Part shown: positions 1 through 64,000 of the stretch, one piece after another | How positions within the stretch are numbered: position 1 is the stretch's first letter | How the letters are laid out: every line of letters begins with the position of its first letter | Source: Bacilli bacterium | GTDB lineage: Bacteria; Bacillota_I; Bacilli_A; RFN20; CAG-826 | Length of the DNA stretch: 64,000 nucleotides | Direction of reading: 5' to 3' | Assembly (NCBI GenBank): GCA_017940265.1 | Contig: JAGAYY010000025.1 | Coordinates: forward strand, 711 to 64,710 | Translations under genes and position numbers: made by a program | Notes under the pieces: model-generated | Seen by the model: only the letters and a program-made list of their open reading frames with translations | Told to the model about the DNA's origin: nothing | Databases searched by the model: none

Positions 1-1
1 A

Positions 2-115
2 ACAGGTACTGAGGGATATCTTCCACATTATACCAAGATTGTCAGGAAACGGAATGGCTATTATAATTTCGTTGACCTAAATGATAAAGAAAAATTAAAA
101 ATAATTAACTTATGA
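2..115 (+). CDS. 3' end of an upstream CDS (partial, runs off the window start)
   Basis: The frame is open from the window edge to TGA at 113-115. That stop overlaps the next ATG (ATGA). Confidence 0.3.
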   Translation, partial: TGTEGYLPHYTKIVRKRNGYYNFVDLNDKEKLKIINL

Positions 116-660
116 TTAATTACAGAATTGATAATGCAAATGAACGTCAGCCTCAGGTACTTCGAGTTAATAGTACTCACTCCCGTTTCTACTTCGATCA
201 AACAGAGAAGACGGCAGAGGGTATGGAGGAGGGTGAAACCTATACATACTGGGAGGCTAAGTTTATTGAGACGGAGAGTACTGAATCTGATCCCCTCAAG
301 TTAATTCAGAAGGCAGCTATTGATCAGATAACCGCATATGATATCTCCAGTGCTGTTAATGAATTTTCGTATGGTGGTTTCCCAATGTGGTTAGATAAAG
401 ACACTCGTAACGGTCTGATGATGAGATTTACTGCTGAGGAATCAGTTGGTAAGACGGAAACGACTCTATGGTATGCTGGTGTTTCATTTACTATTGGAAT
501 CACAGATGGAATTGCTATGCTGAAAGCTCTTGAGGTTTATGCTTCGGCCTGCTATGATAATACTGAGCTTCATAAGTCTCAGGTGTTGGCTATGACAGAC
601 CCCGAGGATGTAATTGCCTTCGATATCACGGCTGGATATCCTGAAAAATTGTCGTTCTAA
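112..660 (+). CDS. hypothetical protein
   Basis: 182-aa ORF whose stop is coupled to the next start (TAATG). No motif recognised. Confidence 0.5.
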   Translation: MINYRIDNANERQPQVLRVNSTHSRFYFDQTEKTAEGMEEGETYTYWEAKFIETESTESDPLKLIQKAAIDQITAYDISSAVNEFSYGGFPMWLDKDTRNGLMMRFTAEESVGKTETTLWYAGVSFTIGITDGIAMLKALEVYASACYDNTELHKSQVLAMTDPEDVIAFDITAGYPEKLSF

Positions 661-1082
661 TGATTTGGATTATTGGCTTGATCCCTATCCTGTGGTACGT
701 CATCAAAAATCATGAATTTCCAGAATCTATATCTTCCTTAGTTTACATGATGGGAGGAACACTATGGACCTTATGGATTTGGACATTAACAGGTCTTACT
801 ATGCCTAAGCTACTAAATGTATTGCCTGAGGAATGGAAGTTTATTGGATTTATTGGATTGGGATGCCTAGGTTTTGTAGGAGCAATGCCATTAATCCCTG
901 ATGAAAAAAATACTTTACATAATGTGTTAGGGATAGCTACTGGGATATTTACTCAAGTGGCAGTTTTAATACTTTGGCCTTCTCTACTCTGGTGCTGGAT
1001 TATTTTTCTAGTGCTGGGGTGGAGAAAGCCAGTTTTTGTATCTGAAATGATATGTTGGGTGACTTTGGTTAGTTGTCTGTAA
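660..1082 (+). CDS. small multi-pass membrane protein (Trp-rich)
   Basis: 140 aa with about four hydrophobic segments (IWIIGLIPILWYVI, LWTLWIWTLTGL, FIGFIGLGCLGFVGA, VAVLILWPSLLWCWIIFLVLGW). Confidence 0.5.
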   Translation: MIWIIGLIPILWYVIKNHEFPESISSLVYMMGGTLWTLWIWTLTGLTMPKLLNVLPEEWKFIGFIGLGCLGFVGAMPLIPDEKNTLHNVLGIATGIFTQVAVLILWPSLLWCWIIFLVLGWRKPVFVSEMICWVTLVSCL

Positions 1083-1111
1083 AAGAAAGGAAGGGATCAT
1101 AGCGGTCTCTT

Positions 1112-1124
1112 CCTTATTATTGTT
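1112..1124 (+). promoter_or_regulatory. CCTTATW-NN-TGTW box (ccttattattgtt) directly abutting ATG 1125
   Basis: Member of the recurrent motif family described in the findings. It is preceded by the hairpin gaaaggaag/cttcctt. Confidence 0.45.
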
Positions 1125-2456
1125 ATGATTAAACTTTACGTAAATAAAGAAAGTGATATTAATTACTTAGGAAGGATAATCGAGATACAAGACTATGAAT
1201 CAATTCCTGGTGCTGATAGAATTAAGGTAGCTAGGGTATTTGGTTTCAAGGTTGTAGTAGGAAATGATGCTGAGCCAGGAAAGTATGTATATTTTCCGGT
1301 AGGTAGTGTGTTAAATCCTGAGATGTTATCTTTTCTAGGTCTATACAGAAAATCAAAGTATAATACTGACAAAACCAAAGAAGGTGACTTAGAATTTTCC
1401 GGGCGCATCAAGGGTCGGAAATTTCGGGGCATCTGGTCTGAGGGTTATTTACTTAGGATCGAGGAAGTAGAGCAATGGTTAGGGACATTTGATTCTGGAA
1501 CTATACTCTGGGCTAATGAATTTGATACTCTGGGGTGGCAAGACTCTGGTGGAAATCATTCTACATGGATCCTCAAGAAATTCTGCCCCAAGATAGAACC
1601 GACCAGAGGAAAACAGCGCCCGGATATGAGAGGAAATGTACCGGAGAGACTCTATCGGCGTATGATTCCTGGGCAATTTAACTTCCACTATGAAACGCTG
1701 CAACTAAAGTATAAGCCTGGAATTATTCGTCCTGATACTTTTTTGTGGATAACTAAAAAGGTAGATGGAACTTCAGGGATATCAGCCAAAGTATTAGTGC
1801 AGCGTAAGTCATGGGAAGTATGGAAGCCCAGGAGGTATTACGCCGGAATTTATGCCTCTAGTAGTGTTATCAAGTCTAAGTGGCTAAATCATAAGGCTGG
1901 TCCTGGTTGGTATGGAGTTGATATATGGGCTGAAGCAGATAAAGTCGTAGGCCCTAAGCTCTGGAAAGGTATGACTGCTTATTATGAGATTGTCGGATAT
2001 TTACCTAACGGAGAATTTATTCAGAAAAACAATGACTTCGGTTGTATTAAGCCGGGAGGAGATGAATTTGAAGTAGGTAAAAATTTCAGAGTCTTATTAT
2101 ATCGGATTACCTTAACTAGTCCTGATGGTGAGGTACATGAGTTTACTCCCCCTCAAGTTAAAGAATGGGCAGAGTCGGTTGGTCTAGAATCTGTTACCCT
2201 ATTGTATGAGGGTTGGGCTAAAAACTTATACCCCGAACTTGACCCTGCCAAACACTGGAATGATAACTTCATGGACAGATTATCTAAGGATTTTGGTATG
2301 GAAGGATTAGATCCAGAATGTAAGAATGAAGTTCCCCTTGAAGGACTTGTTATTCGAGTTGGAAATCTGGCTTATAAACTTAAATCAAACTTCCATCTCG
2401 AGAGAAAAGCGGCCTGGGAAGAAAGTGGTTATCAAGATCCGGAGGACTTAGCATGA
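1125..2456 (+). CDS. ATP-dependent RNA ligase (N-terminal OB-like domain plus nucleotidyltransferase, Rnl5/DRB0094-like)
   Basis: Motif I KxDG is present (ITKKVDGTSG). EGLVIRV resembles motif IV and YKLKS resembles motif V. The N-terminus (IPGADRIKVARVFGFKVVVG) resembles the OB module of N-OB RNA ligases. Confidence 0.6.
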   Translation: MIKLYVNKESDINYLGRIIEIQDYESIPGADRIKVARVFGFKVVVGNDAEPGKYVYFPVGSVLNPEMLSFLGLYRKSKYNTDKTKEGDLEFSGRIKGRKFRGIWSEGYLLRIEEVEQWLGTFDSGTILWANEFDTLGWQDSGGNHSTWILKKFCPKIEPTRGKQRPDMRGNVPERLYRRMIPGQFNFHYETLQLKYKPGIIRPDTFLWITKKVDGTSGISAKVLVQRKSWEVWKPRRYYAGIYASSSVIKSKWLNHKAGPGWYGVDIWAEADKVVGPKLWKGMTAYYEIVGYLPNGEFIQKNNDFGCIKPGGDEFEVGKNFRVLLYRITLTSPDGEVHEFTPPQVKEWAESVGLESVTLLYEGWAKNLYPELDPAKHWNDNFMDRLSKDFGMEGLDPECKNEVPLEGLVIRVGNLAYKLKSNFHLERKAAWEESGYQDPEDLA

Positions 2457-2839
2457 ATGAAAGAATAGCGAAAAAGTCTAGAGAAATAATAATAGGTCTT
2501 AGCTTGTCTCCAAAAGGATCAGTAGACTATAGATTTACATATATTCCGGTAGGTACAAAACTAGGATGGTTCAAGAAAACTAAGGAACCGTTGTGGAAAA
2601 CGTATCACCTAGGTCAGTACTTAACTTACTTGACTAGGGATGAATTATCTAGGTGGATGTCTTCTGGGTGTTTCGTCGGAGTAGATAATGTTGTATATTT
2701 TAAACCATCAGTCACTATATATTACTCTGGTTATGATTTCTTATCGAAGAAGAATACAGAAACTAAATTCTTTGATACAGAGTCAGAAGCTATAGAATAC
2801 TTTGAGGAATTAAAGAAAGAAAACAATTTATATGAGTGA
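2453..2839 (+). CDS. hypothetical protein
   Basis: 128-aa ORF with ATGA overlaps at both ends. Confidence 0.5.
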   Translation: MNERIAKKSREIIIGLSLSPKGSVDYRFTYIPVGTKLGWFKKTKEPLWKTYHLGQYLTYLTRDELSRWMSSGCFVGVDNVVYFKPSVTIYYSGYDFLSKKNTETKFFDTESEAIEYFEELKKENNLYE

Positions 2840-4946
2840 AAGATTAGAACGAATAGAGAAACTTAAACAAGTCGCGGAAACTGTTAAGACTGAGTACGTA
2901 GGTCTTGATGGAATTATTGATGAACTTGAGAAAGCTATCTGTCCTTGGTATATAACTCCGGAGATCATTGAAAGACCACAAATTATATCACTCTGGGGTA
3001 TGACTGGGACAGGTAAAACTTCGGTCGTTAAACGTTTTCTCGAACTTTTGGGTCTAATTCCTAAAACTTTGTTCTTGGATTGTGGGGAACTTGCCGGGGA
3101 TTCTGGACGCTCATTGACAGATAAAATAAATGATTACCTTGGAGAAGATGAAGATGCGATGTCTCCAGAGGGATTAGTCTTTGTTTTCGATGAATTTCAG
3201 TATTCCAGAACCTTAAATGAATCTGGGGAAGAGGTTACCAAATCAAATCTTCGACCCGTTTGGAGTTTAATAGATTCAGGTATCATTAATCTTACCGAAA
3301 ACTCTTGGGATGCTGGAACATTCGAAAGTTTTTATGAGGATTTGAGATCTTTTGCGGACTTACACCCTGGGATTGTACTAGATGAATGTAATATAATTAA
3401 TCCCGATGACGTTAAGACTATCTTAGGGGACTTGGGATTAGTCTATTTCGGACGTGGAATTCCTGGATTTATGAAACCGAAGAAATCTTATAGTCATAAT
3501 TCGGATGAAGATGCTAAAGAAGATGAGGATCCATATCGTCCACTTAGAGTTATCGAAGATAATATTGTTAGAATCTTGAGATGGAAACTTAAGCAGAGAT
3601 GTGGAATAGAATATTTTCAGTCCGTTCTTGGTAGATTAATGTCCGCCAAGACCTTGATTGAATTTGTTGATGTCTTAGGGGAACAACGTCAATATGTATT
3701 AGCCCCTAGAAATATAGATTGTTCTGGTTCGCTAGTATTCATCTTAGGAAACTTAGATGAAGCCTATCGAAGTTCAGAGGACATAAATCCAGATCTTGAT
3801 GCCGATATGTTCTATGATACAACAAGTAAAGTAACTATTTCAGATATTAAAGAGGCATTAAAGAAAAGATTTAGACCAGAACAAATTGCTAGATTTGGGA
3901 ATAACATTATTAGATACCCCTCCTTATCTCGGGCCCATTTTATTGAATTAATTGAGAAAGAATGTGATCGAGTATGTAGAAGATTCACTGAGTCGACGGG
4001 TATATCAGTTAGAGTGGCTGAAGATCTTAAGAACTTATTATACTCGGAAGGTGTTTATCCAGTCCAAGGAGCAAGACCGATTTTCACTACTATCTCAACT
4101 ATCCTAACTCCATTATTTTCTAGGATCCTGATTTTCCTCGACTCCAAAGAAAATAAAGAGTCATACAATGTTATTCTCTCATTAAATGGTCAAACTGATT
4201 TTAAACGTCAGGAAATCAAAGCTTACATAGAATATTCCGATGTTATGAGAGAGACAGTAACAGTTCCATTACAACTTGGGGCTGAACGTGATCCTGCCTG
4301 TCGGAAAACTCGAGTTCCCAATAGTGTTCATGAGTCAGGGCATGCAATCGTTATGGCATACTTAACGGGAATAATCCCCACCCAAGTAATATCGGTATCT
4401 ACTGATCATGGTGGATTTTGTCTCACCTATGATAAAGATAAACATTCAGAGATCCCCTCTCGTGGTGATATAGCTAATAATGTATGTATCGGGTTAGCGG
4501 GATACGAAGCTGAAAAATTAATCTTTGGTGAACGGTCAGAAAAATTACTGTGTGGATCAACAAGCGATATAGAAACGACTTGGAATGAATTCGCGCAAGA
4601 AGCATATCGTGGAGGATATTTTGAACCTTTCAGTTATTCTTCCTATCAAACGGAAAATACGACTGATGGGATACCTTCTGGATATGGGGATGATTGGTTG
4701 CGCGATAAAATCAAGTCGGAGTTTGATCGCTTACGTAATAACACAGTTAATATCCTGACCGAAAATAAAAAACTTCTCTGTACAATGGCAAAGAAGATGT
4801 CTGAGAGTGGTGGTCTAAGTGCCCCTGAAATAAAAGATCTCATCGACAAAAACTACGAGGGAACACTAACCTCCGAAAGACTTGCCGAAGCTGCAGAGGA
4901 TAATAGTTATTCTTGGTATCTCAAGAAACTGGAAGAACAAGTCTAA
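2832..4946 (+). CDS. AAA+ ATPase fused to an FtsH-like (M41) zinc metalloprotease domain
   Basis: Walker A is GMTGTGKTS and Walker B-like is VFVFDEF. The C-terminal HESGHAIV is an HExxH motif in FtsH-like context. No N-terminal TM helices are evident. Confidence 0.7.
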   Translation: MSERLERIEKLKQVAETVKTEYVGLDGIIDELEKAICPWYITPEIIERPQIISLWGMTGTGKTSVVKRFLELLGLIPKTLFLDCGELAGDSGRSLTDKINDYLGEDEDAMSPEGLVFVFDEFQYSRTLNESGEEVTKSNLRPVWSLIDSGIINLTENSWDAGTFESFYEDLRSFADLHPGIVLDECNIINPDDVKTILGDLGLVYFGRGIPGFMKPKKSYSHNSDEDAKEDEDPYRPLRVIEDNIVRILRWKLKQRCGIEYFQSVLGRLMSAKTLIEFVDVLGEQRQYVLAPRNIDCSGSLVFILGNLDEAYRSSEDINPDLDADMFYDTTSKVTISDIKEALKKRFRPEQIARFGNNIIRYPSLSRAHFIELIEKECDRVCRRFTESTGISVRVAEDLKNLLYSEGVYPVQGARPIFTTISTILTPLFSRILIFLDSKENKESYNVILSLNGQTDFKRQEIKAYIEYSDVMRETVTVPLQLGAERDPACRKTRVPNSVHESGHAIVMAYLTGIIPTQVISVSTDHGGFCLTYDKDKHSEIPSRGDIANNVCIGLAGYEAEKLIFGERSEKLLCGSTSDIETTWNEFAQEAYRGGYFEPFSYSSYQTENTTDGIPSGYGDDWLRDKIKSEFDRLRNNTVNILTENKKLLCTMAKKMSESGGLSAPEIKDLIDKNYEGTLTSERLAEAAEDNSYSWYLKKLEEQV

Positions 4947-4952
4947 AAAAAA

Positions 4953-4992
4953 AGACCTACCCCAAATTAATGGAGTAGGTTCTTCCTTTTTT
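4953..4992. terminator. hairpin terminator between convergent genes
   Basis: Stem gacctac/gtaggtt is flanked by an A-run on the 5' side and a T-run on the 3' side. Confidence 0.5.
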
Positions 4993-5680
4993 ATGCCCTA
5001 AATGGCTTTCTATCAAAGGAAGATCGCTCGACGCGGCGGAGGGTCCAGTTAATCGCAGAAGCCTTAGAGTTTCCGGTAAATCTTTCACGAGGGTAATTAA
5101 TACGTCCCCAATCAAGAATCTTCAACGGATTTTTCATCTCTAAGTCTGTATTCCGATAAGCTGCAACCGGCTCAAACCAGTAGGCATCCTTATCACCACA
5201 GATCTTCAGAACAATGAAGTCCTTGGCCGTCCATAGAACATCAATGAGATTACCTGGCTGAAATTTATATGTTCTCCAGCGAAGTATATCACGAAGTCCT
5301 TGAATTAATGATTTCTGGGCTGCATTTCCCCAACCCAATTCAATAAGTGGGAATCCCTTTTCTGATGGGTTCTGTTCAATCACATTCCCATCTTTCTTGA
5401 GGATATTTTCCTTCAAGAAGTCAGCAGCCACCTTAGTTGACATCTTTTTTCCAAGACCAACACAATAACTAATAATATCCAAGTCACTACCTTCTTCGGT
5501 AGCTTTTGTTTTTTCAGCTAGTTTAGTCATAGAAAAGTAAGGTATACATTTCGGACTAAGACCTGGAGTGTTGATCTGATAAAGGAAATAAGACGAACCT
5601 AAGCCAATATTCCCTAAGAAAAAGGGATATTGATTGCCGATAAGGGTGCCAGTCAAGCTAAATTGTCTATCACTTAACAT
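4991..5680 (-). CDS. hypothetical protein
   Basis: 229-aa ORF with no recognised motif. Confidence 0.5.
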   Translation of the reverse strand: MLSDRQFSLTGTLIGNQYPFFLGNIGLGSSYFLYQINTPGLSPKCIPYFSMTKLAEKTKATEEGSDLDIISYCVGLGKKMSTKVAADFLKENILKKDGNVIEQNPSEKGFPLIELGWGNAAQKSLIQGLRDILRWRTYKFQPGNLIDVLWTAKDFIVLKICGDKDAYWFEPVAAYRNTDLEMKNPLKILDWGRINYPRERFTGNSKASAINWTLRRVERSSFDRKPFRA

Positions 5681-5721
5681 AAACGTTATAGTTTAGTTAT
5701 ACAAATAGGTGTGCGAACATT

Positions 5722-5940
5722 TTATAGGCGTCGCACGATTCGCCCTTTTGTTAAGTCGTAGGGTGAAACTTCTAGCTTCACTTTATCGCCGACCATTATG
5801 CGTATATAATGCATCCGGATTTTACCAGATATAGTACATAGCACTTCCGAACCATTCATATCTAGTTCTACCTTGAACATAGCATTTCCTAGTTCGGCGG
5901 TTACTGTTCCAGTCACTTCTAAATTTTTTTGCTTTGCCAT
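5722..5940 (-). CDS. infA: translation initiation factor IF-1
   Basis: The 72-aa protein is collinear with bacterial IF-1 (MAK...GTV...MF+VEL..G....ISGK+R..YIRI..GDKV.+E++PYDL+KGRIV.R). Confidence 0.9.
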
Positions 5941-7449
5941 TTAGTTGATCTCTCCTTCTTTATCAAAAGTAACAGATGCCCAAACGAAGTGACTTAACAT
6001 TATCTCTTTCTTAAGGTTTTCAGACATTCCCGATATCCCTTTTTTAAATTTGAGAATATCATCGAGTGTTACTTTTGAGATTATATATTCTTTCGGATCT
6101 TTTTTAGTTCCAATATTAACAGCCGTATATTCTGAGATTCCGAGACCATAATTATCTCTAGCATTCTCAATTACAGCTTTGATTGTATCTCTAAGCTCTC
6201 CTTCACCATATAGATCTTTGAGAGTGACAACTTCTAGTTTATAATCAGTAGATTTAATTCTCTGTTTACTAGTGTTGTTCTCCAGTTTAATTCTATTTTG
6301 GTTAGCATAATAGTCATGGTATTTCAAATAGGTATCGAAGTCTCCGTCTAGCTTAGTTCCTTGCCATTCGTGAAAAACTTCTGTTGCTAATCCTAGAAGA
6401 TTTAATCCAATGTTTTTGAAAAGCTCTGGATAATATAAGTTCTTCAAGAAATTACCATCTTTAATTTGTGTTGCTATAAAAAGCTTAGAAAGATTCCTTA
6501 TGTTCTCCTCATCTGAGTTTTTATTTCCAATATAGAGGTCTGCTCTATAATGATCAATATCCCAAGAATCTATAATTGTAGTAAAAATATGATTCTTAAT
6601 AATATCAGACAACTCAAGAACTGGGATTCTATCAGAGAGAAGAGAACGGCCTGGTGATATAATACTAAAAATATCTAATACAGATTTAAGATTTTCTCCT
6701 GATGTATTCTTAAAAATATCTTTCCAATAGTCTTGAATATCACCGGAAAAATCATCCTCTAAGGCAACACCAGAATCTACCATACTTGATTTAGTATATC
6801 CTATCTTTATTTCGCCCATTCCTCTTCCTCTTAATATATCAGAAATTTTCTTTTCATCATCGTTCAAAGATTCAACATATAAGAAAACTTCAGACATATC
6901 ACTCTCAGAAGATTTAAATTCTGAGTTTAATTCATCCTTACGTCGAGAAAGTACCGGACATAAGTAGTAAACCGATGAGGTAATAGTATCATAACGATGG
7001 CCTGGAACCCATTTCTTTGTTTTCTTACACATCTCACAATTGATTCGACGCTTCATTTCTTCAAAGTAGGATTTATATTCCAACATTTCCGGACATACAA
7101 AGCTAACTTTTCCGAGTTGATTATCAGAAAAACAAGCTTCATATTCACCGTTAATAATTCCATGACCAATATCAACCTGAGCTATTATTTTACTAAGTTC
7201 GGGGAGATGAAAATTTGGAATTTCATACCAATCATCTACCGGAAATTCTGAACATTTAGCATAGATTGATAAATTTTCACCGATCATGAGTTTAAAACTA
7301 TTTTCATATAGTCTTACTTCCTCACATACTTCGTTTCCAATTAGTTTAAGTACTTCGGATTGATATTGTTTCTTTTCAACGGCCGATAAATATACCTTTT
7401 TAGTACCTATCGGGAAATACGCAATAATCTCACTGGTTAATCTCCACAT
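5941..7449 (-). CDS. hypothetical protein
   Basis: 502-aa ORF whose stop abuts the infA start. Confidence 0.55.
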   Translation of the reverse strand: MWRLTSEIIAYFPIGTKKVYLSAVEKKQYQSEVLKLIGNEVCEEVRLYENSFKLMIGENLSIYAKCSEFPVDDWYEIPNFHLPELSKIIAQVDIGHGIINGEYEACFSDNQLGKVSFVCPEMLEYKSYFEEMKRRINCEMCKKTKKWVPGHRYDTITSSVYYLCPVLSRRKDELNSEFKSSESDMSEVFLYVESLNDDEKKISDILRGRGMGEIKIGYTKSSMVDSGVALEDDFSGDIQDYWKDIFKNTSGENLKSVLDIFSIISPGRSLLSDRIPVLELSDIIKNHIFTTIIDSWDIDHYRADLYIGNKNSDEENIRNLSKLFIATQIKDGNFLKNLYYPELFKNIGLNLLGLATEVFHEWQGTKLDGDFDTYLKYHDYYANQNRIKLENNTSKQRIKSTDYKLEVVTLKDLYGEGELRDTIKAVIENARDNYGLGISEYTAVNIGTKKDPKEYIISKVTLDDILKFKKGISGMSENLKKEIMLSHFVWASVTFDKEGEIN

Positions 7450-7450
7450 A

Positions 7451-7864
7451 TTATTCCTCTATTTTAAATTTTATTTTCTTAGGGACGCTATTGAAACTAA
7501 TCTTGCGTCCGCCGAAAAGTTTCAAAACATCAGATAACATTTCTTTAATCTCGATATCCTCATCACGAATAAGATTAGGGTCAAGAATTTCTAGATGAGC
7601 CAACTTAAATTTACGTTTTACTGTATCAGGCTCGTCTAAACCAACACAAGAGAAGAGTTTACCATCCGTGGCCAAGATTAATTTCTGTAGCTCAGGAATT
7701 TTATAACACTCATAATTAAATCGCATTTCAACAAACTGCTCAAAACTAGTACAAACTTCACGTAGTTCTGGGGTTCGTCGACAAGAGATATAATCTTTCT
7801 CATATGTACTAAGAGTTCGATTAACCTCTGCTATAACTTTAAGTAATATTTGGTCTAAGTCCAT
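7451..7864 (-). CDS. hypothetical protein
   Basis: 137-aa ORF. Confidence 0.5.
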   Translation of the reverse strand: MDLDQILLKVIAEVNRTLSTYEKDYISCRRTPELREVCTSFEQFVEMRFNYECYKIPELQKLILATDGKLFSCVGLDEPDTVKRKFKLAHLEILDPNLIRDEDIEIKEMLSDVLKLFGGRKISFNSVPKKIKFKIEE

Positions 7865-8312
7865 TGCATAAAGTACTTATTAATTTATCTTTCTCAAGAA
7901 TAACTGATTTATTAATTGGAATTTCAAGTTTCTCTGGATAACCAATTGCAGTAGACTTATAATAACTACTACCACAAGTTTTTATAGAGAAATCAATTTC
8001 TTCACCAGTCCTATTATTTCTAAGTAGATATGACCCAGTTCCTACAACTTTATAAAACTCATAATCTAGATGACAATGTGCTTTCATAATATTGAGGATA
8101 TATTTCTTTGAGGGTTGATTACTCAGTTGAATTAACTCCCAATCACTAAAATCTAGTTTACCGATTTCAGTATCTTCTGGCCCAAATAGCAATACTACAT
8201 TTAGGCTAGGAAGATTTAGTAACCACCCTTTTCCTTCTATTTCATAATACGGCCAATCATAAGGAAGTTCGAGATCAGAATATTCTATTACTTTACTCGG
8301 TTGGTTTCCCAT
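7839..8312 (-). CDS. hypothetical protein (start trimmed to MGNQPSKV)
   Basis: The tracked ORF 7839-8498 overlaps the radical SAM gene by 164 nt. The first ATG downstream of that gene's stop is at 8312. Confidence 0.45.
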   Translation of the reverse strand: MGNQPSKVIEYSDLELPYDWPYYEIEGKGWLLNLPSLNVVLLFGPEDTEIGKLDFSDWELIQLSNQPSKKYILNIMKAHCHLDYEFYKVVGTGSYLLRNNRTGEEIDFSIKTCGSSYYKSTAIGYPEKLEIPINKSVILEKDKLISTLCNGLRPNIT

Positions 8313-8334
8313 ACACGCAGCCTCAAATCTCGAT

Positions 8335-9324
8335 CTAGTGCTTAAGCGTATCATAAAAATCAAGCAATTTAATTTTATTCCAGTCAATTCTTTCAGGTGA
8401 TCTAGAGGTTCTTGCATATTGACCTTTGACAGCATCAATATACATACTACAAGTTCCCTCATCCCCAAGGTAACATTTACTCCAAAGCTTATCTCCAACT
8501 AATTCTTTTATTCCAAGTTGTTCGGTAGCCAGATTATCAAATCCAATTGTATTATAACTATCTGGCTCTCTTTCTGTAATTAATTCAGAGATAGCTTCTT
8601 TCCACTCAGTCATGTCAGGGAGATTATTATTCCTGGCTCTCCCCCATTGTTTATATCCCAGAACTAGAATGGCCCCTTCTATATTGTTATAGAGAGTTTT
8701 TAGCTGGGATGCAGGAAAAATACCAGCAATAACATGATATACTCGATAACAACTGATATTCTCTCCTAGATCGGTTCCAGTTGAGATATCATGTGAGTAA
8801 GCGTCTTTAGATGGAGGTTCTATACCATCCATACTTTGAATACTAATCCCTACAGCGGAAACAGAATTTATTAGTTTAAGTCTTTGTTCATCTTTTCCTG
8901 GATCACCTGTACTTTTTAGATCTTTCCAGTTAATAGTTAATCTGGGCCTGTTACCTCTTTCGATTAACCACTCTATTAGGTTTAGAGCTTTTTCAGGACA
9001 TTCTAGTACATTTCCACCACCAATAGCTACTTCAATTCCTACTGGTGGAAGTTGTCCTAAAATTTCTTTTGTTTTCTCTAAGTCAAAATCTTTACCATCA
9101 GGAGTACTAGATTCATGACAGAAAGGACAACCCCAAGAACATCTTTCAGTTATTTTTAGATCAATAGAGTCTGGAAATTCTGATACGAATTCCTCATCTA
9201 CTCTAAGACATCGTTTATTAAGTCGTTCTAGTTTACGTCCTGAATATCTTGAATCATCTCCTGATACAAAATAATTTCCATTTAGATAAAAATATGAACC
9301 GCTTCTATACCTCATACGAGCCAT
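8335..9324 (-). CDS. radical SAM domain protein
   Basis: A CX3CX2C cluster motif is present in TERCSWGCPFCHESS, followed by a GGG-containing strand (AIGGGNVLE). Confidence 0.7.
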   Translation of the reverse strand: MARMRYRSGSYFYLNGNYFVSGDDSRYSGRKLERLNKRCLRVDEEFVSEFPDSIDLKITERCSWGCPFCHESSTPDGKDFDLEKTKEILGQLPPVGIEVAIGGGNVLECPEKALNLIEWLIERGNRPRLTINWKDLKSTGDPGKDEQRLKLINSVSAVGISIQSMDGIEPPSKDAYSHDISTGTDLGENISCYRVYHVIAGIFPASQLKTLYNNIEGAILVLGYKQWGRARNNNLPDMTEWKEAISELITEREPDSYNTIGFDNLATEQLGIKELVGDKLWSKCYLGDEGTCSMYIDAVKGQYARTSRSPERIDWNKIKLLDFYDTLKH

Positions 9325-10339
9325 AATCTAATAGTTTAACAGTAATCTTGAGGAGATGATAATCTTTATCCTCAACTAATTTTCCCATTGTTTCTTTACT
9401 AATCTGATCAAAGTCCCAATTTTCTCCAGCTTCTTTCTTTAAACCTTCGAATAATTCGCCATATGCTCGATTAGTATAGATAAGATAATTTGATCCTCCT
9501 ATTCGAATAAATCTAGGAATATGGCTGAAGGTTAAGTATTTTGAGTTAGGATCTTTTAAGAAATCAGAAACTATATCCTCTGTAAATATAGCAAATTTCT
9601 TTTCCTCGCTATCATAGAGCAGATTATTTACTATACCAAAGGAATCATACATAGTAATATCATGAATAACACTATGTCGACCATGAATAGGAAAGCTACT
9701 AATAGTCCAGTCTACTCTCCCGATAGGCTCTCCGAAGAAAGCACTCACAATAGCCTTAGTTCTAGTGTCTTTCTTAGCTGTTTCATTGTAAAAACCTTCT
9801 GGAGAATCACTATTATCATTTCCTCCATATAACCACGAATCTCTGGAAAATAAATAATGCTTAATAACATCTTCATTTTCTGTTATCTCTTCGAAGATAT
9901 CATGAGAATTGTGATCTATTTCTGGGTAATCATAATATACGTTCTCTGGATCTTCTGCTTCTTTTAATCTTTGAGTATATTCTGTTATCCATTCGAACTC
10001 AACATCCTTAACTTCAAATAACTTCATCAATAACTTTTTAAATTTAGATATTGATTTTTTACCATTAAACTCTACGATATCAGAACAATAGATACCACAG
10101 AGATAATGTAGCTTAGTTAATAAGGTGTTAGTTTTAAAATATCCCCAACCAAAATCTTCACTTCTTTTTGGAATCTTGAGTACACCATTTATAATTTCTA
10201 TATCCCATTCTGGATCTCCTGGTTTAATTAGGTTGGAATCAGACATTGATATAGAAACCGCATGGGACGAAGAAGAGTTAGTTTCTGGCAATCCAATTCT
10301 TCTAACTATTTTAATTTTATTTTTCATTTTTTCGCCCAA
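9305..10339 (-). CDS. hypothetical protein, first gene of the leftward operon
   Basis: 344-aa ORF overlapping the radical SAM gene by 20 nt. Confidence 0.5.
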   Translation of the reverse strand: MGEKMKNKIKIVRRIGLPETNSSSSHAVSISMSDSNLIKPGDPEWDIEIINGVLKIPKRSEDFGWGYFKTNTLLTKLHYLCGIYCSDIVEFNGKKSISKFKKLLMKLFEVKDVEFEWITEYTQRLKEAEDPENVYYDYPEIDHNSHDIFEEITENEDVIKHYLFSRDSWLYGGNDNSDSPEGFYNETAKKDTRTKAIVSAFFGEPIGRVDWTISSFPIHGRHSVIHDITMYDSFGIVNNLLYDSEEKKFAIFTEDIVSDFLKDPNSKYLTFSHIPRFIRIGGSNYLIYTNRAYGELFEGLKKEAGENWDFDQISKETMGKLVEDKDYHLLKITVKLLDYGSYEV

Positions 10340-10366
10340 GACCTCCCTTATTTCTATCTAGGAGGT

Positions 10367-10379
10367 CTCATGAATAAGG
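10367..10379 (-). promoter_or_regulatory. CCTTATW-NN-TGNN box (ccttattcatgag), leftward
   Basis: Lies 28 nt upstream of ATG 10339 in a divergent intergenic region. Confidence 0.4.
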
Positions 10380-10388
10380 AAATCAACT

Positions 10389-10401
10389 CCTTATATATGT
10401 G
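10389..10401 (+). promoter_or_regulatory. CCTTATW-NN-TGTW box (ccttatatatgtg), rightward
   Basis: The GTG start of ORF 10399 forms the last 3 nt of the box. Confidence 0.4.
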
Positions 10402-10689
10402 ATTGACTATATTTTATATATAAGTACAGAGAATGATGTTTATGCATTATTAATAGGTGATATAATTATAGCAACACCAAGATTTACTAGGAAAAAGAAA
10501 ATTCATAATATTTCTAGGTTATTTTGCATTCATATGGTTGTTATTAGTAAGGATATACCAGAAAATATGAAAGAAATAGCCTCAGGGAAAATTAAGAGAT
10601 CTGATATTTATAATATTATCCGACGTAAGTTTAATCCGGATGAACCAGCTTATAAGATGTGGACAGATTATATAAATACTATTACATAA
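10399..10689 (+). CDS. hypothetical small protein (GTG start)
   Basis: 96-aa ORF, the first in a rightward series of small basic ORFs. Confidence 0.4.
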   Translation: MIDYILYISTENDVYALLIGDIIIATPRFTRKKKIHNISRLFCIHMVVISKDIPENMKEIASGKIKRSDIYNIIRRKFNPDEPAYKMWTDYINTIT

Positions 10690-10964
10690 GAGATCTCGGG
10701 TGTTCTAGATTTTGGATTTATAATCAAGAAAATGATAAAACCATATACATTCAGATAGAACATGGCCCTCTTAGGTATTGGAATAAGAAGATACATAATC
10801 CTATCAGACATGCTCTTCATTATTCTATTCCAAAGTATAGAAATCTTCCTGAAATAAAAATAGGCCAACTTCCAGGATTTACAGGATATATAGGAGAAAA
10901 AGATTTACAAAAATTATATACAGCATCAGGAAATGAATTACCAGTACAAAAGAACAGAATCTAA
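10659..10964 (+). CDS. hypothetical small protein
   Basis: 101-aa ORF. Confidence 0.35.
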   Translation: MDRLYKYYYIRDLGCSRFWIYNQENDKTIYIQIEHGPLRYWNKKIHNPIRHALHYSIPKYRNLPEIKIGQLPGFTGYIGEKDLQKLYTASGNELPVQKNRI

Positions 10965-11385
10965 TTATATAGTAGCACTTAAGTCTGGAAAATACTTACT
11001 TCTAACAAATAAAGGAAGAATATCAAATAAGAAACATAGATTTATCAGACTTAACAAATTTGATATTGAAGTAAAGTATTATGATGTTGAGGGTAAAACT
11101 TATATGATCAAGAAACCTCAACTTCTTAAGGTTCTGAGAAAAGGTGTCCCGGATGGAGAATCAACAAGAAAAGCTATTTTTGAAGAGTTTGGAACTGAGA
11201 TTTTTGGACTAACGGATTACGAAAGAAGATATTTTACTGCTAACTTCCGGAGTAGACAAAGATTAGAAGCATTCCTAAAAACATTAGGTAGAGGTGGAGG
11301 ATATTACCCATTTGAGGAAGGATCTATATACATTAACAGAACTAAAGTTAAGAAAGCCCTTAGAGAATTATATGTTACAGAGTAG
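10933..11385 (+). CDS. hypothetical protein
   Basis: 150-aa ORF. Confidence 0.4.
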   Translation: MNYQYKRTESNYIVALKSGKYLLLTNKGRISNKKHRFIRLNKFDIEVKYYDVEGKTYMIKKPQLLKVLRKGVPDGESTRKAIFEEFGTEIFGLTDYERRYFTANFRSRQRLEAFLKTLGRGGGYYPFEEGSIYINRTKVKKALRELYVTE

Positions 11386-11716
11386 CTATAGATGTAGAGT
11401 TGATCTTTTTCCAGAATTACGTCAACTTAATATTCTAGTGTATCTTGGAAATAGGGTTAAGGGAGATAGAACAAGAAAGGTAACTATTGAACTGTCTTCT
11501 CCTAGCTATAGACGAAAATCTAAAGGAATACCACCACCAAAAGATAAATATGTATTATCTCTAGGTTATGTGATGAAAGATAAACGTTTTCCAAGAACTA
11601 TGTCGCGTTCAGTCCTAGTAGATTTTATAAAACGAGCATTTGAAAGAAAAGATGGAATGCGTGAAAGAGCTTTGGAAATTGTTTATTCAGTGGATCCAAG
11701 CCCAATTGATATCTAA
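11372..11716 (+). CDS. hypothetical basic protein (start trimmed to MLQSSYRC)
   Basis: The tracked ORF 11294-11716 overlaps its upstream neighbour by 92 nt. An internal ATG at 11372 reduces the overlap to 14 nt. Confidence 0.35.
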   Translation: MLQSSYRCRVDLFPELRQLNILVYLGNRVKGDRTRKVTIELSSPSYRRKSKGIPPPKDKYVLSLGYVMKDKRFPRTMSRSVLVDFIKRAFERKDGMRERALEIVYSVDPSPIDI

Positions 11717-11760
11717 ATTGACAAAACACGTATCAGACAGCCTAAGATCCTTATCACTGA

Positions 11761-11803
11761 GAGAGAAGAACAGTATACCCACTGTTTTCTTCTTTCTCTT
11801 TTT
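11761..11803 (+). terminator. rho-independent-type terminator
   Basis: Imperfect hairpin gagagaagaacagt/actgttttcttctttctc followed by TTTTT. Confidence 0.5.
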
Positions 11804-11946
11804 AACTGGACTCTGCAAATCGACAAAACGCGCTCTAGAAAGGCAGAGAACCTTATACCCGAAAGAGCTTAGGTGTTACTATTAAATTCTGGAATAAAAT
11901 AGCCACTAAGTCTCTTTAATAATTGTATAAACTAAATATTAAAAGA

Positions 11947-13008
11947 ATGAATGATGATTTTCTTTTAGATGACGATGATTCCGAGCTGAATGAAGCCGGA
12001 TATTATCAGCAACCACCTCCAGAAGACGAAGATGACGCTGGAGATGAAGAAGAATCTAGTGAAGAAGAATTAACAACTAAAGAGTATGATGGCAAATTAA
12101 ATGACTTCGAATTAAAGTGTATCTTGGGGTATGATGATATTCAAAAGTATGGAAAATCTTCAGAGGATTTCATGATGGATGCCCTACTCGTTATTGTAGG
12201 TACAAACCCTTACCATGAGTCAAGCAAAACTATTGCAGATATAACACGTAGTGTATTAGGTAGAAATGGACATAATCGAGTTGCAAATACTCTCTATACT
12301 GCTGAAGATACTACTCTTACAGGTGTAGATGTTGATGAAGATTTTCTGGACAAAGAGGATTCTAAGTTTAACCAAGAATTTACAGAGGAAGCAAGACGAA
12401 TGATAGCTGATTTTATTGACTATCTAGCAAATCGTGACCTCTCTAAGGATTCAGTGTTTTCTCGGAATCGAAAGCTTAGAAATATCCCTGCGCTAATTAT
12501 TCTTTTGTTCAGCTCTAACTTGTATGGATTAATTGTAGGTATCGAAACACTCCCGAAAGTTTATGCAGATCAAGTAGATAATGCTTTCAATATTATAACC
12601 AGGCGTAAGCAGGATATAGTTGAAGAGTTAGCTAGAGCATATGAAGAAAGAGGAAGACAGATTGTAGCAGATAGAGTTAGGAGAATGGGTATCGCATGGT
12701 TTGAGCGCGAGCCAGCAGAAATCCGAGTCTTAGCTGAATTTGCTGATCTGGAATTAACCTATGATGATGTTGTCTTATATCGTGAATATCGTGTTAAATT
12801 TACTAATTCAAGTAAGACTATCACACAGGATTATATTTCAGATTTAATCGAAGTGGTTATTGATCCAGAAGCAGGTATCTATGAGCGCCTTAAGGACAAA
12901 ACAAGATCCGAGGCTATTGCAGATGTTAAGCAAATTTGGAAACAATGGGCTACAGAGAATGCACAAGATTCAGAACTCGCCAAGAAAATTATTTGGAAAT
13001 CAATTTAA
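11947..13008 (+). CDS. hypothetical protein with a strongly acidic N-terminus, immediately upstream of the beta-prime homologue
   Basis: ATG at 11947 (the track start 11923 is TTG). Residues 1-45 are D/E-rich. Confidence 0.5.
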   Translation: MNDDFLLDDDDSELNEAGYYQQPPPEDEDDAGDEEESSEEELTTKEYDGKLNDFELKCILGYDDIQKYGKSSEDFMMDALLVIVGTNPYHESSKTIADITRSVLGRNGHNRVANTLYTAEDTTLTGVDVDEDFLDKEDSKFNQEFTEEARRMIADFIDYLANRDLSKDSVFSRNRKLRNIPALIILLFSSNLYGLIVGIETLPKVYADQVDNAFNIITRRKQDIVEELARAYEERGRQIVADRVRRMGIAWFEREPAEIRVLAEFADLELTYDDVVLYREYRVKFTNSSKTITQDYISDLIEVVIDPEAGIYERLKDKTRSEAIADVKQIWKQWATENAQDSELAKKIIWKSI

Positions 13009-13011
13009 GTT

Positions 13012-13920
13012 ATGGGAATTTCACTAGAATTATTAACAGATGAGGATATACTTGACTATTCTCGGGAAGCAGGTGAAGATCATGTCCTAACTTCTAAGTC
13101 GGACCTGAACCTGAAATATGATAATATTCGCCCTATCGTAGGTGGATGTTATGACCCGGTGATTTTTGGTAGTCCTTTCGCAGATCGTTGTATTTGCGGT
13201 AAGATAAGACAACCTTCGAAATCACCTTGCCCGAATTGTGGAGTAAGAGTATATTCGAAAGAGGAAGCACTTAGAAGATTTGCTCGTATTGAATTGCCAT
13301 TCTATTATCTAAATGACCTGAGATTTGACATTTTCAAGCAGAAATTTGATACTATTTTTAAAGACACAAAGATTATTCTCAACTTTAGTGGTGATGATCT
13401 TAAGCGTCTAGGATATAGTGCAAGAGGAGCTAAGAAAATGGGTATTAAGGTCTTCGATATGTGTCAATTCGATTATAATCCCGACACTAAAGAACTAACT
13501 GTCAGTGAATTTATTACTGACGAGTCTAAATGTTCTTATGAAGGAATAATGAAAATAATCGAAGAGTATTTCCCCGAACATTTGACGGAATACAAGAAAC
13601 TAATTAACCGTTATTATCTTGTACTCCCTGCTGTTATGCGCCCCTTCACACTTACCTATAGAGATGGTAAAAAACTGATGGGAACGCACAAACTCAGTAT
13701 TTGGTATTCTTCTATTATTTGGCTTTGTTGCGTCGAAGATAAGAAGGGTGCAGATAAATTAAATTATGAAACGGTTATGGAGTCGCTCAAAACACCGGGC
13801 GAACGAGTTAGATATACGGCTCTCTTACGCGCTTACCTAAATGCTGGTAAAAAAGAAGCCACCGAACTCCTTAATACCTCTAAGGAAAATCTAGCACGTG
13901 AACTCTATGCCGTACGTACT
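13012..13920 (+). CDS. rpoC: RNAP beta-prime homologue, exon 1
   Basis: An N-terminal zinc-ribbon region is present (FGSPFADRCICGKI...CPNCGV...RFARIELPFYY). The exon ends in U at 13920, which is paired to the intron guide sequence. Confidence 0.75.
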
Positions 13921-14733
13921 AAGCAGAATTTTTGGTACGTGAAAGTTACTAATAGACTTTCTACTTGAATCCAAATCAAGTAAATTTTGTGTATTGCTGG
14001 AACCTCGTGAATGGGGAATCAGCAGCTTTACTTAGGGATTATTATTAAATAAAAATAGAAGATTATGAGAATACCAAGACTCTCCGAAGTTTCTGATTTC
14101 TCTGATCTCCTAGACTTCGATTTCTTTGATAGATCTGAACGAATGAAAGAACTACATCGGGAAGGACGTTACATTGGTACTTCCAAGATTGGTGTCTGGA
14201 ATAGATCAGAAGAAAAAAGAGAAAGAATGAAACGGATCCGAGAACAGAATCAGAAAGATAAAACTTCTCGGGGATATGGATCAGAGTATCATCAGCGTCA
14301 AGCTAATCGTACGCTCCTTCATAATAAGTTTCAAGGACTCAAAGGTTTTATGTACCTGCTCGAGTTCCCTAAAACTATTAAAGTAGGATTCTCGAAAAAC
14401 TGGGAAAGACGTACGAGTAAACAAATAATTGGTGGTCGAGTAGTATTAATTATCTCCGGCCCTACCAATAATCTGGCTGACTTGGAATTTGATACTTTAG
14501 TCGAGTTTCAAGATTTTACACAGCTGGATGAAACAGGAACTAGATATACTGAGTTCTTAGATAAAAAGGTTGCGCCAGAAGTATATGATTTCTTGATGGA
14601 ACACGCAGTATCCGACCCTACCCTAAAAGTCGAGGTACAGAATCCTCTCTAAAAGTAAAGTTCAACGACTATGTACAAAACTCTCGTAGAAGATATAGTC
14701 TATGTTAGGAAAAGGAAACTTACCTAACTAAAG
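13921..14733 (+). mobile_element. group I intron 1 (813 nt) carrying an endonuclease ORF
   Basis: Core elements: P ttgctggaacc 13994-14004, Q gaatcagcagc 14016-14026, R gttcaacgactatg 14660-14673, S agaagatatagtcta 14688-14702. Guide ggtacgtg (13934-13941) pairs 8 bp with the exon end, with U.G at 13920. A P9-like hairpin gttagg/cctaac is followed by taaaG at 14733. Confidence 0.7.
14065..14652 (+). CDS. intron-encoded T5orf172/GIY-YIG-like homing endonuclease
   Basis: 195 aa. The C-terminal half FMYLLEF...IKVGFSKNWERR...TEFL resembles the T5orf172 (GIY-YIG superfamily) pattern. The ORF sits between the Q and R elements. Confidence 0.5.
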   Translation: MRIPRLSEVSDFSDLLDFDFFDRSERMKELHREGRYIGTSKIGVWNRSEEKRERMKRIREQNQKDKTSRGYGSEYHQRQANRTLLHNKFQGLKGFMYLLEFPKTIKVGFSKNWERRTSKQIIGGRVVLIISGPTNNLADLEFDTLVEFQDFTQLDETGTRYTEFLDKKVAPEVYDFLMEHAVSDPTLKVEVQNPL

Positions 14734-14977
14734 AAAAATTCCGCACGTTGCCCGATTGTACCTGACATGAATCTTAAGATTGATGAGCTGGGGATCCCGA
14801 GACATATAGGATACGAAATGCTTAGGGAGGGCTTCATTGAATATTTAATGAAGGAACTCAACTTCACTAAAAAAGAAGCAATGAAGGCAACTAAGGAAGA
14901 AGCAACAAATCCGGAGACTCAGAAATTGTTTAAAGAATATGCAGAAAAACAATATGTATTGGTGAATAGACAACCGT
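14734..14977 (+). CDS. rpoC: RNAP beta-prime homologue, exon 2
   Basis: The exon 1-2 junction reads LYAVRT|KNSARCPIVPD...DELGIP (compare LMGKRVDFSARTVI...GVP in Rpb1-type sequences). The exon ends ...VLVNRQP plus T. Confidence 0.7.
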
Positions 14978-15138
14978 TAATAGTGGCGGCTTATGGTAAA
15001 AACTTTAAGAAAAGTTCATTAAATGCTAGAATGGTTTAGACCTAATTAGCAGCTTAGAATAATAAATTCTAAGTTCAACGACTATATATGAACCCTAGAT
15101 GATATAGTCTACGTTATTCAGGAATGAAATAACTATAG
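14978..15138 (+). mobile_element. group I intron 2 (about 161 nt, no ORF)
   Basis: Core elements: P aatgctagaatgg 15022-15034, Q ctaattagcagc 15042-15053, R gttcaacgactatat 15073-15087, S agatgatatagtct 15097-15110. Hairpin gttatt/aataac is followed by tataG at 15138. A short P1 forms between ccgt and gcgg. Confidence 0.6.
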
Positions 15139-16129
15139 CGCTTCACGAATACTCTATTTTCTGTGTAAAAATTAAACTAGTGGATGATTATACATTACAT
15201 TTTCCACCGGCCATCTGTTCTCCGCTTAACGCTGATTTTGACGGCGATACGGTGTCTATTCAGCTTGTGCCTGAAGATGTAGCTGAGGACACATATCGAA
15301 AAATGTCACCAAGATACGTAACGTATTATAAGAAAAATGGTAAACCTATTCCTGAGATAAACCATGAGGTACTTAATGGTTTAGCAGTATTATCGGAATG
15401 GACACCAGAATCTGCGGAAGAACTTAAGGAACCAAGATATTATTATGATGATTATGTTAAACTCCTCAAGGATGTTGAAGTAAATAAAGTAATAAAAGTT
15501 GGTACTCCTATAGTATTTACGGGCCAAATAGGAAAAGTTAAGTATCAGTCTGAAATAACAACCTATGGAAAAATTCGACTTTCTAAGATTCTCGAAAAGA
15601 ATATAGATGATCTCGGATTCACAAAAGATAAATACACTCGATTCGATGCAAAAGCTGCTACTAAATTGAGTGCTTACCTATGTGATTTCCCCGAAGATGG
15701 AGTTGAAAAGAGACTTGAGCTCCAGAAACTTTGTCTAAGAGTTGTTAGTTTGGCAGGTGTAGTAACATTTGATTATTCTACACTCTACACAGATACTAAT
15801 ACAGAAACCTACAAGGAAATTTGTAAGATTGCAGATTCACCAGACCTAACAGATCAGCAAAAATTATGTCTCCTTACTGAAAAATACGAAAAGTATGAGA
15901 AGGAGATCGAAGCGAGTTTCTCAGACGACCTTAAGAACGAATTAAATCGAGCAGGTCGTGTTAAGATAAGTAGCATATCAGCCTTGAATATGCCCCAACT
16001 AATTATTAGTGGTGTAGATGAACTTCCTGTAATTACTAGAGGTTCATTGTTATCAGGGTTATCAGAAAAAGATATGATATTCCATTCTATTGAGAACCGC
16101 TCATTACAATCCATAAAAGTTAGTGGCGT
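15139..16129 (+). CDS. rpoC: RNAP beta-prime homologue, exon 3 (catalytic NADFDGD)
   Basis: The exon 2-3 junction gives NRQP|SLHEYSIF. LNADFDGDTVSIQL lies downstream. The exon ends ...ENRSLQSIKVSG plus GT. Confidence 0.75.
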
Positions 16130-16481
16130 ATATTACATCAACCCCGAATAGATGGTGCGCTACTTAATAAAAATGCAGATTATTGCTGGAAAGAATGAAA
16201 TTTTTAATCAGCAGCTTATTATTATGAACACCAAGTCAATAGTATCAATCTTAATAACAGTCGGAACAATCTTATCCGGAATTGGCCAGCTCATACACGA
16301 ACTGGAAAACTCGCGCAAAAAGATGTCCGACGATAAGAAACATATGTAATAAGTTCAACGACTATATACTGTACTTAGATGATATAGTCTAATTGGTTAT
16401 GGATGAACATAACCCATAAGGCGTCGGAAGAAGATATTGCGCGTGAATCTTCAGTTCGTCTCCTTATTGACCAAATTCGGG
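16130..16481 (+). mobile_element. group I intron 3 (about 352 nt)
   Basis: Guide gcgctact (16157-16164) pairs 8 bp with exon agtggcgt, with U.G at 16129. Core elements: P 16183-16193, Q 16206-16215, R gttcaacgactatat 16353-16367, S 16377-16390. Using G 16481 as the 3' terminus restores SGV|SLTRQ. A structurally canonical alternative 3' site lies at 16420. Confidence 0.55.
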
Positions 16482-16824
16482 ATCACTTACTCGTCAAATT
16501 TCCTTCCTCTTAAATAATTACGTTTATCAGGATGGAGAAGACATAGAAAATCCTGGTCTACTTATTCCAAGATACAAGGCACTCGGAAGAACTGCCCCAA
16601 ATGGAAAAGTATACCCAGAAACTTACTCAGGCAAACCAAATGAAGACGACCTTGTTCCTGTTAGATCTATCCTTACTAAAAAGACCGGAGACTTAAATGT
16701 AGTAACTCCAGACTTGATCGGTAAGAAATTTAAAGATTTTACATCAGGAGCAGCTATCGGACTATCATTTGCACGTTCACTTACCGAAGGAACAACTCAG
16801 GCCGCACTAGGTTTGAAACACGGT
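16482..16824 (+). CDS. rpoC: RNAP beta-prime homologue, exon 4 (bridge helix to trigger loop)
   Basis: SGVSLTRQISFLL matches the NSGYLTRRLVDV region. GAAIGLSFARSLTEGTTQAALGLKHG matches GEAIGxIAAQSIGEPGTQLTMRTFHxGG. The ORF track missed this exon because it is short. Confidence 0.6.
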
Positions 16825-18036
16825 CGGAAAAATGACTGCTGTGTATAAATAAGTAAAAATGCTGGAAGGGTAGAATAACCAAATCAGCAGCTAGCATAAA
16901 ATTATTGGGCTTCTTAAAATTAATATGACAGAATTAATAACCTATAAAGGAAAACAATATGAAGTAACTAATCCAGGAGAACTAATATATAGTACAACAC
17001 ATTATCTCAGAGGTTGTAGAAAAGATAAACGATTTGAAATAGTAGATCAACTTAATGGATGTTCTGAAATTCAATAATCATTCAAGTTGTGGTAGTAGAA
17101 TAAAATACCTACAAACTAAATACGGATTAACTGAACTAGATTATTATATAATAGTAGTCTGTAGAGGAGATGAATCAAAGTTACCTAGATGTACTTACGT
17201 AAATCCATATACGGATGAAATATGTAACAAACCTAAGAAATTTCGAACATTAACTCCAGGATTATATTAAAGAACCGGAAAACGAAAAAGAATATTTCAT
17301 GAAGGGTGTGAAGAGCATGCAAGTAATGCAGCAGCTCAAATAGCACAACGAGAAAATTATAAACGTGGCGTTACTAGTCTCCAAAAAGCAGATAGAAAAT
17401 CTAAAGTTTGGAGAAAAACTAAGTCTTCATGCCAAGAAACAAATGGAAGAAGGTAATAGCATCTTTTCTCCAGATGATATCAGAAATGAAAATCTGCCTA
17501 GTTGGAAAAATTTTCAAGTTTTCCCATCAATAAATCATTATAAAGATATCGCAATTTCTCTTGGTATGGATGAGTATAACTTAAGTATCGAGAATTGTAT
17601 ATTAATTGATAAAATAAATTATATACGGAGAGGGAATCCTGAAGATATTTGTATCTATTATTTAACCTATTTTGAAGAAACTAGTGATTACTTTAAACCA
17701 GGTGTTACAATAGACTTAAAAGAAAGATCTAATACTGATTACCATGGATATAAATATAAAACTCCAGAAATATTATTTACATCTAGTCGATTAATTATTG
17801 CAGAAATCGAATATGAGGTAAAATTAAAATTTAAAGATTTCATAGTTTTAGGAAATGAAGCTTTTGATATCAAACACAAAGATGAAATCTTAGAATATAT
17901 AGAAGAACGAATTAACTATTATAATAAAAACGAAGCTCAAGATAGTTAATTATAAAAAAAAATAAAATGCTAGTTCAAAGACTAATATGCTTACAAAGAA
18001 GATATAGTCTATCCTTTTATAGAAATATAAAAGCCG
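16825..18036 (+). mobile_element. group I intron 4 (about 1.2 kb) with a fragmented endonuclease gene
   Basis: Guide gctgtgt (16838-16844) pairs 7 bp with exon acacggt, with U.G at 16824. Core elements: P 16857-16870, Q 16881-16891, R gttcaaagactaat 17973-17986, S 17997-18010. A hairpin cttttata-GAAA-tataaaag follows. The 3' terminal G is 18036 (18033 is also in frame). Confidence 0.6.
16925..17949 (+). pseudogene. intron-encoded T5orf172/GIY-YIG-like endonuclease, apparently split over three frames
   Basis: The coding sequence is in three pieces: 16925-17077 (frame 2), 17055-17270 plus an in-frame continuation after TAA (frame 0), and 17365-17949 (frame 1). The last piece carries ICIYYLTYF...KPGVTIDLKER...GNEAF. 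Confidence 0.4.
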
Positions 18037-18888
18037 GAAGGTCATGAAAGAGTGCTCGATAAAATGGGCTACTTAAAAGCTGAGAAATCTTGCACGTTCA
18101 GAGAAGAAGGTAAGTGGATTATCCTTAAGGTTAGAGGAGGAGAACTTAAGTATCCAAGACCCGATAACCTAGTAACATTGGGAAAGGATAAGTTTGAGAA
18201 AGGTGAGAGTGTATGTTGTGCTTATAATACCTCATCTCCAATCAGTAAGCTTAATTCATTGATTAATTTAATGAGAGCTAGAGGTTCGGCAGGTTTGAGG
18301 TATTTTGAGAAGGATAATATCATTGTATCGGATTGCTATGCATATGAAGATGGGATTATCAAGTATGTAGAAACTGAAGGGGGAGATATTGAAGTTAAGA
18401 TTGGGTCTAAGACTTATCAATATAATCCTAACTGTATGTATTATTTCCCTGACGGTTCTGAAGTGAAGAAATTTGATAGAATCTGCTCTGGAGTGGTTAA
18501 TATGGGCCATGTGATTTCAGAGCTAGGAACAGATCTGAATGATATCTATCTTATCTTCCGTAAGCAATTCTATACTTTAACAGATGGTGGATTCTTGAAA
18601 AATGGATTCTCTGATCTTGGTTCGACGCAGGAAGAAATTATTGAAATTCTGTTCGCAGGATTGACCAATATTAACTATGATCCTAAGTCAGCTAAAATTC
18701 AGGATATCGATTATCAAGGAACACAGACTGCCGTACTCTCAAAGAAATCATTCTATACCGTACTGTCTTATGGATATAGTTCTAGAATCATCGGTAAAGC
18801 ACTCAAAGGCGAAGTTAATCTTGGTAATGATGTTATGACCGGTGTTATCTTAGGCTTACTCCTTGATAATAAACTTGATCAGGATTAG
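18037..18888 (+). CDS. rpoC: RNAP beta-prime homologue, exon 5 (C-terminal part)
   Basis: In frame with exon 4. The five exons total 3339 nt, which is 1113 codons including the TAG stop. Confidence 0.6.
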   Translation, partial: EGHERVLDKMGYLKAEKSCTFREEGKWIILKVRGGELKYPRPDNLVTLGKDKFEKGESVCCAYNTSSPISKLNSLINLMRARGSAGLRYFEKDNIIVSDCYAYEDGIIKYVETEGGDIEVKIGSKTYQYNPNCMYYFPDGSEVKKFDRICSGVVNMGHVISELGTDLNDIYLIFRKQFYTLTDGGFLKNGFSDLGSTQEEIIEILFAGLTNINYDPKSAKIQDIDYQGTQTAVLSKKSFYTVLSYGYSSRIIGKALKGEVNLGNDVMTGVILGLLLDNKLDQD

Positions 18889-18898
18889 GAATAATTAT

Positions 18899-19120
18899 AT
18901 GGGAACTATGAAGATTGAATTTGACGTTCCTGAGTTTGAAAAGGAACTCGAGATCAACATAGTTATTCGAAAAGATGGTGAGGTGGTTGTAAGAGAATCA
19001 GCCACTCCACCATCAACCTCGGAAACTATGACAGAAGAAAAACAGATGAAAAAATCTGTATCCAAGGCAAAGAAGAGCCCTGGTAATTTGATGGACCCTA
19101 ACTTATTTGATACAATATGA
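18899..19120 (+). CDS. hypothetical small protein
   Basis: ATG at 18899 (the tracked TTG start overlaps the beta-prime gene). 73 aa. Confidence 0.4.
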   Translation: MGTMKIEFDVPEFEKELEINIVIRKDGEVVVRESATPPSTSETMTEEKQMKKSVSKAKKSPGNLMDPNLFDTI

Positions 19121-19473
19121 GTGGAGATAATACTTACTACAACATTATCCTGACTTACGAGATACCATATAATGTATTAGATAGTCAGGACCCTAGTATA
19201 ATTCAAGCCCGGGATAACCTATATGAGAGGTTGGCTAATATAATTCCCCCTAAGTATGAACTTTTCTCGGTTAAACTTGTATTATACCAACTCAAGGATA
19301 CTTATAATTTCTTAGTTACTTACAATGCTTTCTTTAGATCTACCTCGGGATTACCAATGAGTGAATATGTTGAGGCTCGAGATCTAAAGGACTTAATAAA
19401 TAGTGAACTTGAGGAATTTTTCAACTCAGTAGATTGTGAATATAAACAATTGAATATTAAATCTTTAGTATGA
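19117..19473 (+). CDS. hypothetical protein
   Basis: 118-aa ORF with ATGA overlaps on both sides. Confidence 0.45.
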   Translation: MSGDNTYYNIILTYEIPYNVLDSQDPSIIQARDNLYERLANIIPPKYELFSVKLVLYQLKDTYNFLVTYNAFFRSTSGLPMSEYVEARDLKDLINSELEEFFNSVDCEYKQLNIKSLV

Positions 19474-21841
19474 GCAACTTTAATGAGTATTTCAGAAACA
19501 AAGGTGCCAGTTTGATGGTAGAGAGATTCTTCGGAAATGCAGATACTTTTAATCCAAATGTCAAAATTGCTACTATGACTCACTCTATTGTTGATGAGCC
19601 AGAACAACCAGCTTCATATTATGTTGAAAATGGTCTGACTGCAACACATAAGGTGAGAATTGAGTATACAACTACTGACGCTCCGGATGAAATAAAGTAT
19701 TCTGAATTCGAAGTCCCTAAAGAAATAGATGGCGTCTTCATTATTGAGGGAGCCTATCGAATCGCAACCAACAAAATGGGATCGGATTATGACTGCCGTA
19801 TTAGAATGTCTGGATCAGGAGATTATATAATTAACTTCGACTATGACAGAAGATACGACATTAATAAACGTATTCTGAAAATCAAGAGGACTAATCCAGA
19901 ACTCAGATTAATTGACCGAGATGTTAAACTAAAGTATGAGGAAATAGATGCTGCAACAGGTGAAACTAAGGAATTACTGAAACTCTCCGAAGATCAGATT
20001 AAGAAATTCCAGATTAAACTTAACATCGACTATAAACCTGAATATATTAGTACTAGGTTAATTAATGATTGCTTGGCCTTTGGAGATGATAGACTTAAAG
20101 ACTTGATTATAGACAAAACGATAGAAAGTGTACCGACTAGTTTTATAAAACATATCTTTAGATCGAATAACGGTAGAAACTATAATAGTGCTCGTCGTCA
20201 TATTTCGAGCTATTTTGCAAAATATGGAAAACTATCGGAGCAAGTTTCTGTTATAACCACAATGTCTATCCGATTCTTTAAGGGAAGTTCAGATTCAAAG
20301 GGAGATACCGGCTTACAAGTTCCTCCAGGTATTAACGCTGCGAACTTACAAAGCTTGGGAAGTAAAATTACAGTACCAGCAACAGTAGCTTTTAATAGCA
20401 CATTCACTGATTTGATCGATATAGCAGATACACCGATAAATAATAATACCAACCTACAGAACGCACTGACCGTATCTACATCGATTACTGATGATGGTAT
20501 TATATTTCAGGCCTACACATTAGATTGGCAAAGAGTTCCTATTAAGTATATTGATTACTTAAATGCGAAAGTATGTGCCTCTGAGTATGTAGATTACAAA
20601 ACGCATCAAATTAAGCCGAATGAAAATGGTGAGGTTGAGGTTAAGTACAGAATGAGACGCAAAATGGTCAAGGTAGATGAAATTGAATTAATAGATCTAC
20701 ACCCCGATTTCCGTCTCTCTGAAGCTACTCGTCGAATTCCATTTATTAATTCAACTGACTCTGTTCGTATTTCAATGGGCGCATCGATGCTAAAACAAGC
20801 AATCCCATTGGTAAATGCAGAACGAGCACTTGTCGGTACTGGTCATTCAGAAGAACTGAAAGACAATGTACTAAATGAAAAATTTAAATACGACAAAGGA
20901 AAGGTTAAAGATATTACGGAGTTTGATATTGAAATAGAACTTCCGGATGGTCAGATAATCAAACATCCTCGTCGAACAGCAATCCAATCTCAGAATGATG
21001 TTTGTGTCTATTCTCAGCCTAAGGTTAAGATAGGACAGAAACTTAAGAAGGGAGATATTATTGCTGGTGCCACTAACTTAGAGGTAGATACTTATAAAAA
21101 TGGTATCAATGCTCTTGTACTATTCCATGCCTATCACGGTTTAGTTAATGAAGATGCACTTGTTGTGTCTGAATCATTCGCTAATAAATGTGTTCACTAT
21201 AGTATCATTGATTTACAGTTGAACATTAAGAATACTGCAGCCCTTAAATGGATTGCTCCGATAGGTACAAAAGTTAAGTCTGGGGATAGTGTTGTTGGTG
21301 TTTATAAGACGAATCGATTAGATGACGTAAATAAAGCTCTTGCCGAAAAATTAGGAGGACTTTTTGGTGAAGGAGGTAAGGATATCACTGAATATACTAC
21401 CGAAGATTTCCTTAAGGTACCAAATAACATTGACGAAGCTTATATATCCGATGTCTTAATTCAGGAACAAAAAAATCCTAAAATTCCTAAGTCAGTTAAA
21501 ACCCCCGACTATCGATTTTCACAAACTTCTCGTGAGGTTGCAGCCGAGTACGAAAAGGGAATGGATAGAAAAGTAATCTATGACCGTTTCCCAGAGTATG
21601 TAGCCTCCGATCGTCTACGCCCAATTAATATGAGCCGTGATGAATATAAAGTTACTTTTACCGTCAGAATAAGACTAATCAAGAGAACTATCCTTATGGT
21701 TGGTTCAAAAGTTACTAATTCTTATGGTGGAAAGGGTGTGATCTCGATGGTTAAACCAGATGAATTAATGCCTATAATGGTTGACAAAAACACAGGCAAA
21801 CAGCATCGTGTCGAAGTCATAATGAACCCATATTCCACGAT
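19470..21841 (+). CDS. rpoB: RNAP beta homologue, exon 1
   Basis: RRIPFINSTDSVRISMGASMLKQAIPL matches [38 protein letters not shown]...ELMP matches GDKxAGRHGNKGVxS...DMP. The exon ends ...MNPYSTI. Confidence 0.75.
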
Positions 21842-22699
21842 AAACTAGCGATTTGTCGTGATTAAATTGTATAAAAATGCTGGAAAGGTTAATCCCAATC
21901 AGCAGTATAGATTAGTATTGTAAGTTAGTATGTCTGTCCTGAACTTAACAAAAATAAAAGCATATGGAAACAGATAAAAACTTATGGTGGTATGAGAGAT
22001 TATATAAACAAATCACCGAACGAGGAAAACTACGTGGAGATGATAAATCAAAATTAGAAGGATACTATGAAAGGCACCACATCGTTCCTAGATGTGTTGG
22101 AGGTGGAGACGAACCAGAAAATCTAGTCCTCCTAACCTTCAGAGAACATGTCTTATGTCATATTATTCTCACTCGATTATATCCACGAAACTTACATATC
22201 TTGTTAGCAGCAAATATCTTGTTGCGAATAGACAAGAAAGACACAAATGGTAATATTATTAAGGTAACTATTAAACGATCTAGAGTTGCCGAAGACATAA
22301 AACTTAAATACGCAGAGGGTAAAACTAGAGAAGAAAGAATCAAAGTTTCTACCCCAGAATTAGGTCGTCGTTATTCTAAAGAAACGAGAGAAAAATTTAG
22401 GGCAGCTAGATTAGGGAAGAAACACCCAGGACATCCAGGCTTAGGAACAAAACCCAAGCCAGTCAAAGATCCAGCAGGTGTTATATTCCGAAGTCTTAAT
22501 CGCTGTTCAAAGGCATATTGCGTTAGTATTTCCACAGTTAAAGGTTGGATTACGAGAAGACAAGGATTTACTTACGTAGAAGATGATGAGTAAGACGACT
22601 GACCTACAATACTTAATCTATATTCAAAGACTATATATACAACTGTCCCAGATTACAGATGATATAGTCTAGCCTAAGGTGCAAACCTATAGGATATTG
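21842..22699 (+). mobile_element. group I intron 5 (858 nt) with an HNH endonuclease ORF
   Basis: Guide gtcgtg (21855-21860) pairs 6 bp with exon cacgat, with U.G at 21841. Core elements: P 21875-21888, Q 21897-21906, R attcaaagactatat 22612-22626, S agatgatatagtct 22647-22660. A hairpin is followed by atattG at 22699. Confidence 0.7.
21964..22593 (+). CDS. intron-encoded HNH homing endonuclease
   Basis: HHIVPRCVGGGDEPENLVLLTFREHVLCH is an HNH motif. NUMOD-like repeats (SKETREKFRAARLGKKH) lie C-terminal to it. Confidence 0.75.
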   Translation: METDKNLWWYERLYKQITERGKLRGDDKSKLEGYYERHHIVPRCVGGGDEPENLVLLTFREHVLCHIILTRLYPRNLHILLAANILLRIDKKDTNGNIIKVTIKRSRVAEDIKLKYAEGKTREERIKVSTPELGRRYSKETREKFRAARLGKKHPGHPGLGTKPKPVKDPAGVIFRSLNRCSKAYCVSISTVKGWITRRQGFTYVEDDE

Positions 22700-23492
22700 A
22701 AATCGCAAAATTTCAGGCGTTATTATGGAACAGTCACTCGGAAACTGTGTCCATCGTATATATGATCTGGTTGAAGAGTATAAAAGAACTAAAACGGGTC
22801 AAAAGAAAATCATGCCCCTAATTGAAAAATACTATCCAGGACGTTACACTGGAATGGATGTTTTAGATTTCATTAAGTTACATGAATCAAAACCAATCGA
22901 GGAAGTATATTATCTCGAGGTAGGATGTTATTCTGATTTTACACCAGAAATAGTCGACCAATGGATGGAAGAACTTGGTGTAGAGAGTCAGTCAGAAATC
23001 CTAATGCCTGAGGTAGAACTTTCTGATCTGGATGAACTTAAGAATAATCTAAGCCCAGAAGAGTATGATGAGATTAGAAAGGATATGATTGGAAAATTTA
23101 GACCTGTAGATAAGAAGCTTCAGTGTGGTTGGATGCTTCTTGAGGAACTCTATCATATTCCAAGCTATTCGAATAAAGTAACAACAAGTATGGCAGGAAT
23201 CGACATTAACTCTAAGAAGGATGAGCCTATCTTGGGTAGAGGTCGATATAGAATTACTGGTCAGAAAATTGGTGAAGATGAACTTAGTGCTTTGTTATCA
23301 AGAAATGCTAGAGAATTTATTCAAGGTACTAGAAAAGATACCGCAAGAGAAGATAATCAGCTATTCTTGAATAATCTATTGAGTCTTGGTTTAACAATTT
23401 CGGATAGTGAAGGATTCAATCAAGGTGGTTCTAGTCTTAAGAGCGACCTTAAGAATATGAAGACTAAATTTAGATTAAAGAATCAGAAATGA
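22700..23492 (+). CDS. rpoB: RNAP beta homologue, exon 2
   Basis: The junction gives NPYSTI|NRKISGVIMEQSLG, matching [20 protein letters not shown]. The two exons total 3165 nt (1055 codons). Confidence 0.7.
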
Positions 23493-24124
23493 ACGACGTA
23501 ATTAATAGCTGTCTTATGTGGGCAGTTAACTTGGAGACCCCTGTGAGCCTCGGTTGCCTTTTTGATTCAGAAGATCTAAAGGACACCGGAATAGAGATAG
23601 ATTCACATATTACTCTTCTTTATGCTCAAGGAAAGGTTATTGACAGAAAAAACTTATTAGAAGAAATTCATGATATCCTAGGTCCTGATGATTATAATTG
23701 GATCTTAGAGTTTATTCAGGGAGACTCGAGTTATAGAATTTTGGATGTCTTTGACCTTGGATGTTTTGAGAATGATTCTGACTATTTAGTACTTAAACTT
23801 AGAAAAGAAACTGAAGTCTATAAAGCTTTAAGCCTAATAAATAAAAGTCTAAGTATTAAATACGGAGTTACATCTGATTTTGCTCAGTATACTCCACATA
23901 TAACGTTGGCTGAACTACAACCAGGTACTGTGAAAAAATACTTAGAATCAGATGTAGTCAGACTCGTTCTTGAAGACAGTGTATATAATTTTGAGGACTT
24001 GTTTATATCATATGGAACTGCAAATGAACCAGTTGATAGAAAACAATATTATCTCACTAATTATAAATGCTTAGATCGCTTTTTTAGATTACTCCGGCTG
24101 AAAAAAGAAATAGATGAGCTCTAA
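23489..24124 (+). CDS. 2H phosphoesterase superfamily protein (LigT / 2',3'-cyclic phosphodiesterase-like)
   Basis: Two HxT motifs are present at the expected spacing: DSHITLLYA and TPHITLAEL. Confidence 0.65.
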   Translation: MNDVINSCLMWAVNLETPVSLGCLFDSEDLKDTGIEIDSHITLLYAQGKVIDRKNLLEEIHDILGPDDYNWILEFIQGDSSYRILDVFDLGCFENDSDYLVLKLRKETEVYKALSLINKSLSIKYGVTSDFAQYTPHITLAELQPGTVKKYLESDVVRLVLEDSVYNFEDLFISYGTANEPVDRKQYYLTNYKCLDRFFRLLRLKKEIDEL

Positions 24125-24308
24125 AACTCATCTACCAGCTTTCTTTATCAAGAAGGACTAAAAGATTTCAGAATATGATCTTTCGAGGTTTTTGATAATA
24201 ATCATTACATATCTAAAACACAAAACCTATGAGGATAAAAAAATATGGTATTCCATAGATTAAACATAAATACCATAATTCCTCATATATAGTTTTGAGG
24301 CGATCTGG

Positions 24309-24343
24309 GACGGTGTAGATTTTTATCTACACCGTCCTTTTTT
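24309..24343. terminator. strong bidirectional hairpin terminator
   Basis: 12-bp stem ggacggtgtaga/tctacaccgtcc followed by TTTTTT. It lies between convergent transcription units. Confidence 0.65.
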
Positions 24344-24947
24344 ATTTTGTTAATATCTCTTTCACAATTTCTTTAATCCCGACTCTTTCTTTAAACTTAT
24401 AAGTGCCACGATTAGTTTTTAATACTAGATTCCTAGTTCGCGTTTCCATCCATACTACTAGGGTAATTATTGCTTCCCAGTCTTGATAGGCCTTCCAGAA
24501 TAATTTTATTTCGCAGATTAGAGTATCATCTGTGTAACCAAGTTCTCTGATTATATCTCCTATCTTCTTTCTCTTAACAGTTTCGAATCTATCATGAAGA
24601 TTTTGATATAATTCTGCGAACTCTTCACCCTCTAAAATCCTATCGGGGAGTTCTGGAAGCTCTATATTCCCTAGTAATGATTTTTGGATACCGCGCCAGG
24701 ATGAGTCTTTTCTTATTAGTACTCTTTGTTGGCCTAGTTCGACTATACAAGTTTCTTCCCTAGTATAATGATAACCAATAATCATAGTAACCGCTTCTCT
24801 AGTCATCCCATTTAGCCATAATCGTTCTAAGTTTCGTAAGACTTCTAGATCAGAAATACCAAAAGTACTGAAAGACCTCGGACCCTCTATATGTGAAATT
24901 ATTCCATCATATAAACGCCCAAACATTTCTTGTGTTATTACTTTCAT
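24342..24947 (-). CDS. hypothetical protein
   Basis: 201-aa ORF whose ATG lies 6 nt after a CCTTATA box. Confidence 0.5.
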   Translation of the reverse strand: MKVITQEMFGRLYDGIISHIEGPRSFSTFGISDLEVLRNLERLWLNGMTREAVTMIIGYHYTREETCIVELGQQRVLIRKDSSWRGIQKSLLGNIELPELPDRILEGEEFAELYQNLHDRFETVKRKKIGDIIRELGYTDDTLICEIKLFWKAYQDWEAIITLVVWMETRTRNLVLKTNRGTYKFKERVGIKEIVKEILTK

Positions 24948-24960
24948 CTTAATTATAAGG
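24948..24960 (-). promoter_or_regulatory. CCTTATA box (caaaaccttataattaag) abutting ATG 24947
   Basis: One half of a divergent pair with 24986-24998. Confidence 0.45.
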
Positions 24961-24985
24961 TTTTGCTCTTCATAGGGTCTGTATT

Positions 24986-24998
24986 CCTTATAGGTGTT
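24986..24998 (+). promoter_or_regulatory. CCTTATA-NN-TGTT box (ccttataggtgtt) abutting ATG 24999
   Basis: One half of a divergent pair with 24948-24960. Confidence 0.45.
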
Positions 24999-25148
24999 AT
25001 GAAGAAAATTGTATTTATTTTAGGTGCCTTCGTTATGGTTACCTTCGGCTGTACTGGGAATAAGACGGCCGAGAACACAGGAGTAGTAGATTCAGATACA
25101 GTAGTGGTTGATACAGCTGCTATTGATTCAACTATTTGCCCTGATTAA
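24999..25148 (+). CDS. small lipoprotein
   Basis: MKKIVFILGAFVMVTFGC is a signal peptide with a lipobox Cys. The start is trimmed from the tracked 24930. Confidence 0.55.
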   Translation: MKKIVFILGAFVMVTFGCTGNKTAENTGVVDSDTVVVDTAAIDSTICPD

Positions 25149-25210
25149 GAGAGTAGGAGAATCTTTTTAGGTTCTCCGAAATCCTTATTTAAGAAATTAA
25201 GACAAAATAT

Positions 25211-27784
25211 ATGGAAGACTTAAAATTTACAGTTTCAGATGAACTTAAAGTTATACTGAGAAATGCTAATCAAATGGCAAAATCAAATAGCGATAAGGAA
25301 CTGACTGTCGAACTTATTACGTATCTTATCCTCAAACGATATATAAACGAGGAGGGAGACCTAGAGAGTAATATTATTAAGGGTGTTCTAGATGATTACA
25401 AAGATTCAGCAAAGAAAGAAATGCTTGAAGCTTGTAAGAAAGAATATGAGAGAACAGCCAAGAAAACATCATTATTCTCAAGATTTGAAAATTATACATT
25501 CTCGGAAGGATTAGAGGAAACCTTCGAACGTACTAATACAATAATGTCTATTAAAAATGAAATAGAAAGTACGGAGGGTAATATTATAACTACCGAGCAT
25601 CTCTTAGTCTACGGAATTCTACATCATAAATGTAAATTGGTAGACCTCCTTAGTGGAACTTATCAATTTAATCATATAAGATTCATGGCTCAGCAAGTAT
25701 GTGAGTCAATCTTTAGTGAACCAGAACTTAAGGAGAAGAGAATAGAAACTCCCCCAGAAAAAGAGGATACGACTGAGGAAGATGATGATAAGTTTGAAAG
25801 AGCCGCCGAAGGACAAGATGCAATCTCCGTCCGAAAACATGATCCCAATTCGAAAACTCCATATCTAGATCAATTTGGCCTTGATATGACACAAAAGGCA
25901 AAAGATGGAGGATATGACCCAGTAATCGGTAGAGATAAGGAGATTTCACAAGTCATCGAGGTATTATGTTGTCGAAAGAAAAATAATGCAGCTCTTCTTG
26001 GTGAGGCTGGTGTCGGTAAAAGTGCACTAGTAGAAGGTCTTGCTCAGAAAATAGCGAACGATGATGTACCTATGGAGCTTAGAGGAAAACAAATATTCTC
26101 GGTTTCCACCACAGATCTTCAGGCAGGTACAATCTATAGAGGACAACTTGAGGAAAGAATTCAGAAGTTATGTGAGGAGGTCAGAGATAATCGAGATATC
26201 ATTCTCTATATCGACGAATTCCATCAAGCTGTTTCCGATAGTTCCTCTAATATTGCCCAAATGATGAAACCTTCTTTAGCACGTGGAGAACTCAATGCGA
26301 TTGTTTCTACGACTGTATCTGAATATAGAAGATATGTTGAGAAAGATGCCGCTCTTAAAAGAAGATTTGAACCTATCTACTTAGAAGAGCCTAACACCGA
26401 GGAAACTGTTAAGATCTTGGAAGGATTAGCTCCTGGATATGCTAAATTCCACCATGTTCGTTTTGGTGAAGGGGTTCTTGAAAAGTGTGTGGAATGGTCT
26501 GGACGTTATATAACAGATAGACAATTCCCAGATAAAGCTATTGGAATTATGGATATGGCTGCTTCGGTAACTAAACTCCAAAATCCATTAGATTATGAGA
26601 AGAGAACCGAACTACAGGAAGCTATTGATAAACTTAACTCACAAGCTGACTCCGCCATTGAGAATTCAGAATTTGAAAGGGCGTCTAAGATCAGGGATGC
26701 TAGAATTAAAATAGAATCCGAACTTAAAGATCTCATTCAGGCTCAAGAAGAGAACCAAGAGGGATGGCCAGAAGTTACTATTAATGAAGTTTCCTCAGTA
26801 ATCTCTAAATTATCTGGAGTTCCTATTGACAAAATAATGAACTCTGATATGGGTAAGGTTAGAGAAATGAAAGCTACCTTAGGGAAACAAGTAATTGGAC
26901 AGGATAAAGCTATTGAAGAATTATCTGTAGCCCTTCAGAGAAATATCTTAGGTTTACGTGATCCGAAAAAACCTATCGCATCATTCCTTTTAGTGGGACC
27001 GACTGGAGTAGGTAAAAGCTTGGTCTCTAAGGTTCTCGCCCAAGAATTTTTTGGATCAGATAACTCTTTGGTTACTATTGCTTGTTCTGAATATATGCAA
27101 GAATGGGCAGAGTCTAAGTTATTGGGCTCGGCTCCCGGTTATGTTGGATTCGAAAATACAGAACCGCGCCTCTATGTTCTTAAGCGTCGGCCTTTCTGTG
27201 TTCTCTTAATTGATGAAATTGAGAAATCACACAGTAACTTATATAATATTTGGTTGAATATGCTTGAAGAAGGAGAAGTAACCTTGAGTAGCGGCGAGAA
27301 AGTTAGCTGTAGAGATTGTATTATTATCTTCACAGGTAATGTCGGAACTAAATCTCTCGAACTTAAGTCTGGGGATCTTGGATTTGGCACTAAGAGTAAA
27401 GAAGATAAGAAAAAGACCGACGTTGCTACAGTGATGAAAGAAGTTAAAAAAGAATTTCGGCCCGAGTTTTTAAATAGACTTTCTGGAATTATAGTATTTA
27501 ATCCCTTGGGGAACGAGGAACTTCTGCAGATCTTCGACTTAGAATTAGGTAAGCTTCAGGAACGACTCTCTGGTAAATATAAGATCGGAGTTAGTAAAAA
27601 GCTCAAATCTTGGATAGTGGATAAAGCTGAACCGCAATATGGAGCTAGATCCTTACAGAGATTAATTGTCGAGTATGTAGAACAAGAAATCTGTAAAAAA
27701 CTACTTGATGAAGATCCTGGCGACAAGAAAAAAGTAAGTCTTGACCTTGGAAAAGATGAGGTAATTAAAGTTAAGTTTTCATGA
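25211..27784 (+). CDS. Clp/Hsp100 double-ring AAA+ unfoldase (ClpC/ClpB-like)
   Basis: NBD1 has GEAGVGKSALVEGLA and ILYIDEFH. NBD2 has GPTGVGKSLVSKVLA and VLLIDEIEK. A UVR-like linker (FERASKIRDARIKIE) and an LGF tripeptide (GDLGFG) in NBD2 are present. Confidence 0.8.
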   Translation: MEDLKFTVSDELKVILRNANQMAKSNSDKELTVELITYLILKRYINEEGDLESNIIKGVLDDYKDSAKKEMLEACKKEYERTAKKTSLFSRFENYTFSEGLEETFERTNTIMSIKNEIESTEGNIITTEHLLVYGILHHKCKLVDLLSGTYQFNHIRFMAQQVCESIFSEPELKEKRIETPPEKEDTTEEDDDKFERAAEGQDAISVRKHDPNSKTPYLDQFGLDMTQKAKDGGYDPVIGRDKEISQVIEVLCCRKKNNAALLGEAGVGKSALVEGLAQKIANDDVPMELRGKQIFSVSTTDLQAGTIYRGQLEERIQKLCEEVRDNRDIILYIDEFHQAVSDSSSNIAQMMKPSLARGELNAIVSTTVSEYRRYVEKDAALKRRFEPIYLEEPNTEETVKILEGLAPGYAKFHHVRFGEGVLEKCVEWSGRYITDRQFPDKAIGIMDMAASVTKLQNPLDYEKRTELQEAIDKLNSQADSAIENSEFERASKIRDARIKIESELKDLIQAQEENQEGWPEVTINEVSSVISKLSGVPIDKIMNSDMGKVREMKATLGKQVIGQDKAIEELSVALQRNILGLRDPKKPIASFLLVGPTGVGKSLVSKVLAQEFFGSDNSLVTIACSEYMQEWAESKLLGSAPGYVGFENTEPRLYVLKRRPFCVLLIDEIEKSHSNLYNIWLNMLEEGEVTLSSGEKVSCRDCIIIFTGNVGTKSLELKSGDLGFGTKSKEDKKKTDVATVMKEVKKEFRPEFLNRLSGIIVFNPLGNEELLQIFDLELGKLQERLSGKYKIGVSKKLKSWIVDKAEPQYGARSLQRLIVEYVEQEICKKLLDEDPGDKKKVSLDLGKDEVIKVKFS

Positions 27785-28437
27785 AGATAGAGTTTTTACC
27801 TGACAAATATAGGTGTAATTCTAATAACGGAATTACCCTACATAAGAAAGAAGGACTAATCTCGGATCTATCTAGGGTTATTGATTTCGAACACTCTACC
27901 TATCCTAAGAAATGGGTAGATGAAGGAGAGAAATACGTAGGACATGATCAGACAGTAACAGACTTTCTAGGTGATAGACGTGTACTAGAACCAGGTGATA
28001 TGTTTATTCATGCTGGTCAAGTTCTAGCAGTAAATGATCCGGAAACTCTAATCCTTTGTGTTTCGGAGACTGGTGGATTTGCACTTCAGAGATTTGTTAA
28101 TGAAGTACTAGCCGCTGAACTTGAACTCCTAGATACAGACTTGGTTGATACGGAAGTTAAGGTTGAACCGGTTGTAGGGAATGAAGAAAAACCCACCGGA
28201 GAAATAGCCATCCCGTATTATAAAATGAAAGCTTGGCGCGAAAAATTAGACCGCCCAGAAAAAGCTACCTACCCGATTAAGGCAACTATAAACTGCCCTG
28301 ATCTTCTCCTTCCCGTCAGTATTTGGATTGGGGACTGGGAGGCTTGGTACATGGAAGAAGAAATAGATGATCCAGATGTTGCCAAGGATATGGTAGGTAA
28401 AGTTCTGGGATGGACCTACAAAAATGGACTGGTGTAA
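27781..28437 (+). CDS. hypothetical protein
   Basis: 218-aa ORF with an ATGA overlap with the clp-like gene. Confidence 0.5.
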   Translation: MKIEFLPDKYRCNSNNGITLHKKEGLISDLSRVIDFEHSTYPKKWVDEGEKYVGHDQTVTDFLGDRRVLEPGDMFIHAGQVLAVNDPETLILCVSETGGFALQRFVNEVLAAELELLDTDLVDTEVKVEPVVGNEEKPTGEIAIPYYKMKAWREKLDRPEKATYPIKATINCPDLLLPVSIWIGDWEAWYMEEEIDDPDVAKDMVGKVLGWTYKNGLV

Positions 28438-28459
28438 AAACCGGTCCTTATTTTTTTTG
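28426..28459 (+). terminator. rho-independent-type terminator
   Basis: Stem ggactggt/accggtcc followed by a T-run. Confidence 0.6.
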
Positions 28460-28553
28460 TAATTAAGAGCTTCTGGGGACTAATTCCAAGATAAAGTATA
28501 AAATCATATATTATGTTATCTATGATAACTAGGTATATGATTTTTTTATTTCC

Positions 28554-28740
28554 TCTTGGGTCGCCCACCTAGCCAGTCGCTTCGCTCCCGCCCGACCCAA
28601 GACTTTACTTCAGAAAACCTGAAGTAAAGGATATCACAAGACCATAATACTATATTCAAGGTGAGGGAGGGAACCGACCTCTCTTGAATAAGTCTGAGCC
28701 TTAGTGAGGGCTTTGTCCCGAACGTCTAAGGTGAAGACTA
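28554..28740. other. GC-rich, highly structured intergenic island (candidate ncRNA or cis-element)
   Basis: Perfect 10-bp stems are present: tcttgggtcg/cgacccaaga (28554-28602) and tttacttcag/ctgaagtaaa (28604-28628). A 7-bp stem attcaag/cttgaat (28654-28689) follows, with further pairings to about 28740. No ORF covers the region. Confidence 0.4.
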
Positions 28741-28845
28741 GATAAAAATTGCAGGGACATTATATAAGAGATTACCTCAGATTAGAAAAATAAAATTGCA
28801 GTTTCACGCTTCAGAGAAGCTCAAATCCTTACTGATGAATAAGAG

Positions 28846-30993
28846 ATGGTTCCCCAGAAACTCTCAATTACAGTTTCTGTGTCTGGAATCATGAAACGAC
28901 TAAAATATATGAGTATGAAAAAATTTGTTGTTAGCGTGCCAAAAGGGGTGCGTTATATTGGAGAGTGGAAAGAGTATAGTTTGAGGAATTATGCCTTTCC
29001 TCATATTTTGAACAAAACCTTAACGGGATGTGGATATACTGAATATTGTATAACCAATGACCAGGACCTCATTGTGTGTAGTCCTCGTCGTATCCTCTTA
29101 GAAAATAAAGAGTCTCAACATCAGGGGGAGGTATTCTATGCTAGGAGTGGAATCTATGGGCCCCTAGGATATGACAGAGATTTAACTGTCCCTAAGAAAT
29201 TTACTGGTCCGAGATTTATTAGTTCGCAGATGAGAGCTGAGATGGAAGCCAAGGAGAAAAGAAAGGCTGAAGAAAGGGCTAAAGCTATTCTGGAATTTAA
29301 GAATAGTATATTTCAGTATTATCAAGAGTGTCGAGCTAGGGGAGTACCAGTTAAGATCTTGGTTACTTATGATTCCTTCCGTCACGTTAAGGAAGCATTA
29401 GGTCTTCATATTGAGGAATTTCAGGTAGTTATCGACGAGTTCCAATCAGTTCTGGTGGATGCTAAATTTAAATCGGAAACAGAGTTAGACTTTCTTAATC
29501 AGCTCCTAGGTCTTCAGAAGGTATGTTTTGTATCTGCTACGCCCTTGATGGATAAATACCTTGATAGACTAGATGAATTTAAGGATCTACCATACTATGA
29601 GCTTGACTGGAAAACTGAAGATCCTGGAAGAGTTATTAGTCCGGAAATTAAGGTTAAAACATATGAAGGTAGTTTAACGGCCGAAATCACTAAAGTTATA
29701 GATAAATACCAAAAAGGAAAGTATGAAGTCTGGATGGTTAATGATGAAGAAAAAGGTCACCACGAAATTCAGTCCCGGGAAGCTGTCATTTATGTTAACT
29801 CGGTAAAAACTATTTGTAGTGTAATTCGACGTAATAGATTAACTTTGGAGAATACTAATGTCCTGTGTGCGAGAACTACCGAGAACACAAAAAAGATCAG
29901 GGAAGCATTTAATGACTCGTATAGAAAGCAGGAATTAGCGCATCGAGTATCTACGAAGGATGATCCTATTGGTAGTGTTCCTAGGAGAGGTGAGGTGCAT
30001 AAGATGTTTACTTTATGTACCAGAACAGTATACCTAGGAGCGGACTTTTATTCAACCAATGCACAGACCTTCGTATTTTCCGATGCGAATATTGACTGCT
30101 TAAGTGTTGATGTTAGTACAGACTTAGAACAAATCTTAGGGAGGCAGAGACTAGACATTAACCCCTGGAAAAATACTGCTAATGTTTGGATTAAGCTTTC
30201 GACAGCCCTACTCACTAAGGCAGATTTCGATAAGGAATTAGAGAGAAAAGTTAAGACTACGTATGATCTTCTTGGTTCATATGATTATTCACCTACCGAT
30301 ATGAGACATTCATTGGCCGATAAATATAGGAAAGATGCTATTAGTTCTGCCTATAAAGATGATTATGTAGCCGTGAATAGACATGCTGGATCTGATCTTT
30401 TGCCAGTATTCAATAACTTAATGTTGATTGCTGATGAGAGAACTTATGAAATTCAGCAAATTGACTATAAGGATAGATTTAGTGTATATAGTACTATGAA
30501 GTCTGAAGGATTTATAGTCGAGAGCTCTGATATTGTGGCTTCAGTAGATGAGTTTAAATGCCTAACTAGATTTACTGATAGAATGATGTTAGTTGTAGAT
30601 AAAGAGAAGACGCTATCAAGGGAGGACTACATAACCTTCTTGGGAAGAATTCCATCAGAGTATAGAAACTATATAGAAGCCTTAGGGACTGATGAAATCA
30701 AAGCTTCGGGATATCAGAGATCTAAGATATTTGAAAGGTGGAGTAAACTTATGAATATAGACTCCAAGGAAGATCTTGTTAGATTCAGAGTTTATACAGA
30801 ATTTGAAATAGGTTTTAATTACACAAAAGCTCAAATTAAAAACAAACTTCGAGAAATTTATACTGAGATTGGATATCGAGGTACACCTAAAGCTATAGAT
30901 ATAGAAAAATGGTTTGAAACCAGGGCAACTATGTTTACAAATAAAGAAACAGGTAAAAGAGAAGCTGGTTTTGAAATAATTAAACAGTTATGA
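28846..30993 (+). CDS. SF2 (DEAD/DExH-like) helicase. The start is uncertain: alternative ATGs lie at 28891 (MKRLKY...), 28909 and 28915.
   Basis: Motifs seen: VVIDEFQS (motif II), FVSATP (motif III), QILGRQRL (motif VI), and a degenerate motif I (LTGCGYT). Confidence 0.6.
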   Translation: MVPQKLSITVSVSGIMKRLKYMSMKKFVVSVPKGVRYIGEWKEYSLRNYAFPHILNKTLTGCGYTEYCITNDQDLIVCSPRRILLENKESQHQGEVFYARSGIYGPLGYDRDLTVPKKFTGPRFISSQMRAEMEAKEKRKAEERAKAILEFKNSIFQYYQECRARGVPVKILVTYDSFRHVKEALGLHIEEFQVVIDEFQSVLVDAKFKSETELDFLNQLLGLQKVCFVSATPLMDKYLDRLDEFKDLPYYELDWKTEDPGRVISPEIKVKTYEGSLTAEITKVIDKYQKGKYEVWMVNDEEKGHHEIQSREAVIYVNSVKTICSVIRRNRLTLENTNVLCARTTENTKKIREAFNDSYRKQELAHRVSTKDDPIGSVPRRGEVHKMFTLCTRTVYLGADFYSTNAQTFVFSDANIDCLSVDVSTDLEQILGRQRLDINPWKNTANVWIKLSTALLTKADFDKELERKVKTTYDLLGSYDYSPTDMRHSLADKYRKDAISSAYKDDYVAVNRHAGSDLLPVFNNLMLIADERTYEIQQIDYKDRFSVYSTMKSEGFIVESSDIVASVDEFKCLTRFTDRMMLVVDKEKTLSREDYITFLGRIPSEYRNYIEALGTDEIKASGYQRSKIFERWSKLMNIDSKEDLVRFRVYTEFEIGFNYTKAQIKNKLREIYTEIGYRGTPKAIDIEKWFETRATMFTNKETGKREAGFEIIKQL
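30550..30993 (+). repeat. direct repeat copy 1 (3' end of the helicase gene)
   Basis: Similar at DNA and protein level to 31518-31955. The final 27 nt (gg[t/c]tttgaaataattaaacagttatga) match at 26 of 27 positions. Confidence 0.8.
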
Positions 30994-31955
30994 TTTATTT
31001 AATACGTGTTAAATACGAAAAAGAGACTTTACTTAAGATAGGATATACTGAAGACTCTCGTAAGAAACTTAGATATTCTAATTATAAAATGCATAATCCT
31101 TTGTATGAATTATTGAATGAAATTCCAGAGGGAGATTTACAGGATGAAACAAACTTACATTACAAGTTTCGTCATCTACTGAAATACGGAAGAGAATGGT
31201 TTAGTGAAAGTAAGGAAATATATGAATTCTTTAAATCTCACACTACTAAAGAGTCTCTACAGGAGCTCAAGCCTTATTTTCCTTCGTTTATTAGATCAAA
31301 GCAACTTCCAATAGTTAATCCTTATGTAAATGCTATTGTTAGAGTTCTAGGAAATAACATGACTCCGGTAGATATTAATAACCTAAGGGAGGATCTTATT
31401 GACTGTGTTCCGGAATTAATCGACGGTTATATACAAAGACTGTTTCCTAATGAGTTTAATGAGATTATTAAGGCATATAAAGACTTAACTGCCAGTAATA
31501 GTACTCCTGAACTGGATGAGTTTAATAGTCTCGCTAGATTTGATGATAGAATGATGTTAGTTGTAGATAAAGAAAAGATATTATCTAGAGAAGACTACAT
31601 AACTTTTTTGACCAGAATTCCTGCTGAATATAGAAATTATGTGGAAACTCTTGGAACAGATGAAATTAGGGCGGCTAGCTATCAAAGATCTAAGATATTT
31701 GAAAGATGGAGAAAATTAGTTAGTATTGATTCAGCCGAAGATTTAGTTCGGATGAGAGTTTATACAGAATTTGAAGTAGGAAAAAGATATTCTAATCTTC
31801 AGACAAAACAAATACTGAATGAAATATATCAAGAATTAGAATATCAAAAAACACCCAAAGCTACTGATCTAGAAAATTATTTTGAAGTTAAACATTTAAA
31901 AGTAACTATAGACGGTAATAGGGTTAATGGCTTTGAAATAATTAAACAGTTATGA
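30990..31955 (+). CDS. T5orf172 (GIY-YIG superfamily) domain protein fused to a copy of the helicase C-terminal domain
   Basis: The N-terminus reads MIYLIRV...LLKIGYTEDSRKKLRYSNY...LHYKFRH...GREWF. The C-terminal ~145 aa are collinear with the helicase C-terminus. Confidence 0.65.
   Translation: MIYLIRVKYEKETLLKIGYTEDSRKKLRYSNYKMHNPLYELLNEIPEGDLQDETNLHYKFRHLLKYGREWFSESKEIYEFFKSHTTKESLQELKPYFPSFIRSKQLPIVNPYVNAIVRVLGNNMTPVDINNLREDLIDCVPELIDGYIQRLFPNEFNEIIKAYKDLTASNSTPELDEFNSLARFDDRMMLVVDKEKILSREDYITFLTRIPAEYRNYVETLGTDEIRAASYQRSKIFERWRKLVSIDSAEDLVRMRVYTEFEVGKRYSNLQTKQILNEIYQELEYQKTPKATDLENYFEVKHLKVTIDGNRVNGFEIIKQL
31518..31955 (+). repeat. direct repeat copy 2
   Basis: See 30550-30993. Confidence 0.8.
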
Positions 31956-32887
31956 AAGTAATTAAGAGTAGTGTTCAGGTCTTAGAACAAGGACCTGGTT
32001 TGGAAGGTATGTTTAAGCATATCGAGCGTGTTGGTAGAATCTCCTATAAGTCTGAGGATAGAATAGGTCCAGATTCGTGGAAGAAATTTGTTGAGGGACT
32101 TAGGAGAAGAGGACATTGGGCCGTTTTCGAGCACGGAACAGTCTATGTCAGGGTAGATAGAATCGATAACTTACCCACCATATTCCTCGAAAGATCTAGA
32201 TGGGAAAGAGATAACGATTCTGGATATCTCCTGACAACAAATTACCGTGCTATTTGTCAGGCCGGTTTGGGAGAAGGAAACTGGTTGGAAGAACATTGGG
32301 TAGAGCCTGAAGGACGACCAGAGAGAGTATCGGCGTTATTTGTTTGTTCGAGAGCCACTTCACATCAGTTGGTACGTCATAGAAAATATAGTTTCCTTCA
32401 GGCGTCTCAGAGATATTGTAATTACTCCAAGGATAAGTTTGGTGGAGAACTTACCTATATATTACCAGCCTGGGCATATGATGTAAGAGATGATTGGGCG
32501 GCTAGTATAGACCCGTTGACAGGTGAATCATATGGTTGGCTCAGAAAACAGGATGGTCAGGAGTTATGGAATTCGTTGTGCTGTTTAGATCGGACTGTTT
32601 CTTCGAGGGATGACCTATGGAAGAGAATAGAAGATGAGTATATGATTGAGACCTCGGAAAATGATGGTACTAAGCTTAAACCAGAAGAAGCCCGTGGAAT
32701 CTTACCCAATGATATAATGACAGAACTTGTTATGACGGGATGGATTAATGACTTCTATGAGGTACCGGCTGAAGGGAGTCCGGAAAAAGTTGGATTCTTC
32801 TTCCTTCGATGTGCCCCAGATGCTCAACCAGATATTAGAATCTTGGCTGAAGAATTAAAACGTAAGTTAGATGAATATACTAAGTAA
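31952..32887 (+). CDS. thyX: flavin-dependent thymidylate synthase
   Basis: The ThyX signature RHRxxSxxxxSxRY is present as LVRHRKYSFLQASQRY. The N-terminus (RISYKSE...GHWAVFEH) is typical. Confidence 0.85.
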   Translation: MKVIKSSVQVLEQGPGLEGMFKHIERVGRISYKSEDRIGPDSWKKFVEGLRRRGHWAVFEHGTVYVRVDRIDNLPTIFLERSRWERDNDSGYLLTTNYRAICQAGLGEGNWLEEHWVEPEGRPERVSALFVCSRATSHQLVRHRKYSFLQASQRYCNYSKDKFGGELTYILPAWAYDVRDDWAASIDPLTGESYGWLRKQDGQELWNSLCCLDRTVSSRDDLWKRIEDEYMIETSENDGTKLKPEEARGILPNDIMTELVMTGWINDFYEVPAEGSPEKVGFFFLRCAPDAQPDIRILAEELKRKLDEYTK

Positions 32888-33818
32888 TATAGATGAGCTT
32901 CGTGGCTTCTTAAGTTTCACAGAGTGGATTGAGACTGAATTAACTAGAGAACCAGAGAAGTGTTATCGATGTAATAGACCTCTCTCTCCATTATCTTGGT
33001 TTGATCCCGATTACTATACTCTTCCGTGTTGGGATTGTATTGGGAAGAGAAAATCGGACCGAGAGGTTATGACGGAGAATATAATCAGAAACATTCGAGA
33101 TTATTATCTAGGGAGAATACTTGGGGATAGATATTTTCAGCTTTTCATAGTTGATCCAATCTATTACGCCAATACCCTCCCTCATGATTATACCGAATTT
33201 AAGAAGGTAATAACTCAACTTGGTCCTCCCCCACGTAATGATATCTGGTTTATTGATTGGAAACCCGGATATCCCAAGTTAGTATGTAGAGAGAACTTAG
33301 TGGGACTCAAGGTAGTAAATCTGTCTAATCGATATCCTAGAGTAGATCTGGGAAAATCCAAGATCACTATTGAAGATTACGAGATTGTTATGCCGGTAGA
33401 AGTTAGTCCGGATACAAGACATAAGACTAGGTATGGTATCTTCTCAAAAGGATCAGATAATAGAAAATCCAAACGTGTCAAGGTATCAGAGAAATGTTAT
33501 CGTCTCTGGAATACGGATGTGGAAGGTGTTAAATCAATTTTCAAGGTATATAAAGGAGGTGAGGAGATAGCATTCAGGAGTCTAACATATCAAGACTACG
33601 TAATCCTGAAGTTAGCCGTTATGAGGGATAGATCTTTTATTAAGTTCTTGTTTGATCTCCTCTCCGAACTAATACGATCGACCGGCACTTATAAAGATTC
33701 GGTATTTCTTAAGAACAAGGTAGTAATAGATCCGAAGAAACCAGGAAAGCTTAACCTAATTTGGAATCCGCTTTCTCCTGATATTGATCCAGACTACATA
33801 AATATTTCGATTTTATGA
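32871..33818 (+). CDS. hypothetical protein
   Basis: 315-aa ORF. Confidence 0.5.
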   Translation: MNILSNIDELRGFLSFTEWIETELTREPEKCYRCNRPLSPLSWFDPDYYTLPCWDCIGKRKSDREVMTENIIRNIRDYYLGRILGDRYFQLFIVDPIYYANTLPHDYTEFKKVITQLGPPPRNDIWFIDWKPGYPKLVCRENLVGLKVVNLSNRYPRVDLGKSKITIEDYEIVMPVEVSPDTRHKTRYGIFSKGSDNRKSKRVKVSEKCYRLWNTDVEGVKSIFKVYKGGEEIAFRSLTYQDYVILKLAVMRDRSFIKFLFDLLSELIRSTGTYKDSVFLKNKVVIDPKKPGKLNLIWNPLSPDIDPDYINISIL

Positions 33819-34948
33819 TTAACAAAATAAAAGGTGCCGGTCTAGATTTCACCGACTATAGATCTAAACCCTCATTACTAGAACGGCCGGAGTATGTACA
33901 CTTGGATATTCGGTCTAATAATTCATATCTCTTCGAGAATGTAATTACCGAAGAGACTCAAGTGTGTTGTACGGCCGAATTTCATGAGGGCTTATTTGAT
34001 GGAATAGAGGGGTTATTATCTGAGATAGGTCGGTCGTGGGTAGAGGTGCTTCTAATTTCGGGGGAGATAACTAACACCGAGCCTCTTCTTAGATTACTTG
34101 AAGCAGGTTATGTCAAAGATATTGGTGTTTCTTGTCCCCCGTCCCCTGAGCACCTTAAAAAGACGACCGATAAGATTAAGGAGGTCATAATTCCTAAGCA
34201 TGTTTCCCTTAATATCTCACCAGTCTATTTTCCCTGGTCAATCCTTAAGGAGGCGGAGGAAGAAGAACTAGAGGTTATTGGGTTAAATCCCTTTGGTGAC
34301 AGGATCTCTAAGACTGCAACTATTGATTCCTTCGGTATTCCATACTTACTAGGGTTTGCTGCTAGGTATTCAGATATAGTATTTACAGACGAAGAAGAAA
34401 ATCTAGACTACCTCTCAGCCTTGATTGGAAAAGAATTAGGTCCGGAGTATGAATTAACCAAAGATACTAATCATCTGTTTAAGCCGTATAAACGAATGAT
34501 TTACTCATCGATCACTCCTTCACCCGAGTTGATTGTTCCATATGATGCTCAAACCTATATCTTCAACCCCTCCGAACTAACCTTAGGATTTTCACCAGGA
34601 AGATTACAAGTTCCGGAGGATGAGAATTACCCACCCCTTATTTCCAAGGTACTCGAAGGATTTTATGGATATCTTGAACTTCTGAATCCCTATACGGAAG
34701 GAACAGGGATAGAGAATTACATGTCTTGTATTCGTCCAAAAGTTAAGGGTCTAATTTCTAGTATCTTAGGATCAGTGTGGAAAGTAGAAACGGTTAACCT
34801 TGGGAAGACAGTATTTGTGTTTAGGGCTACGACTGAAATAGTAGAAAGAAGATTCTTACGGCGGGCTAAGACTAGAATAGAGACATTAAATTTCTTGTTA
34901 GCTTCTGGTCAAGATAATAAATTAGAGCTTGCTTATTTACCAAATTAA
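33815..34948 (+). CDS. hypothetical protein
   Basis: 377-aa ORF. Confidence 0.5.
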   Translation: MINKIKGAGLDFTDYRSKPSLLERPEYVHLDIRSNNSYLFENVITEETQVCCTAEFHEGLFDGIEGLLSEIGRSWVEVLLISGEITNTEPLLRLLEAGYVKDIGVSCPPSPEHLKKTTDKIKEVIIPKHVSLNISPVYFPWSILKEAEEEELEVIGLNPFGDRISKTATIDSFGIPYLLGFAARYSDIVFTDEEENLDYLSALIGKELGPEYELTKDTNHLFKPYKRMIYSSITPSPELIVPYDAQTYIFNPSELTLGFSPGRLQVPEDENYPPLISKVLEGFYGYLELLNPYTEGTGIENYMSCIRPKVKGLISSILGSVWKVETVNLGKTVFVFRATTEIVERRFLRRAKTRIETLNFLLASGQDNKLELAYLPN

Positions 34949-35050
34949 TGAAACGCTCTTCTTAAGCCGTGAGAACCTTATCCCTGAGAGATTCCCTTAG
35001 TGCCCTGGGTATTAGGGGAACAATAAAATAAATTTTATATTATAATAATT

Positions 35051-35542
35051 ATGAGAATTTATAATGGTACTAAATCAACGTTAATCTTGCCATTAACTGG
35101 CAATGAGCGTGTAACTATTGCGCCTAAGACTCCGTCTGGCAACGTTTTGTGTAGTAATGATTTCTTGTCTTTGTTAGTTACATCATATACAACAGATGAA
35201 GTAGCTATCATCGCATCAGGCCCTTTTGAGGTAACAGCATGTGCCAATGTTCCAACAGCAGTTAATTATGTTGTTCAGTCATTGGATGAAGCAATTCAGC
35301 GTTTTGCGCCGAAGCCAGAGACAAAGGAACCAGCTCCTAAGGTTGTTGACGAAGAGCCAGCTGCCCCAGAAGCAGTGGTTGAACCCGAGCTTGAGGTAGA
35401 GGAAGAGCCCGCTGCTCCTGAAGAAGAGGAGGTAATCCCAGAGGATGCTGCCCCCGAGGAAGAAGCTGCTTCAGTCGAAGAAGAGACCATGCCTACCGAA
35501 CAGCATGAACGTCGCAAGAAGGATAAGAAAAAGCGCAAGTAA
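35051..35542 (+). CDS. hypothetical protein with a Pro/Glu/Ala-rich acidic tail and a basic C-terminus
   Basis: 163 aa. EEPAAPE-type repeats are followed by RRKKDKKKRK. Third codon positions look more GC-rich than in neighbouring genes. Confidence 0.55.
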   Translation: MRIYNGTKSTLILPLTGNERVTIAPKTPSGNVLCSNDFLSLLVTSYTTDEVAIIASGPFEVTACANVPTAVNYVVQSLDEAIQRFAPKPETKEPAPKVVDEEPAAPEAVVEPELEVEEEPAAPEEEEVIPEDAAPEEEAASVEEETMPTEQHERRKKDKKKRK

Positions 35543-35563
35543 ATTAATTAACAGGAATCTCTT

Positions 35564-36520
35564 TTGTATGAAAATAAATCAAAGGAGATTCCATGTTTTC
35601 TACGTATGGTAGATTATAAAGAAGTAAAAAGAAAAAACGGCAATGTCTTGATCTTTTGTAACTTCGAAGATCTCTTGAAGGAGGCCTACGGAGTTAAAAC
35701 TATGGATGAAGTATTACCTATGGCCAGTGGTGATGAATATATATGTCATTGCCCATTTTGTAAGGCCGAAGGACATACTAAACATAAACTCTATATCAAG
35801 ACAGACCTAACTGTTGGGCATTGTTTCGTTTGTACTCGAAATTTTATTAACCTAACAGATGAAGTAAAAACAGAATATAAGATTCCAAATTTTCTAGGAT
35901 TTATGGGTTCACCAGGTCCACTTGAATTAGTAAGATTGACGGATCCTATATGGTCACTAGATAAATTTAAGTATGAGTTTGATGATTTCTCTCAGGAAGG
36001 ATATGATTATTTAATAGGTCGTCATGGATTTATGAGCGACTTATATAAAGTTCTAGATTTCAAGTTTATGGATGGAAATATAGTCATGCCTTTCAAATAT
36101 CATGGAGAGATATTCTATTATCAGATTCGATTCTCAGGGTCTTCTAATATTCGTTACTTCTTTCCTCCTATCTCGGCAAAACCTCCGTATATAATTGAAA
36201 AACCAGTTAATAAGAATTTTATAATCTGTGAAGGTGTCTTTGATGCTATTGCTTGTCTAATTATGGCACCAGACTATACGCCCTTCGCAGTATTGGGGTC
36301 ATCGATTTCAGAATATCAGATGAAATTTCTTAGGGAGTATGTCCCCGAGAAAATACTGGTTTATATGGATGAGACAAAGATATCTAATAGAATTGCCGAG
36401 AACTTAAAACAAGAGGTGGGATATTGTCCAATAGGTATAATTCGCTCGACAGGTGAAGATCCAGAGGAAAACCTAAAGAAACGATTAGCCTTCGGGAAAC
36501 CACTTCAATGGATAAAATAA
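35564..36520 (+). CDS. DNA primase (DnaG-like zinc finger plus Toprim)
   Basis: The zinc finger is CHCPFC...HCFVC. Toprim residues are ICEGVFDA and YMDETK. The tracked start is TTG, so the true start is uncertain. Confidence 0.7.
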   Translation: MYENKSKEIPCFLRMVDYKEVKRKNGNVLIFCNFEDLLKEAYGVKTMDEVLPMASGDEYICHCPFCKAEGHTKHKLYIKTDLTVGHCFVCTRNFINLTDEVKTEYKIPNFLGFMGSPGPLELVRLTDPIWSLDKFKYEFDDFSQEGYDYLIGRHGFMSDLYKVLDFKFMDGNIVMPFKYHGEIFYYQIRFSGSSNIRYFFPPISAKPPYIIEKPVNKNFIICEGVFDAIACLIMAPDYTPFAVLGSSISEYQMKFLREYVPEKILVYMDETKISNRIAENLKQEVGYCPIGIIRSTGEDPEENLKKRLAFGKPLQWIK

Positions 36521-36524
36521 AAAC

Positions 36525-38012
36525 ATGGTACACTTATATGTTGATAAATCGATAGGAAAAATAAAACTTGTAACGGATGATCCTACTGCAAGATTTCTCC
36601 TAGAGGTTGTTACTAAGAACAATGAGTATATACCCTGGCAGAAAAAGTATGGTGTAGTTACAAAAACCCATAAGATATATGAGGAACGTAGAAATCCGAT
36701 GCCGAAAGGTGGGATTTATACTTATACAATGGGATTAGGTTGGGCTGCATATCTTATAAATACTTTCAAGCCTCATATTACTCAAGACGATTATTATGCA
36801 ATACTTCGAGATGCAATATATTCGGATAATTATAGAACGATTCCATTCCCGGAGCTAAGAGATTATCAGAATGAAGATGTTCTCCACCTGCTTAAATATA
36901 GGATTGGGTTGTTTAGTTGTTTCACAGGTTACGGTAAAACCCAAGTTATAGCAACAATAGCGAAATATGCATACGATCTGGGAAAAACAGTCCTATTAGT
37001 AACACCAGGGAAAAAAGCTCAAGATGAACTTCTCAAAAGATGTAAATCTGCTTTTGGTCTTGTTCCGGATGATAGACTTGGTGCAATAATAACTTCTGGT
37101 CTCTCAAATCGCAAGGACTATAAAGATCCAAAGCTTAGAGTAAACCTTGAGAAAGATCTAGCAAGATATGAATGGGTCTTGGCAGATGAGGTAGAATATA
37201 CAATAAATGACTCTGGAGAATACTTATACTCTCATCTTTTAGGGGCTACTAATCTCTATGGGTTTTCTGGAACTTCTGATAAACAAGCTGCTGAATCAAT
37301 AACTTTTGTGTCTGGACTCTCTGAAGTGATAGTTAGAAATAAAGACTTAATTAAATTCTTTGGTCCTAATCTAGTCTATAGAATGCCATTAAATAAAAAT
37401 ATAAATGATATTCAGATTAAAACTTCAGCTTTAGACCTGATACAGTTTGATTGGGGCAATGATAATTCTAACATATACTTCAAGATTATGTCACAGATAT
37501 GGACAGACCCTGGAGTATGTGCAGTAATCAAAAAAGTGATTAAGAAGTTCCCCTTGACATTTATCCCGATTAATAACTTGACTAATGTATTATCGGAATG
37601 GATTGATAAATATTTTGTAGGAACGTTTAAAGTTTTGTTAGTATGTGGTGAAGGTTATATCTATTATGACTTAAAAGGAAAGAAAACTAAACTTGACTTA
37701 ACTACTGCATGTGATTATATTCGAGATGGGAAAGTAGATGTTATACCCTCTACCTCAGCCGGATATCGTGCCTTGGATTTTCCTAACTTAGAGAATATTT
37801 TACTTATTGAAGGTCTCAAGGCGGGTGTGGTTCTGCAGCAAATTGGTAGAATAGCTCGTTCTCAGAATATGAATATTATCACATTATCCGGAATATCAGA
37901 TAAGAAAATACCTGTTTATTCCAAGTCTGATGAATCACGAAAAGAACTTTATCAGACATATTACAAGTTCTGTAATATTACAGAATCTGTTATATACGAA
38001 AATAATCTTTAA
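36525..38012 (+). CDS. SF2 DNA helicase (DEAD/DExH-like)
   Basis: Motifs seen: FTGYGKTQV (Walker A), LADEVEY (motif II), QQIGRIARS (motif VI). Confidence 0.65.
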   Translation: MVHLYVDKSIGKIKLVTDDPTARFLLEVVTKNNEYIPWQKKYGVVTKTHKIYEERRNPMPKGGIYTYTMGLGWAAYLINTFKPHITQDDYYAILRDAIYSDNYRTIPFPELRDYQNEDVLHLLKYRIGLFSCFTGYGKTQVIATIAKYAYDLGKTVLLVTPGKKAQDELLKRCKSAFGLVPDDRLGAIITSGLSNRKDYKDPKLRVNLEKDLARYEWVLADEVEYTINDSGEYLYSHLLGATNLYGFSGTSDKQAAESITFVSGLSEVIVRNKDLIKFFGPNLVYRMPLNKNINDIQIKTSALDLIQFDWGNDNSNIYFKIMSQIWTDPGVCAVIKKVIKKFPLTFIPINNLTNVLSEWIDKYFVGTFKVLLVCGEGYIYYDLKGKKTKLDLTTACDYIRDGKVDVIPSTSAGYRALDFPNLENILLIEGLKAGVVLQQIGRIARSQNMNIITLSGISDKKIPVYSKSDESRKELYQTYYKFCNITESVIYENNL

Positions 38013-38018
38013 ACATTT

Positions 38019-39452
38019 ATGGAGCACTTAGATTTTGTATATTCATTAACCTCTCCATACTTATTCGGAGAGGCAAAAGCAAATATTAATGATCTTGAAT
38101 ACTATTTCTCAACGGAACCTGCTACTTCTGGGGATCCGCTGGTTATGGGAATAATTAATGCCATTAAGAATTATGATTATGATTCTTTTGGGGATCCATT
38201 ATTTCAGTCGATTATCGGAAAATGTAGGTATACTAATCCGGGAGAACCTCAGAAAATTCTAGATCAAATTCATAAGTGGCAAAGCTATAATAAAGAAGCG
38301 ATTAAGCCTGCTGAAAAAACTCTTAAGGATGTTATTTATGGTATAGCAATCCAAAGAGCTAATTCGAAGTTTGGTGGTCGAGACGCTGAAGCATTTGTTA
38401 AGTATATTAAGAATTTAGATATCAAATTTGGAGGTTTGGATGATCATTTCGGTTCGACAAACTTCAATGATTTCGATATCCAGAAAATCTTAGATCAACA
38501 ATCTTTAGGTGCCATCCCAACAAACTATCAATGGTTAAATGATGTCTTCCCTCCACATAATGGTATAGAACGTGGACAACTCGGAATTATTAGTGCTCCT
38601 CCGGGTGTTGGTAAGAGTCTATTTGCGATGAACTTAGCCTTATATTTTGCGTCTCAGGGTATTAAGGTTCTGTATGTTACTCTGGGCGATCTGGTTGAAC
38701 GAGATTGGATTGTTCGTCTAGGGGCAATTGCTTATGGTGTACCTTTTTCTGAAGTTTATAAGAACATGAAAGTTGTATTCCATAATCTACAAACCTTATC
38801 GAGAGGATGTTTAGCAGTTTCGATTAATCCTAGCGGTGTTATAACTGCAGATGAAATTGTTGAATATGCTCTAGGTCACGACTTCGAGGTAGTATTTGTA
38901 GACTACGATGCGAATCATAAGGGTGCAGCCGATGGAACAGAGGGTAATGGTCAGTCTATGTATTCTAGTATTGGTCAGATTTATTCAGCTTATACTAAAT
39001 TGAGTATGAGTGGAAAATTAGTTTTTATGTGTAGTCAACCGAAGATTTATGCATGGAATCAGCTCATTGGACTTTCTGATATTGGTGAGTCTAAGAGAAA
39101 ACAGGAAACTGCTGACTTCATTATAACGATTTCCAATACTGCTCCTGACTGCCCTAATCACTTATATACAGCCTCTATCCCAAAAGCTCGACGTGGTAAG
39201 GTAGGAACAAAGAAGTATCTGATAAGAATAGAAGGTAGATTTATTGAAATCCCCAGAAGCTTATATGATCAACTTGCCACTCAAACTGACGAAGTCCAAT
39301 ATACAGAGCAGCAAATAGAAACTATGTCAAGGGAATATAGAAAACAAGAACAGCAGATTAAGGCGCAAATAAATAAACAGATGCAAGGTCCGGTCCCTAC
39401 CCAACAAAAACCAGGCCAACAGCTAATTAATCCATTTGCGACTAATCCATAA
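38019..39452 (+). CDS. DnaB-family replicative helicase
   Basis: A C-terminal RecA-like core carries ISAPPGVGKSLFAMNLAL (Walker A) and VVFVDYD (Walker B). Confidence 0.65.
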   Translation: MEHLDFVYSLTSPYLFGEAKANINDLEYYFSTEPATSGDPLVMGIINAIKNYDYDSFGDPLFQSIIGKCRYTNPGEPQKILDQIHKWQSYNKEAIKPAEKTLKDVIYGIAIQRANSKFGGRDAEAFVKYIKNLDIKFGGLDDHFGSTNFNDFDIQKILDQQSLGAIPTNYQWLNDVFPPHNGIERGQLGIISAPPGVGKSLFAMNLALYFASQGIKVLYVTLGDLVERDWIVRLGAIAYGVPFSEVYKNMKVVFHNLQTLSRGCLAVSINPSGVITADEIVEYALGHDFEVVFVDYDANHKGAADGTEGNGQSMYSSIGQIYSAYTKLSMSGKLVFMCSQPKIYAWNQLIGLSDIGESKRKQETADFIITISNTAPDCPNHLYTASIPKARRGKVGTKKYLIRIEGRFIEIPRSLYDQLATQTDEVQYTEQQIETMSREYRKQEQQIKAQINKQMQGPVPTQQKPGQQLINPFATNP

Positions 39453-39460
39453 ATAGAAAA

Positions 39461-39492
39461 AGTTCCCCATTTTTATGTGGGAACTTCAACTT
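39461..39492 (+). terminator. hairpin terminator
   Basis: Stem agttccc/gggaact followed by a T-rich tract. Confidence 0.45.
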
Positions 39493-39498
39493 TTATAT

Positions 39499-40296
39499 AT
39501 GTCAAATAGAATAAATTTTGTATTGGGAGCTAAGAAGATTATATCTGTCAATGCTCTTTATAAAGCCAAACTTACTTATACTCCTCGTGGTCAGGTAGCA
39601 ACGATCTATAAGTCTAAGGAAGCTAAAATGACTGAGGCTTATATCAAAGAACAAGTCGAACTTTTAGATGTCCCTCGTAATTATCCTTGGATTACTCCTG
39701 ATACTCTTTTCAAAATGACAATCAAGGTCATCTTCAGAAGTGGAATTTTTATGAGAGACCTGGACAATACAATAAAGCTAATTCAGGATGGGATATTCAG
39801 AGCCTTGGGAGTAAATGATTCGCATGTAGTTTCAATTATAGCAAATAAAGTATTATTCCCAGGTGTCCTCGAAGAAAAAATACTTGTATGTTTAGAAGAA
39901 GTAGATACAACCGGCGTAAGATATGACATACTTCCCAAGCCTCATATCATATGGTCGGAAGATATTGATCTAGGACTTAAGTTATATCCGGGAAAGGGAG
40001 CCAGGAAATCTACTTTCTATCAAACCGACCAAGAGGATGAGGCTGATACTTATGTCTATCTTATAACGCCGGAAACATTTGGATATATGGTTCCGGTTAA
40101 GGTAATGGAGAAAGTAACTGAATGTATCCTAGAGTCGAAAGGTTTTGTTTTTATAGGTTTTCTTCCAGGTACAGAAGACCTATCTGAATTTAAAAGCCTT
40201 ATTTGTGAACATCAAAAAGAATATAGTGGAATTAAAATGAAAGACCTATCTAATAAAGAAGAAATATTAGAATGGATAAAATCTATTACTCCATAG
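39499..40296 (+). CDS. RusA-like Holliday junction resolvase domain protein with a C-terminal extension
   Basis: MRDLDNTIKLIQDGIFRALGVNDSHV matches the RusA DxDNxxKxxxDxL...DDxxV pattern. The start is trimmed to the ATG after the terminator. Confidence 0.5.
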   Translation: MSNRINFVLGAKKIISVNALYKAKLTYTPRGQVATIYKSKEAKMTEAYIKEQVELLDVPRNYPWITPDTLFKMTIKVIFRSGIFMRDLDNTIKLIQDGIFRALGVNDSHVVSIIANKVLFPGVLEEKILVCLEEVDTTGVRYDILPKPHIIWSEDIDLGLKLYPGKGARKSTFYQTDQEDEADTYVYLITPETFGYMVPVKVMEKVTECILESKGFVFIGFLPGTEDLSEFKSLICEHQKEYSGIKMKDLSNKEEILEWIKSITP

Positions 40297-40547
40297 TTTT
40301 TCTGGACGGACTTAATACGACGAATGTAAATTTTTGGGTACGTTCAACAGGATTTGACAATTGGAGAGGTATTTTGTTTGAAGTTCGAGGATTTATTGGA
40401 AATAAATATAAATCCAGCAACCTTATAGATCGTATTCGTAGTAAGGCTTATAATACGGTTGATATTGGTGATGGATTTAAAGATATGGTTACAACTTCGT
40501 ATATTATTGATGACCCAGGGAAAGTTATTAGATGTCTGGCTAGATAA
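40272..40547 (+). CDS. hypothetical protein
   Basis: 91-aa ORF. Confidence 0.4.
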   Translation: MDKIYYSIVFLDGLNTTNVNFWVRSTGFDNWRGILFEVRGFIGNKYKSSNLIDRIRSKAYNTVDIGDGFKDMVTTSYIIDDPGKVIRCLAR

Positions 40548-40845
40548 ATTGGGTAATAGAATTTGGTTAATATATGTACCTCTGATATCCCTAGGTCTGA
40601 AACCTTCTAAGGTAACTCTCTCTAATTACAAGGGAAAGACTGAATTTTATTTAAGGTTCTATTTACCAAAGAAAAGTTTAAATAAAAAATTTAGGGCAAG
40701 ATTATTACCAATTACCGGAGGATTTCATCATGAGGTCTTACCCAAAAATGTTATTGAACTTAAACTCAAAGTTACAATAAATAAAAAGATAATTATTGAT
40801 ACAATGAATAATTACAAGTTAATTACACACAATCAGTATGAATGA
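40510..40845 (+). CDS. hypothetical basic protein
   Basis: An internal ATG of tracked ORF 40459-40845 is chosen to reduce overlap. Confidence 0.3.
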   Translation: MTQGKLLDVWLDKLGNRIWLIYVPLISLGLKPSKVTLSNYKGKTEFYLRFYLPKKSLNKKFRARLLPITGGFHHEVLPKNVIELKLKVTINKKIIIDTMNNYKLITHNQYE

Positions 40846-41218
40846 ATTCTTAGTTATTATCTGTGGCTCTAGAAGTTTTACTGATTACGAAAGATTAGCC
40901 AAAATGTGTGACTATTATCTTTCTCGTCGTATTCAGGAGGGACAGAAAGTAATTATCATATCGGGAGGAGCTGATGGAGCTGATAAACTTGGTGAAAGAT
41001 ATGCAACCGAGAGGGGCCTTGATTATAGAGTTTTTCCGGCAGATTGGGATCGATATGGGAAAAGAGCTGGTATGATAAGAAATGCTAAGATGGCTGAAAT
41101 AGCTAATGCTTGTATTGCTTTTCCATCTGCTTATTCTGAGAATCGAGGGACTAATAATATGATTAAAGTAGCTCGAAGGAACAATCTTCTAGTTAGAGTT
41201 GTTGAGGATGAAGGATGA
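40838..41218 (+). CDS. SLOG/DUF2493-like (DprA/LOG-fold) protein
   Basis: IIISGGADGADKLGERYA... followed by MIRNAKMAE fits the DUF2493 pattern. Confidence 0.5.
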   Translation: MNEFLVIICGSRSFTDYERLAKMCDYYLSRRIQEGQKVIIISGGADGADKLGERYATERGLDYRVFPADWDRYGKRAGMIRNAKMAEIANACIAFPSAYSENRGTNNMIKVARRNNLLVRVVEDEG

Positions 41219-41522
41219 AGAAACCATAGTAGCTTTGGTAGAAGAACGTCAATACTTATCTAACTTTGGTGTCGATCACCTAGATAGAATAGCAGATATA
41301 GACTCTTCTATTTGTGAACTAGGACAGCGAATTTTCAGAAAGGTCTTAGATGATAGAACTTATTTTCAGAAGATTTCTGTATCTACTCTCTTTCCAGACA
41401 TGAGAGGTGTAATATTTCATGCTCTTAATCCATCCGACTTTAGTTTTGAGGTTGATAACATTGATCCATTAATATTAAAAGGAACCTATAAAAATGGAGG
41501 ATACATTACACTCTACTGTTGA
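41199..41522 (+). CDS. hypothetical protein
   Basis: 107-aa ORF. Confidence 0.4.
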   Translation: MLRMKDEETIVALVEERQYLSNFGVDHLDRIADIDSSICELGQRIFRKVLDDRTYFQKISVSTLFPDMRGVIFHALNPSDFSFEVDNIDPLILKGTYKNGGYITLYC

Positions 41523-41790
41523 GACACTAGATGCATTAGGTGAAGAGTTAGATTGGCTTTATAAAAATAAAGAGGATCAAGAAAGACAGGATGATATTAG
41601 GAAAATAATGAAAATATATACTGAAAAAGTATATCAGGCAGTATTTAATAAATATCATAATCTGTTTCCCTATAATACTGTATATACTTGGTCATACGCT
41701 CTTGGGGTATTTGTTATAAATTTCAAGGAAGGAGAACTTAGATTTTTCTGTAGATGTGATGATGCTCCGCGATTTATTGGAGACGTTTAG
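41494..41790 (+). CDS. hypothetical protein
   Basis: 98-aa ORF. Confidence 0.4.
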   Translation: MEDTLHSTVETLDALGEELDWLYKNKEDQERQDDIRKIMKIYTEKVYQAVFNKYHNLFPYNTVYTWSYALGVFVINFKEGELRFFCRCDDAPRFIGDV

Positions 41791-42073
41791 ATGGATAACT
41801 ACTTATAGTAATCAAGAACCCGATCCTGAATTTTATGAGCCACTCTGGACATATTTAGGGATTAAAATTTTGGAAAAACTAGATCAAGTACCTCCATCAC
41901 CAGAAAGTTGGTTTGGTTGGAAGTGTACTGTAGATTTTCCAAATATTCCGAGAGAAGAATTAGTTTTTAGGCCCGGTGAGTATTCAATTAAAGCATACCA
42001 TCGAGGTAGATTAGTAACAGATATTAGATTAGGAGGTTTGTATGAACATGCTAAGAAAAATCAATTGTTATAG
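41756..42073 (+). CDS. hypothetical protein
   Basis: 105-aa ORF. Confidence 0.4.
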   Translation: MMMLRDLLETFRWITTYSNQEPDPEFYEPLWTYLGIKILEKLDQVPPSPESWFGWKCTVDFPNIPREELVFRPGEYSIKAYHRGRLVTDIRLGGLYEHAKKNQLL

Positions 42074-42563
42074 TCACTATGAATTTAATGATCTGTGCGA
42101 AGAAAGAGGTTGGAATGATGATAAAAATCCTCCTCCTTCCGGGATAGCACTGATTTCTATTTGTTGTACTCCAGAATGTGCTAGGTATTGGTTGGAGGAA
42201 GATGATGATCATTGGTTTAAGGAAGAACACCCTAACGTACTTAACTTAAACTTCGATGATATTCCGCGCGATCAGATAGAGTGGAAAGGTCATATATTCT
42301 ACGGTCTAACTAAAGAAGATGCTAAGAGATGTTTTGATTTCATCGAGAGAGTAATTCCAGAGGTTAGTGAGATTTGGATACATTGTCGCGCGGGTCAATC
42401 TCGAAGTCAGGGAGTAGTACGTTATATTTTGGATTGCTATTCAGATCAATATGAATTAGAGACTAGAAATGATAACCCATGTCTTACCCCGAATATCGAT
42501 GTAGTAGCTAAATTAAAAAGATGCTATGTAGAATCTATACTCAAAGAGGATATATCGGATTAA
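42042..42563 (+). CDS. Cys-based (CX5R) protein phosphatase, dual-specificity/PTP-like
   Basis: The active-site signature is IHCRAGQSRSQG (HCxxGxxRS). Confidence 0.65.
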   Translation: MNMLRKINCYSHYEFNDLCEERGWNDDKNPPPSGIALISICCTPECARYWLEEDDDHWFKEEHPNVLNLNFDDIPRDQIEWKGHIFYGLTKEDAKRCFDFIERVIPEVSEIWIHCRAGQSRSQGVVRYILDCYSDQYELETRNDNPCLTPNIDVVAKLKRCYVESILKEDISD

Positions 42564-42838
42564 TTCTCTCAGAGGCTAAAGTCAAAGACGGAACAGAAGT
42601 AATAGGGGTTGTAGCTTCATGGCGCGGGACACAAAAGAAAATAATAACCCACCCAAGATTTTACATCGTCAATTCTTCACGGATTTGTCTCTCACGGTTT
42701 AATCATGCTGGCATAGTAATTTGGGAAGGAGACATTCCCGGACCTCAACTTCTCGAGGTATTAAATTCTTCTGAAGTTTCTGAAATAATTATAGAATATA
42801 TAGAAGAAAATAAAATTAAAGAAAGGCTATTAATTTAA
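42521..42838 (+). CDS. hypothetical protein
   Basis: 105-aa ORF. Confidence 0.35.
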   Translation: MLCRIYTQRGYIGLILSEAKVKDGTEVIGVVASWRGTQKKIITHPRFYIVNSSRICLSRFNHAGIVIWEGDIPGPQLLEVLNSSEVSEIIIEYIEENKIKERLLI

Positions 42839-42850
42839 CCTTTCTTTTTT

Positions 42851-43384
42851 TCATGTCCAAAGTGTTACTGGAACCTTAAGAGCACTGATGATGTTTCTGG
42901 CAGTTTCTATACCAATAACTCTACCTTCAAATTTCATAGTTTCTGAATAATTCATGACAATTAGAATATCGGTTGCAGGGTTATAGGAAACTTCATATTT
43001 GCCAGGTTCTGTTTTCCACCAAGTACCTTCTATTTCATTAAATCCTGATAGTTTCCAAACTAAATCTGGATCTCCGTCTTCGCCATTAATAGTTTTAATG
43101 GGATAATCTATATTATCATTACCAAAATCTACCTCGGGATTTGGTACTTTTCCGAAAGAACTACCAATGTAAGTAATCATTTCGTCATCCTTCCTACCCG
43201 GTCTAAATAATCTCTTATCCATTCGTCCCGGAGTACCAAAGAAATCATTACTTACCTGATCATATCTAGTTCGAAAAATATGATCTAATACAGTATAAGT
43301 ATCTACATAACCATTCCATGCTCCACCCCATACTTCATCTTCTGGGTTTTCCATTAACTTCTTTGCTAATTCTTTTGCTTTCAT
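42851..43384 (-). CDS. hypothetical protein
   Basis: 177-aa ORF convergent with the rightward block. Confidence 0.5.
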   Translation of the reverse strand: MKAKELAKKLMENPEDEVWGGAWNGYVDTYTVLDHIFRTRYDQVSNDFFGTPGRMDKRLFRPGRKDDEMITYIGSSFGKVPNPEVDFGNDNIDYPIKTINGEDGDPDLVWKLSGFNEIEGTWWKTEPGKYEVSYNPATDILIVMNYSETMKFEGRVIGIETARNIISALKVPVTLWT

Positions 43385-43443
43385 AACATATAAAAATATT
43401 AATAGAATAAGATACGGACGCCGATGTGCCCTACCTTATATTA

Positions 43444-43456
43444 TACAAATATAAGG
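43444..43456 (-). promoter_or_regulatory. CCTTATA-NN-TGTA box (ccttatatttgta), leftward
   Basis: Lies 60 nt upstream of ATG 43384. It contains TAtaTTTG. Confidence 0.4.
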
Positions 43457-43511
43457 CTCTTACTCTATTATCTGTTAAGTTTCTCACGCCTAACTTTTGA
43501 TTTTCTTCTTT

Positions 43512-43524
43512 CACATGTATAAGG
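43512..43524 (-). promoter_or_regulatory. CCTTATA-NN-TGTG box (ttaaaaccttatacatgtg), leftward
   Basis: Second leftward copy in the divergent region. Confidence 0.35.
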
Positions 43525-43532
43525 TTTTAAGC

Positions 43533-43545
43533 CCTTATTAATGTT
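43533..43545 (+). promoter_or_regulatory. CCTTATT-NN-TGTT box abutting ATG 43546
   Basis: The sequence ccttattaatgtt is followed directly by ATG. Confidence 0.45.
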
Positions 43546-43749
43546 ATGAAACAGCTTTGTAAATGTAGAGAAGAATTAGAAAATATTATTAATAGTTGGA
43601 TAAGACCATTCTTTAAACCAAACATATCCGAGGTTACTTATCCATGTATTTTTGTTTGGACATCTGAACCAATATATAGACCAGAACTCCTAGAAGGAAC
43701 TCTTGTAACTTACTATTGGGAGTTTGTTTATCCTGAAGATCTATTATGA
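43546..43749 (+). CDS. hypothetical small protein
   Basis: 67-aa ORF. Confidence 0.4.
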   Translation: MKQLCKCREELENIINSWIRPFFKPNISEVTYPCIFVWTSEPIYRPELLEGTLVTYYWEFVYPEDLL

Positions 43750-44093
43750 TTGTATACATATTATTTTGGATTTGGCAGTTCCCTCAAAATATATTAGGGT
43801 GGTTATTATCGGCCCGTCATAAAAACAGACATATAGGACCGGCCGGATTTAAGTATATTCATAGTAAGGGATGGATTCCTTGTATGTGTTTAGGAGAATA
43901 TCTTTTTGTAGGTCCTTCATCATTAGTTAGATTTGCATACGGCCGGGGAGTTTTGTCTGTAATCTTCGGGCCGTTATATCTTCCTTTTATATCATTGCCA
44001 GCCATAATTGTATCTTTGTTCGGTAGGTATTATTATATGGCACATTACTCTACTAGGTGGGCACTTAGAATAGGGAAACGAAAACCTTATTAG
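43746..44093 (+). CDS. small membrane protein
   Basis: 115 aa with hydrophobic segments IVYILFWIWQF and VIFGPLYLPFISLPAIIVSLF. Confidence 0.45.
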   Translation: MIVYILFWIWQFPQNILGWLLSARHKNRHIGPAGFKYIHSKGWIPCMCLGEYLFVGPSSLVRFAYGRGVLSVIFGPLYLPFISLPAIIVSLFGRYYYMAHYSTRWALRIGKRKPY

Positions 44094-44097
44094 TGTT

Positions 44098-44373
44098 ATG
44101 ATAAAACAATTAAAAGTAGTTGGTTATAAAAAACAATATTGTTGGTCTTCGCGAAGAACAAAGATCGGAATATGGGAAGATGATGTTGGTGGTGTGTTAG
44201 TAGCCGTAGCATGTAGATCTTTTGGTCTGTGCTTAAGCGCTATCTCAGAAAACATCGAAGAATTAAGGCAAGATTTCAATGATGCCTTAGAAATTCTGAC
44301 TTTCCGTTTCCCAGATAAACCCGCGAGGAAATGGTTAAGAAAAATTATTCAAACAAATTATAAACAATTATGA
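44098..44373 (+). CDS. hypothetical protein
   Basis: 91-aa ORF with an ATGA overlap with the ATPase gene. Confidence 0.4.
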   Translation: MIKQLKVVGYKKQYCWSSRRTKIGIWEDDVGGVLVAVACRSFGLCLSAISENIEELRQDFNDALEILTFRFPDKPARKWLRKIIQTNYKQL

Positions 44374-46880
44374 AAAATTACAAAGGTTTAACAAATTCAG
44401 AAGTCCTAGAATCAAGGGCTACCCACGGAGAGAATAGACTCACCCCTCCGAAGAAAACTCCATGGTATATCTTATTCCTGGAGAAATTCAAAGATCCTAT
44501 TATAGTAATCCTCTTAGTGGCAGCAGCTATTTCTATTGTCGTAGGATTCTTTCAGGGATCATTCATTGAGTCTGTAGGTATAATTGTTGCTATCGGACTG
44601 GCTACTGGTGTATCTTTTTGGATGGAATACTCCTCAAAGAAAAAATTCGATATCCTGAATCAAGTCAGTGATACCGAGCCAGTCAAGGTAATTAGAGAAG
44701 GAAATGTCACTGAAATTCCCAAGACGGAAGTAGTTGTTGGTGATATTGTAATTCTTGAGACTGGTGCTGAAATTCCTGCTGATATTGATCTTCTTGAGGC
44801 TCTAGAACTTAAGGTGGATGAGTCTTCTATGACCGGTGAATCTATGCCTGCTTCTAAACGAGCAAAAGCAGATAGTGAAGGTGAATATACTGGTTCTGGA
44901 TTTGCTCCTTGGTTTGTTCTTAGGAGTACAAAAATTACAGAGGGTACAGGTGTTGGAGTAGTTGTTAAGATTGGTGATGAAACTGAAATAGGAAAAACCT
45001 CTAGAGCTGCAATGGAGGAGGTTGATGAAGAAACTCCACTCAATAAACAGCTCAATGGATTAGCTGATCTTATTAATAAAGCCGCATTCTCATTAGCTGG
45101 CTTACTCCTTCTATTCTTAAATGTTCATCATTTTGTATTCACCGACTTCGATCCCAGCTTCATGGCTATTTTCACGGAAGAAGTTAAGTATCTCATGATG
45201 GCATTGGCGTTAGTTATTTGTGCTGTCCCAGAAGGAATGCCACTAGCTTCTACGCTTTCATTGGCATTTGCTATGGATACAATGAGAAAACAGAATAACC
45301 TCATTAAAAAGCTTCATGCATGTGAAACTATCGGATGTACTAATATTATATTTAGTGATAAGACTGGTACGCTGACTCAAAATAAGATGGTTGTTGTGGA
45401 TACTGACTTAGTAAATAAAGAGAAGCTCTTTATTAATGCGGCCATAAATTCTACAGCCAATCTTGATGAATCTGGAGAAGCTTTAGGAAATCCGACAGAA
45501 GGTGCAACTCTCAAATTCTTGAAGTCTGAGGGTACTGACTATCGTGAGCATCGTCGCTTAGAGGTTATTGATCAAAAGCCATTTAATTCCACAGATAAAT
45601 ATATGTCTACAACAGTCAAGGATGGTACCATCTATGTTAAGGGTGCTCCTGAGATTGTTGCTGGATTAGCTAAAGATAATAGCTATCTTGGGAAGGTAGA
45701 GGAACAACAAGCGAAGGGCAGACGTGTACTCAGTTTTGCTTCAGGTAACTCTATGGATACTCTTATCTATGACGGTTCAGTATTTATTGAGGATCCTGTA
45801 CGAGTAGATGTTCCTCAGGCAGTTAAAGATTGTTATCATGCAGGTATCAATGTAGTGATGATGACTGGCGATAACATTAAAACTGCAGCTGAAATTGGTC
45901 GTCAAGCAGGGTTCAAGAAAAATGAGACTACTGGAAAAGTTTGGGCAATTGAGGCTAAGGAATTTGATAACATAGATTGGAACAATAACGAATATCCTAC
46001 AGTTATCGCAAGATGTAAACCCAGTGATAAACTCCACATTCTCAAGTCATTCCAAGAGAAATATAAGGGAACTGACGATGAGTTCGTATGTGCAATGACA
46101 GGGGATGGTGTTAATGATAGCCCATCTCTCAATCACGCAAATATTGGTATCGCTATGGGATCAGGAACTTCTGTGGCTAAAGAAAGTGCAGATATTGTAC
46201 TCTTAGATGACGCATTCCCAAGTATTGTTACCGGCGTTAAGTGGGGTCGAAGTTTATATAAGAATATTCAATCTTTCCTCACTTTCCAGCTCATCATAAA
46301 TGTAGCAGTATGTTTCACTGTCCTGGTAGGTCCGTTACTTGGCATTGATCTTCCATTTACAGTAACACAGCTTCTGTGGGTTAATATTGCTATGGATACT
46401 CTAGCTGCTATTTGTCTTGCTACAGAGAAGGCAGACTCGAATGTAATGGATGAACTTCCACGTAAGCAGACAGAATTTATTATAACTAGTCCGATGTATA
46501 AGACTATATTCGGAATGGGTATTCTGGTATTTTTAATCCTAAGCTCTATCATTTATGACATTTCACATAACAATAGTGCTTGGTTTGGATTAGATCTCAC
46601 TGGATTGTTTGCTACATTCTTGATGATTTGCTGCTGGAATATCTTCAATATTCGTGTATTCCGTAAGAACCATAGTATCTTCTATGGACTCGGAACCAAT
46701 AAGTATTTCTTAATTGGAACACTTGTATTGTTTATTGGCACAGTTCTTATTGTAGAATTTGGTGGAGAAGTTTTCAATACACACCCACTCTCGGTAACTG
46801 AATGGATTAAGATTATTGCTGCAACAAGCATTATCGCTTTCGGACGTGAAGCTTGGTATTGGATTAAGAAACTTTTGTAA
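44370..46880 (+). CDS. P-type cation-transporting ATPase (P2-type, Ca2+-ATPase-like)
   Basis: Motifs seen: TGES, DKTGTLTQN (phosphorylation site), MTGDGVNDSPSL (hinge), VPEGMP in the TM4 position. About 8-10 hydrophobic segments. Confidence 0.85.
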   Translation: MKNYKGLTNSEVLESRATHGENRLTPPKKTPWYILFLEKFKDPIIVILLVAAAISIVVGFFQGSFIESVGIIVAIGLATGVSFWMEYSSKKKFDILNQVSDTEPVKVIREGNVTEIPKTEVVVGDIVILETGAEIPADIDLLEALELKVDESSMTGESMPASKRAKADSEGEYTGSGFAPWFVLRSTKITEGTGVGVVVKIGDETEIGKTSRAAMEEVDEETPLNKQLNGLADLINKAAFSLAGLLLLFLNVHHFVFTDFDPSFMAIFTEEVKYLMMALALVICAVPEGMPLASTLSLAFAMDTMRKQNNLIKKLHACETIGCTNIIFSDKTGTLTQNKMVVVDTDLVNKEKLFINAAINSTANLDESGEALGNPTEGATLKFLKSEGTDYREHRRLEVIDQKPFNSTDKYMSTTVKDGTIYVKGAPEIVAGLAKDNSYLGKVEEQQAKGRRVLSFASGNSMDTLIYDGSVFIEDPVRVDVPQAVKDCYHAGINVVMMTGDNIKTAAEIGRQAGFKKNETTGKVWAIEAKEFDNIDWNNNEYPTVIARCKPSDKLHILKSFQEKYKGTDDEFVCAMTGDGVNDSPSLNHANIGIAMGSGTSVAKESADIVLLDDAFPSIVTGVKWGRSLYKNIQSFLTFQLIINVAVCFTVLVGPLLGIDLPFTVTQLLWVNIAMDTLAAICLATEKADSNVMDELPRKQTEFIITSPMYKTIFGMGILVFLILSSIIYDISHNNSAWFGLDLTGLFATFLMICCWNIFNIRVFRKNHSIFYGLGTNKYFLIGTLVLFIGTVLIVEFGGEVFNTHPLSVTEWIKIIAATSIIAFGREAWYWIKKLL

Positions 46881-46890
46881 AACTAATATT

Positions 46891-46921
46891 AGAATTAGAG
46901 TTTAGGCTCTAATTCTTTTTC
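46891..46921 (+). terminator. rho-independent-type terminator
   Basis: 10-bp stem agaattagag/ctctaattct followed by TTTTT. Confidence 0.65.
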
Positions 46922-46981
46922 ACCTCTCAGACAGCTTGATGTCCTTATTATTGGGGAGGAAATAATCCTCCTCAATTAAAT

Positions 46982-49900
46982 ATGAATAGAAGAATTACAA
47001 TATTTGATGAAAAAGATTTTGAAACCAATTATCTACTCTGGTGGTCTCTACCTCTAGGTCAAGAAATCTATTCTATCAGTAACTTAATGGCAATGACACG
47101 TCCAGATCTCGAAAGAATACTTAGTATCGGAGAAGGAGACGCTGTATTAGTTGCCTGTTCTGATGGATGGAAGATGATTAAGGATAGATATCATGTTGGA
47201 GTTAGATCTGAAGGTTTTGTAGATTGCCAACAGCTGAAGAGGTTATCTGTTGAGGGCGGAGCATTCCTGAAGTGCATACCTGCCGGAGAATTCCCAGAAC
47301 CAGAAGATATAGCTGAGTTCATGGATCCTGGATTTACTACACCAGTTAAATATGATTGGTTTAAGCAAAAGGTTCTTAAGACTTTGGAAGAAGCTAATCG
47401 ATTTATGGACTGGGCAGAGAGTCAACCCATGAATGTACATTGGGGATTTGACTACGAGGGTTCTGGTATGCCATTAGATAAGTGGTATGAACTTTCCGGA
47501 TTTTCACTATGTACTACTAGAATTGGTGCATTTGTTAGTTTGACTGATATTAGACATCGTTCTAGTCCAGAGGATTATCAAGCTTTTCTTCTCAGATTGG
47601 GAAGATTTTTAGAGACTAGAATGAAAACTATCTGGGTATTCAATATGCAATATGAGTTTCTAGTGAGTCATAGAATGTTAGGTGGAGTAGATCTATATAA
47701 CCTATGTGATTCTGGTGTTTTCAATATACTGGATGGATATCATTTAAATAAGAAATATTCACTTAAGTGGACTGCTCAGAGAATTTTAGGTGTTCAAGTG
47801 TGGGATGCAGAATTTGATAGAATCTCAGATCTCATCGACTCTATGTTATTCACTGAAGTTGGAAAAACTAAAGCTGAAAAACACAAAGTACTTAAAGTTA
47901 CTCCCACCGATTATCAAGGAACTCCGGAATGGGCTGAACTATGTAAGAGATATCCGACTTATATAGCAGAATTCGAGTCTCTTATAGCGGAATACTGGGG
48001 AAATCCATTTATGTGTATTCCTTCAGATATCCTAGGTTATTACTGTAATCTTGATGCATTCTATACTTTAATGCTATATGAAACCAAGAAAACAGAATAT
48101 ACTTGGGAAGCTATAGATACTTTTCTTGATAACCTTAGATTAGCATGTAGACTTCATTCTTGTGGTATACCTAAATGGGAATCTTATCGTAAGGAATATG
48201 AAGTTTATTGTGAAGAACAGATGGCATGGGGTATAACCTATTGTGCTGCCGCTAGATGTAAAATCAAAATGAATAAACATCAAGCTAAGATGGCAGACAT
48301 AAAAAAATACCCCGAGATAGCACAGAAACTACTTAAGAATAATAAATTCTTTGGTGGAGATCCTATTGCAATAACTAAAGATATCCTAGTCTCTAATCTG
48401 GATACAATGGATACAACTGAAACAGGATTGAATGATGGTCTCTTGCTTATGAACTATGGACCTGACTTCGCTGAAAAATTCCTCGAAGTTGTTAAGAATG
48501 CAATGGTTCAGGTTAAGATGAAAACTAAGATAGATGATGGAATAATTAGAAAAAAGAAAATCCTAGGAATCATAGCCGAGGAAGTTACTAAACTGATCGG
48601 ATTAGATAAACTTAAACTAGGACCTAAACATATCGAGCTTGAAAAATATCTGTATTATGAAAGAGCATATAACGAACTCATTAAGATTTCTAGAACTCAA
48701 CTCACAGATATTAATAATGTACCTGATGCTATCATAGCTTTCGGCCAGAAATTTACACGACTCGAATATTCAGATTATATATCCGAGAATTATTTCAAGT
48801 GTAAGAGTCCGATAGAAAATGATGAAATCTGTCTCGAGTTTGCACAATTATTTCCTTCCGAGTCGAGTTTTCTGGCCGCCTTACATGATAGCATTCAACA
48901 GCTTAATGGTACTACAGGATTTTATAAAAACTTGGGTATAACTACGATAGAGGATGCATTTAAACATTTCCAAACCGAATACACTAAAGTATGGAATGGA
49001 ACACCTATCGAACAAACCGATTATCCAGAAAAAGTCTATTCATTAGCGTATTCCTTCTATAATAACCTTAAGTGCGACGAAGTAAAAGAAATTTGGTCAG
49101 ATTTCAAGGGTTTCGAATCACAAGAGAAGTTTTTCGGGTATGTAGGAGATCAATTCCTCGACTATGAAAAACCATTCGAGCCAACTGACTTAGATAATAA
49201 CTTCTTCTTCATGAGAAAGTTAGTAGTTAGTTATCTTATGTATAAAAAATATGCCAAAGTTCTTAGTACTTATATTGACGGAATGTTCACAAAAACAGAT
49301 ACTTGGGTAATGGAAGATCCGATCAGCCATGTAATGATACGAGAGGCTGATCCATCCGAACCAGGAGCTGTTTGTAAGATGAGACCAAAATTCCAATGTA
49401 TGGAAAAAAGCTCTAAACGATGGAGTTCTGGTTATCATACAATTATAAGTCATTCTGATATCAAAAGTACTCTTCGATCTTATTCAGGACACTTACTTTC
49501 GTACTTTGACATAAGTAGTGCGGAGGTAAAGTCTGCTGGTTTTGCTAGTGGTGATCCTGATTTGATTAATATGTTTATAAATGGAATTGATGTATATATT
49601 GCAACAGCTAAACTTTATCTTGGAGAAGCAGGTTGGGGAAAATTAACCAAAGGAGATCAGAAAGAATGGAGAAAAAAATTTAAAACAATTTTCCTAGGAA
49701 TTCTGTATGGTCTCGGAAAACAATCTTTGGCAACCCGACTTAATTGTAGTGTAGACGAGGCTGAAAAAATCATTCAAGCAGTTTATACAGCATATCCAAA
49801 ACTTAGAGAATATGTGGCTGGTCAACAGCAATATGTTCTTGAGCATGAAGGTTATATTAATACCTTCTTTGGCGATAAACTTAGAGTTGCTGAGTGGAAA

Positions 49901-50464
49901 TGGTATAAGAAGGCAAAAACCGAAAGAGAGAAAAAGAATCTCGAAGCTAGAATGGCAAGACTTGGGGTAAATCTTCCTATTCAAGGAGGAACAAGTACTG
50001 CTATGAGTTCAGGTTTCTTCAATGACCTTAGAGTTGCCAAACAGGAGGGTTGGGCATTAACAAGTTTTGTAACGGTTCATGATTCAAATACTTGTGATTT
50101 TAGTGTTGATAAGCTTTGGGGAATACGAAGCTTTTATGATAAAAACTTCACTGACTTCTGTTATGAAAAGACGGGTATCAAGTTATTGTTTGATATCTTA
50201 ATAGGAGTAACATATGAAGATGCCTGTGAAGCTAAACAAATAAGTGATGATATTGTAGAACTTAAAGGTAATGCAAGATCTCATTTAATGATAATCGAAG
50301 AGATGAATAATTGTCCTGGTCTTAAATATGAGATTAATGTTCCACTAGAAAGCATTGTTCCAAATTATATAGAAGATCCAGTTCAAAGGTTCGTTAAAGA
50401 AAAGGGTTGTTCGATGGTAATGGATAAATCTAGTTATACCATTCAATATCGAAAACTTAGTTAA
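46982..50464 (+). CDS. family A DNA polymerase with an N-terminal 3'-5' exonuclease region
   Basis: Exonuclease motifs: FDYEGSG and YYCNLDAFY. Polymerase motifs: A YFDISSAEVK, B RKKFKTIFLGILYGLG, C TVHDS. Confidence 0.8.
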   Translation: MNRRITIFDEKDFETNYLLWWSLPLGQEIYSISNLMAMTRPDLERILSIGEGDAVLVACSDGWKMIKDRYHVGVRSEGFVDCQQLKRLSVEGGAFLKCIPAGEFPEPEDIAEFMDPGFTTPVKYDWFKQKVLKTLEEANRFMDWAESQPMNVHWGFDYEGSGMPLDKWYELSGFSLCTTRIGAFVSLTDIRHRSSPEDYQAFLLRLGRFLETRMKTIWVFNMQYEFLVSHRMLGGVDLYNLCDSGVFNILDGYHLNKKYSLKWTAQRILGVQVWDAEFDRISDLIDSMLFTEVGKTKAEKHKVLKVTPTDYQGTPEWAELCKRYPTYIAEFESLIAEYWGNPFMCIPSDILGYYCNLDAFYTLMLYETKKTEYTWEAIDTFLDNLRLACRLHSCGIPKWESYRKEYEVYCEEQMAWGITYCAAARCKIKMNKHQAKMADIKKYPEIAQKLLKNNKFFGGDPIAITKDILVSNLDTMDTTETGLNDGLLLMNYGPDFAEKFLEVVKNAMVQVKMKTKIDDGIIRKKKILGIIAEEVTKLIGLDKLKLGPKHIELEKYLYYERAYNELIKISRTQLTDINNVPDAIIAFGQKFTRLEYSDYISENYFKCKSPIENDEICLEFAQLFPSESSFLAALHDSIQQLNGTTGFYKNLGITTIEDAFKHFQTEYTKVWNGTPIEQTDYPEKVYSLAYSFYNNLKCDEVKEIWSDFKGFESQEKFFGYVGDQFLDYEKPFEPTDLDNNFFFMRKLVVSYLMYKKYAKVLSTYIDGMFTKTDTWVMEDPISHVMIREADPSEPGAVCKMRPKFQCMEKSSKRWSSGYHTIISHSDIKSTLRSYSGHLLSYFDISSAEVKSAGFASGDPDLINMFINGIDVYIATAKLYLGEAGWGKLTKGDQKEWRKKFKTIFLGILYGLGKQSLATRLNCSVDEAEKIIQAVYTAYPKLREYVAGQQQYVLEHEGYINTFFGDKLRVAEWKWYKKAKTEREKKNLEARMARLGVNLPIQGGTSTAMSSGFFNDLRVAKQEGWALTSFVTVHDSNTCDFSVDKLWGIRSFYDKNFTDFCYEKTGIKLLFDILIGVTYEDACEAKQISDDIVELKGNARSHLMIIEEMNNCPGLKYEINVPLESIVPNYIEDPVQRFVKEKGCSMVMDKSSYTIQYRKLS

Positions 50465-50472
50465 TAAAAATT

Positions 50473-50513
50473 AGATCAACAATAGATAAATTCTAAAGTT
50501 GATCTTTTTTTTG
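50473..50513 (+). terminator. rho-independent-type terminator
   Basis: Stem agatcaac/gttgatct followed by T8. Confidence 0.6.
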
Positions 50514-50525
50514 CTGCCCTTAAAA

Positions 50526-50538
50526 CCTTATAACTGTA
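50526..50538 (+). promoter_or_regulatory. CCTTATA-NN-TGTA box (ttaaaaccttataactgta) 6 nt upstream of the tRNA 5' end
   Basis: Same box and spacing as upstream of the other two tRNA or tRNA-like genes. Confidence 0.5.
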
Positions 50539-50544
50539 TTAATA

Positions 50545-51027
50545 GGTTCCGTAGCTCAGTTGGATAGAGCAACTGCCTTTAATTATCTAGAAATAGATAA
50601 TGGAGTGCTATGGCGAGAAATCCCATAGTAGAAGTGCCCTAATTAAATACCTTAAATTTAAAGGTACGGTGAAAGTCCTTTTTATAAAAATACTAAACAA
50701 TAATGTATGAGGATAACGCCGAGCTAAATTGAAAATATGAAATAAGCGTTTGTACTTGAAGAAATATTTTCATAAATGTGTAGAGAACATAGAGGCACAA
50801 CCTAAGTTGGAATTAAGCAAGAATCATAAGACTCTTGCTTATAGAAATGTAACAATTTATCAAACATTACTTGCAAGAATTTCAATATGGTTATAACATG
50901 TTCCAGACTACAACAACATCAGCTTGTAATAAAGTGCTAGAAATAATTGGAGACTGTAATGTTGGCTATAGTAATATAGTGTAGTATGCTAAGCAGTAGG
51001 TCTTGGGTTCGACTCCCAACGGAATCA
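50545..51027 (+). tRNA. tRNA-Arg(UCU), interrupted by a group I intron in the anticodon loop
   Basis: 5' half, 50545-50579: ggttccg ta gctc agttggata gagc a actgc ctt. 3' half, 50989-51027: ctaa gcagt aggtc ttggg ttcgact cccaa cggaatc a. The spliced loop CUUCUAA gives anticodon UCU. No CCA is encoded. Confidence 0.7.
50580..50988 (+). mobile_element. group I intron (409 nt, no ORF) within tRNA-Arg
   Basis: R-like gttccagactaca (50900-50912) and S-like aatatagtgtagta (50973-50986) give a P7 of actaca/tgtagt. P1 is a hairpin capped by GAAA (50581-50601) with U.G possible at 50579/50603. The intron ends in G at 50988. Confidence 0.6.
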
Positions 51028-51030
51028 CAT

Positions 51031-51066
51031 AAGAAAGACAAGGTTAAAGTCTTTCTTTTTTTTTAT
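51031..51066 (+). terminator. rho-independent-type terminator after the tRNA
   Basis: Stem aagaaagac/gtctttctt followed by T9. Confidence 0.65.
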
Positions 51067-51215
51067 TTATAGATATATAAGAGAGACATAATTTAGCCTA
51101 GCTAGGTATCTAAATTTTTTTGTCCCTCTCTTACACAATTTTCTAATGAGTTTATTGTGTTTCATTCTTAGGGTTCTTAGGGCTTCTCAAGCGCGTTTTT
51201 CCAAAGTCAAGAAAA

Positions 51216-51228
51216 CCTTATTTATGTT
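51216..51228 (+). promoter_or_regulatory. CCTTATT-NN-TGTT box (gaaaaccttatttatgtt)
   Basis: Lies upstream of pncB. An in-frame ATG at 51224 sits inside the box and the ATG at 51245 lies 16 nt after it. Confidence 0.4.
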
Positions 51229-51244
51229 ATATAAAAATAAAATT

Positions 51245-52423
51245 ATGATGTTAAGTATTTTAGACACAGACTTGTACAAAGCAAGTACCTCCTATGCTTA
51301 TTGGAGTTTATATCCATTAGCAGAAGGAACATTTACGTTTAATGATCGTAATAAAGAAACTTATGATCAAGAATTCATTGATCAACTTAAGTTAGAATTT
51401 ACTAAGTTAGGATCTCTTCGCCTTAAGGATGATGAATTTGAGTGGGCAGTTAAAAAAATCCCATATATTCCTCTTCCTTTCTGGGAGTGGCTTAAGACTT
51501 TTAAATTTGAGCCCACCAAGATTCATATAGGCCTTGATTCAGAGGGACACCTAGAAATTGAAGTAACAGATTTTCTATATAAAGTTACTTGGTATGAAAT
51601 TCCAGTTTTAGCTATCGTATCTGAGCTGCGCAATAAATATCGCGGGTATATAGCTAATCATTCTAAAATGATTGAGATACTTGATGAGAAGATTAACATG
51701 GCAAATGAATATCATCTCAAATTTTCTGAATTTGGAACCCGCAGAAGATATAGCGCAGCAAGTCATGATAGCATTGTTGGCCGTTTAAAAGAAAGATGTC
51801 CGATCTACTGTGTTGGTACGTCAAATATGTACCTTGCAATGAAGTATGGAATTACTCCTTCTGGTACATTTCCTCACGAATGGATACAGGCCCATGCAGG
51901 TATGTTTGGTAATAAGAGAGCAAACTACTTAATGCTTGAAGCTTGGATCAAAGTTTACAGAGGAGATCTAGGAACTGCACTTACTGATCTTTTTGGAACT
52001 GAATCTTTCTTAAGAACATTGACAAGACAACAAGCTCTCCTGTTACAGGGTTATCGAATTGATTCTGGTGATAATTTTAAAGTTGGTAACATGATTATTG
52101 ACCGACTTAAAGAGTTTAAGATTGATCCAAAAACTAAGCTTCTTGTGTTCTCCAATGCTCTAGATTTCCCGAAGTATAAAGAAATTTATGACTATTTTAA
52201 TGGACGTATTCAAGTTAGTGCAGGTATTGGAACGAATATAACGTGTGATCCTGGAATTGATGGGTACAAACCTGCTAATATAGTTATGAAACTTAGTCGG
52301 GTTAGAATGTCTGATAAAGATCCTTGGGAAAAGTGTATCAAAATCTCAGATGATTTAGGAAAACATATTGGTGATCCTAAGGAAATTGAAATTGCTAAAT
52401 ATGAGCTTCACATTGGAGACTGA
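51245..52423 (+). CDS. pncB: nicotinate phosphoribosyltransferase (alternative start 51224)
   Basis: Motifs seen: ILDTDLYKAS, SEFGTRRR and VGTSN, all typical of PncB-type NAPRTase. The tracked start 51146 is probably too far upstream. Confidence 0.75.
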   Translation: MMLSILDTDLYKASTSYAYWSLYPLAEGTFTFNDRNKETYDQEFIDQLKLEFTKLGSLRLKDDEFEWAVKKIPYIPLPFWEWLKTFKFEPTKIHIGLDSEGHLEIEVTDFLYKVTWYEIPVLAIVSELRNKYRGYIANHSKMIEILDEKINMANEYHLKFSEFGTRRRYSAASHDSIVGRLKERCPIYCVGTSNMYLAMKYGITPSGTFPHEWIQAHAGMFGNKRANYLMLEAWIKVYRGDLGTALTDLFGTESFLRTLTRQQALLLQGYRIDSGDNFKVGNMIIDRLKEFKIDPKTKLLVFSNALDFPKYKEIYDYFNGRIQVSAGIGTNITCDPGIDGYKPANIVMKLSRVRMSDKDPWEKCIKISDDLGKHIGDPKEIEIAKYELHIGD

Positions 52424-52631
52424 TCTAGACGTTATTATCTATGGTGCTTGTCAGGTTCGGGAGGTAACTAGAAAGTTTAGGGTTAATAAAATAACTCCAG
52501 AAATGGTTGAATCTATTAAAAGAGTTATTCCAATCTATCAAGACCTCAAGGATCGAGAAGATTTTAAAGCAACAGTTAAAAATTTTGAAGGAAAACTTGA
52601 TATACTTAAGAAACTCGGATATAAATTATGA
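52368..52631 (+). CDS. hypothetical small protein (start uncertain)
   Basis: 87-aa ORF overlapping the pncB 3' end by 56 nt. Confidence 0.3.
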   Translation: MVILRKLKLLNMSFTLETDLDVIIYGACQVREVTRKFRVNKITPEMVESIKRVIPIYQDLKDREDFKATVKNFEGKLDILKKLGYKL

Positions 52632-53245
52632 AAGAAAGAAATATTCCGTACGTAGCATTTCGGCCGGAGACTGGTAAACTTATTAAGGCTGGAACAAATA
52701 TAGAAACTGCCAGCAAAGATTTATACGTTTTTCCGGCCGATCAAAAACGTACGCTCTATGATGGAAGATATTGTGCGGTTAGTGGTTTTGTATTTGCTGT
52801 AGTTCATGGTAAATACTCAGTACTTGCCAATCAACGTGGACAAGGGACGCCAGATTATCAGGGATGTTGGAATTGTCCTTGTGGATTTTTAGAGTGTTCG
52901 GAAACCTCTCAAGAAGGAATTGCCAGAGAAATCATGGAAGAATGTATGGTACAGGTAGATCCCAAAAGACTTAAGGTGGTGTATGTAGAAACAGAGCCGG
53001 AAAAATGTAATAATGGTAATGTAACTATTAGACATCGAGTATTCTTAGGGAAGCAAGCTCAAATTATCTGGGATCCTAATCTTGGTCTTGAAAGTGGTGG
53101 TGAGAAAGATGAGGTAGAGTCTGTTAGGTGGATTCCTTTAGATAAGGTAGATAAGTATGAATGGGCTTTCGGGCATAAGGAAACTATTATGAGTTTAGCT
53201 CCGAGGCCCTGGATAAGAAAAATCCTAGAGTTGTGGTATTCTTAG
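52628..53245 (+). CDS. Nudix hydrolase
   Basis: Nudix box GFLECSETSQEGIAREIMEECMV (Gx5Ex7REUxEE). Confidence 0.7.
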   Translation: MKERNIPYVAFRPETGKLIKAGTNIETASKDLYVFPADQKRTLYDGRYCAVSGFVFAVVHGKYSVLANQRGQGTPDYQGCWNCPCGFLECSETSQEGIAREIMEECMVQVDPKRLKVVYVETEPEKCNNGNVTIRHRVFLGKQAQIIWDPNLGLESGGEKDEVESVRWIPLDKVDKYEWAFGHKETIMSLAPRPWIRKILELWYS

Positions 53246-53901
53246 TTCAGAGCGGAGTAAATTTTGATTTCTGTTTTGAACTTAGACTAGCTAAGGAATA
53301 CTATGATTGGCTAGGGAAAGAGACCCTAGAGATTAGGTATGAGATGAAGGATAATAATCCAGATCGTTATATTCCTATTGGTTCGGTAGAGTTTGTTTCA
53401 GAATACCTAAATAAATTCTACCCTTCCAGCTCTAAGGCTCTTCTACCAATAAATGTTCCTACCTCTCTATTTAAGTTTTGCAAAAGAAAAATATCCAATA
53501 GTCCAGATATCGAGGGAATTGTTTTTAGAAAATCTAATCTAAAAATAAAACACCCAGATAATGGGATAGGGCCAGCACTTCCTGGATTTCAAATATCTGA
53601 ATTAGTAAGAATTGAGTCTGAGTGGAGAGTTTTCATATTTCATAAAGAAATATTATATATAGCTAATTATTCAGGCGATCCTCTATTGTTTCCGGATTCT
53701 TTGGAAATCAAGAAAATGGTTCAAGAATACAATGATTCTCCAGTAGCCTATACTTTAGACGTAGGAGTATCACAGGAACGAGGAACATTTGTTATTGAAT
53801 GTCATAGATTTTTCTCTTGTGGATTATATGGATTTTCGGATCATGCAAAAATACCTAAGATGTTTTCGCAATGTTGGTATGAGATGAAAAATATAAAGTA
53901 G
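53233..53901 (+). CDS. hypothetical protein, possibly ATP-grasp-like
   Basis: EWRVFIFHKEILYIANY and the C-terminal pattern resemble small phage ATP-grasp (DUF4343-type) proteins. The resemblance is weak and judged by eye. Confidence 0.3.
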   Translation: MVFLVQSGVNFDFCFELRLAKEYYDWLGKETLEIRYEMKDNNPDRYIPIGSVEFVSEYLNKFYPSSSKALLPINVPTSLFKFCKRKISNSPDIEGIVFRKSNLKIKHPDNGIGPALPGFQISELVRIESEWRVFIFHKEILYIANYSGDPLLFPDSLEIKKMVQEYNDSPVAYTLDVGVSQERGTFVIECHRFFSCGLYGFSDHAKIPKMFSQCWYEMKNIK

Positions 53902-53926
53902 ACTAAATTAATAGTCTACTTTTTTA
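53898..53926 (+). terminator. rho-independent-type terminator
   Basis: Stem gtagacta/tagtctac followed by TTTTTT. Confidence 0.65.
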
Positions 53927-53958
53927 TTTCGTAAAATTAAATTAAAGGCTAAGAAAGT

Positions 53959-53971
53959 CCCCCCCCCCCCC
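53959..53971. repeat. C13 homopolymer (G13 on the minus strand)
   Basis: 13 consecutive C in an AT-rich intergenic region between convergent genes. Confidence 0.9.
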
Positions 53972-54008
53972 GATTTTTGAATTTCCGGAGAGGAGAACTA
54001 AGTTCTCT

Positions 54009-55001
54009 TTACTTCTTACCTGAAGGTGTTGTTTCAGAAGCAGTAACATATGTTGTAGATCCAGAGTTCTTGGCAACCGTGGTGGCCAGTTCCTGGTTAC
54101 GAACATAAGCATCGTCGAGTTTCTTCTCAAGTGCCTCAATCTTCTCAGCCTGAGACTTGATAGTTGCTTCCTGTGAATCAACCTTAGCCTGGAGCAGATT
54201 CTTCTCATATTCTGCGTTCTTCTCCATAGCTCTCTTCTCGAATGCGTGTGCTTTATCGGCTTCGACCTTACCGGATGCTTTTCCATTAGCTTCGGCTTCC
54301 TCAAGGCGCTTGGGGAATTCAGCAATCTGCTTTTCCATTCCGTCCATCTTAGCCTCACGCTCTGCTACTGCTGCGACACGATCGGCGAGATCCTTCTCAC
54401 AATCAGCCAGAACTTTCTCGCGAGCAGTTTTCTCATCTTCCCAGGCATCATTCTCTTTAGCACGAGTACGCTCAAGTGCATACTTGAATTCTTCAGCCTC
54501 ACGAGCCCGCTGCTGGGCGAGATCTTTCTTGTAGAGCTTCTCTTCTTCATCGAGTTCTTTCTTCGTCTTCTTCAGATTGTCCTGAGCTTCCTTGATCTCA
54601 GCATTAATCGTAGCGATTTGTGCTTCTTTCTCAGACTGACGAACATCGGCTTCTTGTGCTGCTTGTTCATCAAGCTCAATCTTCGTGATCTTGTAAGCAT
54701 TGTGCATAGCAGCTAACTTAGCTCCTTCTGACTCAATACCATAGAGTTCCTTCAAGGTTGCTTCCTTTTCAGCGATCTCATTCTTCAGATCCTTGAATTT
54801 CTGAACCACATCTACACTAACGAAACCAGACTCAATGAATTCGGCTGCAGACTTCTCCTGTCGTGCTGCTTCAGCTTTCTTTTGCTCAGCATAAGGATCA
54901 GTTACAGTTGACTCCTTTTCCTTCAGTTTCTTCATTGCCTCTTGATAAGCGGCGTAAATAACGTCTTTGCTAGAGGTCTTAGTGACTTTCTTTTCTGCCA
55001 T
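54009..55001 (-). CDS. coiled-coil protein (K/E/A-rich), probably abundant
   Basis: 330 aa with heptad-like low complexity throughout and GC-richer codon choice than its neighbours. Confidence 0.6.
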   Translation of the reverse strand: MAEKKVTKTSSKDVIYAAYQEAMKKLKEKESTVTDPYAEQKKAEAARQEKSAAEFIESGFVSVDVVQKFKDLKNEIAEKEATLKELYGIESEGAKLAAMHNAYKITKIELDEQAAQEADVRQSEKEAQIATINAEIKEAQDNLKKTKKELDEEEKLYKKDLAQQRAREAEEFKYALERTRAKENDAWEDEKTAREKVLADCEKDLADRVAAVAEREAKMDGMEKQIAEFPKRLEEAEANGKASGKVEADKAHAFEKRAMEKNAEYEKNLLQAKVDSQEATIKSQAEKIEALEKKLDDAYVRNQELATTVAKNSGSTTYVTASETTPSGKK

Positions 55002-55060
55002 AATTTTTTTTTAATTAAAAAATTGTTAAACTTAATTTTACTTAGAGTATTATAAAATAA

Positions 55061-55073
55061 CTCATGTATAAGG
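55061..55073 (-). promoter_or_regulatory. CCTTATA-NN-TGAG box (ctcaaatccttatacatgag), leftward
   Basis: Lies 60 nt upstream of ATG 55001 and just downstream of the hairpin at 55097-55123. Confidence 0.4.
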
Positions 55074-55106
55074 ATTTGAGGCGGTCAAAAAAAAGAAGAT
55101 ATTTTT

Positions 55107-55655
55107 TTAATATCTTCTGTTGTTTATATGATACCAGAGTCTATCCTTAAGATCTTCTACAACCCTATTACATTCTTCTTTAGTATAGAAATAATTTGAA
55201 CTATTAAAATTTTCTAAGTCAGTATCAGAATTTTTCCACACACCAGTAATAACTTCTGGATACATACTAAATTTAATATAATAATAAGTTTGCCCTTCTT
55301 GAGGTTTCCACACTAACTCCTTATTATCATTAATCGAGAATCCCTGTTCGGTAAGTAAGGAAAAGAATCGATCTTTCTCAGGTTGAGTTGCTAGACCATC
55401 TATTTCAGAAAGTTCTAACTCACTAAGTGAAAACATTTCTAATCTATCTGTTCCTTTTCTCAGGATAGTATAAGAATAAAACATACCAGTAAATCCTCCA
55501 AATTCATACATAGCAATATCTCCATTCTTCAACTTCAAAATATCACCTTTTTCAGGTTTAAAAACTAATTGAAGTTTAGTTGTAGATCCTGCAATTACAT
55601 ATCCTTCTGGAAGATCTATTCCAGTTTTTAATACTTCTAAGAGATTTTTATCCAT
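55107..55655 (-). CDS. hypothetical protein
   Basis: 182-aa ORF. Confidence 0.5.
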   Translation of the reverse strand: MDKNLLEVLKTGIDLPEGYVIAGSTTKLQLVFKPEKGDILKLKNGDIAMYEFGGFTGMFYSYTILRKGTDRLEMFSLSELELSEIDGLATQPEKDRFFSLLTEQGFSINDNKELVWKPQEGQTYYYIKFSMYPEVITGVWKNSDTDLENFNSSNYFYTKEECNRVVEDLKDRLWYHINNRRY

Positions 55656-56479
55656 TTTTTTAGATTTTCGTAAATAAGGGGACTATATATCACATATTTA
55701 CCACTCTGGGTAGGCAATTTTTTACAAACCTCAGAAACGAATCCTTCTCTTGATTCTATAGTTTTAGGAGAAAATTTTATTATTCCTTCTTCCTTAAACC
55801 AGTCTTTCTGTTCATTTTGTTTAATAACTTCTATAAGAGTCTCGGATTCAAGAGTTCCAAAATCTGTATTATATTCAAGCCCTGGTATTATATTTTCATT
55901 TTCACCAAGTACAACTCTAAGAGACCTTTCCCTAAAATCAATTAAAGTTCCATCATTAATTAAGATATTACTTTTAGGAAACATATTCCAAGTTAAGGCA
56001 GTCTCTGAAGAATGATTAGAAAAACCATAGATAATTGAAGTCCTAACAATAAAATATACGTCAGCACCTTCTTTCCTAAGAGCTTCTAATTCATTTGGAA
56101 ATCTAATATCATCTACTACAACATTCCCTTCTATAGACCTAATTTTTTCTAACATCCTTTTTACATGCCAGTCCGGATCTACACCTCTAATAATATCTGT
56201 TCCAACAATCTGAAGTAATTCTCTAACTGTTGTAACATAATATTCCTTAGTTGAGCCTCCTTCAATAATGTCTGAGCCTTTAAATTTTAGTTCTATAGCT
56301 GTTCCAGTGTTCTTTAATTCATTTAATTTTTGTAAATCAACACCAAGAAGTCCTGCACATAATTCCTTAAGTGCATTGGCTATGGTAACAATAGTATAAC
56401 CTTTCTCTTGAAGTGCTTTAGCCATAACATCTTTTCCAGATCTTTGTCTTCCGGAAAATCCTATTATTTTTCTTTCCAT
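55637..56479 (-). CDS. P-loop kinase, dNMP-kinase-like N-terminal domain
   Basis: IIGFSGRQRSGKD resembles the T4 gp1-type SGxxRSGKD P-loop. Confidence 0.45.
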   Translation of the reverse strand: MERKIIGFSGRQRSGKDVMAKALQEKGYTIVTIANALKELCAGLLGVDLQKLNELKNTGTAIELKFKGSDIIEGGSTKEYYVTTVRELLQIVGTDIIRGVDPDWHVKRMLEKIRSIEGNVVVDDIRFPNELEALRKEGADVYFIVRTSIIYGFSNHSSETALTWNMFPKSNILINDGTLIDFRERSLRVVLGENENIIPGLEYNTDFGTLESETLIEVIKQNEQKDWFKEEGIIKFSPKTIESREGFVSEVCKKLPTQSGKYVIYSPLIYENLKKWIKIS

Positions 56480-56481
56480 TA

Positions 56482-57333
56482 TTAATAAGGATTTAATATT
56501 TCAATTATCTCAAGTAATCTATCTGCCTTAATAATATCTCCCGAAAGTTCTGGAAATTCTTGTAATAATATTTCCGATGTGGGAGAATCTAATTCTAAGG
56601 CTGGTTCGATGCACGGAAGAATATCAAAATTTTCTTCTTTAAAATTTTGAATTGCTATTTCAGTAAACTTGGGAACTTCAATTCTATGTGTTTTTGCTGA
56701 ATTCTTGAGTTGCAGACCACCAGAATTATTCTTGGCATAATCATTTTTCCTTTGTGTTTTAATACCAAAAACTTTTTCTACGTATCTATCTCTCGCTTTA
56801 TCCGCCTGTCTTTTATGAAGATGGGATTTATCATCCAATTCAATAATCCAACCAATATCTGGGATGAATATATCTGCACTTATATAACTTCTATACCAAT
56901 ATTCATCACTAGTCTCACCTTCTTCGGCTAGATAGGTTCTCCAAAGATCAAGGTTTGTTATTGGAATAATAAATTCTTGGATACAAAGAAATCCCGGACA
57001 GGCTTCTCTAATATGTTTATAGAAAAGTTTTTGATTTTCTGATGATCTAGCCCTCTCTAATAATGAATTCTTTTTTCTACCTTGTCTATTATCACATAGA
57101 TTAATCCACTCATGTTTTGGGTTTGAAGTTATTCCTTCTAGATATCGGCGATTCTTTAGGTATAAGGGGCATTTTACTTTTCCAACATCACTATAACTAA
57201 AAATCCAATTATTGGAACCACCTCTTTTAGTGATTCCATCAAACACAATTTTTTCAAAATTAACATCCATCATCAATAAGGAATACTTCGCTGATGGGAC
57301 GTGTTTTAAGAAAATAAAAAAAAGATTTCCCAT
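56482..57333 (-). CDS. putative PD-(D/E)xK nuclease-fold protein (DUF559/Vsr-like core)
   Basis: SADIFIPDIGWIIELDDKSH matches the aDf...iiElDGxxH pattern. Confidence 0.4.
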   Translation of the reverse strand: MGNLFFIFLKHVPSAKYSLLMMDVNFEKIVFDGITKRGGSNNWIFSYSDVGKVKCPLYLKNRRYLEGITSNPKHEWINLCDNRQGRKKNSLLERARSSENQKLFYKHIREACPGFLCIQEFIIPITNLDLWRTYLAEEGETSDEYWYRSYISADIFIPDIGWIIELDDKSHLHKRQADKARDRYVEKVFGIKTQRKNDYAKNNSGGLQLKNSAKTHRIEVPKFTEIAIQNFKEENFDILPCIEPALELDSPTSEILLQEFPELSGDIIKADRLLEIIEILNPY

Positions 57334-57349
57334 AAACTTAGGAAATCTG

Positions 57350-57421
57350 TAGCCGGTAGGAGAGTCGAACTCCTCTTTAGAGAATGAAAATCTCTCGTCC
57401 TAACCGATAGACGAACCGGCC
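57350..57421 (-). tRNA. tRNA-Glu(UUC)
   Basis: A canonical 72-nt cloverleaf on the minus strand: ggccggt tc gtct atcggtta ggac g agaga ttTTCat tctct aaag aggag ttcgact ctcct accggct a. Confidence 0.85.
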
Positions 57422-57426
57422 CTACT

Positions 57427-57439
57427 AACATATATAAGG
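57427..57439 (-). promoter_or_regulatory. CCTTATA-NN-TGTT box (ccttatatatgtt) 5 nt upstream of tRNA-Glu
   Basis: Lies between the terminator hairpin and the tRNA 5' end. Confidence 0.5.
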
Positions 57440-57440
57440 A

Positions 57441-57470
57441 ATTAAAGGGAGGGTTTTATCCCTCCTTTTA
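57441..57470 (-). terminator. hairpin terminator
   Basis: Stem aagggaggg/ccctccttt overlapping the stop codon of the small ORF. Confidence 0.5.
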
Positions 57471-57569
57471 CTTTTTAAGCTCTGAAGCAGTATCTGCAAT
57501 AAGAGCTACGTTCAAGAAAATGGTTGCTACTGCTACCACAATCTTACAAATTGCTAATGATTTTTTCAT
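57468..57569 (-). CDS. 33-aa hydrophobic peptide (MKKSLAICKIVVAVATIFLNVALIADTASELKK)
   Basis: Not in the ORF track because it is under 60 aa. It has an ATG, one TM-like segment, and a terminator directly after it. Confidence 0.3.
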   Translation of the reverse strand: MKKSLAICKIVVAVATIFLNVALIADTASELKK

Positions 57570-57582
57570 AATGTTTAATTGT

Positions 57583-57864
57583 TTAATTATTAATCATGAC
57601 CTCTTTGATCATGTAGTAATGTAGATAGAACACATTAATATTAGCTCTTAGTTCGCTCTCTATGTTCCATCGTTCTAGTTTCTGCAAATCTTCCGGAGCA
57701 ATTTTCTTTACCCGGTTAATAAGTTCTTCTAAATCCTCAAGTTTAACTACCCGACAGATCTTTTCTTTCTTTTGATCATCTTTAAGTAACGATCCTATAA
57801 ATGCAGCATCTTTTTCTAATTTGATGATTTCTTTTGCTGTTAAAATATTTACTAATTTGTCCAT
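57583..57864 (-). CDS. hypothetical protein
   Basis: 93-aa ORF. Confidence 0.45.
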   Translation of the reverse strand: MDKLVNILTAKEIIKLEKDAAFIGSLLKDDQKKEKICRVVKLEDLEELINRVKKIAPEDLQKLERWNIESELRANINVFYLHYYMIKEVMINN

Positions 57865-57897
57865 AATGTTTGTTATTTGTTTCGAAGAGGAGTTGGT

Positions 57898-58185
57898 TTA
57901 TTCCTTCTCCTCAAAAATGTGAACTCGATAACCCATGTCGTTTGAGAAACCAATCCACTCAGTTCCATCATTGCCTCGGATTAATCGAGATTTTGTTACT
58001 CCAATACACTCTTTTATGTTTCCGTCTTCTTCTACAGACTGAAAAAGATTCACATATTTTTTGTAATTTTCACCACCTACGAGTGTAATTTTGGTTTCAT
58101 TAGTTCCAGTAAAGAACTCTACTAGATTACCATCTAAAACTATTCCATGATGGTCATTCTCACTTAAATAAATTTTTACTTTCAT
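57898..58185 (-). CDS. hypothetical protein
   Basis: 95-aa ORF. Confidence 0.45.
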   Translation of the reverse strand: MKVKIYLSENDHHGIVLDGNLVEFFTGTNETKITLVGGENYKKYVNLFQSVEEDGNIKECIGVTKSRLIRGNDGTEWIGFSNDMGYRVHIFEEKE

Positions 58186-58227
58186 ATTTTAATTTTTAGT
58201 TATAGTTCTTAAAAAATAAATATAGAA

Positions 58228-58297
58228 TCAATAATCTAGGATTCGAACCTAGGACCTCTAAATTTCTCTAGCACTCTACCATCTGAGCTAATTATTT
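58228..58297 (-). ncRNA. tRNA-like RNA lacking an anticodon loop (GAAA tetraloop in its place)
   Basis: The minus strand reads aaataat ta gctc agatggta gagt g ctaga GAAA tttag aggtc ctagg ttcgaat cctag attattg a. The D-arm, variable loop and T-arm are canonical. The anticodon stem is capped by only 4 nt. Confidence 0.55.
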
Positions 58298-58302
58298 TCT
58301 TC

Positions 58303-58315
58303 TACATATATAAGG
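58303..58315 (-). promoter_or_regulatory. CCTTATA-NN-TGTA box (ctgaaaaccttatatatgta) 5 nt upstream of the tRNA-like gene
   Basis: Same spacing as at tRNA-Glu and tRNA-Arg. Confidence 0.5.
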
Positions 58316-58377
58316 TTTTCAGCCTTCCCGAGACGGTCAGTTTTGCGCCTCTGAAAAGGGAAGAATCTTATTTATAT

Positions 58378-58887
58378 ATGAAGATAGTTTTAATAGAAGA
58401 AATGGTGAGCATTAAAATATTTAATGCCGCCACAAATGGAGTTTGGTTTAGACGTCCGAAGATAAACTTAGAAGGAGTAGATAGTAAGTACATAGAAGAG
58501 TATGAAGATTGGGAAGGTAAGAAGTGTTTGAGATTTAATTTTGAAGAATATGCAAAAGATCATCATGAATTAGACTGTACGATTGATTATCCATTATCTA
58601 CTAAATGTGATTTTAAAATAATTCTTCCCGAAAATAAATGGAGACCCGGAGAATATGTATTTAACACAGAGGATATAGTAGATCAAGTATGTAAGAAATA
58701 TCATGAAATATATCGAGAAGAATCAGAAACTCTAACTAAAATAGATAAACCTAATCCACATCTCATTAATCGGGGCTTCTCTAATGGAAAATGGGGAATT
58801 TGGGGACATGATATAGGAGATCTAGTTCTTGAAGAGATTTCGTTAGATACAGAAAAACATAGAATAAACTTAGAAATTGGATCTTGA
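58378..58887 (+). CDS. hypothetical protein
   Basis: 169-aa ORF. Confidence 0.5.
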   Translation: MKIVLIEEMVSIKIFNAATNGVWFRRPKINLEGVDSKYIEEYEDWEGKKCLRFNFEEYAKDHHELDCTIDYPLSTKCDFKIILPENKWRPGEYVFNTEDIVDQVCKKYHEIYREESETLTKIDKPNPHLINRGFSNGKWGIWGHDIGDLVLEEISLDTEKHRINLEIGS

Positions 58888-59201
58888 ATATGAAAACAGG
58901 TATCGAATTAATTGCAGACGAAAGAAAACGTCAGGTTGAGGTAGAAGGTTATACATCACAACATGATTCTCAACATAATGCAAGTGAGTTTATATATGCA
59001 GCAATTGCATATATTGAGGCTGCTAAAGCTGGAGTAAACTGCGATGAAATGAATATTAAAGATGAGCTCAAAATTAGCAGATATAAAAATGAGAAAGGTA
59101 AAATTTTTCCCTGGGGTGATTGTAATTTTAAACCAACAACTAACATTCGTGATTTAGTAAAAGCGGGCGCATTAATTGCTGCTATTGATAGATTACAATA
59201 A
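58884..59201 (+). CDS. hypothetical protein
   Basis: 105-aa ORF. ERKRQVEVEGYTSQHDSQH is a helical N-terminal pattern that I could not assign. Confidence 0.45.
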   Translation: MNMKTGIELIADERKRQVEVEGYTSQHDSQHNASEFIYAAIAYIEAAKAGVNCDEMNIKDELKISRYKNEKGKIFPWGDCNFKPTTNIRDLVKAGALIAAIDRLQ

Positions 59202-59206
59202 ATAAA

Positions 59207-59237
59207 AATATGTAAGATTTTTATAGTCTTACATATT
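59207..59237. terminator. bidirectional hairpin terminator
   Basis: 11-bp stem aatatgtaaga/tcttacatatt between convergent genes. Confidence 0.55.
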
Positions 59238-59619
59238 TATTTTTACTTGAGAATAAAAGAACCTTAACAGAAAGTTCTGCATTCTCATCTGTATTAGAAG
59301 TTATCCTATATTTTCGTTTCCTTGTATGATATATCCACCTAACATCTCTTAACTTATTATCTGAAATAGACCAATTTTTCAGGTCATGGCCATTGATAAT
59401 TCCAAATTTAGTAATACTATTATCGCCTACTTCTATATTATTAAGATCTTCTGGTAAAATAAAAGCTTCGGGCGAATAAAGTTTTTCTATCAGCCAATCA
59501 TACCCTGAGTCTACATCATCTTTTGTTATATAGATTGGGTATTCACAACATAACTTGATTAGGTCTTCATCTATATTGAGTGGTCTAATTAATATTACTT
59601 TCGACATATATACAACCAT
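59221..59619 (-). CDS. hypothetical protein
   Basis: 132-aa ORF. Confidence 0.45.
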   Translation of the reverse strand: MVVYMSKVILIRPLNIDEDLIKLCCEYPIYITKDDVDSGYDWLIEKLYSPEAFILPEDLNNIEVGDNSITKFGIINGHDLKNWSISDNKLRDVRWIYHTRKRKYRITSNTDENAELSVKVLLFSSKNKYVRL

Positions 59620-60083
59620 CTAGGTTCATATACACAAGTTCCTAGTCTGCATTTAAGAGGTGGATTTGTTTTGTGTATATAAAGAAACGCTATATAAGAA
59701 AGTCCATGATTTACTGTTTTAGCAATACATTGAAATTCATTAGTTTTATAAGAAAAACTATATTCATTGCCAAAACTAGTTTTCTCAATCCAAGTATACG
59801 GTTTTATTACTTCAATCGTTTGTCGCGTATCATAAAATCTAACAAAAATTCGTTTATCATATAGAGTTACAAATTTTCTTTCCCATCTTTGTTTAAGTCG
59901 GTAATAATCTAATTCTGTTGTACTTACCGCTAGGGATTCACTATTTTCATCTCCATTAAGTTTATAAATCCCACCAAATATTATTTCATATGAGGCTCCA
60001 ACAGATTTTAGATCTTTAATAATAGTATTTATTATTTGACTTAATTTAGCTTCTTTAGATTCAATATTTATTATGTAATGCAT
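59595..60083 (-). CDS. hypothetical protein
   Basis: 162-aa ORF. Confidence 0.45.
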   Translation of the reverse strand: MHYIINIESKEAKLSQIINTIIKDLKSVGASYEIIFGGIYKLNGDENSESLAVSTTELDYYRLKQRWERKFVTLYDKRIFVRFYDTRQTIEVIKPYTWIEKTSFGNEYSFSYKTNEFQCIAKTVNHGLSYIAFLYIHKTNPPLKCRLGTCVYEPRWLYICRK

Positions 60084-60507
60084 TTTCTAGGGCTAAACAA
60101 TAATATATATCTCTTTCAAAAGTATCTGGAAAATATAGAATATCTAATCTTGTTTCCTTAGTAACATCAACGGCAGTGACGTATCCGAAGTTATCAGAAT
60201 TAGATTTTCGCACATTAGATGGAAGAAAAGGTTTAATTTCTTCCTCACTATATATACTAATATCTAATATTTTTCTACTCCTATACTTATTCCCTTTTCT
60301 AGATAAGATCTCTATTGCTAATTTATTATAATTATTATTTTTAGTAATTCCAAATATTATTGATTCTGACAATTCATTCTCAAAACTATTGATCTTAAGA
60401 ACTCTGTTTGTCATTTCAACTATATTACTGTTTATGTATTCAATAACCTCTGAGAGTTTAGTACAACCTACATCATCTAATAATTTAATTGAAATATATA
60501 AATTCAC
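60061..60507 (-). CDS. hypothetical protein (GTG start inside the promoter-like box)
   Basis: 148-aa ORF. Confidence 0.4.
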   Translation of the reverse strand: MNLYISIKLLDDVGCTKLSEVIEYINSNIVEMTNRVLKINSFENELSESIIFGITKNNNYNKLAIEILSRKGNKYRSRKILDISIYSEEEIKPFLPSNVRKSNSDNFGYVTAVDVTKETRLDILYFPDTFERDIYYCLALENALHNKY

Positions 60508-60517
60508 ACTTATAAGG
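60505..60517 (-). promoter_or_regulatory. CCTTATA-NN-TGTG box (ccttataagtgtg), leftward
   Basis: One half of a divergent pair with 60528-60540. The two boxes form the inverted repeat tataagg/ccttata. Confidence 0.4.
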
Positions 60518-60527
60518 TTATTGAGAG

Positions 60528-60540
60528 CCTTATATTTGTT
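60528..60540 (+). promoter_or_regulatory. CCTTATA-NN-TGTT box (ccttatatttgtt) abutting ATG 60541
   Basis: It contains TAtaTTTG. Confidence 0.45.
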
Positions 60541-61236
60541 ATGGATAGAATAAAAGAATATGCAAAAGAAATTTACACGAAGACCAAATATTATGGGAAT
60601 AAACTGACGTGTAATAAATCATTCATTCGAGATAATATAATTAAAGCACAAGAAACTGGTATATTTCCTTGGACTTTTAATCGAATAAAAACTAAGGTGC
60701 AAGAATTAGAGATTAATGTTTTTAGTGCTATTATTAGGGTAGTAGATTATGGTAGCTACTATGAAACTTACAACTATTTAAAAGGGTTAGATGATAGTAC
60801 TTGGATGATACAGAAAACAGCCTATGGTAAGGAGGATATCGAATTTTATGCTGTTATTAAGTTCTCCGATCACTATAAAGAACGATTTGAAGAAAGGAGC
60901 TCCGGGTTTGTTCGTCTTATTGGAAACATAGATGAAGCTCTTTCTCTAGATCTTCAAGCTGCTCATAATAGTTTTTCAAATCCCCAAGGTATAAGAGATC
61001 CAGAACGGGCAATTGAAATACTTAAAGAGCTAACTGATAATACTGAGGAGCATATAGAAAAAGTAATAAACATAAAGGAAAATATATCTATTATTAAAAC
61101 TTATACAGGATATGGTATCTATAGAATTTTAGATATAACTCAGCCTGTAGTGGAGATAGTAATGATAACCTGGATTTCTCGTGATATGATGACTCAGAAA
61201 CAAAAAGATATGGTTGATATGCTATGTTTTGAATAA
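60541..61236 (+). CDS. hypothetical protein
   Basis: 231-aa ORF. Confidence 0.5.
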   Translation: MDRIKEYAKEIYTKTKYYGNKLTCNKSFIRDNIIKAQETGIFPWTFNRIKTKVQELEINVFSAIIRVVDYGSYYETYNYLKGLDDSTWMIQKTAYGKEDIEFYAVIKFSDHYKERFEERSSGFVRLIGNIDEALSLDLQAAHNSFSNPQGIRDPERAIEILKELTDNTEEHIEKVINIKENISIIKTYTGYGIYRILDITQPVVEIVMITWISRDMMTQKQKDMVDMLCFE

Positions 61237-61278
61237 AAGGTTTAATAGCCTTTTATTTTTTATTGGACTCTGTAATAA

Positions 61279-61291
61279 CCTTATATATGAT
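61279..61291 (+). promoter_or_regulatory. CCTTATA box (gtaataaccttatatatgat) overlapping ATG 61287
   Basis: Follows the hairpin aaaagg/cctttt plus T-run at 61238-61262. Confidence 0.4.
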
Positions 61292-62120
61292 GAAAAATAA
61301 ATTATTAGAATTATATAATAAATATGTTTGGGCAGAGAAACCGGATATAAATACAATTAGAAGTGAATTTTCTTTGCCCTCTAGTAGCTTACCAGATATA
61401 CTCAAAATATTGAATGATATAAAATCAATATCATTAGAAGATCTGACCAAAATTACTATTCCAGATAATTCAGTATCTGGTAGAAAAGCTATTTATATAC
61501 CTAATAAATTTTTTAGCTCTTTTGTTAATTATTTTCCTTGGGAGACATTCGCACTAAACTACAACAGTCCTATTATTGGAATGGCAACTGTATGGTCCAT
61601 TGAAGATAAACTTAAGTGTGATCTAAGAGAAGTTCCTAAGGTTTATACCGGAACAGAAAACTTATGGAACATAATTATACCAACTTTATCCGAACTTATT
61701 AAAACACAAGAATGGTACGGCTTTAATTTAGGTGATCCATATAATAAACGCAGGAAAAGACCTATAGTACGAAGAAAAATAGAAATCCTTGAAGTTCAGA
61801 TTGATAAGTATTCTTCATATTATGGCAGATATTCTAATATCAACGCTTATGGAATAGATGTAAAAACTGGCCAAAATCTGTGTTTAATTGGATCAAATGG
61901 TTGGAACTTATATCTCTCAGAGGAAATTATGAATCAAAGGTTGGAAGATCTTGAGAATTATTGGATGAGAGGCTATGATGAAAAAGTTCGAAGTCTTGAA
62001 ATCCAAATACAAAACAAAGAATCTGAGATTAAAAACCTTAAGGAAGAAAGAAAAAGAATGATGAATTCTATAGATGAATATAAAAAAGAATTAGATAAAA
62101 TAGTATGGAAAGACTTTTAG
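61287..62120 (+). CDS. hypothetical protein with a C-terminal coiled coil
   Basis: The start is trimmed to the first ATG (the tracked start 61263 is non-ATG). Confidence 0.45.
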   Translation: MMKNKLLELYNKYVWAEKPDINTIRSEFSLPSSSLPDILKILNDIKSISLEDLTKITIPDNSVSGRKAIYIPNKFFSSFVNYFPWETFALNYNSPIIGMATVWSIEDKLKCDLREVPKVYTGTENLWNIIIPTLSELIKTQEWYGFNLGDPYNKRRKRPIVRRKIEILEVQIDKYSSYYGRYSNINAYGIDVKTGQNLCLIGSNGWNLYLSEEIMNQRLEDLENYWMRGYDEKVRSLEIQIQNKESEIKNLKEERKRMMNSIDEYKKELDKIVWKDF

Positions 62121-63181
62121 ACTTTTTAGACATTGCACTTATACCTTCTGAGAAAAATAGTGGGACTGGTAAATACAATTTTAGTGTTACAGATGAGCTA
62201 GATAGAAGTCAAAGTCTCCCGATTTTTACTTCACCAATGGATTCGGTTGTTAGTGAAAAGAATTGGGAGGTTTATAATTCTAATGGTATCAAGCCAGTAC
62301 TCCCCAGAACATCACCTTTAAATGTTAGACTCGAGGGTTGTCAGTATGTTTTTGCTGCATTCTCATTAAAAGAAGTTCAAGATAACTTCCTTCTAAGAAA
62401 ACGGATTTCACAAATGCAATTTAAGGTTTGTATTGATCCTGGAAACGGACATGATACTAAGATCTTCGAATTGGGGAAAGCACTAAAAGCAATGTATGGG
62501 CCTCAGATCAACCTAATGGGAGGAAATATTGGATCCCCCAAGGTATATGGTGAATACTGTAAGACTGGGTTTGATTATGTTAGGGTAGGTATGTCAGGCG
62601 GTTCATTGGTAGATCCTGGAAAATATGGGTTCTATTATCCGCAAGCCTCACTCTTAATTGATATCCTAGGAGTTAAGAATACAGCACTAACTGGACTTAA
62701 ACATACAAAGATAATTTCTGATGGGGGTATTAAAAATCCTTCCGATATTCTCAAGGCTATAGCACTTGGAGCAGATTATGTAATGATTGGTAGAGAATTT
62801 GCAAAACTTTTAGAAGCTGCGGGTCCTTTATTTCAAAAAACCGAGAAGGGTAAGGAACTCGTAACTGATCCTACTATATTGGCCGATCTTCCTGATACCG
62901 AGCTTAAAGATTCTGGACTAATTCGATATTATTCAGGTTCCACATCTTTAGAAATGCAAGCTAGAAGAGGTGGCTATGAAGATATACATGATTGGCTTGG
63001 TGCTCCTGGTATGAAACGTAATCCCTCCGACTCTAGAACTGACGAACTAAAAGTTACTAAATCCTTGAAGACTTGGTTAACTGAAATGTATGACTGTTTT
63101 GGATATGGATTTACTATGAGTGGAGCAAAAGATTGGCAGACATTTAAATCTAATGCAAAGTTCGTTCAAGTTCAGATATGA
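62105..63181 (+). CDS. IMPDH/GMP-reductase family TIM-barrel protein (GuaC-like, no CBS domains)
   Basis: FLDIALIPSE resembles FDDVLLVP. ISDGGIKNPSDILKAIALGADYVMIG matches the phosphate-binding region. Confidence 0.65.
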   Translation: MERLLDFLDIALIPSEKNSGTGKYNFSVTDELDRSQSLPIFTSPMDSVVSEKNWEVYNSNGIKPVLPRTSPLNVRLEGCQYVFAAFSLKEVQDNFLLRKRISQMQFKVCIDPGNGHDTKIFELGKALKAMYGPQINLMGGNIGSPKVYGEYCKTGFDYVRVGMSGGSLVDPGKYGFYYPQASLLIDILGVKNTALTGLKHTKIISDGGIKNPSDILKAIALGADYVMIGREFAKLLEAAGPLFQKTEKGKELVTDPTILADLPDTELKDSGLIRYYSGSTSLEMQARRGGYEDIHDWLGAPGMKRNPSDSRTDELKVTKSLKTWLTEMYDCFGYGFTMSGAKDWQTFKSNAKFVQVQI

Positions 63182-63453
63182 TTAGACTTTGGATTGCTGA
63201 ATGCGGAGGAGAGAATTTCTGGATTAAGGCTGAGTCTGAAAGGGCAGCTAAAAAGATATTCAAAGAGTTCGTTGTATCTAAAGCTTTCTGGGAGACTGAG
63301 AACGAAGTATCAGAGGAACAAAAAACCTTCGGGCTAGATTTATATAAGAAATTTAAGTTTAGTGAATGTCCGGGAATAATACCTAATCAAACAAGAGGAG
63401 ATGTTATGATTGATATAACAAATCCAGCAGAAGATTGGATATGGCAAAAATAG
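63178..63453 (+). CDS. hypothetical protein
   Basis: 91-aa ORF. Confidence 0.4.
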   Translation: MIRLWIAECGGENFWIKAESERAAKKIFKEFVVSKAFWETENEVSEEQKTFGLDLYKKFKFSECPGIIPNQTRGDVMIDITNPAEDWIWQK

Positions 63454-63908
63454 GAATAGATTTTGATGGATGTTGCGTAGTTGCTCTTCCCGAACCTGGT
63501 ATATGTGATGTAGATACTGGTGCTTCTGAAGTTCTTGGTGATCTTGTCAAGAATGGGCACGAATTAATTCTTTGGACCTGCAGAAATGATGACAAGGAGA
63601 ATCCATATAATTGGGTCAACGGAGAATTACGAACCGAAACTAGTCTAGGGGAAGCGATAAGATGGTTTTCCGAGCATGATATTCCGTTGGCAGGAATTAA
63701 TGGGTACCAAGAAGAAACCCAACGAATAGGACATGCTCGAAAGTTACTTATCGACTTATTAATAGATGATACAAATCTCGGTTCGAAATATACCGTTGGA
63801 GAAGTAGAGTATATATCATTAGAAACTGGTGAGATTAAGAAGATAGAAACTTATTCTTTAGATTGGGGATGGGTAAGAGACGAATTAGTGAAGATGGACT
63901 TATTATAA
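63435..63908 (+). CDS. HAD-superfamily phosphatase-like protein
   Basis: Motif I is IGIDFDGCCV (DxDG). A late LLIDD motif is present. Confidence 0.45.
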   Translation: MDMAKIGIDFDGCCVVALPEPGICDVDTGASEVLGDLVKNGHELILWTCRNDDKENPYNWVNGELRTETSLGEAIRWFSEHDIPLAGINGYQEETQRIGHARKLLIDLLIDDTNLGSKYTVGEVEYISLETGEIKKIETYSLDWGWVRDELVKMDLL

Positions 63909-64000
63909 GTAGGAGTATCTATGTACATGAATCTGGACATTTCATTGGATATTGTAAATCCATTCAACAAAATATAAAAGGTCGAGTTAAGAGGAAACAC

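Follow-up and report, generated by a model that had tools for sequence, protein, structure and literature searches.

The 64,000-nt stretch of DNA analysed here (the window) derives from a jumbo phage, with a genome of about 394 kb, found in ruminant gut metagenomes, and its multisubunit RNA polymerase operon very probably contains five group I introns, four in the beta-prime gene and one in the beta gene. The phage context was borne out by PHROG matches and IMG/VR relatives. The same arrangement of genes and introns was seen on 18 contigs from several samples, which excludes misassembly. Contigs of up to about 400 kb in IMG/VR that carry introns of the same type, lacking the P8 helix, encode beta-prime subunits 51-77% identical to that of the window (per tblastn segment). 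A first-pass annotation had proposed that four group I introns split the beta-prime gene, and collinearity, intron cores and compensatory changes support this interpretation on comparative grounds. The ORF fragments that it listed at 13012-18888 are present as given. The exons are as follows.

13012-13920, + strand: beta-prime exon 1, 303 codons; zinc ribbon; ends ...AVRT; collinear with uninterrupted homologues
14734-14977, + strand: beta-prime exon 2, 244 nt; KNSARC...NRQP
15139-16129, + strand: beta-prime exon 3, 991 nt; SLHEY...NADFDGD...KVSGV
16470-16824, + strand: beta-prime exon 4 (predicted start), 355 nt; PNSGSLTRQ bridge helix, trigger loop, ...LKHG
18040-18888, + strand: beta-prime exon 5 (most likely start), GHERVLD... 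to the stop; an alternative start at 18037 adds one Glu
19470-21841, + strand: beta exon 1
22700-23492, + strand: beta exon 2

The exons proposed initially do join into an open frame, of 1112 aa. Their sum of exactly 1113 codons is wrong because junctions 3 and 4 were misplaced, and the product has 1115 aa, with a length of 1116 aa if the extra Glu is included. Over 100% of its length, the spliced product is covered by uninterrupted beta-prime homologues (1113-1131 aa, 64-71% identity); those of 1113-1116 aa match it from end to end at about 70% identity. Neither junction 1 (AVRT/KNSARC, the slash marking the junction) nor junction 2 (NRQP/SLHEY) shows a gap when aligned with 12 uninterrupted homologues or with bacterial beta-prime from the PDB, and alignments to Pfam RNA_pol_Rpb1_2 and to PDB beta-prime span both. 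In the suggested check, alignment of the spliced protein to homologues, these two junctions were continuous, junction 3 was short by 4 residues and junction 4 had 1 extra; two of the four junctions thus stand, and the 3' splice site of intron 3 and, most likely, that of intron 4 do not. Once corrected, junctions 3 and 4 also align without gaps. The closest relative, L124, lacks introns 1, 2 and 4 and the beta intron, and carries intron 3 at the identical site. The spliced beta product (1054 aa) shows no gap at its junction relative to the L124 beta subunit. The insertion sites of the beta-prime introns are the most conserved motifs of the protein: (R)xxSAR, NRxPxLH, the bridge helix and the trigger loop.

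Jumbo phages often have split beta and beta-prime genes, and gene callers list the beta-prime pieces as separate ORFs, as would be expected if the subunit were assembled from separate polypeptides and the insertions were unspliced, free-standing endonuclease genes or relics. We consider this very improbable. Separate translation appears to be excluded because exons of 244, 991 and 355 nt place junctions 2 and 3 within codons, and because exons 2-5 begin without a start codon; the first in-frame starts would lose the invariant S306, R308, L386, T718-Q720 and G831. Intron 2 lacks any ORF, and structural selection acts on the ribozyme cores. Inteins or translational bypass sites have next to no likelihood. 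Putative inteins have been reported beside group I introns in genes of Jug phages (PMC12880540), but every gap in the window has stop codons in all three frames, no Hint or intein domain was found, and gaps of 161-1215 nt are far above any known ribosomal hop; the sequence already refutes this reading.

Group I introns are the preferred reading, and helix coordinates for P1, P3, P4, P6, P7, P9 and P10 were obtained for all five.

13921-14733, + strand: intron 1, 813 nt; ends in G; P10 guide 13928-13933; P1 guide GGUACGUG 13934-13941; P3 13985-13990/14675-14680; P4 13995-14000/14019-14024; P6 14026-14033/14653-14660 (encloses the ORF); P7 14667-14672/14695-14700; P9 14704-14709/14723-14728
14978-15138, + strand: intron 2, 161 nt; no ORF; no P8; ends in G; P1 guide 14986-14992; P3 (GUUC/GAAC) 15014-15017/15090-15093; P4 15024-15029/15046-15051; P6 15053-15060/15066-15073; P7 15080-15085/15104-15109; P9 15113-15118/15128-15133
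16130-16469, + strand: intron 3, 340 nt; 3' end corrected from 16481; ends in G; no P8; P10 guide 16153-16156; P1 guide GCGCUACU 16157-16164; P3 16174-16178/16369-16373; P4 16184-16189/16208-16213; P6 16215-16221/16347-16353; P7 16360-16365/16384-16389; P9 16395-16401/16408-16414
16825-18039, + strand: intron 4, 1215 nt with exon 5 at 18040, or 1212 nt with the initially proposed start; no P8; P10 guide AUGACU 16832-16837; P1 guide GCUGUGU 16838-16844; P3 16850-16854/17989-17993; P4 16860-16865/16884-16889; P6 16891-16897/17967-17973; P7 17980-17985/18004-18009; P9 18014-18021/18026-18033; last nucleotide probably A18039
21842-22699, + strand: fifth intron, in the beta gene, 858 nt; ends in G; P10 guide 21848-21854 (7 bp with AAAUCGC); P1 guide 21855-21860; P4 21878-21883/21899-21904; P7 22629-22634/22664-22669; 4-bp P8 22643-22646/22655-22658

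All four beta-prime gaps contain P1 with a U.G wobble, P3, P4, P5, P6, P7 and P9, together with the P, Q, R and S motifs, present as proposed in one set per gap and in that order. Exactly 4 copies of the R..S pair GTTCAAMGACTA..GATATAGTC, and exactly 4 of the P..Q pair TGCTRGAA..AATYAGCAGC, were found in the 64 kb, all on the + strand and one per gap, against a chance expectation of 0. Each 5' exon ends in U (4/4), that of exon 1 pairing with G13934, and the proposed guide pairings of 8, 4, 8 and 7 bp were found, the second being 6 bp with one bulge. The claim that every intron ends in G holds for introns 1-3 and is doubtful for intron 4. The minimum free energy fold of intron 2 recovers P4/P5, P6, P7 and P9 (z = -2.4). 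Compensatory changes among relatives occur in P1, P3, P4, P6, P7 and P10, including a G-C to A-U change in P4 of intron 2.

The beta-prime introns are, as read from their sequences, a stripped-down group I type in which the P8 hairpin between P3' and P7' has been deleted, so that P3' leads directly into J8/7. Introns 2-4 have no P8, and intron 1 has at most a vestige of one: only 14 nt separate P3' from P7', with a stem of at most 3 bp (UCU/AGA). A canonical P8 is present in introns that related phages carry at these sites, among them the L121 intron at the site of intron 3. An L122 intron 5 codons upstream of site 2, with an ORF of the intron 1 family, has a P8 of 7 bp. The Rfam group I model RF00028 gave no match, even at E <= 10, because the beta-prime introns lack this hairpin; the first-pass annotation had wrongly assumed that an Rfam match would be diagnostic, and the lack of one does not refute the group I assignment. 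A covariance model (R1) was built from 20 independent P8-less phage introns, with no window sequences. It matched intron 2 over its full length (92.4 bits, E 3.8e-14) and the 3' halves of introns 3 (E 0.0036), 4 (E 0.016) and 1 (E 0.047), and over the 64 kb it matched nothing beyond introns 1-4. Among these 20 introns, 97.5% of cells were paired, versus 27-47% with partners slid; compensatory changes were found at 6/6 pairs of P3 and 7/7 pairs of P6, and cognate exceeded non-cognate complementarity for both helices (P3, p = 1e-14; P6, p = 4e-19).

The initially proposed start of exon 4 at 16482 drops four residues present in all homologues (KVSGVP[S/N]SGYLTRQ). The DNA directly after G16469, a CCA AAT TCG GGA TCA, encodes PNSGS. 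L124 intron 3 ends in the same way (...UUAUG followed by GCCUAAUUCGGGAUCA). Exon 4 is therefore predicted to start at 16470, restoring the bridge-helix residues PNSG. At this site the P1 guide covaries with synonymous exon changes (AGUGGCGU with GCGCUACU here versus UCUGGCGU with GCGCCAG in L124).

For exon 5, the initially proposed start at 18037 inserts a Glu (KHG/EGHE) found in no homologue. A start at 18040 is most likely, because of a covarying P10 pairing and the agreement of all homologues, and the last nucleotide of intron 4 would therefore be A rather than the canonical G. Across 11 distinct related introns at site 4, P1 and P10 covary (P1: ACACGGU with GCUGUGU, ACAUGGU with GCUAUGU, GCAUGGU with GCCAUGU; P10: AUGACU:GGUCAU versus AUGGUU:GGCCAU) and exon 5 begins GGNCAU. 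The terminal-A anomaly is common to five related introns. In the canonical group I reaction, such an ending should strongly hinder the second step. We regard it as possible, though the less probable reading, that intron 4 instead ends at the canonical G18036, so that the trigger-loop tip gains a Glu (KHG-E-GHE). G18036 is in frame, and its use would keep intron 4 in line with the terminal G that is universal elsewhere; L241 and L289 also have an in-frame G at -4, which would add Lys, and the trigger-loop tip of bacterial beta-prime tolerates lineage-specific insertions. Against it, GAAGGU lacks a P10, whereas GGUCAU forms 6/6 pairs with the AUGACU guide, a pairing that covaries in L240 and L242, and every uninterrupted homologue reads KHGGHE. 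The terminal-G rule also fails within the same sub-lineage: an in-frame UAA 6 nt upstream makes it impossible in L238, and it would cost +2 aa in L237, and +3 aa and a broken P9 in L067. The start at 18040 predicts a spliced junction of ...CACGGU followed directly by GGUCAUGAA.

The ORFs within the introns are listed below.

14065-14652, + strand: intron 1 ORF, 195 aa, in the P6 loop; identical protein in NCBI, J6I84_02550
16224-16349, + strand: intron 3 small ORF, 41 aa, in the P6 loop; hydrophobic helix and charged tail
16925-17949, + strand: intron 4 decayed endonuclease gene, in the P6 loop
21964-22594, + strand: beta intron ORF, HNH-NUMOD3 endonuclease; PHROG 655 homing endonuclease, E 1.3e-32

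The intron 1 ORF is a member of a protein family with about 268 representatives, roughly 170-210 aa long; it has no Pfam domain, family match or recognisable nuclease domain, and is presumed to encode a putative homing endonuclease. Its AF2 model (pLDDT 75) gave a weak best fold match to the GIY-YIG nuclease Slx1 (E 0.087). The intron 4 gene is broken into ORFs at 16925-17077, 17055-17270 and 17365-17949; most of its longer relatives are 320-340 aa, and two (P0122 and P0123) have a weak match to T5orf172, which is GIY-YIG-related. The 41-aa ORF of intron 3 is not an endonuclease, and is kept in the site-3 introns of relatives, with similar peptides in L121, P0051 and L124. The beta-prime and beta introns thus range from an intact ORF (intron 1) through none (intron 2) and a decayed gene (intron 4) to an HNH gene (beta intron). 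We infer a homing history, in which the introns are, or were, mobile; the conserved motifs at the insertion sites would be sequences on which homing endonucleases can rely.

On the anatomy, covariation and collinearity described above, we consider it highly likely that the beta-prime and beta introns are spliced, probably autocatalytically. Transcription would run through the introns, each folding as a group I core made up of a P3/P7 pseudoknot, P9 and the P4-P6 domain. P1 would form between the internal guide and the final 4-8 nucleotides of the exon, a U.G wobble marking the cleavage site. The 5' splice site would be attacked by a free guanosine docked in P7, and the freed 5' exon, lined up with the 3' exon via P10, would attack the 3' splice site, which in intron 4 would be set by the 6-bp P10. 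The spliced mRNA would encode one continuous beta-prime (1115 aa) and a beta subunit of 1054 aa. A rather unlikely variant is that the group I architecture persists with autocatalysis lost, a phage or host protein cofactor being needed after the loss of P8 and of the terminal G of intron 4. Many organellar group I introns with weakened cores require maturases or other proteins; P8 is gone in 33 distinct members, with no substitute hairpin in the spacer, and the small ORF conserved in site-3 introns could be counted in its favour. However, no candidate cofactor was found, and the catalytic elements (J6/7, the P7 G-C pair with its bulged nucleotide, and J8/7) are conserved almost to the letter.

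Phage introns of the IA2 class (T4 td, nrdB and sunY type) have the P/Q/R/S consensus UGCUGGAA / AAUCAGCAG / UUCAACGACUAU / AGAUAUAGUCU. The window introns resemble them in this consensus, in the P1 U.G wobble, internal guide and P10, in having endonuclease ORFs looped out of the core (here from P6), and in sitting in conserved parts of nucleic-acid-metabolism genes. They differ in lacking P8 and P7.1/P7.2, in being missed by RF00028, in the 161 nt of intron 2 and in the probable terminal A of intron 4. IA2 introns make up more than 50% of viral group I introns (PMC11835236).

Genomes of Jug (jumbo gut) phages, 360-402 kb in size, average 18.5 group I introns with a mean length of about 206 nt, and metatranscriptome reads confirmed splicing for 37/76 predicted introns (PMC12880540, Sci Adv 2026). 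Like the window phage, they are jumbo gut phages with essential genes split by many group I introns; the window phage differs in its lineage and its ruminant samples. The split genes are terL, nrdD and DNA polymerase, and intron-split rpoC and intron architecture are absent from that paper (PMC12880540). Intron-rich gut jumbo phages were already published in 2026. Four introns in 3.3 kb, initially called extreme, are not so among relatives: L039 and L067 also have four in the beta-prime gene, and L127, seen for only part of the gene, has at least five.

In PhiPA3, the gp210 group I intron with an HNH homing endonuclease splits the virion RNA polymerase gene gp211/209 (PMC11620839, Science 2024), adjoining the catalytic aspartates of this beta-prime-like gene (PMC11620839). 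The beta intron of the window likewise carries an HNH enzyme, and the relative L122 has an intron between NA and DFDGD. The PhiPA3 case is a single intron in a chimallivirus, whereas the 4+1 introns of the window occupy different positions, are associated with other ORF families and have a reduced core. Staphylococcus phage Twort reportedly has three group I introns in one gene, orf142, a precedent for multiple introns in a single phage gene, and very small group I introns in fungal rDNA, said to have been described by Harris and Rogers, would be a precedent for natural derivatives without some core helices. Relative to these, the window has four introns in a single gene and five across the operon, and covariation at the family level supports a defined P8-less phage core.

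Five pieces in the window make up a single beta-prime RNA polymerase gene, and an interrupted beta gene lies beyond it.

Features of the polymerase region, by position in the window
13012-13920, beta-prime exon 1
14734-14977, beta-prime exon 2
15139-16129, beta-prime exon 3
16470-16824, beta-prime exon 4
18040-18888, beta-prime exon 5 (probable start)
19470-21841 and 22700-23492, beta gene, in two parts
21842-22699, fifth intron, 858 nt, in beta: P1 (CCACGAU with GUCGUG), 7-bp P10, P/Q/R/S, 4-bp P8, terminal G
21964-22594, HNH-NUMOD3 homing endonuclease ORF of the beta intron (PHROG 655, E 1.3e-32)

The ORF pieces listed in the first-pass annotation are present, and its interpretation, a beta-prime gene split by four group I introns, is supported. 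The observation itself held in part: the proposed exons do join into an open 1112-aa frame, but two of the splice sites were misplaced and the number of codons was wrong. A search of 5.8 billion proteins returned dozens of uninterrupted homologues (1113-1131 aa, 64-71% identity), covering 100% of the spliced query. An alignment of 13 sequences showed the beta-prime motifs and no gap at junction 1 (AVRT/KNSARC) or junction 2 (NRQP/SLHEY; slashes mark junctions), both as originally proposed. Both are also spanned by the Pfam match to the spliced product (PF00623, RNA_pol_Rpb1_2, E 1.6e-20) and by the alignment to bacterial beta-prime chains in the PDB (E 7e-17). Rpb1 domain 2 with NADFDGD, the zinc ribbon, the bridge helix and the trigger loop lie in one collinear chain of bacterial type.

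Exons 2, 3 and 4 measure 244, 991 and 355 nt, and junctions 2 and 3 therefore interrupt codons; none of the downstream pieces opens with a start codon. If translated separately, the pieces would lack invariant residues, and conceptual ligation of the exons gives, for beta-prime and for beta, a protein collinear with intact homologues. Inteins were ruled out by stop codons in every frame of each gap and the absence of a Hint domain. Eighteen contigs (up to 394 kb) drawn from several samples share this arrangement, which rules out an assembly artefact. For beta, the 1058-aa protein of L124, the related phage locus closest to the window, aligns to both parts with no gap at the junction (NPYSTIN/RKISGVIMEQ), and the spliced product is 1054 aa. 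The polymerase operon holds five introns, whose splicing, autocatalysis and homing we infer from sequence and comparison.

Each of the four beta-prime gaps contains the P/Q/R/S core reported in the first pass, as one TGCTRGAA..AATYAGCAGC followed by one GTTCAAMGACTA..GATATAGTC; neither motif pair recurs elsewhere in the 64 kb, where chance alone predicts none. Again as reported, U is the last nucleotide of each of the four 5' exons. It pairs with the G that leads a complementary guide 9-28 nt inside the intron, over 8, 4 (or 6 with one bulge), 8 and 7 bp in introns 1 to 4. P1 with the U.G pair and internal guide is present in the beta intron as well. P1, P3, P4, P5, P6, P7, P9 and P10 can be placed in every intron, with the endonuclease ORFs looped from P6; the P4-P6 domain and the P3/P7 pseudoknot accompany P, Q, R and S in their expected order. 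The predicted guanosine-binding site, a P7 G-C pair by a bulged nucleotide, then J8/7 (CAA(C/A)GACUA ... GAUAUAGUCU), does not vary across the family. RNAfold of intron 2 alone recovered P4/P5, P6, P7 and P9 (z = -2.4). A covariance model built from 20 P8-less phage introns, the window excluded, matched intron 2 over its full length (92.4 bits, E 3.8e-14) and the 3' halves of introns 3, 4 and 1 (E 0.0036, 0.016 and 0.047), with nothing else matched in the window. The matches to introns 1, 3 and 4 are confined to the 3' halves because ORFs of 126-1025 nt occupy P6.

Two junctions required revision. Exon 4 had been started at 16482, which drops four residues of KVSGVP(S/N)SGYLTRQ, a motif common to all homologues. 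The DNA right after G16469 reads A CCA AAT TCG GGA TCA CTT (V-PNSGSL), and an in-frame TGA precedes it. This intron also occupies the site in L124 (~78% aa identity), where its terminus reads ...UUAUG/GCCUAAUUCGGGAUCA. The homologues, the DNA after G16469 and the L124 intron end therefore place intron 3 at 16130-16469, with exon 4 from 16470. The P1 guide at this site covaries with the exon serine codon (AGUGGCGU with GCGCUACU in the window vs UCUGGCGU with GCGCCAG in L124).

At junction 4, 11 distinct related introns were compared. The 5' splice site is CA(C/U)GGU/ wherever the contig includes the 5' exon (L238 is cut off upstream), and the guide follows the His codon (ACACGGU with GCUGUGU, ACAUGGU with GCUAUGU, GCAUGGU with GCCAUGU). 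The six nucleotides immediately 5' of the intron 4 guide, AUGACU, perfectly complement GGUCAU as P10, and L240 and L242 carry a compensatory pair (guide AUGGUU, exon GGCCAU). P10 and homology agree on 18040 as the first nucleotide of exon 5. Just before exon 5 stands G in L039, L163, L239/L361, L240, L242 and L360, and A in intron 4 of the window, L067, L237, L238, L241 and L289, which would form a terminal-A sub-lineage. An in-frame UAA lies 6 nt upstream of the splice site in L238, so that an upstream G is unusable there; an upstream G would insert 2 residues in L237 and 3 in L067. The claim that each intron ends in G holds for introns 1-3, which like the beta intron have a 3'-terminal guanosine (omega G), but is doubtful for intron 4, where P10 and homology point to A18039. 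For the window sequence, the end proposed in the first pass, G18036, is possible, as it lies in frame and would yield a beta-prime with one extra Glu; the resulting KHG-E-GHE disagrees with every homologue, all of which read KHGGHE. Pairing and homology argue for the terminal-A end, and intron 4 probably spans 16825-18039. Its P7 G-C pair is unchanged. Three other options were rejected, namely shifting the 5' splice site, taking the first G of the exon as omega, and expressing exon 5 from an internal start, since every one disrupts the reading frame, the U.G pair or conserved residues.

Predicted spliced junctions
J1, ...GUACGUACU/AAAAAUUCCGCA
J2, ...GACAACCGU/CGCUUCACGAA
J3, ...AGUGGCGU/ACCAAAUUCGGG, not /AUCACUUAC
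J4, terminal-A model, ...AACACGGU/GGUCAUGAAAGA
J4, first-pass site, ...AACACGGU/GAAGGUCAUGAA
beta, ...UCCACGAU/AAAUCGCAAAAU

The Rfam group I model named in the first-pass annotation (RF00028) gave no match at the gathering threshold in the whole window, or at E <= 10 in 12800-19200. The cmscan otherwise returned only two tRNAs and chance miRNA-like matches. The tRNA genes lie at 57350-57421 and 58228-58297 on the - strand (54 and 49 bits). One miRNA-like match (both strands, E about 0.2) falls on a nearly perfect hairpin of ~75 nt at 18957-19031, 70 nt past the beta-prime stop and within a small ORF (18863-19120); the hairpin could be a terminator or some RNA structure separating beta-prime from the genes that follow. 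We attribute the missed introns to structure, namely the short R-S spacer without P8. In a control, RF00028 also missed the P8-containing, ORF-bearing introns of the related loci L121 and L122, and among nine related loci it matched only L020. Rfam-type standard models miss five of five introns here, so for gut jumbo phages both intron content and gene integrity are likely under-called. A megablast search of 50,697 phage records with the region gave no match, and tblastn of the beta ORF found only ~24% identity, to PBS1-like Staphylococcus jumbo phages. Apart from unrelated matches, an IMG/VR scan with the intron 4 guide sequence found L067 only; L232 and L236 carry a different, larger intron and were uninformative.

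The R-to-S stretch of introns 1-4 is 15-19 nt long and holds P3' and J8/7 with no P8 hairpin (predicted folding energy 0), and 29 further distinct phage introns likewise have no P8. IMG/VR scans found at least well over 100 loci with an equally short spacer; among those listed, most are on contigs >100 kb, up to ~400 kb. Across IMG/VR, other assemblies and the window, at least 33 distinct P8-less introns have a well-supported P1-P3-P4-P6-P7-P9 core, and the spacer folding energy is zero in 33 of 33. The sequence just 5' of P4 complements the spacer of its own intron far better than those of other introns, consistent with P3 (p = 1e-14), and cognate complementarity exceeds non-cognate for P6 (p = 4e-19). 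In a covariation alignment of 20 compact independent members, none from the window, 97.5% of cells were paired vs 27-47% with partners slid; compensatory changes occur in 6/6 pairs of P3 and 7/7 pairs of P6, and P7 is invariant. P8 loss is a family trait, not decay in one genome.

Introns at the same or nearby sites keep P8, with stems of 4-7 bp in L121, L122, L240 and L241. The L121 intron at site 3 has GGACC with GGUUC, and the L122 intron, which carries an ORF of the intron 1 family, has a 7-bp P8. At site 4, P8 measures 6 bp in L240, 4 bp in both L241 (CUUU with AAAG) and L289, and 3 bp with a GAAA loop in L242, and is absent from the window and six others. P8-bearing introns at the same or neighbouring sites identify the P8-less ones as derived group I introns rather than look-alikes. 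A scan of 185,579 representative bacterial and archaeal genomes found no true instance of the P8-less R..S signature: the 19 matches all lack P/Q upstream, and are therefore chance palindromes.

We tentatively propose, at somewhat less than even confidence, a phage clade with natural group I introns that splice without P8, including a sub-lineage that also dispenses with the 3'-terminal G and defines its 3' site by a 6-bp P10 alone. Limited literature searches, weak evidence of absence, gave no relevant P8-less group I intron and no description of the terminal-A sub-lineage. If the proposal is true, two features held invariant in group I catalytic design would be dispensable in vivo. The series of 6, 4, 3 and 0 bp at one site is a natural deletion series for the contribution of P8, and the terminal-A sub-lineage with its strong P10 would, if spliced, challenge the assumed need for omega G in exon ligation.

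A recognised endonuclease domain (HNH with NUMOD3) was found only in the beta intron, with none in introns 1-3. The 195-aa product of the intron 1 ORF is a member of a large family without a known domain; Pfam, PHROG and PDB sequence searches assigned it no family, and Foldseek with its AF2 model gave only a weak match to the Slx1 (GIY-YIG) fold. Kinship with the intron 4 ORF family was rejected, the two being unrelated by BLASTP. Intron 2 has no ORF, and intron 3 has only one for a 41-aa peptide. Site-3 introns share a small conserved ORF of 41-52 aa in the P6 loop; its product has a hydrophobic helix (..ILxTxGxIxSGIGQ..) and then a charged tail, and is no endonuclease.

Positions of the small site-3 ORF
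window, 16224-16349
L124, about 4211-4363
L121, about 6265-6408
related protein P0051, C-terminus

The intron 4 endonuclease gene (16925-17949) is broken and survives as three separate ORFs (50, 71 and 194 aa). Longer relatives are mostly 320-340 aa, and two of them (P0122 and P0123) match T5orf172 weakly (E 0.005); IMG/VR searched with this ORF as query gave no related loci. The identical broken ORF is present on 18 contigs, so intron 4 persists after decay of its endonuclease gene.

Flanking genes match phage families (RNA ligase, Lon-like protease, DnaB and DNA polymerase), and the relatives are IMG/VR jumbo-phage contigs. The ORFs at 2832-4946 and 25211-27784 both match the Lon-like ATP-dependent protease phrog_4871, the former partially (E 7e-15) and the latter over its full length (E 2e-185). 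Gene content and relatives indicate that the ~394 kb source contig is a jumbo phage from ruminant gut samples. Identical intron ORFs at NCBI are hypothetical proteins (J6I84_02550, J6I84_02565) of a MAG labelled 'Bacilli bacterium', in which the beta-prime and beta genes are entered as scattered hypothetical ORFs. That bin probably suffers from contamination or a wrong label.

Four introns in 3.3 kb, called extreme in the first pass, proved typical of the clade, as L039 and L067 have four and L127 at least five in the part seen. In the relatives inspected (L039, L067, L122, L127, L153, L182), beta-prime intron sites include aa 379/380, NA/DFDGD, 452/453, about 598, about 632, 671, 702/705, 827 and 908/917. 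Beta-prime is a hotspot for introns throughout the clade.

Intron-rich gut jumbo phages and group I introns within jumbo-phage RNA polymerase genes are both already known. Gut jumbo phages described in 2026 carry 18.5 small group I introns per genome, and about half of the predicted introns were confirmed by metatranscriptomes (PMC12880540). In PhiPA3, the virion RNA polymerase has the HNH intron endonuclease gp210 beside its catalytic aspartates (PMC11620839), a precedent for group I introns in the RNA polymerase genes of jumbo phages. Five homing-type elements in RNA polymerase catalytic motifs fit the idea, demonstrated by experiment for PhiPA3/PhiKZ, that intron endonucleases are weapons between co-infecting phages.

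Follow-up and report, generated by a model that had tools for sequence, protein, structure and literature searches.

The P8 helix is generally reckoned to be part of the conserved core of group I introns and, to our knowledge, appears in every consensus diagram of them. The subgroup IA2 introns of phage protein-coding genes (T4 td, nrdB and sunY, Twort, SPO1) are larger introns that possess both P8 and the P7.1/P7.2 elements, and the Azoarcus pre-tRNA(Ile) intron, a member of subgroup IC3, uses its P8 as a tetraloop receptor. This last intron is compact (205 nt), ORF-less and without peripheral domains (PMC13168695). A group I intron has also been described in a jumbo-phage RNA polymerase gene, gp210 of PhiPA3, where it carries a homing endonuclease that mediates competition between phages (Science 2024, PMC11620839). 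In the 'Jug' jumbo gut phages, 2513 group I introns with a mean length of about 206 nt were identified by subtype models, according to the available passages of that study (PMC12880540; preprint PMC12363816). The same passages describe phages of Bacteroides and Phocaeicola of 360-402 kb, with many small introns in essential genes, interpret these as 'group I-like ribozymes', and state that metatranscriptome reads support the splicing of 37 among 76 introns predicted in the clade (PMC12880540). Introns of Staphylococcus jumbo phages were predicted by Korn et al. from protein alignments only (10.1101/2020.12.14.422802), and Rfam found none in a related Staphylococcus jumbo phage study (PMC10638138).

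Our study concerns a 64,000-nt stretch of DNA (the window), part of a 376-kb contig (about 36% G+C) from a phage that fits the description of the Jug jumbo gut phages. The window carries genes for a multisubunit RNA polymerase, of which the beta-prime gene (13012-18888) is broken into several parts; in the catalytic region of this gene a 161-nt insertion (14978-15138) splits ...YVLVNRQP from LHEYSIF...NADFDGD. We conclude, with a probability of roughly 0.8, that the insertion is indeed a group I intron, with a 5-nt linker where P8 would be, and we infer that it leaves the RNA by the standard group I pathway. Like the Azoarcus intron, it is compact, ORF-less and devoid of peripheral domains; the Azoarcus intron differs in being 44 nt longer, in lying in a tRNA, in having a P8 and in that its self-splicing is proven by experiment. 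Unlike the PhiPA3 intron it has no ORF: apart from read-through from the upstream exon, we found no ORF of 20 or more amino acids within it, as the preliminary description of this DNA had stated.

The intron boundaries were worked out by hand from protein homology. When U14977 is joined to position 15139, the translation runs ...VLVNRQP-S-LHEYSIFCVKIKLVDDYTLHFPPAICSPLNADFDGD, the ligated exons being predicted to read ...CAACCGU|CGCUUCAC... with a serine codon (U+CG) across the junction, and the beta-prime protein spliced in silico reads NRQPSLHEYSIFCVKIKLVDDYTLHFPPAICSPLNADFDGD. The IMG/VR relatives have 56-79% protein identity to this beta-prime segment, and two of them that are intronless at the junction position encode NRQPSLHEYS there. 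The closest relative found (L006, 79% identity), which is uninterrupted over residues 1-299 of the segment, reads ANRQPSLHEYSMF, and the second (L007) reads VNRQPSLHEYSMF. The RNA polymerase Rpb1 domain 2 (Pfam PF00623) matches the spliced product collinearly, in one stretch that spans the junction; once spliced, the beta-prime gene is intact. The boundaries 14977|14978 and 15138|15139, which were proposed in the preliminary description, are the only ones that restore the NRQP-S-LHEYS of the intronless relatives, with U14977 before the intron and G15138 as its final base. It is very improbable that this is a group I intron with other boundaries, either larger or with a different junction: 14976|15138 (Ala) and 14979|15141 (Leu) are also in frame, but either choice costs the U at -1 or the G at the intron's end, fails to yield the serine of the intronless homologues and is at odds with the adjoining P1 and P10 guides, which occupy the same positions in a sister intron (see below).

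The intron with 60 nt on each side (281 nt) is 100% identical in at least six independent assemblies from different samples, on contigs of up to 394 kb, and is thus a real, circulating sequence rather than an assembly artefact. That independent samples of what is apparently a circulating phage share it unchanged also bears on whether the insert is removed at all. In jumbo phages, the beta and beta-prime subunits are often divided between an N-terminal and a C-terminal gene (10.1101/2020.12.14.422802), and gene callers give separate ORFs at this locus, as would be expected if the insert stayed in place and the pieces of a broken beta-prime gene were made as separate polypeptides. We find this hardly credible, since the break falls within the invariant NRxPxLH segment that is contiguous in relatives, translation restarted at the nearest start codon downstream (GVG at 15180) would lose SLHEYSIFCVKIKL, and the insert has every group I hallmark apart from P8, together with a highly significant match to the covariance model described below. 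A megablast search of the 6-kb region against phage records gave no match, exact-pattern scans of viral and metagenome collections gave no copy of the intron, and none was found at the NRQP-S-LH site in other phage lineages among the relatives and collections searched; its history therefore rests on its paralogues.

Table 1. Features of the beta-prime intron and its flanking exons (positions in the window).
Feature	Position	Strand	Sequence, pairing and basis
Upstream beta-prime exon	14734..14977	+	...NSARCPIVPD...YVLVNRQP and first base of the Ser codon; translation, tblastn collinearity with L006; 5' limit approximate
Group I intron, 161 nt, ORF-less	14978..15138	+	follows U14977, ends in G15138 (omega-G)
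P1	14974-14977 with 14986-14989	+	exon CCGU with GCGG; U14977 opposite G14986, a wobble pair
P10	14982-14985 with 15139-15142	+	AGUG with CGCU; directly 5' of the P1 guide
Internal guide sequence	14982..14989	+	AGUG (P10) and GCGG (P1); read from sequence
P2 hairpin	14990..15009	+	CUUAUGGU / ACUUUAAG; 7 pairs, one U-U mismatch, AAAA loop; MFE fold and pair check
P3 5' strand	15014..15019	+	GUUCAU; pairs with AUGAAC 15088-15093
J3/4	15020-15023	+	UAAA; follows the P3 5' strand
P4-P5 arm	15024..15051	+	MFE fold, pair check, relatives
P4	15024-15029 with 15046-15051	+	UGCUAG with UUAGCA
P5	15033-15035 with 15040-15042	+	GGU with ACC, loop UUAG; J4/5 AAU, J5/4 UAA
P6 hairpin	15053..15073	+	CUUAGAAU 15053-15060 / AUUCUAAG 15066-15073, loop AAUAA; 8 bp
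J6/7 and P7 5' strand	15074..15085	+	UUCAAC, then GACUAU 15080-15085 (R element); pattern search
J7/3 and P3 3' strand	15086..15093	+	AU, then AUGAAC (P3' 15088-15093); without P7.1, P7.2
Strand in place of P8, and J8/7	15094..15103	+	CCUAG 15094-15098 (remnant or linker), AUGAU 15099-15103 (J8/7)
P7 3' strand (S element)	15104..15109	+	AUAGUC; pairs with GACUAU 15080-15085
P9 hairpin	15113..15133	+	GUUAUU 15113-15118 / AAUAAC 15128-15133, 9-nt loop
Tail after P9	ends at omega-G 15138	+	UAUAG
Downstream exon	15139..16129	+	completes the Ser codon, LHEYSIF...NADFDGD...; first 4 nt CGCU form the P10 strand; 3' limit approximate

In a coordinate-based check, every listed pair of P1, P10, P2-P7 and P9 (Table 1) was a standard one, and an unconstrained MFE fold (-33.2 kcal/mol, z = -2.4) recovered P2, P4/P5, P6, P7 and P9. 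The R...S core pattern was found five times in the window, compared to none expected from shuffled sequences. A U-G wobble between exon and guide in P1 is also seen in the six relatives whose boundaries were worked out, and P2 is variable or absent among relatives. The P1 and P10 guides, the P3-P7 pseudoknot, the match to the covariance model and the covariation among relatives together uphold the earlier assignment of this sequence, with its core elements, to the group I introns. The accompanying remark that P6 is minimal has to be corrected: P6 is an 8-bp stem with a 5-nt loop, and the minimal helix is P5, with 3 bp. Subgroup IA2 was considered, as we take its J6/7-P7 (..AACGACUAU) and J8/7-P7' (..GAUAUAGUCU) to be very similar to those of the window intron, but was rejected, as P7.1/P7.2 and P8 are absent and J7/3 is 2 nt long here (3-4 nt in relatives).

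The preliminary description had noted that there is no room for P8, and this is indeed the case. The 5' strand of P7 (ending at 15085) and its 3' strand (starting at 15104) are separated by 18 nt, made up of AU, AUGAAC and 10 more nucleotides, so that only these 10 (CCUAG and AUGAU) lead from P3' to P7'. The P8 hairpin of group I introns is missing, with CCUAG alone between P3' and J8/7, and the P8 columns of the covariance model are deleted in the alignment of the window intron. Because the other group I features are kept, we classify it as a group I variant despite the missing helix.

Three of the four ORF-carrying introns of the window (cores 14661-14702, 16354-16391 and 17974-18011) also have just 18-22 nt between their P7 strands, and therefore either no P8 or one of 2 bp at most. 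The fourth, in the beta-subunit gene (22623-22671), is the only ORF-carrying intron of the window with a 4-bp P8 (CUGU...ACAG).

Many small introns, at many different sites, are present in the beta-prime genes of IMG/VR relatives (49 loci, from contigs of about 180-400 kb). We used these to build a covariance model, R1, from 17 relatives in one shared alignment register, modelling the pairs of P3, P4, P6 and P8 and including no window sequence; the restriction to a register-consistent subset was necessary because the MAFFT columns for P3 were off by one between subgroups. Standard pairs fill 96.7% of the paired cells in the seed, compared to 34-47% when the partners are slid by 1-3 columns, and changes on both sides of the helix are seen for all five pairs of P3, five of the six of P6 and all four of P8. 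R1 matches the window end to end at 15009-15143 (model positions 1-148, 95.8 bits, E = 8e-16), and nowhere else in the 1.73-Mb assembly is there a full-length match. The four other introns of the window match by their 3' halves only, because they are interrupted by ORFs. The 5' half of the third intron (P3-P4-P5-P4', 16169-16308) scores 23.9 bits against R1 and is overlapped by a 65-aa ORF (16152-16349), which parts it from its R/S core at 16354-16391.

R1 gave 197 matches across 31 sources. Among the best 150 of these are 80 distinct sequences, in which 95.7% of cells are paired (33-48% in slid controls), with P3 at 99.7% and compensatory changes in all five of its modelled pairs, figures that come from fitted alignments leaning towards the structure modelled in R1. 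The seed aligned by MAFFT only and an anchor-based check agree with them, with P3, at a constant position, taking at least 17 different complementary forms. The pairs of P6 also change in a compensatory manner in relatives, position 5 of P4 covaries between A-U and G-C, and the P7 5' strand GACUAU is invariant save for a compensated change to GACUGU/ACAGUC. The family thus defined consists of ORF-less introns of 154-185 nt, many per genome, in Jug and Staphylococcus jumbo phages.

The family is large and poorly annotated. The Rfam group I model (RF00028, Rfam 15) gave no match in the window at the gathering threshold or at E <= 10, and none at E <= 1 in three relatives' loci that hold many introns, including P8-containing ones (L015, L030 and L064). 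In all, it detects none of the approximately 200 introns of the family, with or without P8. Since P8-containing relatives are missed too, the model is blind to this lineage and its silence on the window intron says little. Annotation that relies on Rfam alone will show the interrupted genes as fragments, and as standard tools of this kind miss the family, jumbo-phage genes are routinely mis-annotated in this way.

The missing P8 is a recurrent feature of the family. In the fitted alignment, the length from P3' to J8/7 is bimodal, at 5-6 nt in 16 distinct sequences and 13-24 nt in all others, and the longer versions form a hairpin of 4-9 bp. Parsing by sequence anchors identified 17 distinct compact members without P8, with a spacer from P3' to P7' of always 9-11 nt, 10 different complementary forms of P3 and a dozen P6 stems; three of the 17 have the compensated P7 change GACUGU/ACAGUC. 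Total lengths worked out for such members are 160, 161, 161, 172, 173 and 184 nt. Sister pairs with the same P3 differ essentially by the hairpin alone, as in ...GAACAA-CUAAAG-AAGAU compared to ...GAACAA-CUAAAGAU-GAAAUU-AUCUUUAG-AAGAU. The loss of P8 is therefore not an accident of one intron but defines a class within this mini-intron family, in which the helix has been dispensed with repeatedly, and the core keeps its topology when a hairpin gives way to a short loop. The constant length of 9-11 nt suggests a strand that needs to bridge the end of P3, and no more, before it lines the active site as J8/7. By eye, no consistent distant partner for the linker (CCUAG, CUAAAG, AUAAA, UAUUA or GUAAA) was apparent across members.

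The altered P7 adjoins the presumed guanosine-binding pair in relatives L016 (6865-6970) and L020 (6861-6978), and a further variant, GACUGC/ACAGUC, is found in L034 (4379-4490).

The nearest relative of the window intron is a 160-nt intron in L064 that also lacks P8 and has the same CCUAG linker. It is inserted about 130 nt further on, after NADFDGDTISV, and its guides, UUGA and GCAG, lie at the exact positions of AGUG and GCGG in the window intron, each set fitting its own exons. The two introns differ in P3, P4 and P6 by compensated changes. The shared P8-less form combined with these changes indicates that the P8-less state predates the divergence of the two introns, and that the remaining structure has been kept under selection.

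In L064 (1-330), identity to the window is about 65% in the exon before the sister intron and 98%, in protein, in the exon after it. This step in identity resembles the tract that co-conversion or recombination would leave next to a mobile intron.

A sensitive blastn search with the 161-nt intron gave matches in Staphylococcus jumbo phages only, and R1 has 30 matches in Machias (MW349128) and 34 in LY01 (OR836606); the related Bacillus phage AR9 has none at E <= 0.01. This implies that the family has passed between jumbo phages whose hosts are Bacteroidota and others whose hosts are Bacillota. The GenBank record of the Machias head-protease gene joins three pieces. The first intron, with boundaries set in the present analysis, is 154 nt long and ends in G, the exon GUGAGU pairs with the guide GCUCAC, and the junction, FYGE-S-GHP, fits the GEMNHP of the intact homologue in Yersinia phage phiR1-37. 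Its core, GACUAA-AU-AUAUAA-CCUAG-AUGAU-AUAGUC, lacks P8 and has the linker of the window intron. The introns of Machias, Madawaska, MarsHill and LY01 thus belong to the same R1 family, and the 154-nt intron shares the P8-less CCUAG-AUGAU spacer; they differ from the window intron in the phylum of the host and in the genes interrupted, and this first head-protease intron has no P2, which the window intron possesses. The same interruption of the head-protease gene is present in AH12, PB50, Madawaska and LY01. Since these are plaque-forming phages and the head-protease gene is essential, we draw the strong inference that P8-less members of the family must be removed in vivo.

Two more intron cores, about 170 nt apart, lie in the Machias head-protease gene (L066, 1830-2200), with about 15 nt (uacguaugacugggu) between the introns that is probably a micro-exon; three intron cores suggest four exons, yet the GenBank join has three pieces.

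We propose the following pathway for the window intron, by analogy with established group I introns. The RNA would fold into P1-P2-P3-P4-P5-P6-P7-P9 with a P3/P7 pseudoknot, the 5-nt linker taking the place of P8. The 5' exon end, CCGU, would pair with the guide GCGG to form P1, with the U-G wobble at the splice site, and the G15080-C15109 pair of P7 (the presumed guanosine-binding pair, a role taken from established group I knowledge) would hold the free guanosine that attacks after U14977. In the next step G15138 would occupy this guanosine site, with the 3' exon kept in place by AGUG in P10, and exon ligation would generate the serine codon UCG and the NRQPSLH motif of beta-prime.

As P8 belongs to the core, its absence may reduce or abolish unaided catalysis, and we consider the chances that the window intron splices unaided in vitro to be about even. 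The more general proposition, that natural P8-less group I ribozymes of about 150-160 nt are autonomous self-splicing RNAs, we put forward only tentatively, at slightly less than even odds. Many group I introns rely on proteins in vivo, and the loss of P8, together with a P5 of only 3 bp, could have made a phage or host protein, such as a maturase-like protein or an RNA chaperone, necessary for the removal of what would then be a group I-derived intron with no autonomous activity. With tens of such introns per phage genome, one shared cofactor would pay off. We nonetheless think such a dependence unlikely, because the remaining core and the J3/4, J4/5, J6/7 and J8/7 segments are kept and conserved, P8-less members occur in phages of both Bacteroides-type and Staphylococcus hosts, which makes a host-specific factor improbable, and no candidate cofactor was identified.

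Should P8-less ribozymes prove to self-splice, the P3-P8 stack would not be obligatory in the catalytic core, and no self-splicing group I introns in nature would be smaller than those of this jumbo-phage family, whose sister pairs with and without P8 would be at hand for structure-function studies. A P8-less class with a tightly fixed 9-11-nt strand, compensatory evolution in the helices that remain and a place in genes essential to viable phages would call for a new definition of the smallest group I core found in nature. A ribozyme of this kind, about 25% smaller than that of Azoarcus, could be of structural and engineering use, for instance as a scaffold for RNA circularisation.

The small group I introns of this phage clade have already been reported in bulk, as far as the available passages of that study go (PMC12880540); those passages give no secondary structures and no mention of P8 loss, and what is new here is the P8-less structure of about 160 nt. 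A literature search found no paper describing a natural loss of P8, which is weak evidence given the literal nature of the search, and a search for the 'smallest group I intron' gave nothing usable. The preliminary description ranked the window intron among the most compact natural group I ribozymes, which is fair in comparison with the 205-nt Azoarcus intron; within its family of 154-185 nt it is an ordinary member, and the implied uniqueness does not survive the 160-nt sister in L064 and the 154-nt Machias intron, both likewise P8-less.

The NRQPSLH codons are a hot spot for introns (3440-5790 in L034, 4319-6001 in L007 and 14978 in the window). The introns of relatives lie about 15 nt upstream of the window site, after ...VL, and 8 nt downstream of it, after LH|EY, and the window's own lies between the P and the S. 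Two introns of L034 enclose a micro-exon, about 20 nt long, that encodes ..QPSLH.

What the first reader, a model, noticed from the sequence alone, without database searches (positions are those of the whole stretch)
19470..23492. Beta subunit gene interrupted by an HNH-encoding group I intron in the conserved NPxxxxxR(M)N segment
- ORF 19470-21848 stops right after ...MNPYSTIN.
- ORF 22725-23492 continues, from 22700, with NRKISGVIMEQSLG. Together these reconstitute the bacterial [20 protein letters not shown] region.
- The 858-nt gap has P/Q elements (21875-21906) and R/S elements (22612-22660).
- A 6-bp P1 forms between cacgaU (ending at 21841) and gtcgtg (21855-21860), and the intron ends in G at 22699.
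- A complete HNH ORF sits between Q and R.
- The two exons sum to 3165 nt (1055 codons).
- The intron core is nearly identical to the four beta-prime introns, which suggests one intron family spreading within the RNAP operon.
Basis: partly seen in the sequence, partly recalled or inferred. Interest (0 to 1): 0.65.

Follow-up and report, generated by a model that had tools for sequence, protein, structure and literature searches.

The report
HNH group I intron in phage rpoB
A huge phage's RNA polymerase beta-subunit gene is interrupted, inside its most conserved active-site stretch, by a compact self-splicing group I intron that carries an HNH homing endonuclease gene. It is a real but ordinary example of a kind already described in phage RNA polymerase genes.

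Summary
Joining 19470-21841 to 22700-23492 gives a 1054-aa beta subunit. Its junction (…VIMNPYSTI|NRKISGVIMEQSLG) matches uninterrupted homologues of 1053-1058 aa (up to 84% identity) residue for residue.

The 858-nt insert (21842-22699) has every sequence and structure hallmark of a group I intron:
- a U·G pair at the 5' splice site in a 6-bp P1;
- a contiguous 6-bp P10;
- P3-P9 in the canonical order, with the P3/P7 pseudoknot;
- a terminal G.

A 17-bp P6 stem closes the loop that holds the 209-aa HNH/NUMOD3 ORF.

The fold is supported by covariation in 22 related copies and in 66 further distinct copies. A model built only from this family picks out two of the three Rfam-called introns of phage Twort. 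Rfam's own group I model misses this family.

Relatives carry same-site introns whose guide sequence changes in step with the exon. They also carry introns at four or more neighbouring sites.

One claim is overstated. "Nearly identical to the beta-prime introns" is true only of the 45 nt of P/Q/R/S elements (89-93% identity); the whole cores are 53-61% identical.

Splicing and endonuclease activity are inferred, not shown.

Precedents are the ΦPA3 gp210 intron in a phage RNA polymerase beta gene and the abundant group I introns of Jug gut phages. This is a new member of a known kind.

The parts
19470..21841 (+). Exon 1 of the RNA polymerase beta-subunit gene (790 codons plus 2 nt of an Ile codon)
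   Evidence: Pfam RNA_pol_Rpb2_6, E 4.5e-15. The exact 792-aa read-through product is found on 18 independent contigs. Full-length homologues align from residue 1.
21836..21841 (+). P1 5' strand (last six exon bases, CACGAU; U21841 is the splice-site U)
   Evidence: Pairs with GUCGUG at 21855-21860. In same-site introns the exon and guide change together: AACUAU/GUAGUU in L003 and UACUAU/GUAGUA in L008.
21842..22699 (+). Group I intron, 858 nt (about 176 nt of ribozyme plus a 682-nt P6 loop that holds the ORF)
   Evidence: Boundaries are fixed by comparison with the uninterrupted allele L002, together with the U…G rule. The mini-intron folds into P1, P4-P9 with z = -6.75.
21849..21860 (+). Internal guide sequence CGAUUU-GUCGUG (P10 strand 21849-21854, P1 strand 21855-21860)
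   Evidence: It is the complement of the ligated exons CACGAU|AAAUCG, with a single G·U at the splice site.
21867..21873 (+). P3 5' strand (UUGUAUA)
   Evidence: Pairs with 22636-22642. Across 25 copies, matched P3 strands average -4.46 kcal/mol against -1.79 for mismatched strands; permutation p < 1e-4.
21878..21904 (+). P4-P5 hairpin domain (P element UGCUGG 21878-21883; P5 GG/CC at 21887-8 and 21894-5; Q element UCAGCA 21899-21904)
   Evidence: RNAalifold recovers P4 and P5. P4 shows a GC-to-AU double change in 4 of 22 copies and 24 of 66 copies. All four P5 pairs covary.
21906..21922 (+). P6 5' strand (17 nt), starting right after Q
   Evidence: Pairs with 22605-22622, with one bulged U. 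In every family member P6 runs from just after Q to just before R. Four of the five P6 pairs show all four Watson-Crick pair types in each alignment; the fifth shows three of the four in the first alignment.
21964..22593 (+). Intron ORF: 209-aa HNH homing endonuclease with a NUMOD3 motif and a C-terminal helix-turn-helix-like tail
   Evidence: phrog_655 'homing endonuclease', E 1.3e-32. Pfam HNH (0.0041) and NUMOD3 (0.0092) are both below the curated cut-offs. It is 49% identical to the ORF of the same-site intron in L003. The HNH residues H38, H39, N53 and H62 are invariant in six homologues. A profile of these homologues matches the HNH domain of PDB 6me0, E 2.4e-5.
22605..22622 (+). P6 3' strand
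22623..22634 (+). R element: J6/7 plus the P7 5' strand (UUCAA-AGACUAU)
   Evidence: Pairs with 22664-22670. The five P7 pairs are 100% paired across the family.
22636..22642 (+). P3 3' strand (UAUACAA); with P7 it forms the group I pseudoknot
22643..22658 (+). P8 hairpin (CUGU / ACAG, 8-nt loop)
   Evidence: Sequence and the minimum-free-energy fold. Family-wide covariation of P8 was not tested.
22659..22671 (+). S element: J8/7 plus the P7 3' strand (AUGAU-AUAGUCU)
22673..22693 (+). P9 hairpin (CCUAAGGU / ACCUAUAGG, with a GCAA loop)
22699..22699 (+). Terminal guanosine (omega-G) at the 3' splice site
   Evidence: It is the only G that gives an in-frame join identical to the uninterrupted alleles.
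22700..23492 (+). Exon 2 of the beta-subunit gene (the first six bases, AAAUCG, form P10)
   Evidence: NRKISGVI, upstream of the first ATG, is conserved in uninterrupted homologues. The C-terminal GQKIGEDE aligns with Thermus beta GQRFGEME.

Best explanation
The 858 nt at 21842-22699 are a mobile group I intron in the beta-subunit gene of a phage-encoded multisubunit RNA polymerase.

Splicing (inferred). After transcription the RNA folds into a compact core of P1, P3-P9 and P10, with no P2. The guide sequence CGAUUUGUCGUG holds both exons. An external guanosine attacks after U21841. The freed exon 1 then attacks after G22699. This joins ...ACGAU to AAAUCG... and restores one 1054-aa beta subunit with an intact NPYSTINRKISGVIMEQSLG segment.

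Mobility (inferred). The large loop of P6 carries a 209-aa HNH endonuclease gene. By analogy with other HNH intron endonucleases, the enzyme would cut or nick the intron-less allele of a co-infecting related phage near the insertion site. Repair from the intron-bearing copy would then spread the intron.

Shown here: the anatomy, the exact restoration of the reading frame, covariation of the helices, homology of the core to the Twort introns, and the presence/absence polymorphism of the intron.

Not shown here: the splicing itself and the endonuclease activity.
For: 1. The spliced protein matches uninterrupted 1053-1058-aa homologues at up to 84% identity over 100% of its length, and they read ...VIMNPYSTINRKISGVLMEQSLG across the junction. 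The DNA of one such allele (L002) fixes the junction.
2. Solved AR9 and Thermus beta subunits align without a gap across the junction, as does a Staphylococcus jumbo-phage beta subunit.
3. All the helices are in place, and P1 plus P10 form one contiguous 12-nt guide. The mini-intron folds into them with z = -6.75.
4. Covariation in 22 family cores: 96.8% of cells are paired against 76.4% when shuffled and 25-45% when slid; covariation score 0.513 against 0.125; 0 of 500 shuffles reach the observed value.
5. Covariation in 66 further distinct copies that were not used to build the model: 93.8% against 74.0% paired; score 0.493 against 0.122.
6. The P3 pseudoknot is supported by a matched versus mismatched strand test, p < 1e-4.
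7. P1 covaries with synonymous exon changes in three same-site introns.
8. Model R1, built only from this family, gives its two best hits in the 130.7-kb Twort genome (E 4e-5 and 9e-4). Both hits lie on introns that Rfam RF00028 calls at 100.9 and 97.4 bits.
9. The ORF is an HNH homing-endonuclease homologue.
10. The intron-bearing allele occurs on 18 contigs from several assemblies, so it is not an assembly artefact.
Against: - Rfam's group I model gives no hit on this intron or on the four beta-prime introns, even at E <= 10.
- No RNA data are available, so splicing is not demonstrated.
- The Pfam HNH and NUMOD3 scores are below the curated cut-offs.
- The ORF is 37-77 aa shorter than its homologues and lacks some of the central repeats, so the endonuclease could be impaired.
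- The covariation alignments were either made from ORF-trimmed constructs or fitted to the model. Both choices favour the structure somewhat.
- P8 and P9 were not tested by covariation.
Confidence: 0.9

Rival explanations
1. The beta subunit is split. The two ORFs are translated separately from unspliced RNA as a 792-aa N-terminal piece and a 255-aa C-terminal piece. A free-standing HNH endonuclease gene lies between them, as with the naturally split beta and beta-prime genes of phiKZ-like and AR9-like phages.
For: Jumbo-phage RNA polymerase genes are often split (PMC7598289). ORF 22725-23492 has its own ATG.
Against: - The eight conserved codons NRKISGVI lie upstream of that ATG, with no in-frame ATG, GTG or TTG, and would be lost.
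- The break would fall two residues before the invariant Arg of NPxxxxxR(M)N.
- Most full-length relatives are uninterrupted at this point.
- The spacer has a complete, covarying ribozyme core and a guide sequence complementary to both exon ends, which a simple intergenic spacer would not need.
Confidence: 0.03
2. The intron is decaying. The group I ribozyme still splices, but the HNH gene is no longer active, so the element is inherited vertically and no longer homes.
For: The ORF is shorter than its homologues (209 aa against 246-286) and lacks central NUMOD3-type repeats. An ORF-less intron sits at the same site in L008, which shows that loss of the ORF does happen in this family.
Against: The ORF is open along its whole length. 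It keeps the invariant HNH residues and the conserved C-terminal DNA-binding tail. Close relatives at 79-84% protein identity lack the intron, which suggests recent gain or loss.
Confidence: 0.25
3. The gene is dead. The core is damaged so that splicing fails, and this beta gene is a pseudogene in a defective phage.
For: There is no direct evidence of splicing, and Rfam gives no hit.
Against: - No helix is broken, and the guide sequence is perfect.
- Both exons are fully open and 79-84% identical to intact homologues.
- The same allele is found on 18 contigs, six of them 0.2-1 Mb long.
- No other Rpb2-type gene turned up among the seven other ORFs outside the beta and beta-prime genes that were scanned against Pfam.
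Confidence: 0.04

Closest known systems
ΦPA3 gp210 intron (Birkholz et al., Science 2024; PMC11620839)
   Same: An HNH homing endonuclease is encoded in a putative group I intron that interrupts the beta-subunit gene of a phage-encoded multisubunit RNA polymerase at a highly conserved site. This is the same kind of element in the same kind of gene.
   Different: - Lineage: ΦPA3 is a nucleus-forming Pseudomonas chimallivirus. The phage here is related only distantly to known phages; the best match in the phage collection, to a Staphylococcus jumbo phage (vB_StaM_SA1), is about 25% identical.
- Site: after the Asp-Asp equivalent to E. coli RpoB D675 in ΦPA3, against the NPxxxxxR(M)N segment here.
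- Gene: ΦPA3's is a virion-polymerase subunit.
- Evidence: gp210's nicking activity and competitive benefit were shown by experiment; nothing has been tested here.
Group I introns of Jug (jumbo gut) phages (Sci Adv 2026; PMC12880540)
   Same: These are huge gut phages of 360-402 kb with about 18.5 short (about 206 nt) group I introns per genome, plus many HNH genes, splitting essential genes. Splicing of 37 of 76 predicted introns was confirmed by metatranscriptomes. The family found here is abundant on IMG/VR contigs of 230-400 kb, and homologues of this beta subunit sit on contigs of 345-404 kb.
   Different: The paper's main text names terL, nrdD and the DNA polymerase gene as interrupted, not the RNA polymerase genes. 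The window has 35.5% G+C against 27-30% for Jug phages, so it is probably a relative rather than a Jug phage. Identity between the two intron families was not tested, because the paper's supplementary tables are not held.
Staphylococcus phage Twort orf142 group I introns
   Same: They share core elements: AAUU..GGAA, AAUC..AG, CAACGACUA and UAGUCU. The family model R1 finds two of them as its best hits in the whole Twort genome, at the places Rfam RF00028 calls. They are ORF-less compact phage introns, several in one gene.
   Different: The Twort introns are longer (about 225-290 nt), sit in a different gene, and score 64-101 bits with Rfam, whereas this family scores nothing. That the Twort introns self-splice and belong to subgroup IA2 is my recollection of Landthaler and Shub 1999 (cited in PMC11620839) and was not tested here.
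T4 td intron with I-TevI, and SPO1/Bastille DNA-polymerase introns with I-HmuI and I-BasI
   Same: These are phage group I introns in conserved parts of essential genes that carry a homing endonuclease gene in a peripheral loop. The SPO1-type enzymes are HNH nickases (PMC12908238).
   Different: The genes and intron subfamilies differ. There is only a weak sequence trace to the I-TevI DNA-binding domain (E 0.43). I-HmuI did not appear in the search of solved structures.

Membership tests
Group I intron | 5' splice site after a U that forms a U·G wobble in P1 with an internal guide sequence | tested here: met
   CACGAU(21841) pairs with GUCGUG (21855-21860). The guide covaries with the exon in three same-site introns.
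Group I intron | Intron ends in a guanosine (omega-G), and P10 can align the 3' exon | tested here: met
   G22699. AAAUCG (22700-05) pairs with CGAUUU (21849-54), which is contiguous with the P1 strand. P10 is not conserved in the two other same-site introns.
Group I intron | Core helices P3-P9 in the canonical order, with the P4-P6 and P3-P8 domains and the P3/P7 pseudoknot | tested here: met
   P4, P5, P6 and P7 are recovered by RNAalifold with covariation. P3 is supported by the matched versus mismatched strand test, p < 1e-4. P8 and P9 are seen in this sequence only.
Group I intron | Conserved P, Q, R and S sequence elements | tested here: met
   AAAAUGCUGGAAAGG, CAAUCAGCAG, UUCAAAGACUAU and GAUAUAGUCUA occur in the right order at five sites only. 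The resemblance to the classical consensus is from memory. Homology to the Twort introns was tested.
Group I intron | Match to the curated Rfam model RF00028 | tested here: not met
   No hit at the gathering score or at E <= 10. This is a limit of the detector rather than a defining property: the same model finds the Twort orf142 introns, and the family model links those to this family.
Group I intron | Guanosine-dependent self-splicing that ligates the exons | not testable with these tools
   There are no RNA data. Exon ligation at the predicted sites would restore the conserved protein exactly.
HNH homing endonuclease (intron-encoded) | His-Asn-His catalytic motif of the beta-beta-alpha-metal fold | tested here: met
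   The motif is ERHHIVPRCVGGGDEPENLVLLTFREH. H38, H39, N53 and H62 are invariant in six homologues. phrog_655, E 1.3e-32. Profile match to the HNH domain of 6me0, E 2.4e-5. Pfam HNH scores 17.7 bits, below its 21.4 cut-off.
HNH homing endonuclease (intron-encoded) | Site-specific cleavage or nicking of the intron-less allele near the insertion site | not testable with these tools
   Intron-less alleles exist (L002 and P0001-P0005).

The most novel reading that the evidence does not exclude
The 15 or so codons that encode MNPYSTINRKIAGVL may be a multi-site homing hot spot for one family of very small group I introns.

Across relatives, at least five insertion points within about 35 nt are occupied, and further sites lie at the upstream GGKGV motif:
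- after the Pro codon;
- one nucleotide later;
- after STI (the site in this window);
- after NR;
- after GV.

Tandem introns there are separated by micro-exons of only 18 and 31 nt.

This would point to repeated retargeting of related HNH endonucleases and guide sequences, and so to intron-mediated interference between co-infecting huge gut phages of the kind shown for ΦPA3. Such heavily invaded but unsplit beta and beta-prime genes could also be the intermediates proposed for the origin of the split polymerase genes of jumbo phages.
Probability: 0.25. Interest if true: 0.55.

Novelty: new member of a known kind. Interest (0 to 1): 0.3.

Why it matters
- Annotation: without splicing, gene callers report a truncated 792-aa beta subunit and an orphan 255-aa protein. 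Recognising the intron restores a single-chain beta subunit of an unusual, unsplit phage multisubunit RNA polymerase.
- Detection: Rfam's group I model is blind to a family with hundreds of copies in huge-phage contigs. Intron surveys based on Rfam will therefore undercount these introns.
- Biology: this is a second, independent case of an HNH-carrying intron in a phage polymerase beta gene, at a different conserved site from ΦPA3. That makes the ΦPA3 competition mechanism worth testing in gut phages.

None of this changes current understanding of group I introns.

Tried and rejected
- Rfam scans of the whole window at the gathering score, and of 21700-22850 and 13800-18200 at E <= 10, gave only two tRNAs and chance hits.
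- Megablast of the gene and blastn of the ORF-trimmed intron against 50,697 phage records found nothing. A protein search found only distant RNA-polymerase beta homologues at 23-34% identity, the best being Staphylococcus jumbo phages.
- Pfam gave nothing for exon 2 alone or for the three beta-prime exon ORFs that were scanned.
- The MAFFT alignment did not keep P3, P8 and P9 in register, so RNAalifold could not score them. P3 was tested with a separate duplex-energy test instead. P8 and P9 remain untested across the family.
- The supplementary tables of the Jug phage paper are not held, and the protein clusters carry no source names. I therefore could not link this phage, or this intron family, to the Jug phages.
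- An intein was rejected: there are in-frame stops at 21846 and 22698 and no intein domains.
- A group II intron was rejected: the intron ORF matched only HNH, NUMOD3 and homing-endonuclease families, with no reverse-transcriptase hit, and the Rfam scans gave no group II match.
- I tried to fix the boundaries of beta-prime intron 1 by eye and could not find a convincing U·G/omega-G pair, so I left it unresolved.


Full report
**Observation.** ORF 19470-21848 encodes 792 aa that end ...RVEVIMNPYSTIN*. ORF 22725-23492 can be read upstream in frame to 22701 as NRKISGVI, where a TGA at 22698-22700 stops it. Joining 19470-21841 to 22700-23492 gives 3165 nt, which is 1054 aa plus a stop. The junction reads ...VIMNPYSTI|NRKISGVIMEQSLG, and the Ile codon is split AT|A. 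Exon 1 matches Pfam RNA_pol_Rpb2_6 (E 4.5e-15). In the spliced protein the match extends across the junction and improves (8.9e-17; profile positions 5-281 instead of 4-262).

**The junction is correct.**
- A search of about 5.8 billion proteins found more than 100 full-length, uninterrupted homologues of 1040-1072 aa that cover 100% of the spliced protein. Identity ranges from 84% (P0001) through 81% and 79% down to about 51%.
- The homologues read ...RVEVIMNPYSTINRKISGVLMEQSLG... across the junction.
- The DNA of the closest uninterrupted allele (L002) aligns codon for codon with the joined exons. The repeated A's leave four possible cut points, and only one leaves a U at the end of exon 1 and a G at the end of the insert: 21841|21842 and 22699|22700.
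- Solved structures agree. The best match is the AR9 non-virion polymerase beta fragment (7s00_C), followed by Thermus beta. Both alignments run across the junction without a gap. Counting back along the printed Thermus alignment places the split Ile two residues before the invariant Arg of [10 protein letters not shown]. The C-terminal GQKIGEDE aligns with GQRFGEME.
- A Staphylococcus jumbo-phage beta subunit is also continuous at this point.

**Anatomy of the insert.**

| Element | Coordinates and sequence |
|---|---|
| P1 | exon CACGAU 21836-41 with GUCGUG 21855-60 |
| P10 | CGAUUU 21849-54 with exon AAAUCG 22700-05 |
| P3 | 21867-73 with 22636-42 |
| P4 | 21878-83 with 21899-904 |
| P5 | 21887-8 with 21894-5 |
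| P6 | 21906-22 with 22605-22 (17 bp, one bulge) |
| P7 | 22628-34 with 22664-70 |
| P8 | 22643-46 with 22655-58 |
| P9 | 22673-80 with 22685-93, GCAA loop |
| Terminal G | 22699 |

- The P1 and P10 strands together make one 12-nt guide. It is complementary to the ligated exons except for the G·U pair at the splice site.
- There is no P2.
- P6 closes the 682-nt loop that holds the ORF, so the ribozyme proper is only about 176 nt.
- With the loop replaced by GAAA, the minimum-free-energy fold reproduces P1, P4, P5, P6, P7, P8 and P9. The energy is -55.9 kcal/mol against -29.4 ± 3.9 for shuffles, z = -6.75.

**The fold is supported by comparison.**
- The four core motifs occur together at five places in the window, all on the + strand and all in the beta-prime and beta genes. 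They recur many times in related loci, giving 25 distinct copies from the window and five loci.
- I aligned 22 cores, with the ORF loops replaced by GAAA. On this alignment RNAalifold recovers P4, P5, P6 and P7, and 11 of the 20 pairs show double changes.
- Pair counting on that alignment gives 96.8% standard pairs, against 76.4% after shuffling and 25-45% when partners are slid. The covariation score is 0.513 against 0.125, and 0 of 500 shuffles reach it.
- P3 crosses P7, so it cannot be predicted by that method. I tested it by duplex energy instead. Each intron's own two strands average -4.46 kcal/mol, against -1.79 for strands taken from different introns. None of 10,000 permutations reached the observed mean.
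- The family model R1 found 200 full-length ORF-less copies in those 634 kb. Of the best 150, 66 are distinct. They give 93.8% paired against 74.0%, and a covariation score of 0.493 against 0.122. This alignment was fitted to the model, which favours the structure. The slid controls and the mix of pair types in P6 still argue that the signal is real.

**Link to established group I introns.**
- Rfam finds nothing here.
- As a cross-check I fetched the whole genome of phage Twort. Rfam RF00028 finds three introns there, at L011 16606-17506, with scores of 64-101 bits.
- R1 contains no Twort sequence. Its two best hits in the 130.7 kb, on both strands, fall on two of those three introns (E 4e-5 and 9e-4), with the P, Q, R and S elements aligned.
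- The family is therefore related to the introns that Rfam calls group I in Twort, even though the Rfam model cannot see it directly.
- R1 also gives weak hits (E about 0.2) in two gaps between Twort ORFs that Rfam does not call. I did not follow these up.

**The ORF.** The 209-aa product matches PHROG 655 'homing endonuclease' (E 1.3e-32). It also matches Pfam HNH and NUMOD3 weakly, below their cut-offs. It is 49% identical to the ORF in the same-site intron of L003 and 29% identical to the ORF of a neighbouring-site intron in L004. In an alignment of six such intron ORFs, H38, H39, N53, H62 and H66 are invariant, as is a C-terminal motif P..G.I..S. A profile of that alignment matches the HNH domain of a group II intron maturase (6me0, E 2.4e-5) and faintly matches the I-TevI DNA-binding domain. 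The window's protein lacks some central repeats that the others have.

**Distribution.**
- The closest relatives lack the intron.
- The exact 792-aa exon-1 product, followed by the HNH ORF, is found on 18 contigs from several assemblies. Six of these contigs are 0.2-1 Mb long.
- Same-site introns occur in L003 (with an HNH ORF) and in L008 (ORF-less). Their P1 helices change in step with synonymous exon changes: CACGAU/GUCGUG, AACUAU/GUAGUU and UACUAU/GUAGUA.
- Other relatives carry family members at neighbouring positions: after the Pro codon (L009), one nucleotide later (L004), after NR (L009) and after GV (L004). There are further sites around the GGKGV motif.
- L009 has six introns in its beta gene, and an 18-nt micro-exon (3008-3025) lies between two of them.

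**The overstated claim.** The beta intron is 89-93% identical to the four beta-prime introns only over the 45 aligned P/Q/R/S positions. Identity is 53-61% over the trimmed cores and 36-44% elsewhere. Several copies from other phages are as close or closer. The five introns are one family, but there is no sign of recent spread inside this operon.

**Mechanism.** The best-supported reading is the textbook one:
1. The gene is transcribed through the intron.
2. Guanosine-initiated self-splicing, guided by P1 and P10, restores the beta mRNA.
3. The HNH protein is translated from the P6 loop.
4. The protein cuts or nicks intron-less alleles during mixed infection, and the intron is copied in by repair.

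The anatomy, the restoration of the frame, the covariation and the polymorphism are shown. Catalysis and homing are inferred from the family.

**Comparison with what is known, and novelty.**
- The kind of element is already described. ΦPA3 gp210 is an HNH endonuclease in a putative group I intron that splits a phage RNA polymerase beta gene after the residue equivalent to E. coli D675. It nicks the ΦKZ homologue and gives a 3.7-fold competitive advantage (PMC11620839).
- Jug gut phages carry about 18.5 short group I introns per genome, and 37 of 76 predicted introns were confirmed by metatranscriptomes. The interrupted genes named in the main text are terL, nrdD and the DNA polymerase gene (PMC12880540).
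- The present case differs from ΦPA3 in phage lineage and insertion site, and it belongs to a very compact, P2-less family that Rfam misses.
- A review notes the proposal that split jumbo-phage polymerase genes arose through intron mobility (PMC7598289). Unsplit genes riddled with introns, as here, fit that idea but do not test it.

**Verdict.** The finding is real and correctly interpreted, and it is a new member of a known kind.

Noticed in passing
window 14978-15138: A 161-nt ORF-less intron of the same family splits the beta-prime motif NRQP|SLH (U at 14977, G at 15138). From memory it is smaller than the roughly 205-nt Azoarcus intron, which is usually cited as the smallest self-splicing group I intron. 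It is the top hit of the family model (104 bits), though it was part of the model's training set.
   Followed up: partly
window 13995-14702, 16184-16391, 16860-18011: Three further intron cores of the family lie in the beta-prime gene (13012-18888). Their ORFs (14065-14652, 16152-16349, 17055-17270, 17365-17949) have no PHROG match. The exact splice sites were not resolved.
   Followed up: partly
L009 2540-4060 (IMG/VR contig of 382,539 bp); L004 8373-9630: The same conserved stretch of the beta gene holds tandem introns in relatives. They are separated by an 18-nt micro-exon in L009 (3008-3025, TATTCAACAATCAACCGT) and a 31-nt micro-exon in L004. L009 has six family introns in its beta gene.
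   Followed up: partly
The family model found 200 full-length ORF-less copies in 634 kb, mostly on contigs of 230-400 kb. Rfam RF00028 does not detect the window's copies of this family.
   Followed up: partly
L012 8680-8855 and 9530-9709 (phage Twort): The family model gives weak hits (E about 0.2) in two gaps between ORFs that Rfam does not call. They may be the published Twort ribonucleotide reductase introns, but I did not check this.
   Followed up: no
window 23489-24124: The ORF directly downstream of the beta gene has a weak Pfam match to the anti-CBASS protein Acb1 (E 1.2e-4, below the cut-off). An ORF of similar size sits in the same position in L002 and L009, and the L009 product resembles the window's.
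   Followed up: no
window 25211-27784; 44370-46880; 46982-50464: The window encodes a ClpB-like double AAA+ protein and a P-type cation ATPase, both unusual cargo for a phage. It also encodes a family A DNA polymerase that is uninterrupted here.
   Followed up: no
window 10399-11716: A run of short overlapping + strand ORFs lies upstream of the polymerase genes. It may be a frameshifted or otherwise interrupted gene. The family model finds no intron there.
   Followed up: no

Follow-up and report, generated by a model that had tools for sequence, protein, structure and literature searches.

Iteron-type origins, such as P1 oriR with RepA, the F origin with RepE and that of pSC101, lie next to an autoregulated initiator gene. 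The locus described here, a 415-bp non-coding module in the genome of a jumbo phage, resembles them in being placed directly upstream of the gene for what would be its own specific binding protein, in combining an AT-rich, easily melted segment with repeated short motifs, and in having an inverted repeat that overlaps the putative promoter and transcription start of the linked gene, which would allow autorepression. The iteron origins use winged-helix Rep proteins, whereas the protein linked to the module is SF2-helicase-like; unlike them, the module is dominated by GC-rich covarying hairpins and is present as nine units in one genome.

The herpes simplex virus 1 (HSV-1) origins oriS and oriL offer a second comparison, and the mechanism of their binding protein, UL9, includes hairpin forms of the unwound origin. 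In both UL9 and the phage protein, an SF2 helicase core precedes a distinct C-terminal module, which in UL9 binds DNA sequence-specifically; in both systems inverted sequences (recognition sequences in HSV-1) flank an AT-rich palindromic center, and the HSV-1 protein is among the fold matches of the phage protein. Unlike UL9, the phage protein has no Herpes_ori_bp match, its fold similarity is generic and its P-loop lysine is missing. Moreover, the inverted arms lie 372 bp apart in the module but tens of base pairs apart in the HSV-1 origins, and each phage site has its own paralogue, whereas a single protein serves all HSV-1 origins.

Dispersed origins that each lie beside a diverged initiator paralogue, with inverted binding elements flanking an AT-rich unwinding element, are found in Sulfolobus (oriC1 to oriC3, with Orc1-1, Orc1-3 and WhiP). 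There, the initiators are AAA+ Orc1/Cdc6 proteins and the origins are experimentally proven, while here the proteins are SF2-like and the nine units, in a virus, are putative. The R-loop origins oriF and oriG of phage T4 share with the module their multiplicity in a large phage genome and the pairing of a promoter with an unwinding element, but the T4 promoter transcribes into the unwinding element, and the recognized promoter of the module points away from the GC-rich island. Finally, the leaders of R1 repA (CopT) and pT181 repC are hairpin-rich non-coding regions directly before an initiator-type gene; they lie downstream of the promoter and act as RNA, whereas the island lies upstream of a promoter-like box. 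Neither Rfam nor the literature searched contained anything comparable, and the search for work on multi-origin jumbo phages or on this helicase family returned nothing relevant.

Nine modules in a circular jumbo-phage genome

The window, that is, the whole 64,000-nt stretch that was analyzed, corresponds to positions 711 to 64710 of a 376,162-bp contig (C18) binned in a 1.7-Mb metagenome-assembled genome. C18 is a 376-kb jumbo-phage genome, with a phage-like gene content that includes a ClpB-type ATPase, ThyX, a DnaB-like helicase and a family A polymerase, and it is circular, since its ends overlap by 141 bp. Five sequence-related copies of the island were detected, all on C18 and none elsewhere in the 1.7-Mb assembly, each directly preceding a paralogous open reading frame (ORF) of 682 to 718 amino acids (aa). 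Searches with tblastn located nine such helicase-like paralogues in total, at 29.6, 73.9, 110.2, 149.9, 185.3, 231.1, 273.3, 299.6 and 346.0 kb of C18, and the remaining four are preceded by a second sequence type of the module with the same architecture, so that a module stands before every one of the nine. The four type-2 modules (around 73.6, 150.2, 299.3 and 345.7 kb) have in common an invariant GGCCGCTRCGCGGAAGGCTAAAGCC.

The paralogues are separated by gaps of 26 to 60 kb. For nine random points on a circle, the probability that the smallest gap reaches the observed 26.3 kb is (1 - 9 x 26.3/376)^8, or about 4e-4. Similar spacing was found in two relatives, one of 367 kb with seven helicase-like genes and a smallest gap of 38.1 kb (P of about 4e-4), and one of 371 kb with five such genes and a smallest gap of 54.5 kb (P of about 5e-3). 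With respect to orientation, the C18 genes read +,+,+,-,+,-,-,+,+, and the seven genes of the 367-kb genome from IMG/VR (G001) alternate strictly as -,+,-,+,-,+,-, with spacings of 38 to 68 kb. The GC skew of C18 follows gene orientation; its minima fall at just two or three of the nine sites, and no change of sign occurs at 28.5 kb of the window or at most of the other copies. The lack of a strand-bias switch at the site counts against reading it as an origin.

Anatomy of the module

The island is the hairpin-rich core of a conserved 415-bp non-coding module at 28458 to 28872. Its elements, with the genes and signals that flank it, are as follows (window positions, with the strand in brackets for stranded features):

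28426-28457 (+): intrinsic terminator (terminator scan) belonging to the gene upstream, 27781-28437; an 8-bp stem and then a T-run, ending 1 nt before the left arm
28458-28479: left arm of the long-range inverted repeat P0, TGTAATTAAGAGCTTCTGGGGA
28491-28550: AT-rich, easily melted segment, the sixth least stable 60-mer in the 64-kb window, 3.2 SD from the mean
28500-28544: imperfect AT-rich palindrome of 45 nt, AAAATCATATA..GTTATCTATGATAAC..TATATGATTTT
28554-28602: P1 hairpin, a 10-bp GC-rich stem TCTTGGGTCG/CGACCCAAGA (28554-28563 with 28593-28602) and a 29-nt pyrimidine-rich loop CCCACCTAGCC...
28603-28629: P2 hairpin, an 11-bp stem CTTTACTTCAG/CTGAAGTAAAG (28603-28613 with 28619-28629) and a 5-nt loop
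28629-28636: conserved GGATATCA after P2
28654-28689: P3 hairpin, ATTCAAG/CTTGAAT (7 bp), enclosing the purine-rich tract GGTGAGGGAGGGAACCGA
28691-28739: P4 hairpin, CCTTAG/CTAAGG (28699-28704 with 28726-28731) and an outer AGTCT/AGACT stem, the loop holding the conserved GTGAGGGCTTTGTCCCGAACG
28745-28801: AT-rich spacer with two direct repeats of AAAATTGCAG (28745-28754 and 28792-28801)
28802-28832 (+): promoter-like box TTTCACGCTTCAGAGAAGCTCAAATCCTTAC, an instance of the bipartite motif WWWCRC-N19-CCTTAY
28851-28872: right arm of P0, TCCCCAGAAACTCTCAATTACA, 18 nt after the box and around the inferred transcription start
28915-30993 (+): SF2-helicase-like gene, 692 aa from its inferred start
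30990-31955 (+): downstream nuclease-like gene with a weak N-terminal T5orf172/GIY-YIG-like match

The structural observations of the initial annotation held throughout. An ORF scan returned no frame of at least 60 aa between 28438 and 28845, and the gap extends to 477 nt because the alignment of the paralogues sets the true start of the downstream gene at ATG 28915. The GC content is 50% at 28550 to 28649 versus 22% at 28450 to 28549 and about 36% for the contig. The two perfect helices reported there (P1 and P2), the 7-bp helix (P3), the ccttag/ctaagg pairing within P4 and the pair of direct repeats were all recovered at the positions listed above. Folded as RNA, the segment from 28540 to 28760 reaches a minimum free energy of -74 kcal/mol (z = -4.76), and none of 200 shuffled sequences was as stable. 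The island could not be assigned to a riboswitch or ribozyme class by eye, in line with an Rfam scan that had no match to it at gathering thresholds, nor anything at E <= 10 inside 28554 to 28760 under a permissive threshold. Just two matches, both of tRNA type and both outside the island, were obtained by Rfam in the window. A tRNA score of 49 bits was given by Rfam on the minus strand at 58228 to 58297, where ARAGORN makes no call.

The 21-nt motif of P0 is present at 28458 to 28478 (-) and 28852 to 28872 (+), with two differences and 372 nt between the arms, and these are its only two sites in 64 kb, where none is expected. Among paralogous modules the arm sequences vary, yet they match inside each module; for instance, the arms of the 110-kb copy, ACAGTTGAGAGCTTCT, agree at 16 of 16 positions. 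The spacer behaves similarly, as sister modules have at the same position other, copy-specific direct repeats (25 nt twice; 39 nt twice). Candidate initiator sites are the inverted arms, which have the pattern of paired binding sites, and the direct repeats; both are specific to each copy and lie beside a gene with a divergent C-terminal module. The segment at 28491 to 28550 has the character of the AT-rich DNA unwinding element of a replication origin, being the DNA that melts most readily in its surroundings and standing beside very stable hairpins. The palindrome inside it (28500-28544) occurs as its exact reverse complement in the module at 109.8 kb of C18 (109776-109835), with the flanks unflipped, which points to an inversion between the 11-bp arms or to a function that does not depend on orientation. 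In the second module type, the apparent homologue of P4 is the CCTTAATGCC hairpin. The stems of P4 (28699-28731) and of the type-2 hairpins read CCTTAG or CCTTAATG on both strands, like the CCTTAY of the box.

Conservation, covariation and strand symmetry

The islands of the paralogous modules have a mean column identity of 84%, with two copies near-identical, whereas the adjacent proteins are 46 to 67% identical. The island is thus far better conserved than the genes beside it, which implies that strong constraint or gene conversion acts on a core that a common factor would read. Equivalent modules occur in relatives with about 30 to 50% protein identity. These were compared by architecture, not by sequence, because an nhmmer profile of the five copies gave marginal matches only against the loci of about 175 relatives. 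The loop of P1 (CCCACCT...CACTTCGTTCG) is kept in two relatives (L135 and L110) on a wholly different stem, and P2 is swapped in relatives for a different perfect 12-bp hairpin at the same place. The complementarity between the purine tract and the P1 loop is found in the sister copies and in relatives as well, and distant relatives have long-range inverted repeats of 16 to 40 nt at equivalent positions, with unrelated sequences.

Covariation of the helices, which had been hoped for when they were first noticed, was found in P1 and P2 across the five copies. All 70 of 70 cells are Watson-Crick, with five compensated pairs and no G-U; compensatory double changes affect 4 of the 10 pairs of P1. 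In the MAFFT alignment of the copies, P2 was misaligned. The covariation demonstrates that pairing matters; it does not show that the paired strand is RNA. The island folds about equally well on both strands, with z scores of -4.76 (sense) and -2.47 (antisense) under RNA parameters and of -4.11 and -3.63 under DNA parameters. Tolerance of G-U and a bias toward the sense strand would be the mark of RNA-type covariation, and we compared G.T with A.C mismatches. The ratio was 18:0 in the terminator stems of upstream genes versus about 28:21 in module-core stems (hand classification of the hairpin listing), 7:7 in the conserved helices, 21:27 in the long-range arms and 43:42 in the aligned clusters; the last three ratios are without strand bias but noisy, and the wobble counts are small and not independent, as related sequences are included. 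The reversed-sequence control for this comparison was invalid because reversal preserves inverted repeats, and a group I intron used as a positive control contained too few long stems. Taken as a whole, the island is a real, conserved and functional element.

A promoter-like motif downstream of the island

WWWCRC-N19-CCTTAY has seven matches in the window against 0.22 expected. Besides the box of the module, these are 10374-10404 (-), 11724-11754, 11826-11856, 34951-34981, 46918-46948 and 57276-57306 (-). All but one lie between genes, upstream of an ORF start in the same orientation; the exception, at 57276-57306 (-), overlaps the 5' end of the ORF 56482-57333. Contig-wide, about 40 intergenic instances share a common 31-nt consensus, laid out as (A/T)3-C-R-C, 19 nt containing cttc.GAAGgc, and CCTTAY, and nearly all of them point at the next gene. 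A regular-expression search recognized the box upstream of eight of the nine helicase-like genes, and the ninth (h5) has the variant AAATGC...CCTTAA. Because it is found genome-wide and not limited to the helicase-like genes, the motif is most likely a phage promoter, an assignment based on motif enrichment and position. A sigma-70 promoter scan of the sense strand gave nothing convincing. A second class of sites was also observed, in which CCTTAT stands exactly 10 to 13 nt before ATG (TTTTCCTTATATATGTTATG), often straight after the T-run of a terminator. Regardless of the function of the module, this genome-wide motif is of practical use for annotating transcription units in the uncultured phages of this group.

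Of the representative modules, 38 had a recognized box, and in every one of these the GC-richest stretch lies upstream of the box. Flanked by a terminator immediately upstream and by the promoter-like box downstream, the island is probably not part of the helicase mRNA. The suggestion that it is a 5' untranslated region (UTR) element of the helicase gene is consequently disfavored: by the motif-based promoter at 28802-28832 and the terminator at 28426-28457, the island does not lie between the transcription start and the start codon, where a leader or riboswitch would. Nevertheless, other promoter classes or terminator read-through could transcribe it. In 8 of 12 modules, the right arm begins 6 to 18 nt after the box, which would be an operator-like position. 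The arm motif is similar to the spacer found in this promoter class, and in h5 the left arm is itself the spacer of the promoter-like element of a divergent gene. An inverted box at the left arm was present in 1 of 32 modules.

The helicase-like protein and its nuclease-like neighbor

The downstream gene had been described as a helicase, and this description stands as far as motifs and predicted fold are concerned, without a sequence match in Pfam, NCBIfam or the PDB; the Pfam search returned nothing even at E <= 5, including Herpes_ori_bp (PF02399). More than 4,500 homologues were collected, none of them annotated, on contigs of up to about 400 kb. Motif I reads TGCGYTE and is devoid of the P-loop lysine, and DEFQS, SATP and QILGRQRL are conserved; in the homologue alignments TGCG-x-T, D-x-x-QS, SATP and Q-I-x-GRQR are invariant, with Tyr or Phe in place of the lysine. 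The AlphaFold model (pLDDT 82) has generic SF2 matches (WRN, Brr2, Hel308 and DEAD-box proteins), among which the HSV-1 origin-binding protein ranks 14th, no better than WRN, Brr2 or Hel308. Thus, neither sequence nor fold places the protein among the UL9-type origin-binding helicases (PF02399).

The C-terminal module of the protein is divergent, and a fold search with it (263 aa, model pLDDT 88) returned no significant match. A copy of it is present in the next gene. The product of 30990-31955 has an N-terminal match to PF10544 (T5orf172) at E = 0.0046, under the curated cut-off, and over its C-terminal 156 aa it shares 64% identity with the adjacent helicase-like protein, as against 31 to 37% with the other paralogues. 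The same pattern is seen in Odn of phage ICP1, a T5orf172 nuclease with a copied origin-binding domain (PMC8263062), in that the nuclease-like protein carries the cognate C-terminal module of its neighbor; by this analogy, there is a hint that the shared C-terminal module binds DNA. A second nuclease-like gene with such a layout follows the 110-kb paralogue.

Two further observations concern the family at large. In many relatives (L009, L010, L011, L016, L035, L040, L045-L049, L117 and L121, among others) the match to the gene spans about 3.0 kb instead of about 2.0 kb, and the additional 1 kb suggests an intron, an intein or an inserted gene in the coding sequence. Additionally, the relatives L088-L102 were binned as Bacillales, Bacilli and Mycoplasmatota (39 to 45% identity) or as Bacteroidales/Prevotella (about 30%), so either the family would span phages of very different hosts or binning would be unreliable for these contigs.

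Possible functions of the module

We tentatively favor, at somewhat below even chances, the reading of the module as an origin-like cis element that acts at the DNA level and is linked to an initiator-like helicase gene, which is probably autoregulated. Among the four functions offered by the initial annotation, a replication or packaging cis-site is therefore the best supported one, through circumstantial evidence: the even spacing, the linkage to an initiator-like gene and the easily melted palindrome. Under this proposal, the module would be one of nine replication-origin-like sites of the 376-kb circular jumbo phage. The helicase-like protein would bind both arms through its divergent C-terminal module, and, since the right arm overlaps the transcription start, the same binding would also repress its own gene, in the manner of plasmid Rep proteins. 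Once bound, the protein would open the AT-rich palindrome at the expense of ATP, and the GC-rich hairpins would then form on the unwound strands. Because the conserved hairpin loops resemble one another between modules far more closely than the adjacent genes do, they may be recognized by a shared factor, for example the DnaB-type helicase or primase machinery of the phage. Several points count against this proposal apart from the GC skew: the C-terminal module lacks a fold match, the helicase-like protein is SF2 in a generic sense, with the HSV-1 protein in 14th place, and the long-range pairings, of arms 372 nt apart and of the P1 loop with a purine tract, are hard to form in duplex DNA and more natural in RNA.

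The latter point leads to the principal alternative, that the module encodes a structured RNA, either a stand-alone non-coding RNA or a leader reached by read-through or from an unrecognized upstream promoter. We regard this as a serious rival, even if a doubtful one. Such an RNA would comprise P1 to P4, a pseudoknot between the P1 loop and the purine tract, and the arms as a closing helix, and it would either act as a regulator of the helicase-like protein or join it in a ribonucleoprotein, given that RNA helicases are common among SF2 relatives and that DEAD-box RNA helicases are among the fold matches. It would explain the very stable sense-strand fold (z = -4.76), the stems that covary while the loops stay conserved, and the recurrence in distant relatives, with different sequences, of the arm and loop-to-purine-tract complementarities, which would form most readily in a permanently single-stranded molecule; moreover, two sister copies have no terminator between the upstream gene and the module. 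Against it stand the promoter-like box downstream of the island and the terminator directly upstream, the divergent ORF that is the nearest upstream neighbor in about 38% of relatives, the absence of G-U pairs in P1 and P2, and module cores without the sense-strand wobble bias that terminators in the same regions exhibit (18:0). The antisense strand folds about as well, Rfam has no match, and the even spacing of nine copies has no obvious RNA rationale. The stable non-coding RNA of the initial annotation is thus weakened by the missing Rfam match, by the lack of a promoter of the recognized class upstream, by the pairs without G-U and by the similar folding of the two strands, but it keeps its place as a competitor. 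If it were correct, the modules would represent a large, undescribed family of structured RNAs specific to jumbo phages.

Transcription control by itself would account for other features of the module, and we consider it unlikely. An autoregulator, probably the helicase-like protein, would use the arms as operators, with about 400 bp looped out between them, and the hairpins would serve either as regulatory DNA upstream or, in hairpin form, as sites for the phage RNA polymerase. The position of the right arm at the inferred transcription start, the likeness of the arm motif to the spacer of the promoter class, the left arm of h5 within the promoter-like spacer of the divergent gene and the CCTTA-like sequence on both strands of P4 and the type-2 hairpins would all fit. 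Such a function leaves unexplained the even spacing around the genome and the restriction of the module to one gene family, and the inverted box at the left arm in just 1 of 32 modules also counts against it. An origin in a miniature mobile element with terminal inverted repeats, or in a fragment from a GC-richer genome, is by far the least probable reading. A 21-nt inverted repeat does flank a 372-nt non-coding insert, and the local GC is raised; but the element keeps one position and orientation, always ahead of the same gene family, its arms vary from copy to copy, no copies exist elsewhere in the 1.7-Mb assembly, and equivalent modules extend across relatives whose proteins are about 30 to 50% identical. 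Neither the island nor an 8-kb region had a BLAST match among phage records, and two chance matches, in GC-rich phages, were all that IMG/VR yielded in an exact-pattern scan for the P1 loop. A transposon or MITE with terminal inverted repeats was accordingly rejected, as the copies all precede one gene family and their arms are copy-specific, and the idea of a foreign fragment was refuted by the five related copies on C18, always before a paralogous gene, and by the equivalents in relatives.

Implications for the replication of large phages

The origin-like reading can be extended to the whole group, in a bolder form that we think possible but rather doubtful: a clade of 350- to 400-kb phages would replicate from sequence-defined origins, five to nine in number and evenly spaced. 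A diverged, lysine-less SF2 "initiator helicase" paralogue would be dedicated to each origin and recognize its private arms, while a common replisome would read the shared hairpin core. If true, such a multi-origin, initiator-paralogue system would be the first to be described from a bacterial virus, with a new class of origin-binding protein. Should the modules be origins, these phages would replicate in a way hitherto known from archaea and eukaryotes, with many evenly spaced origins that are each served by an initiator paralogue, and they would provide a tractable system for the diversification of origin specificity. Furthermore, as the helicase-like family keeps every helicase motif except the P-loop lysine, it would represent a new kind of origin-binding motor.
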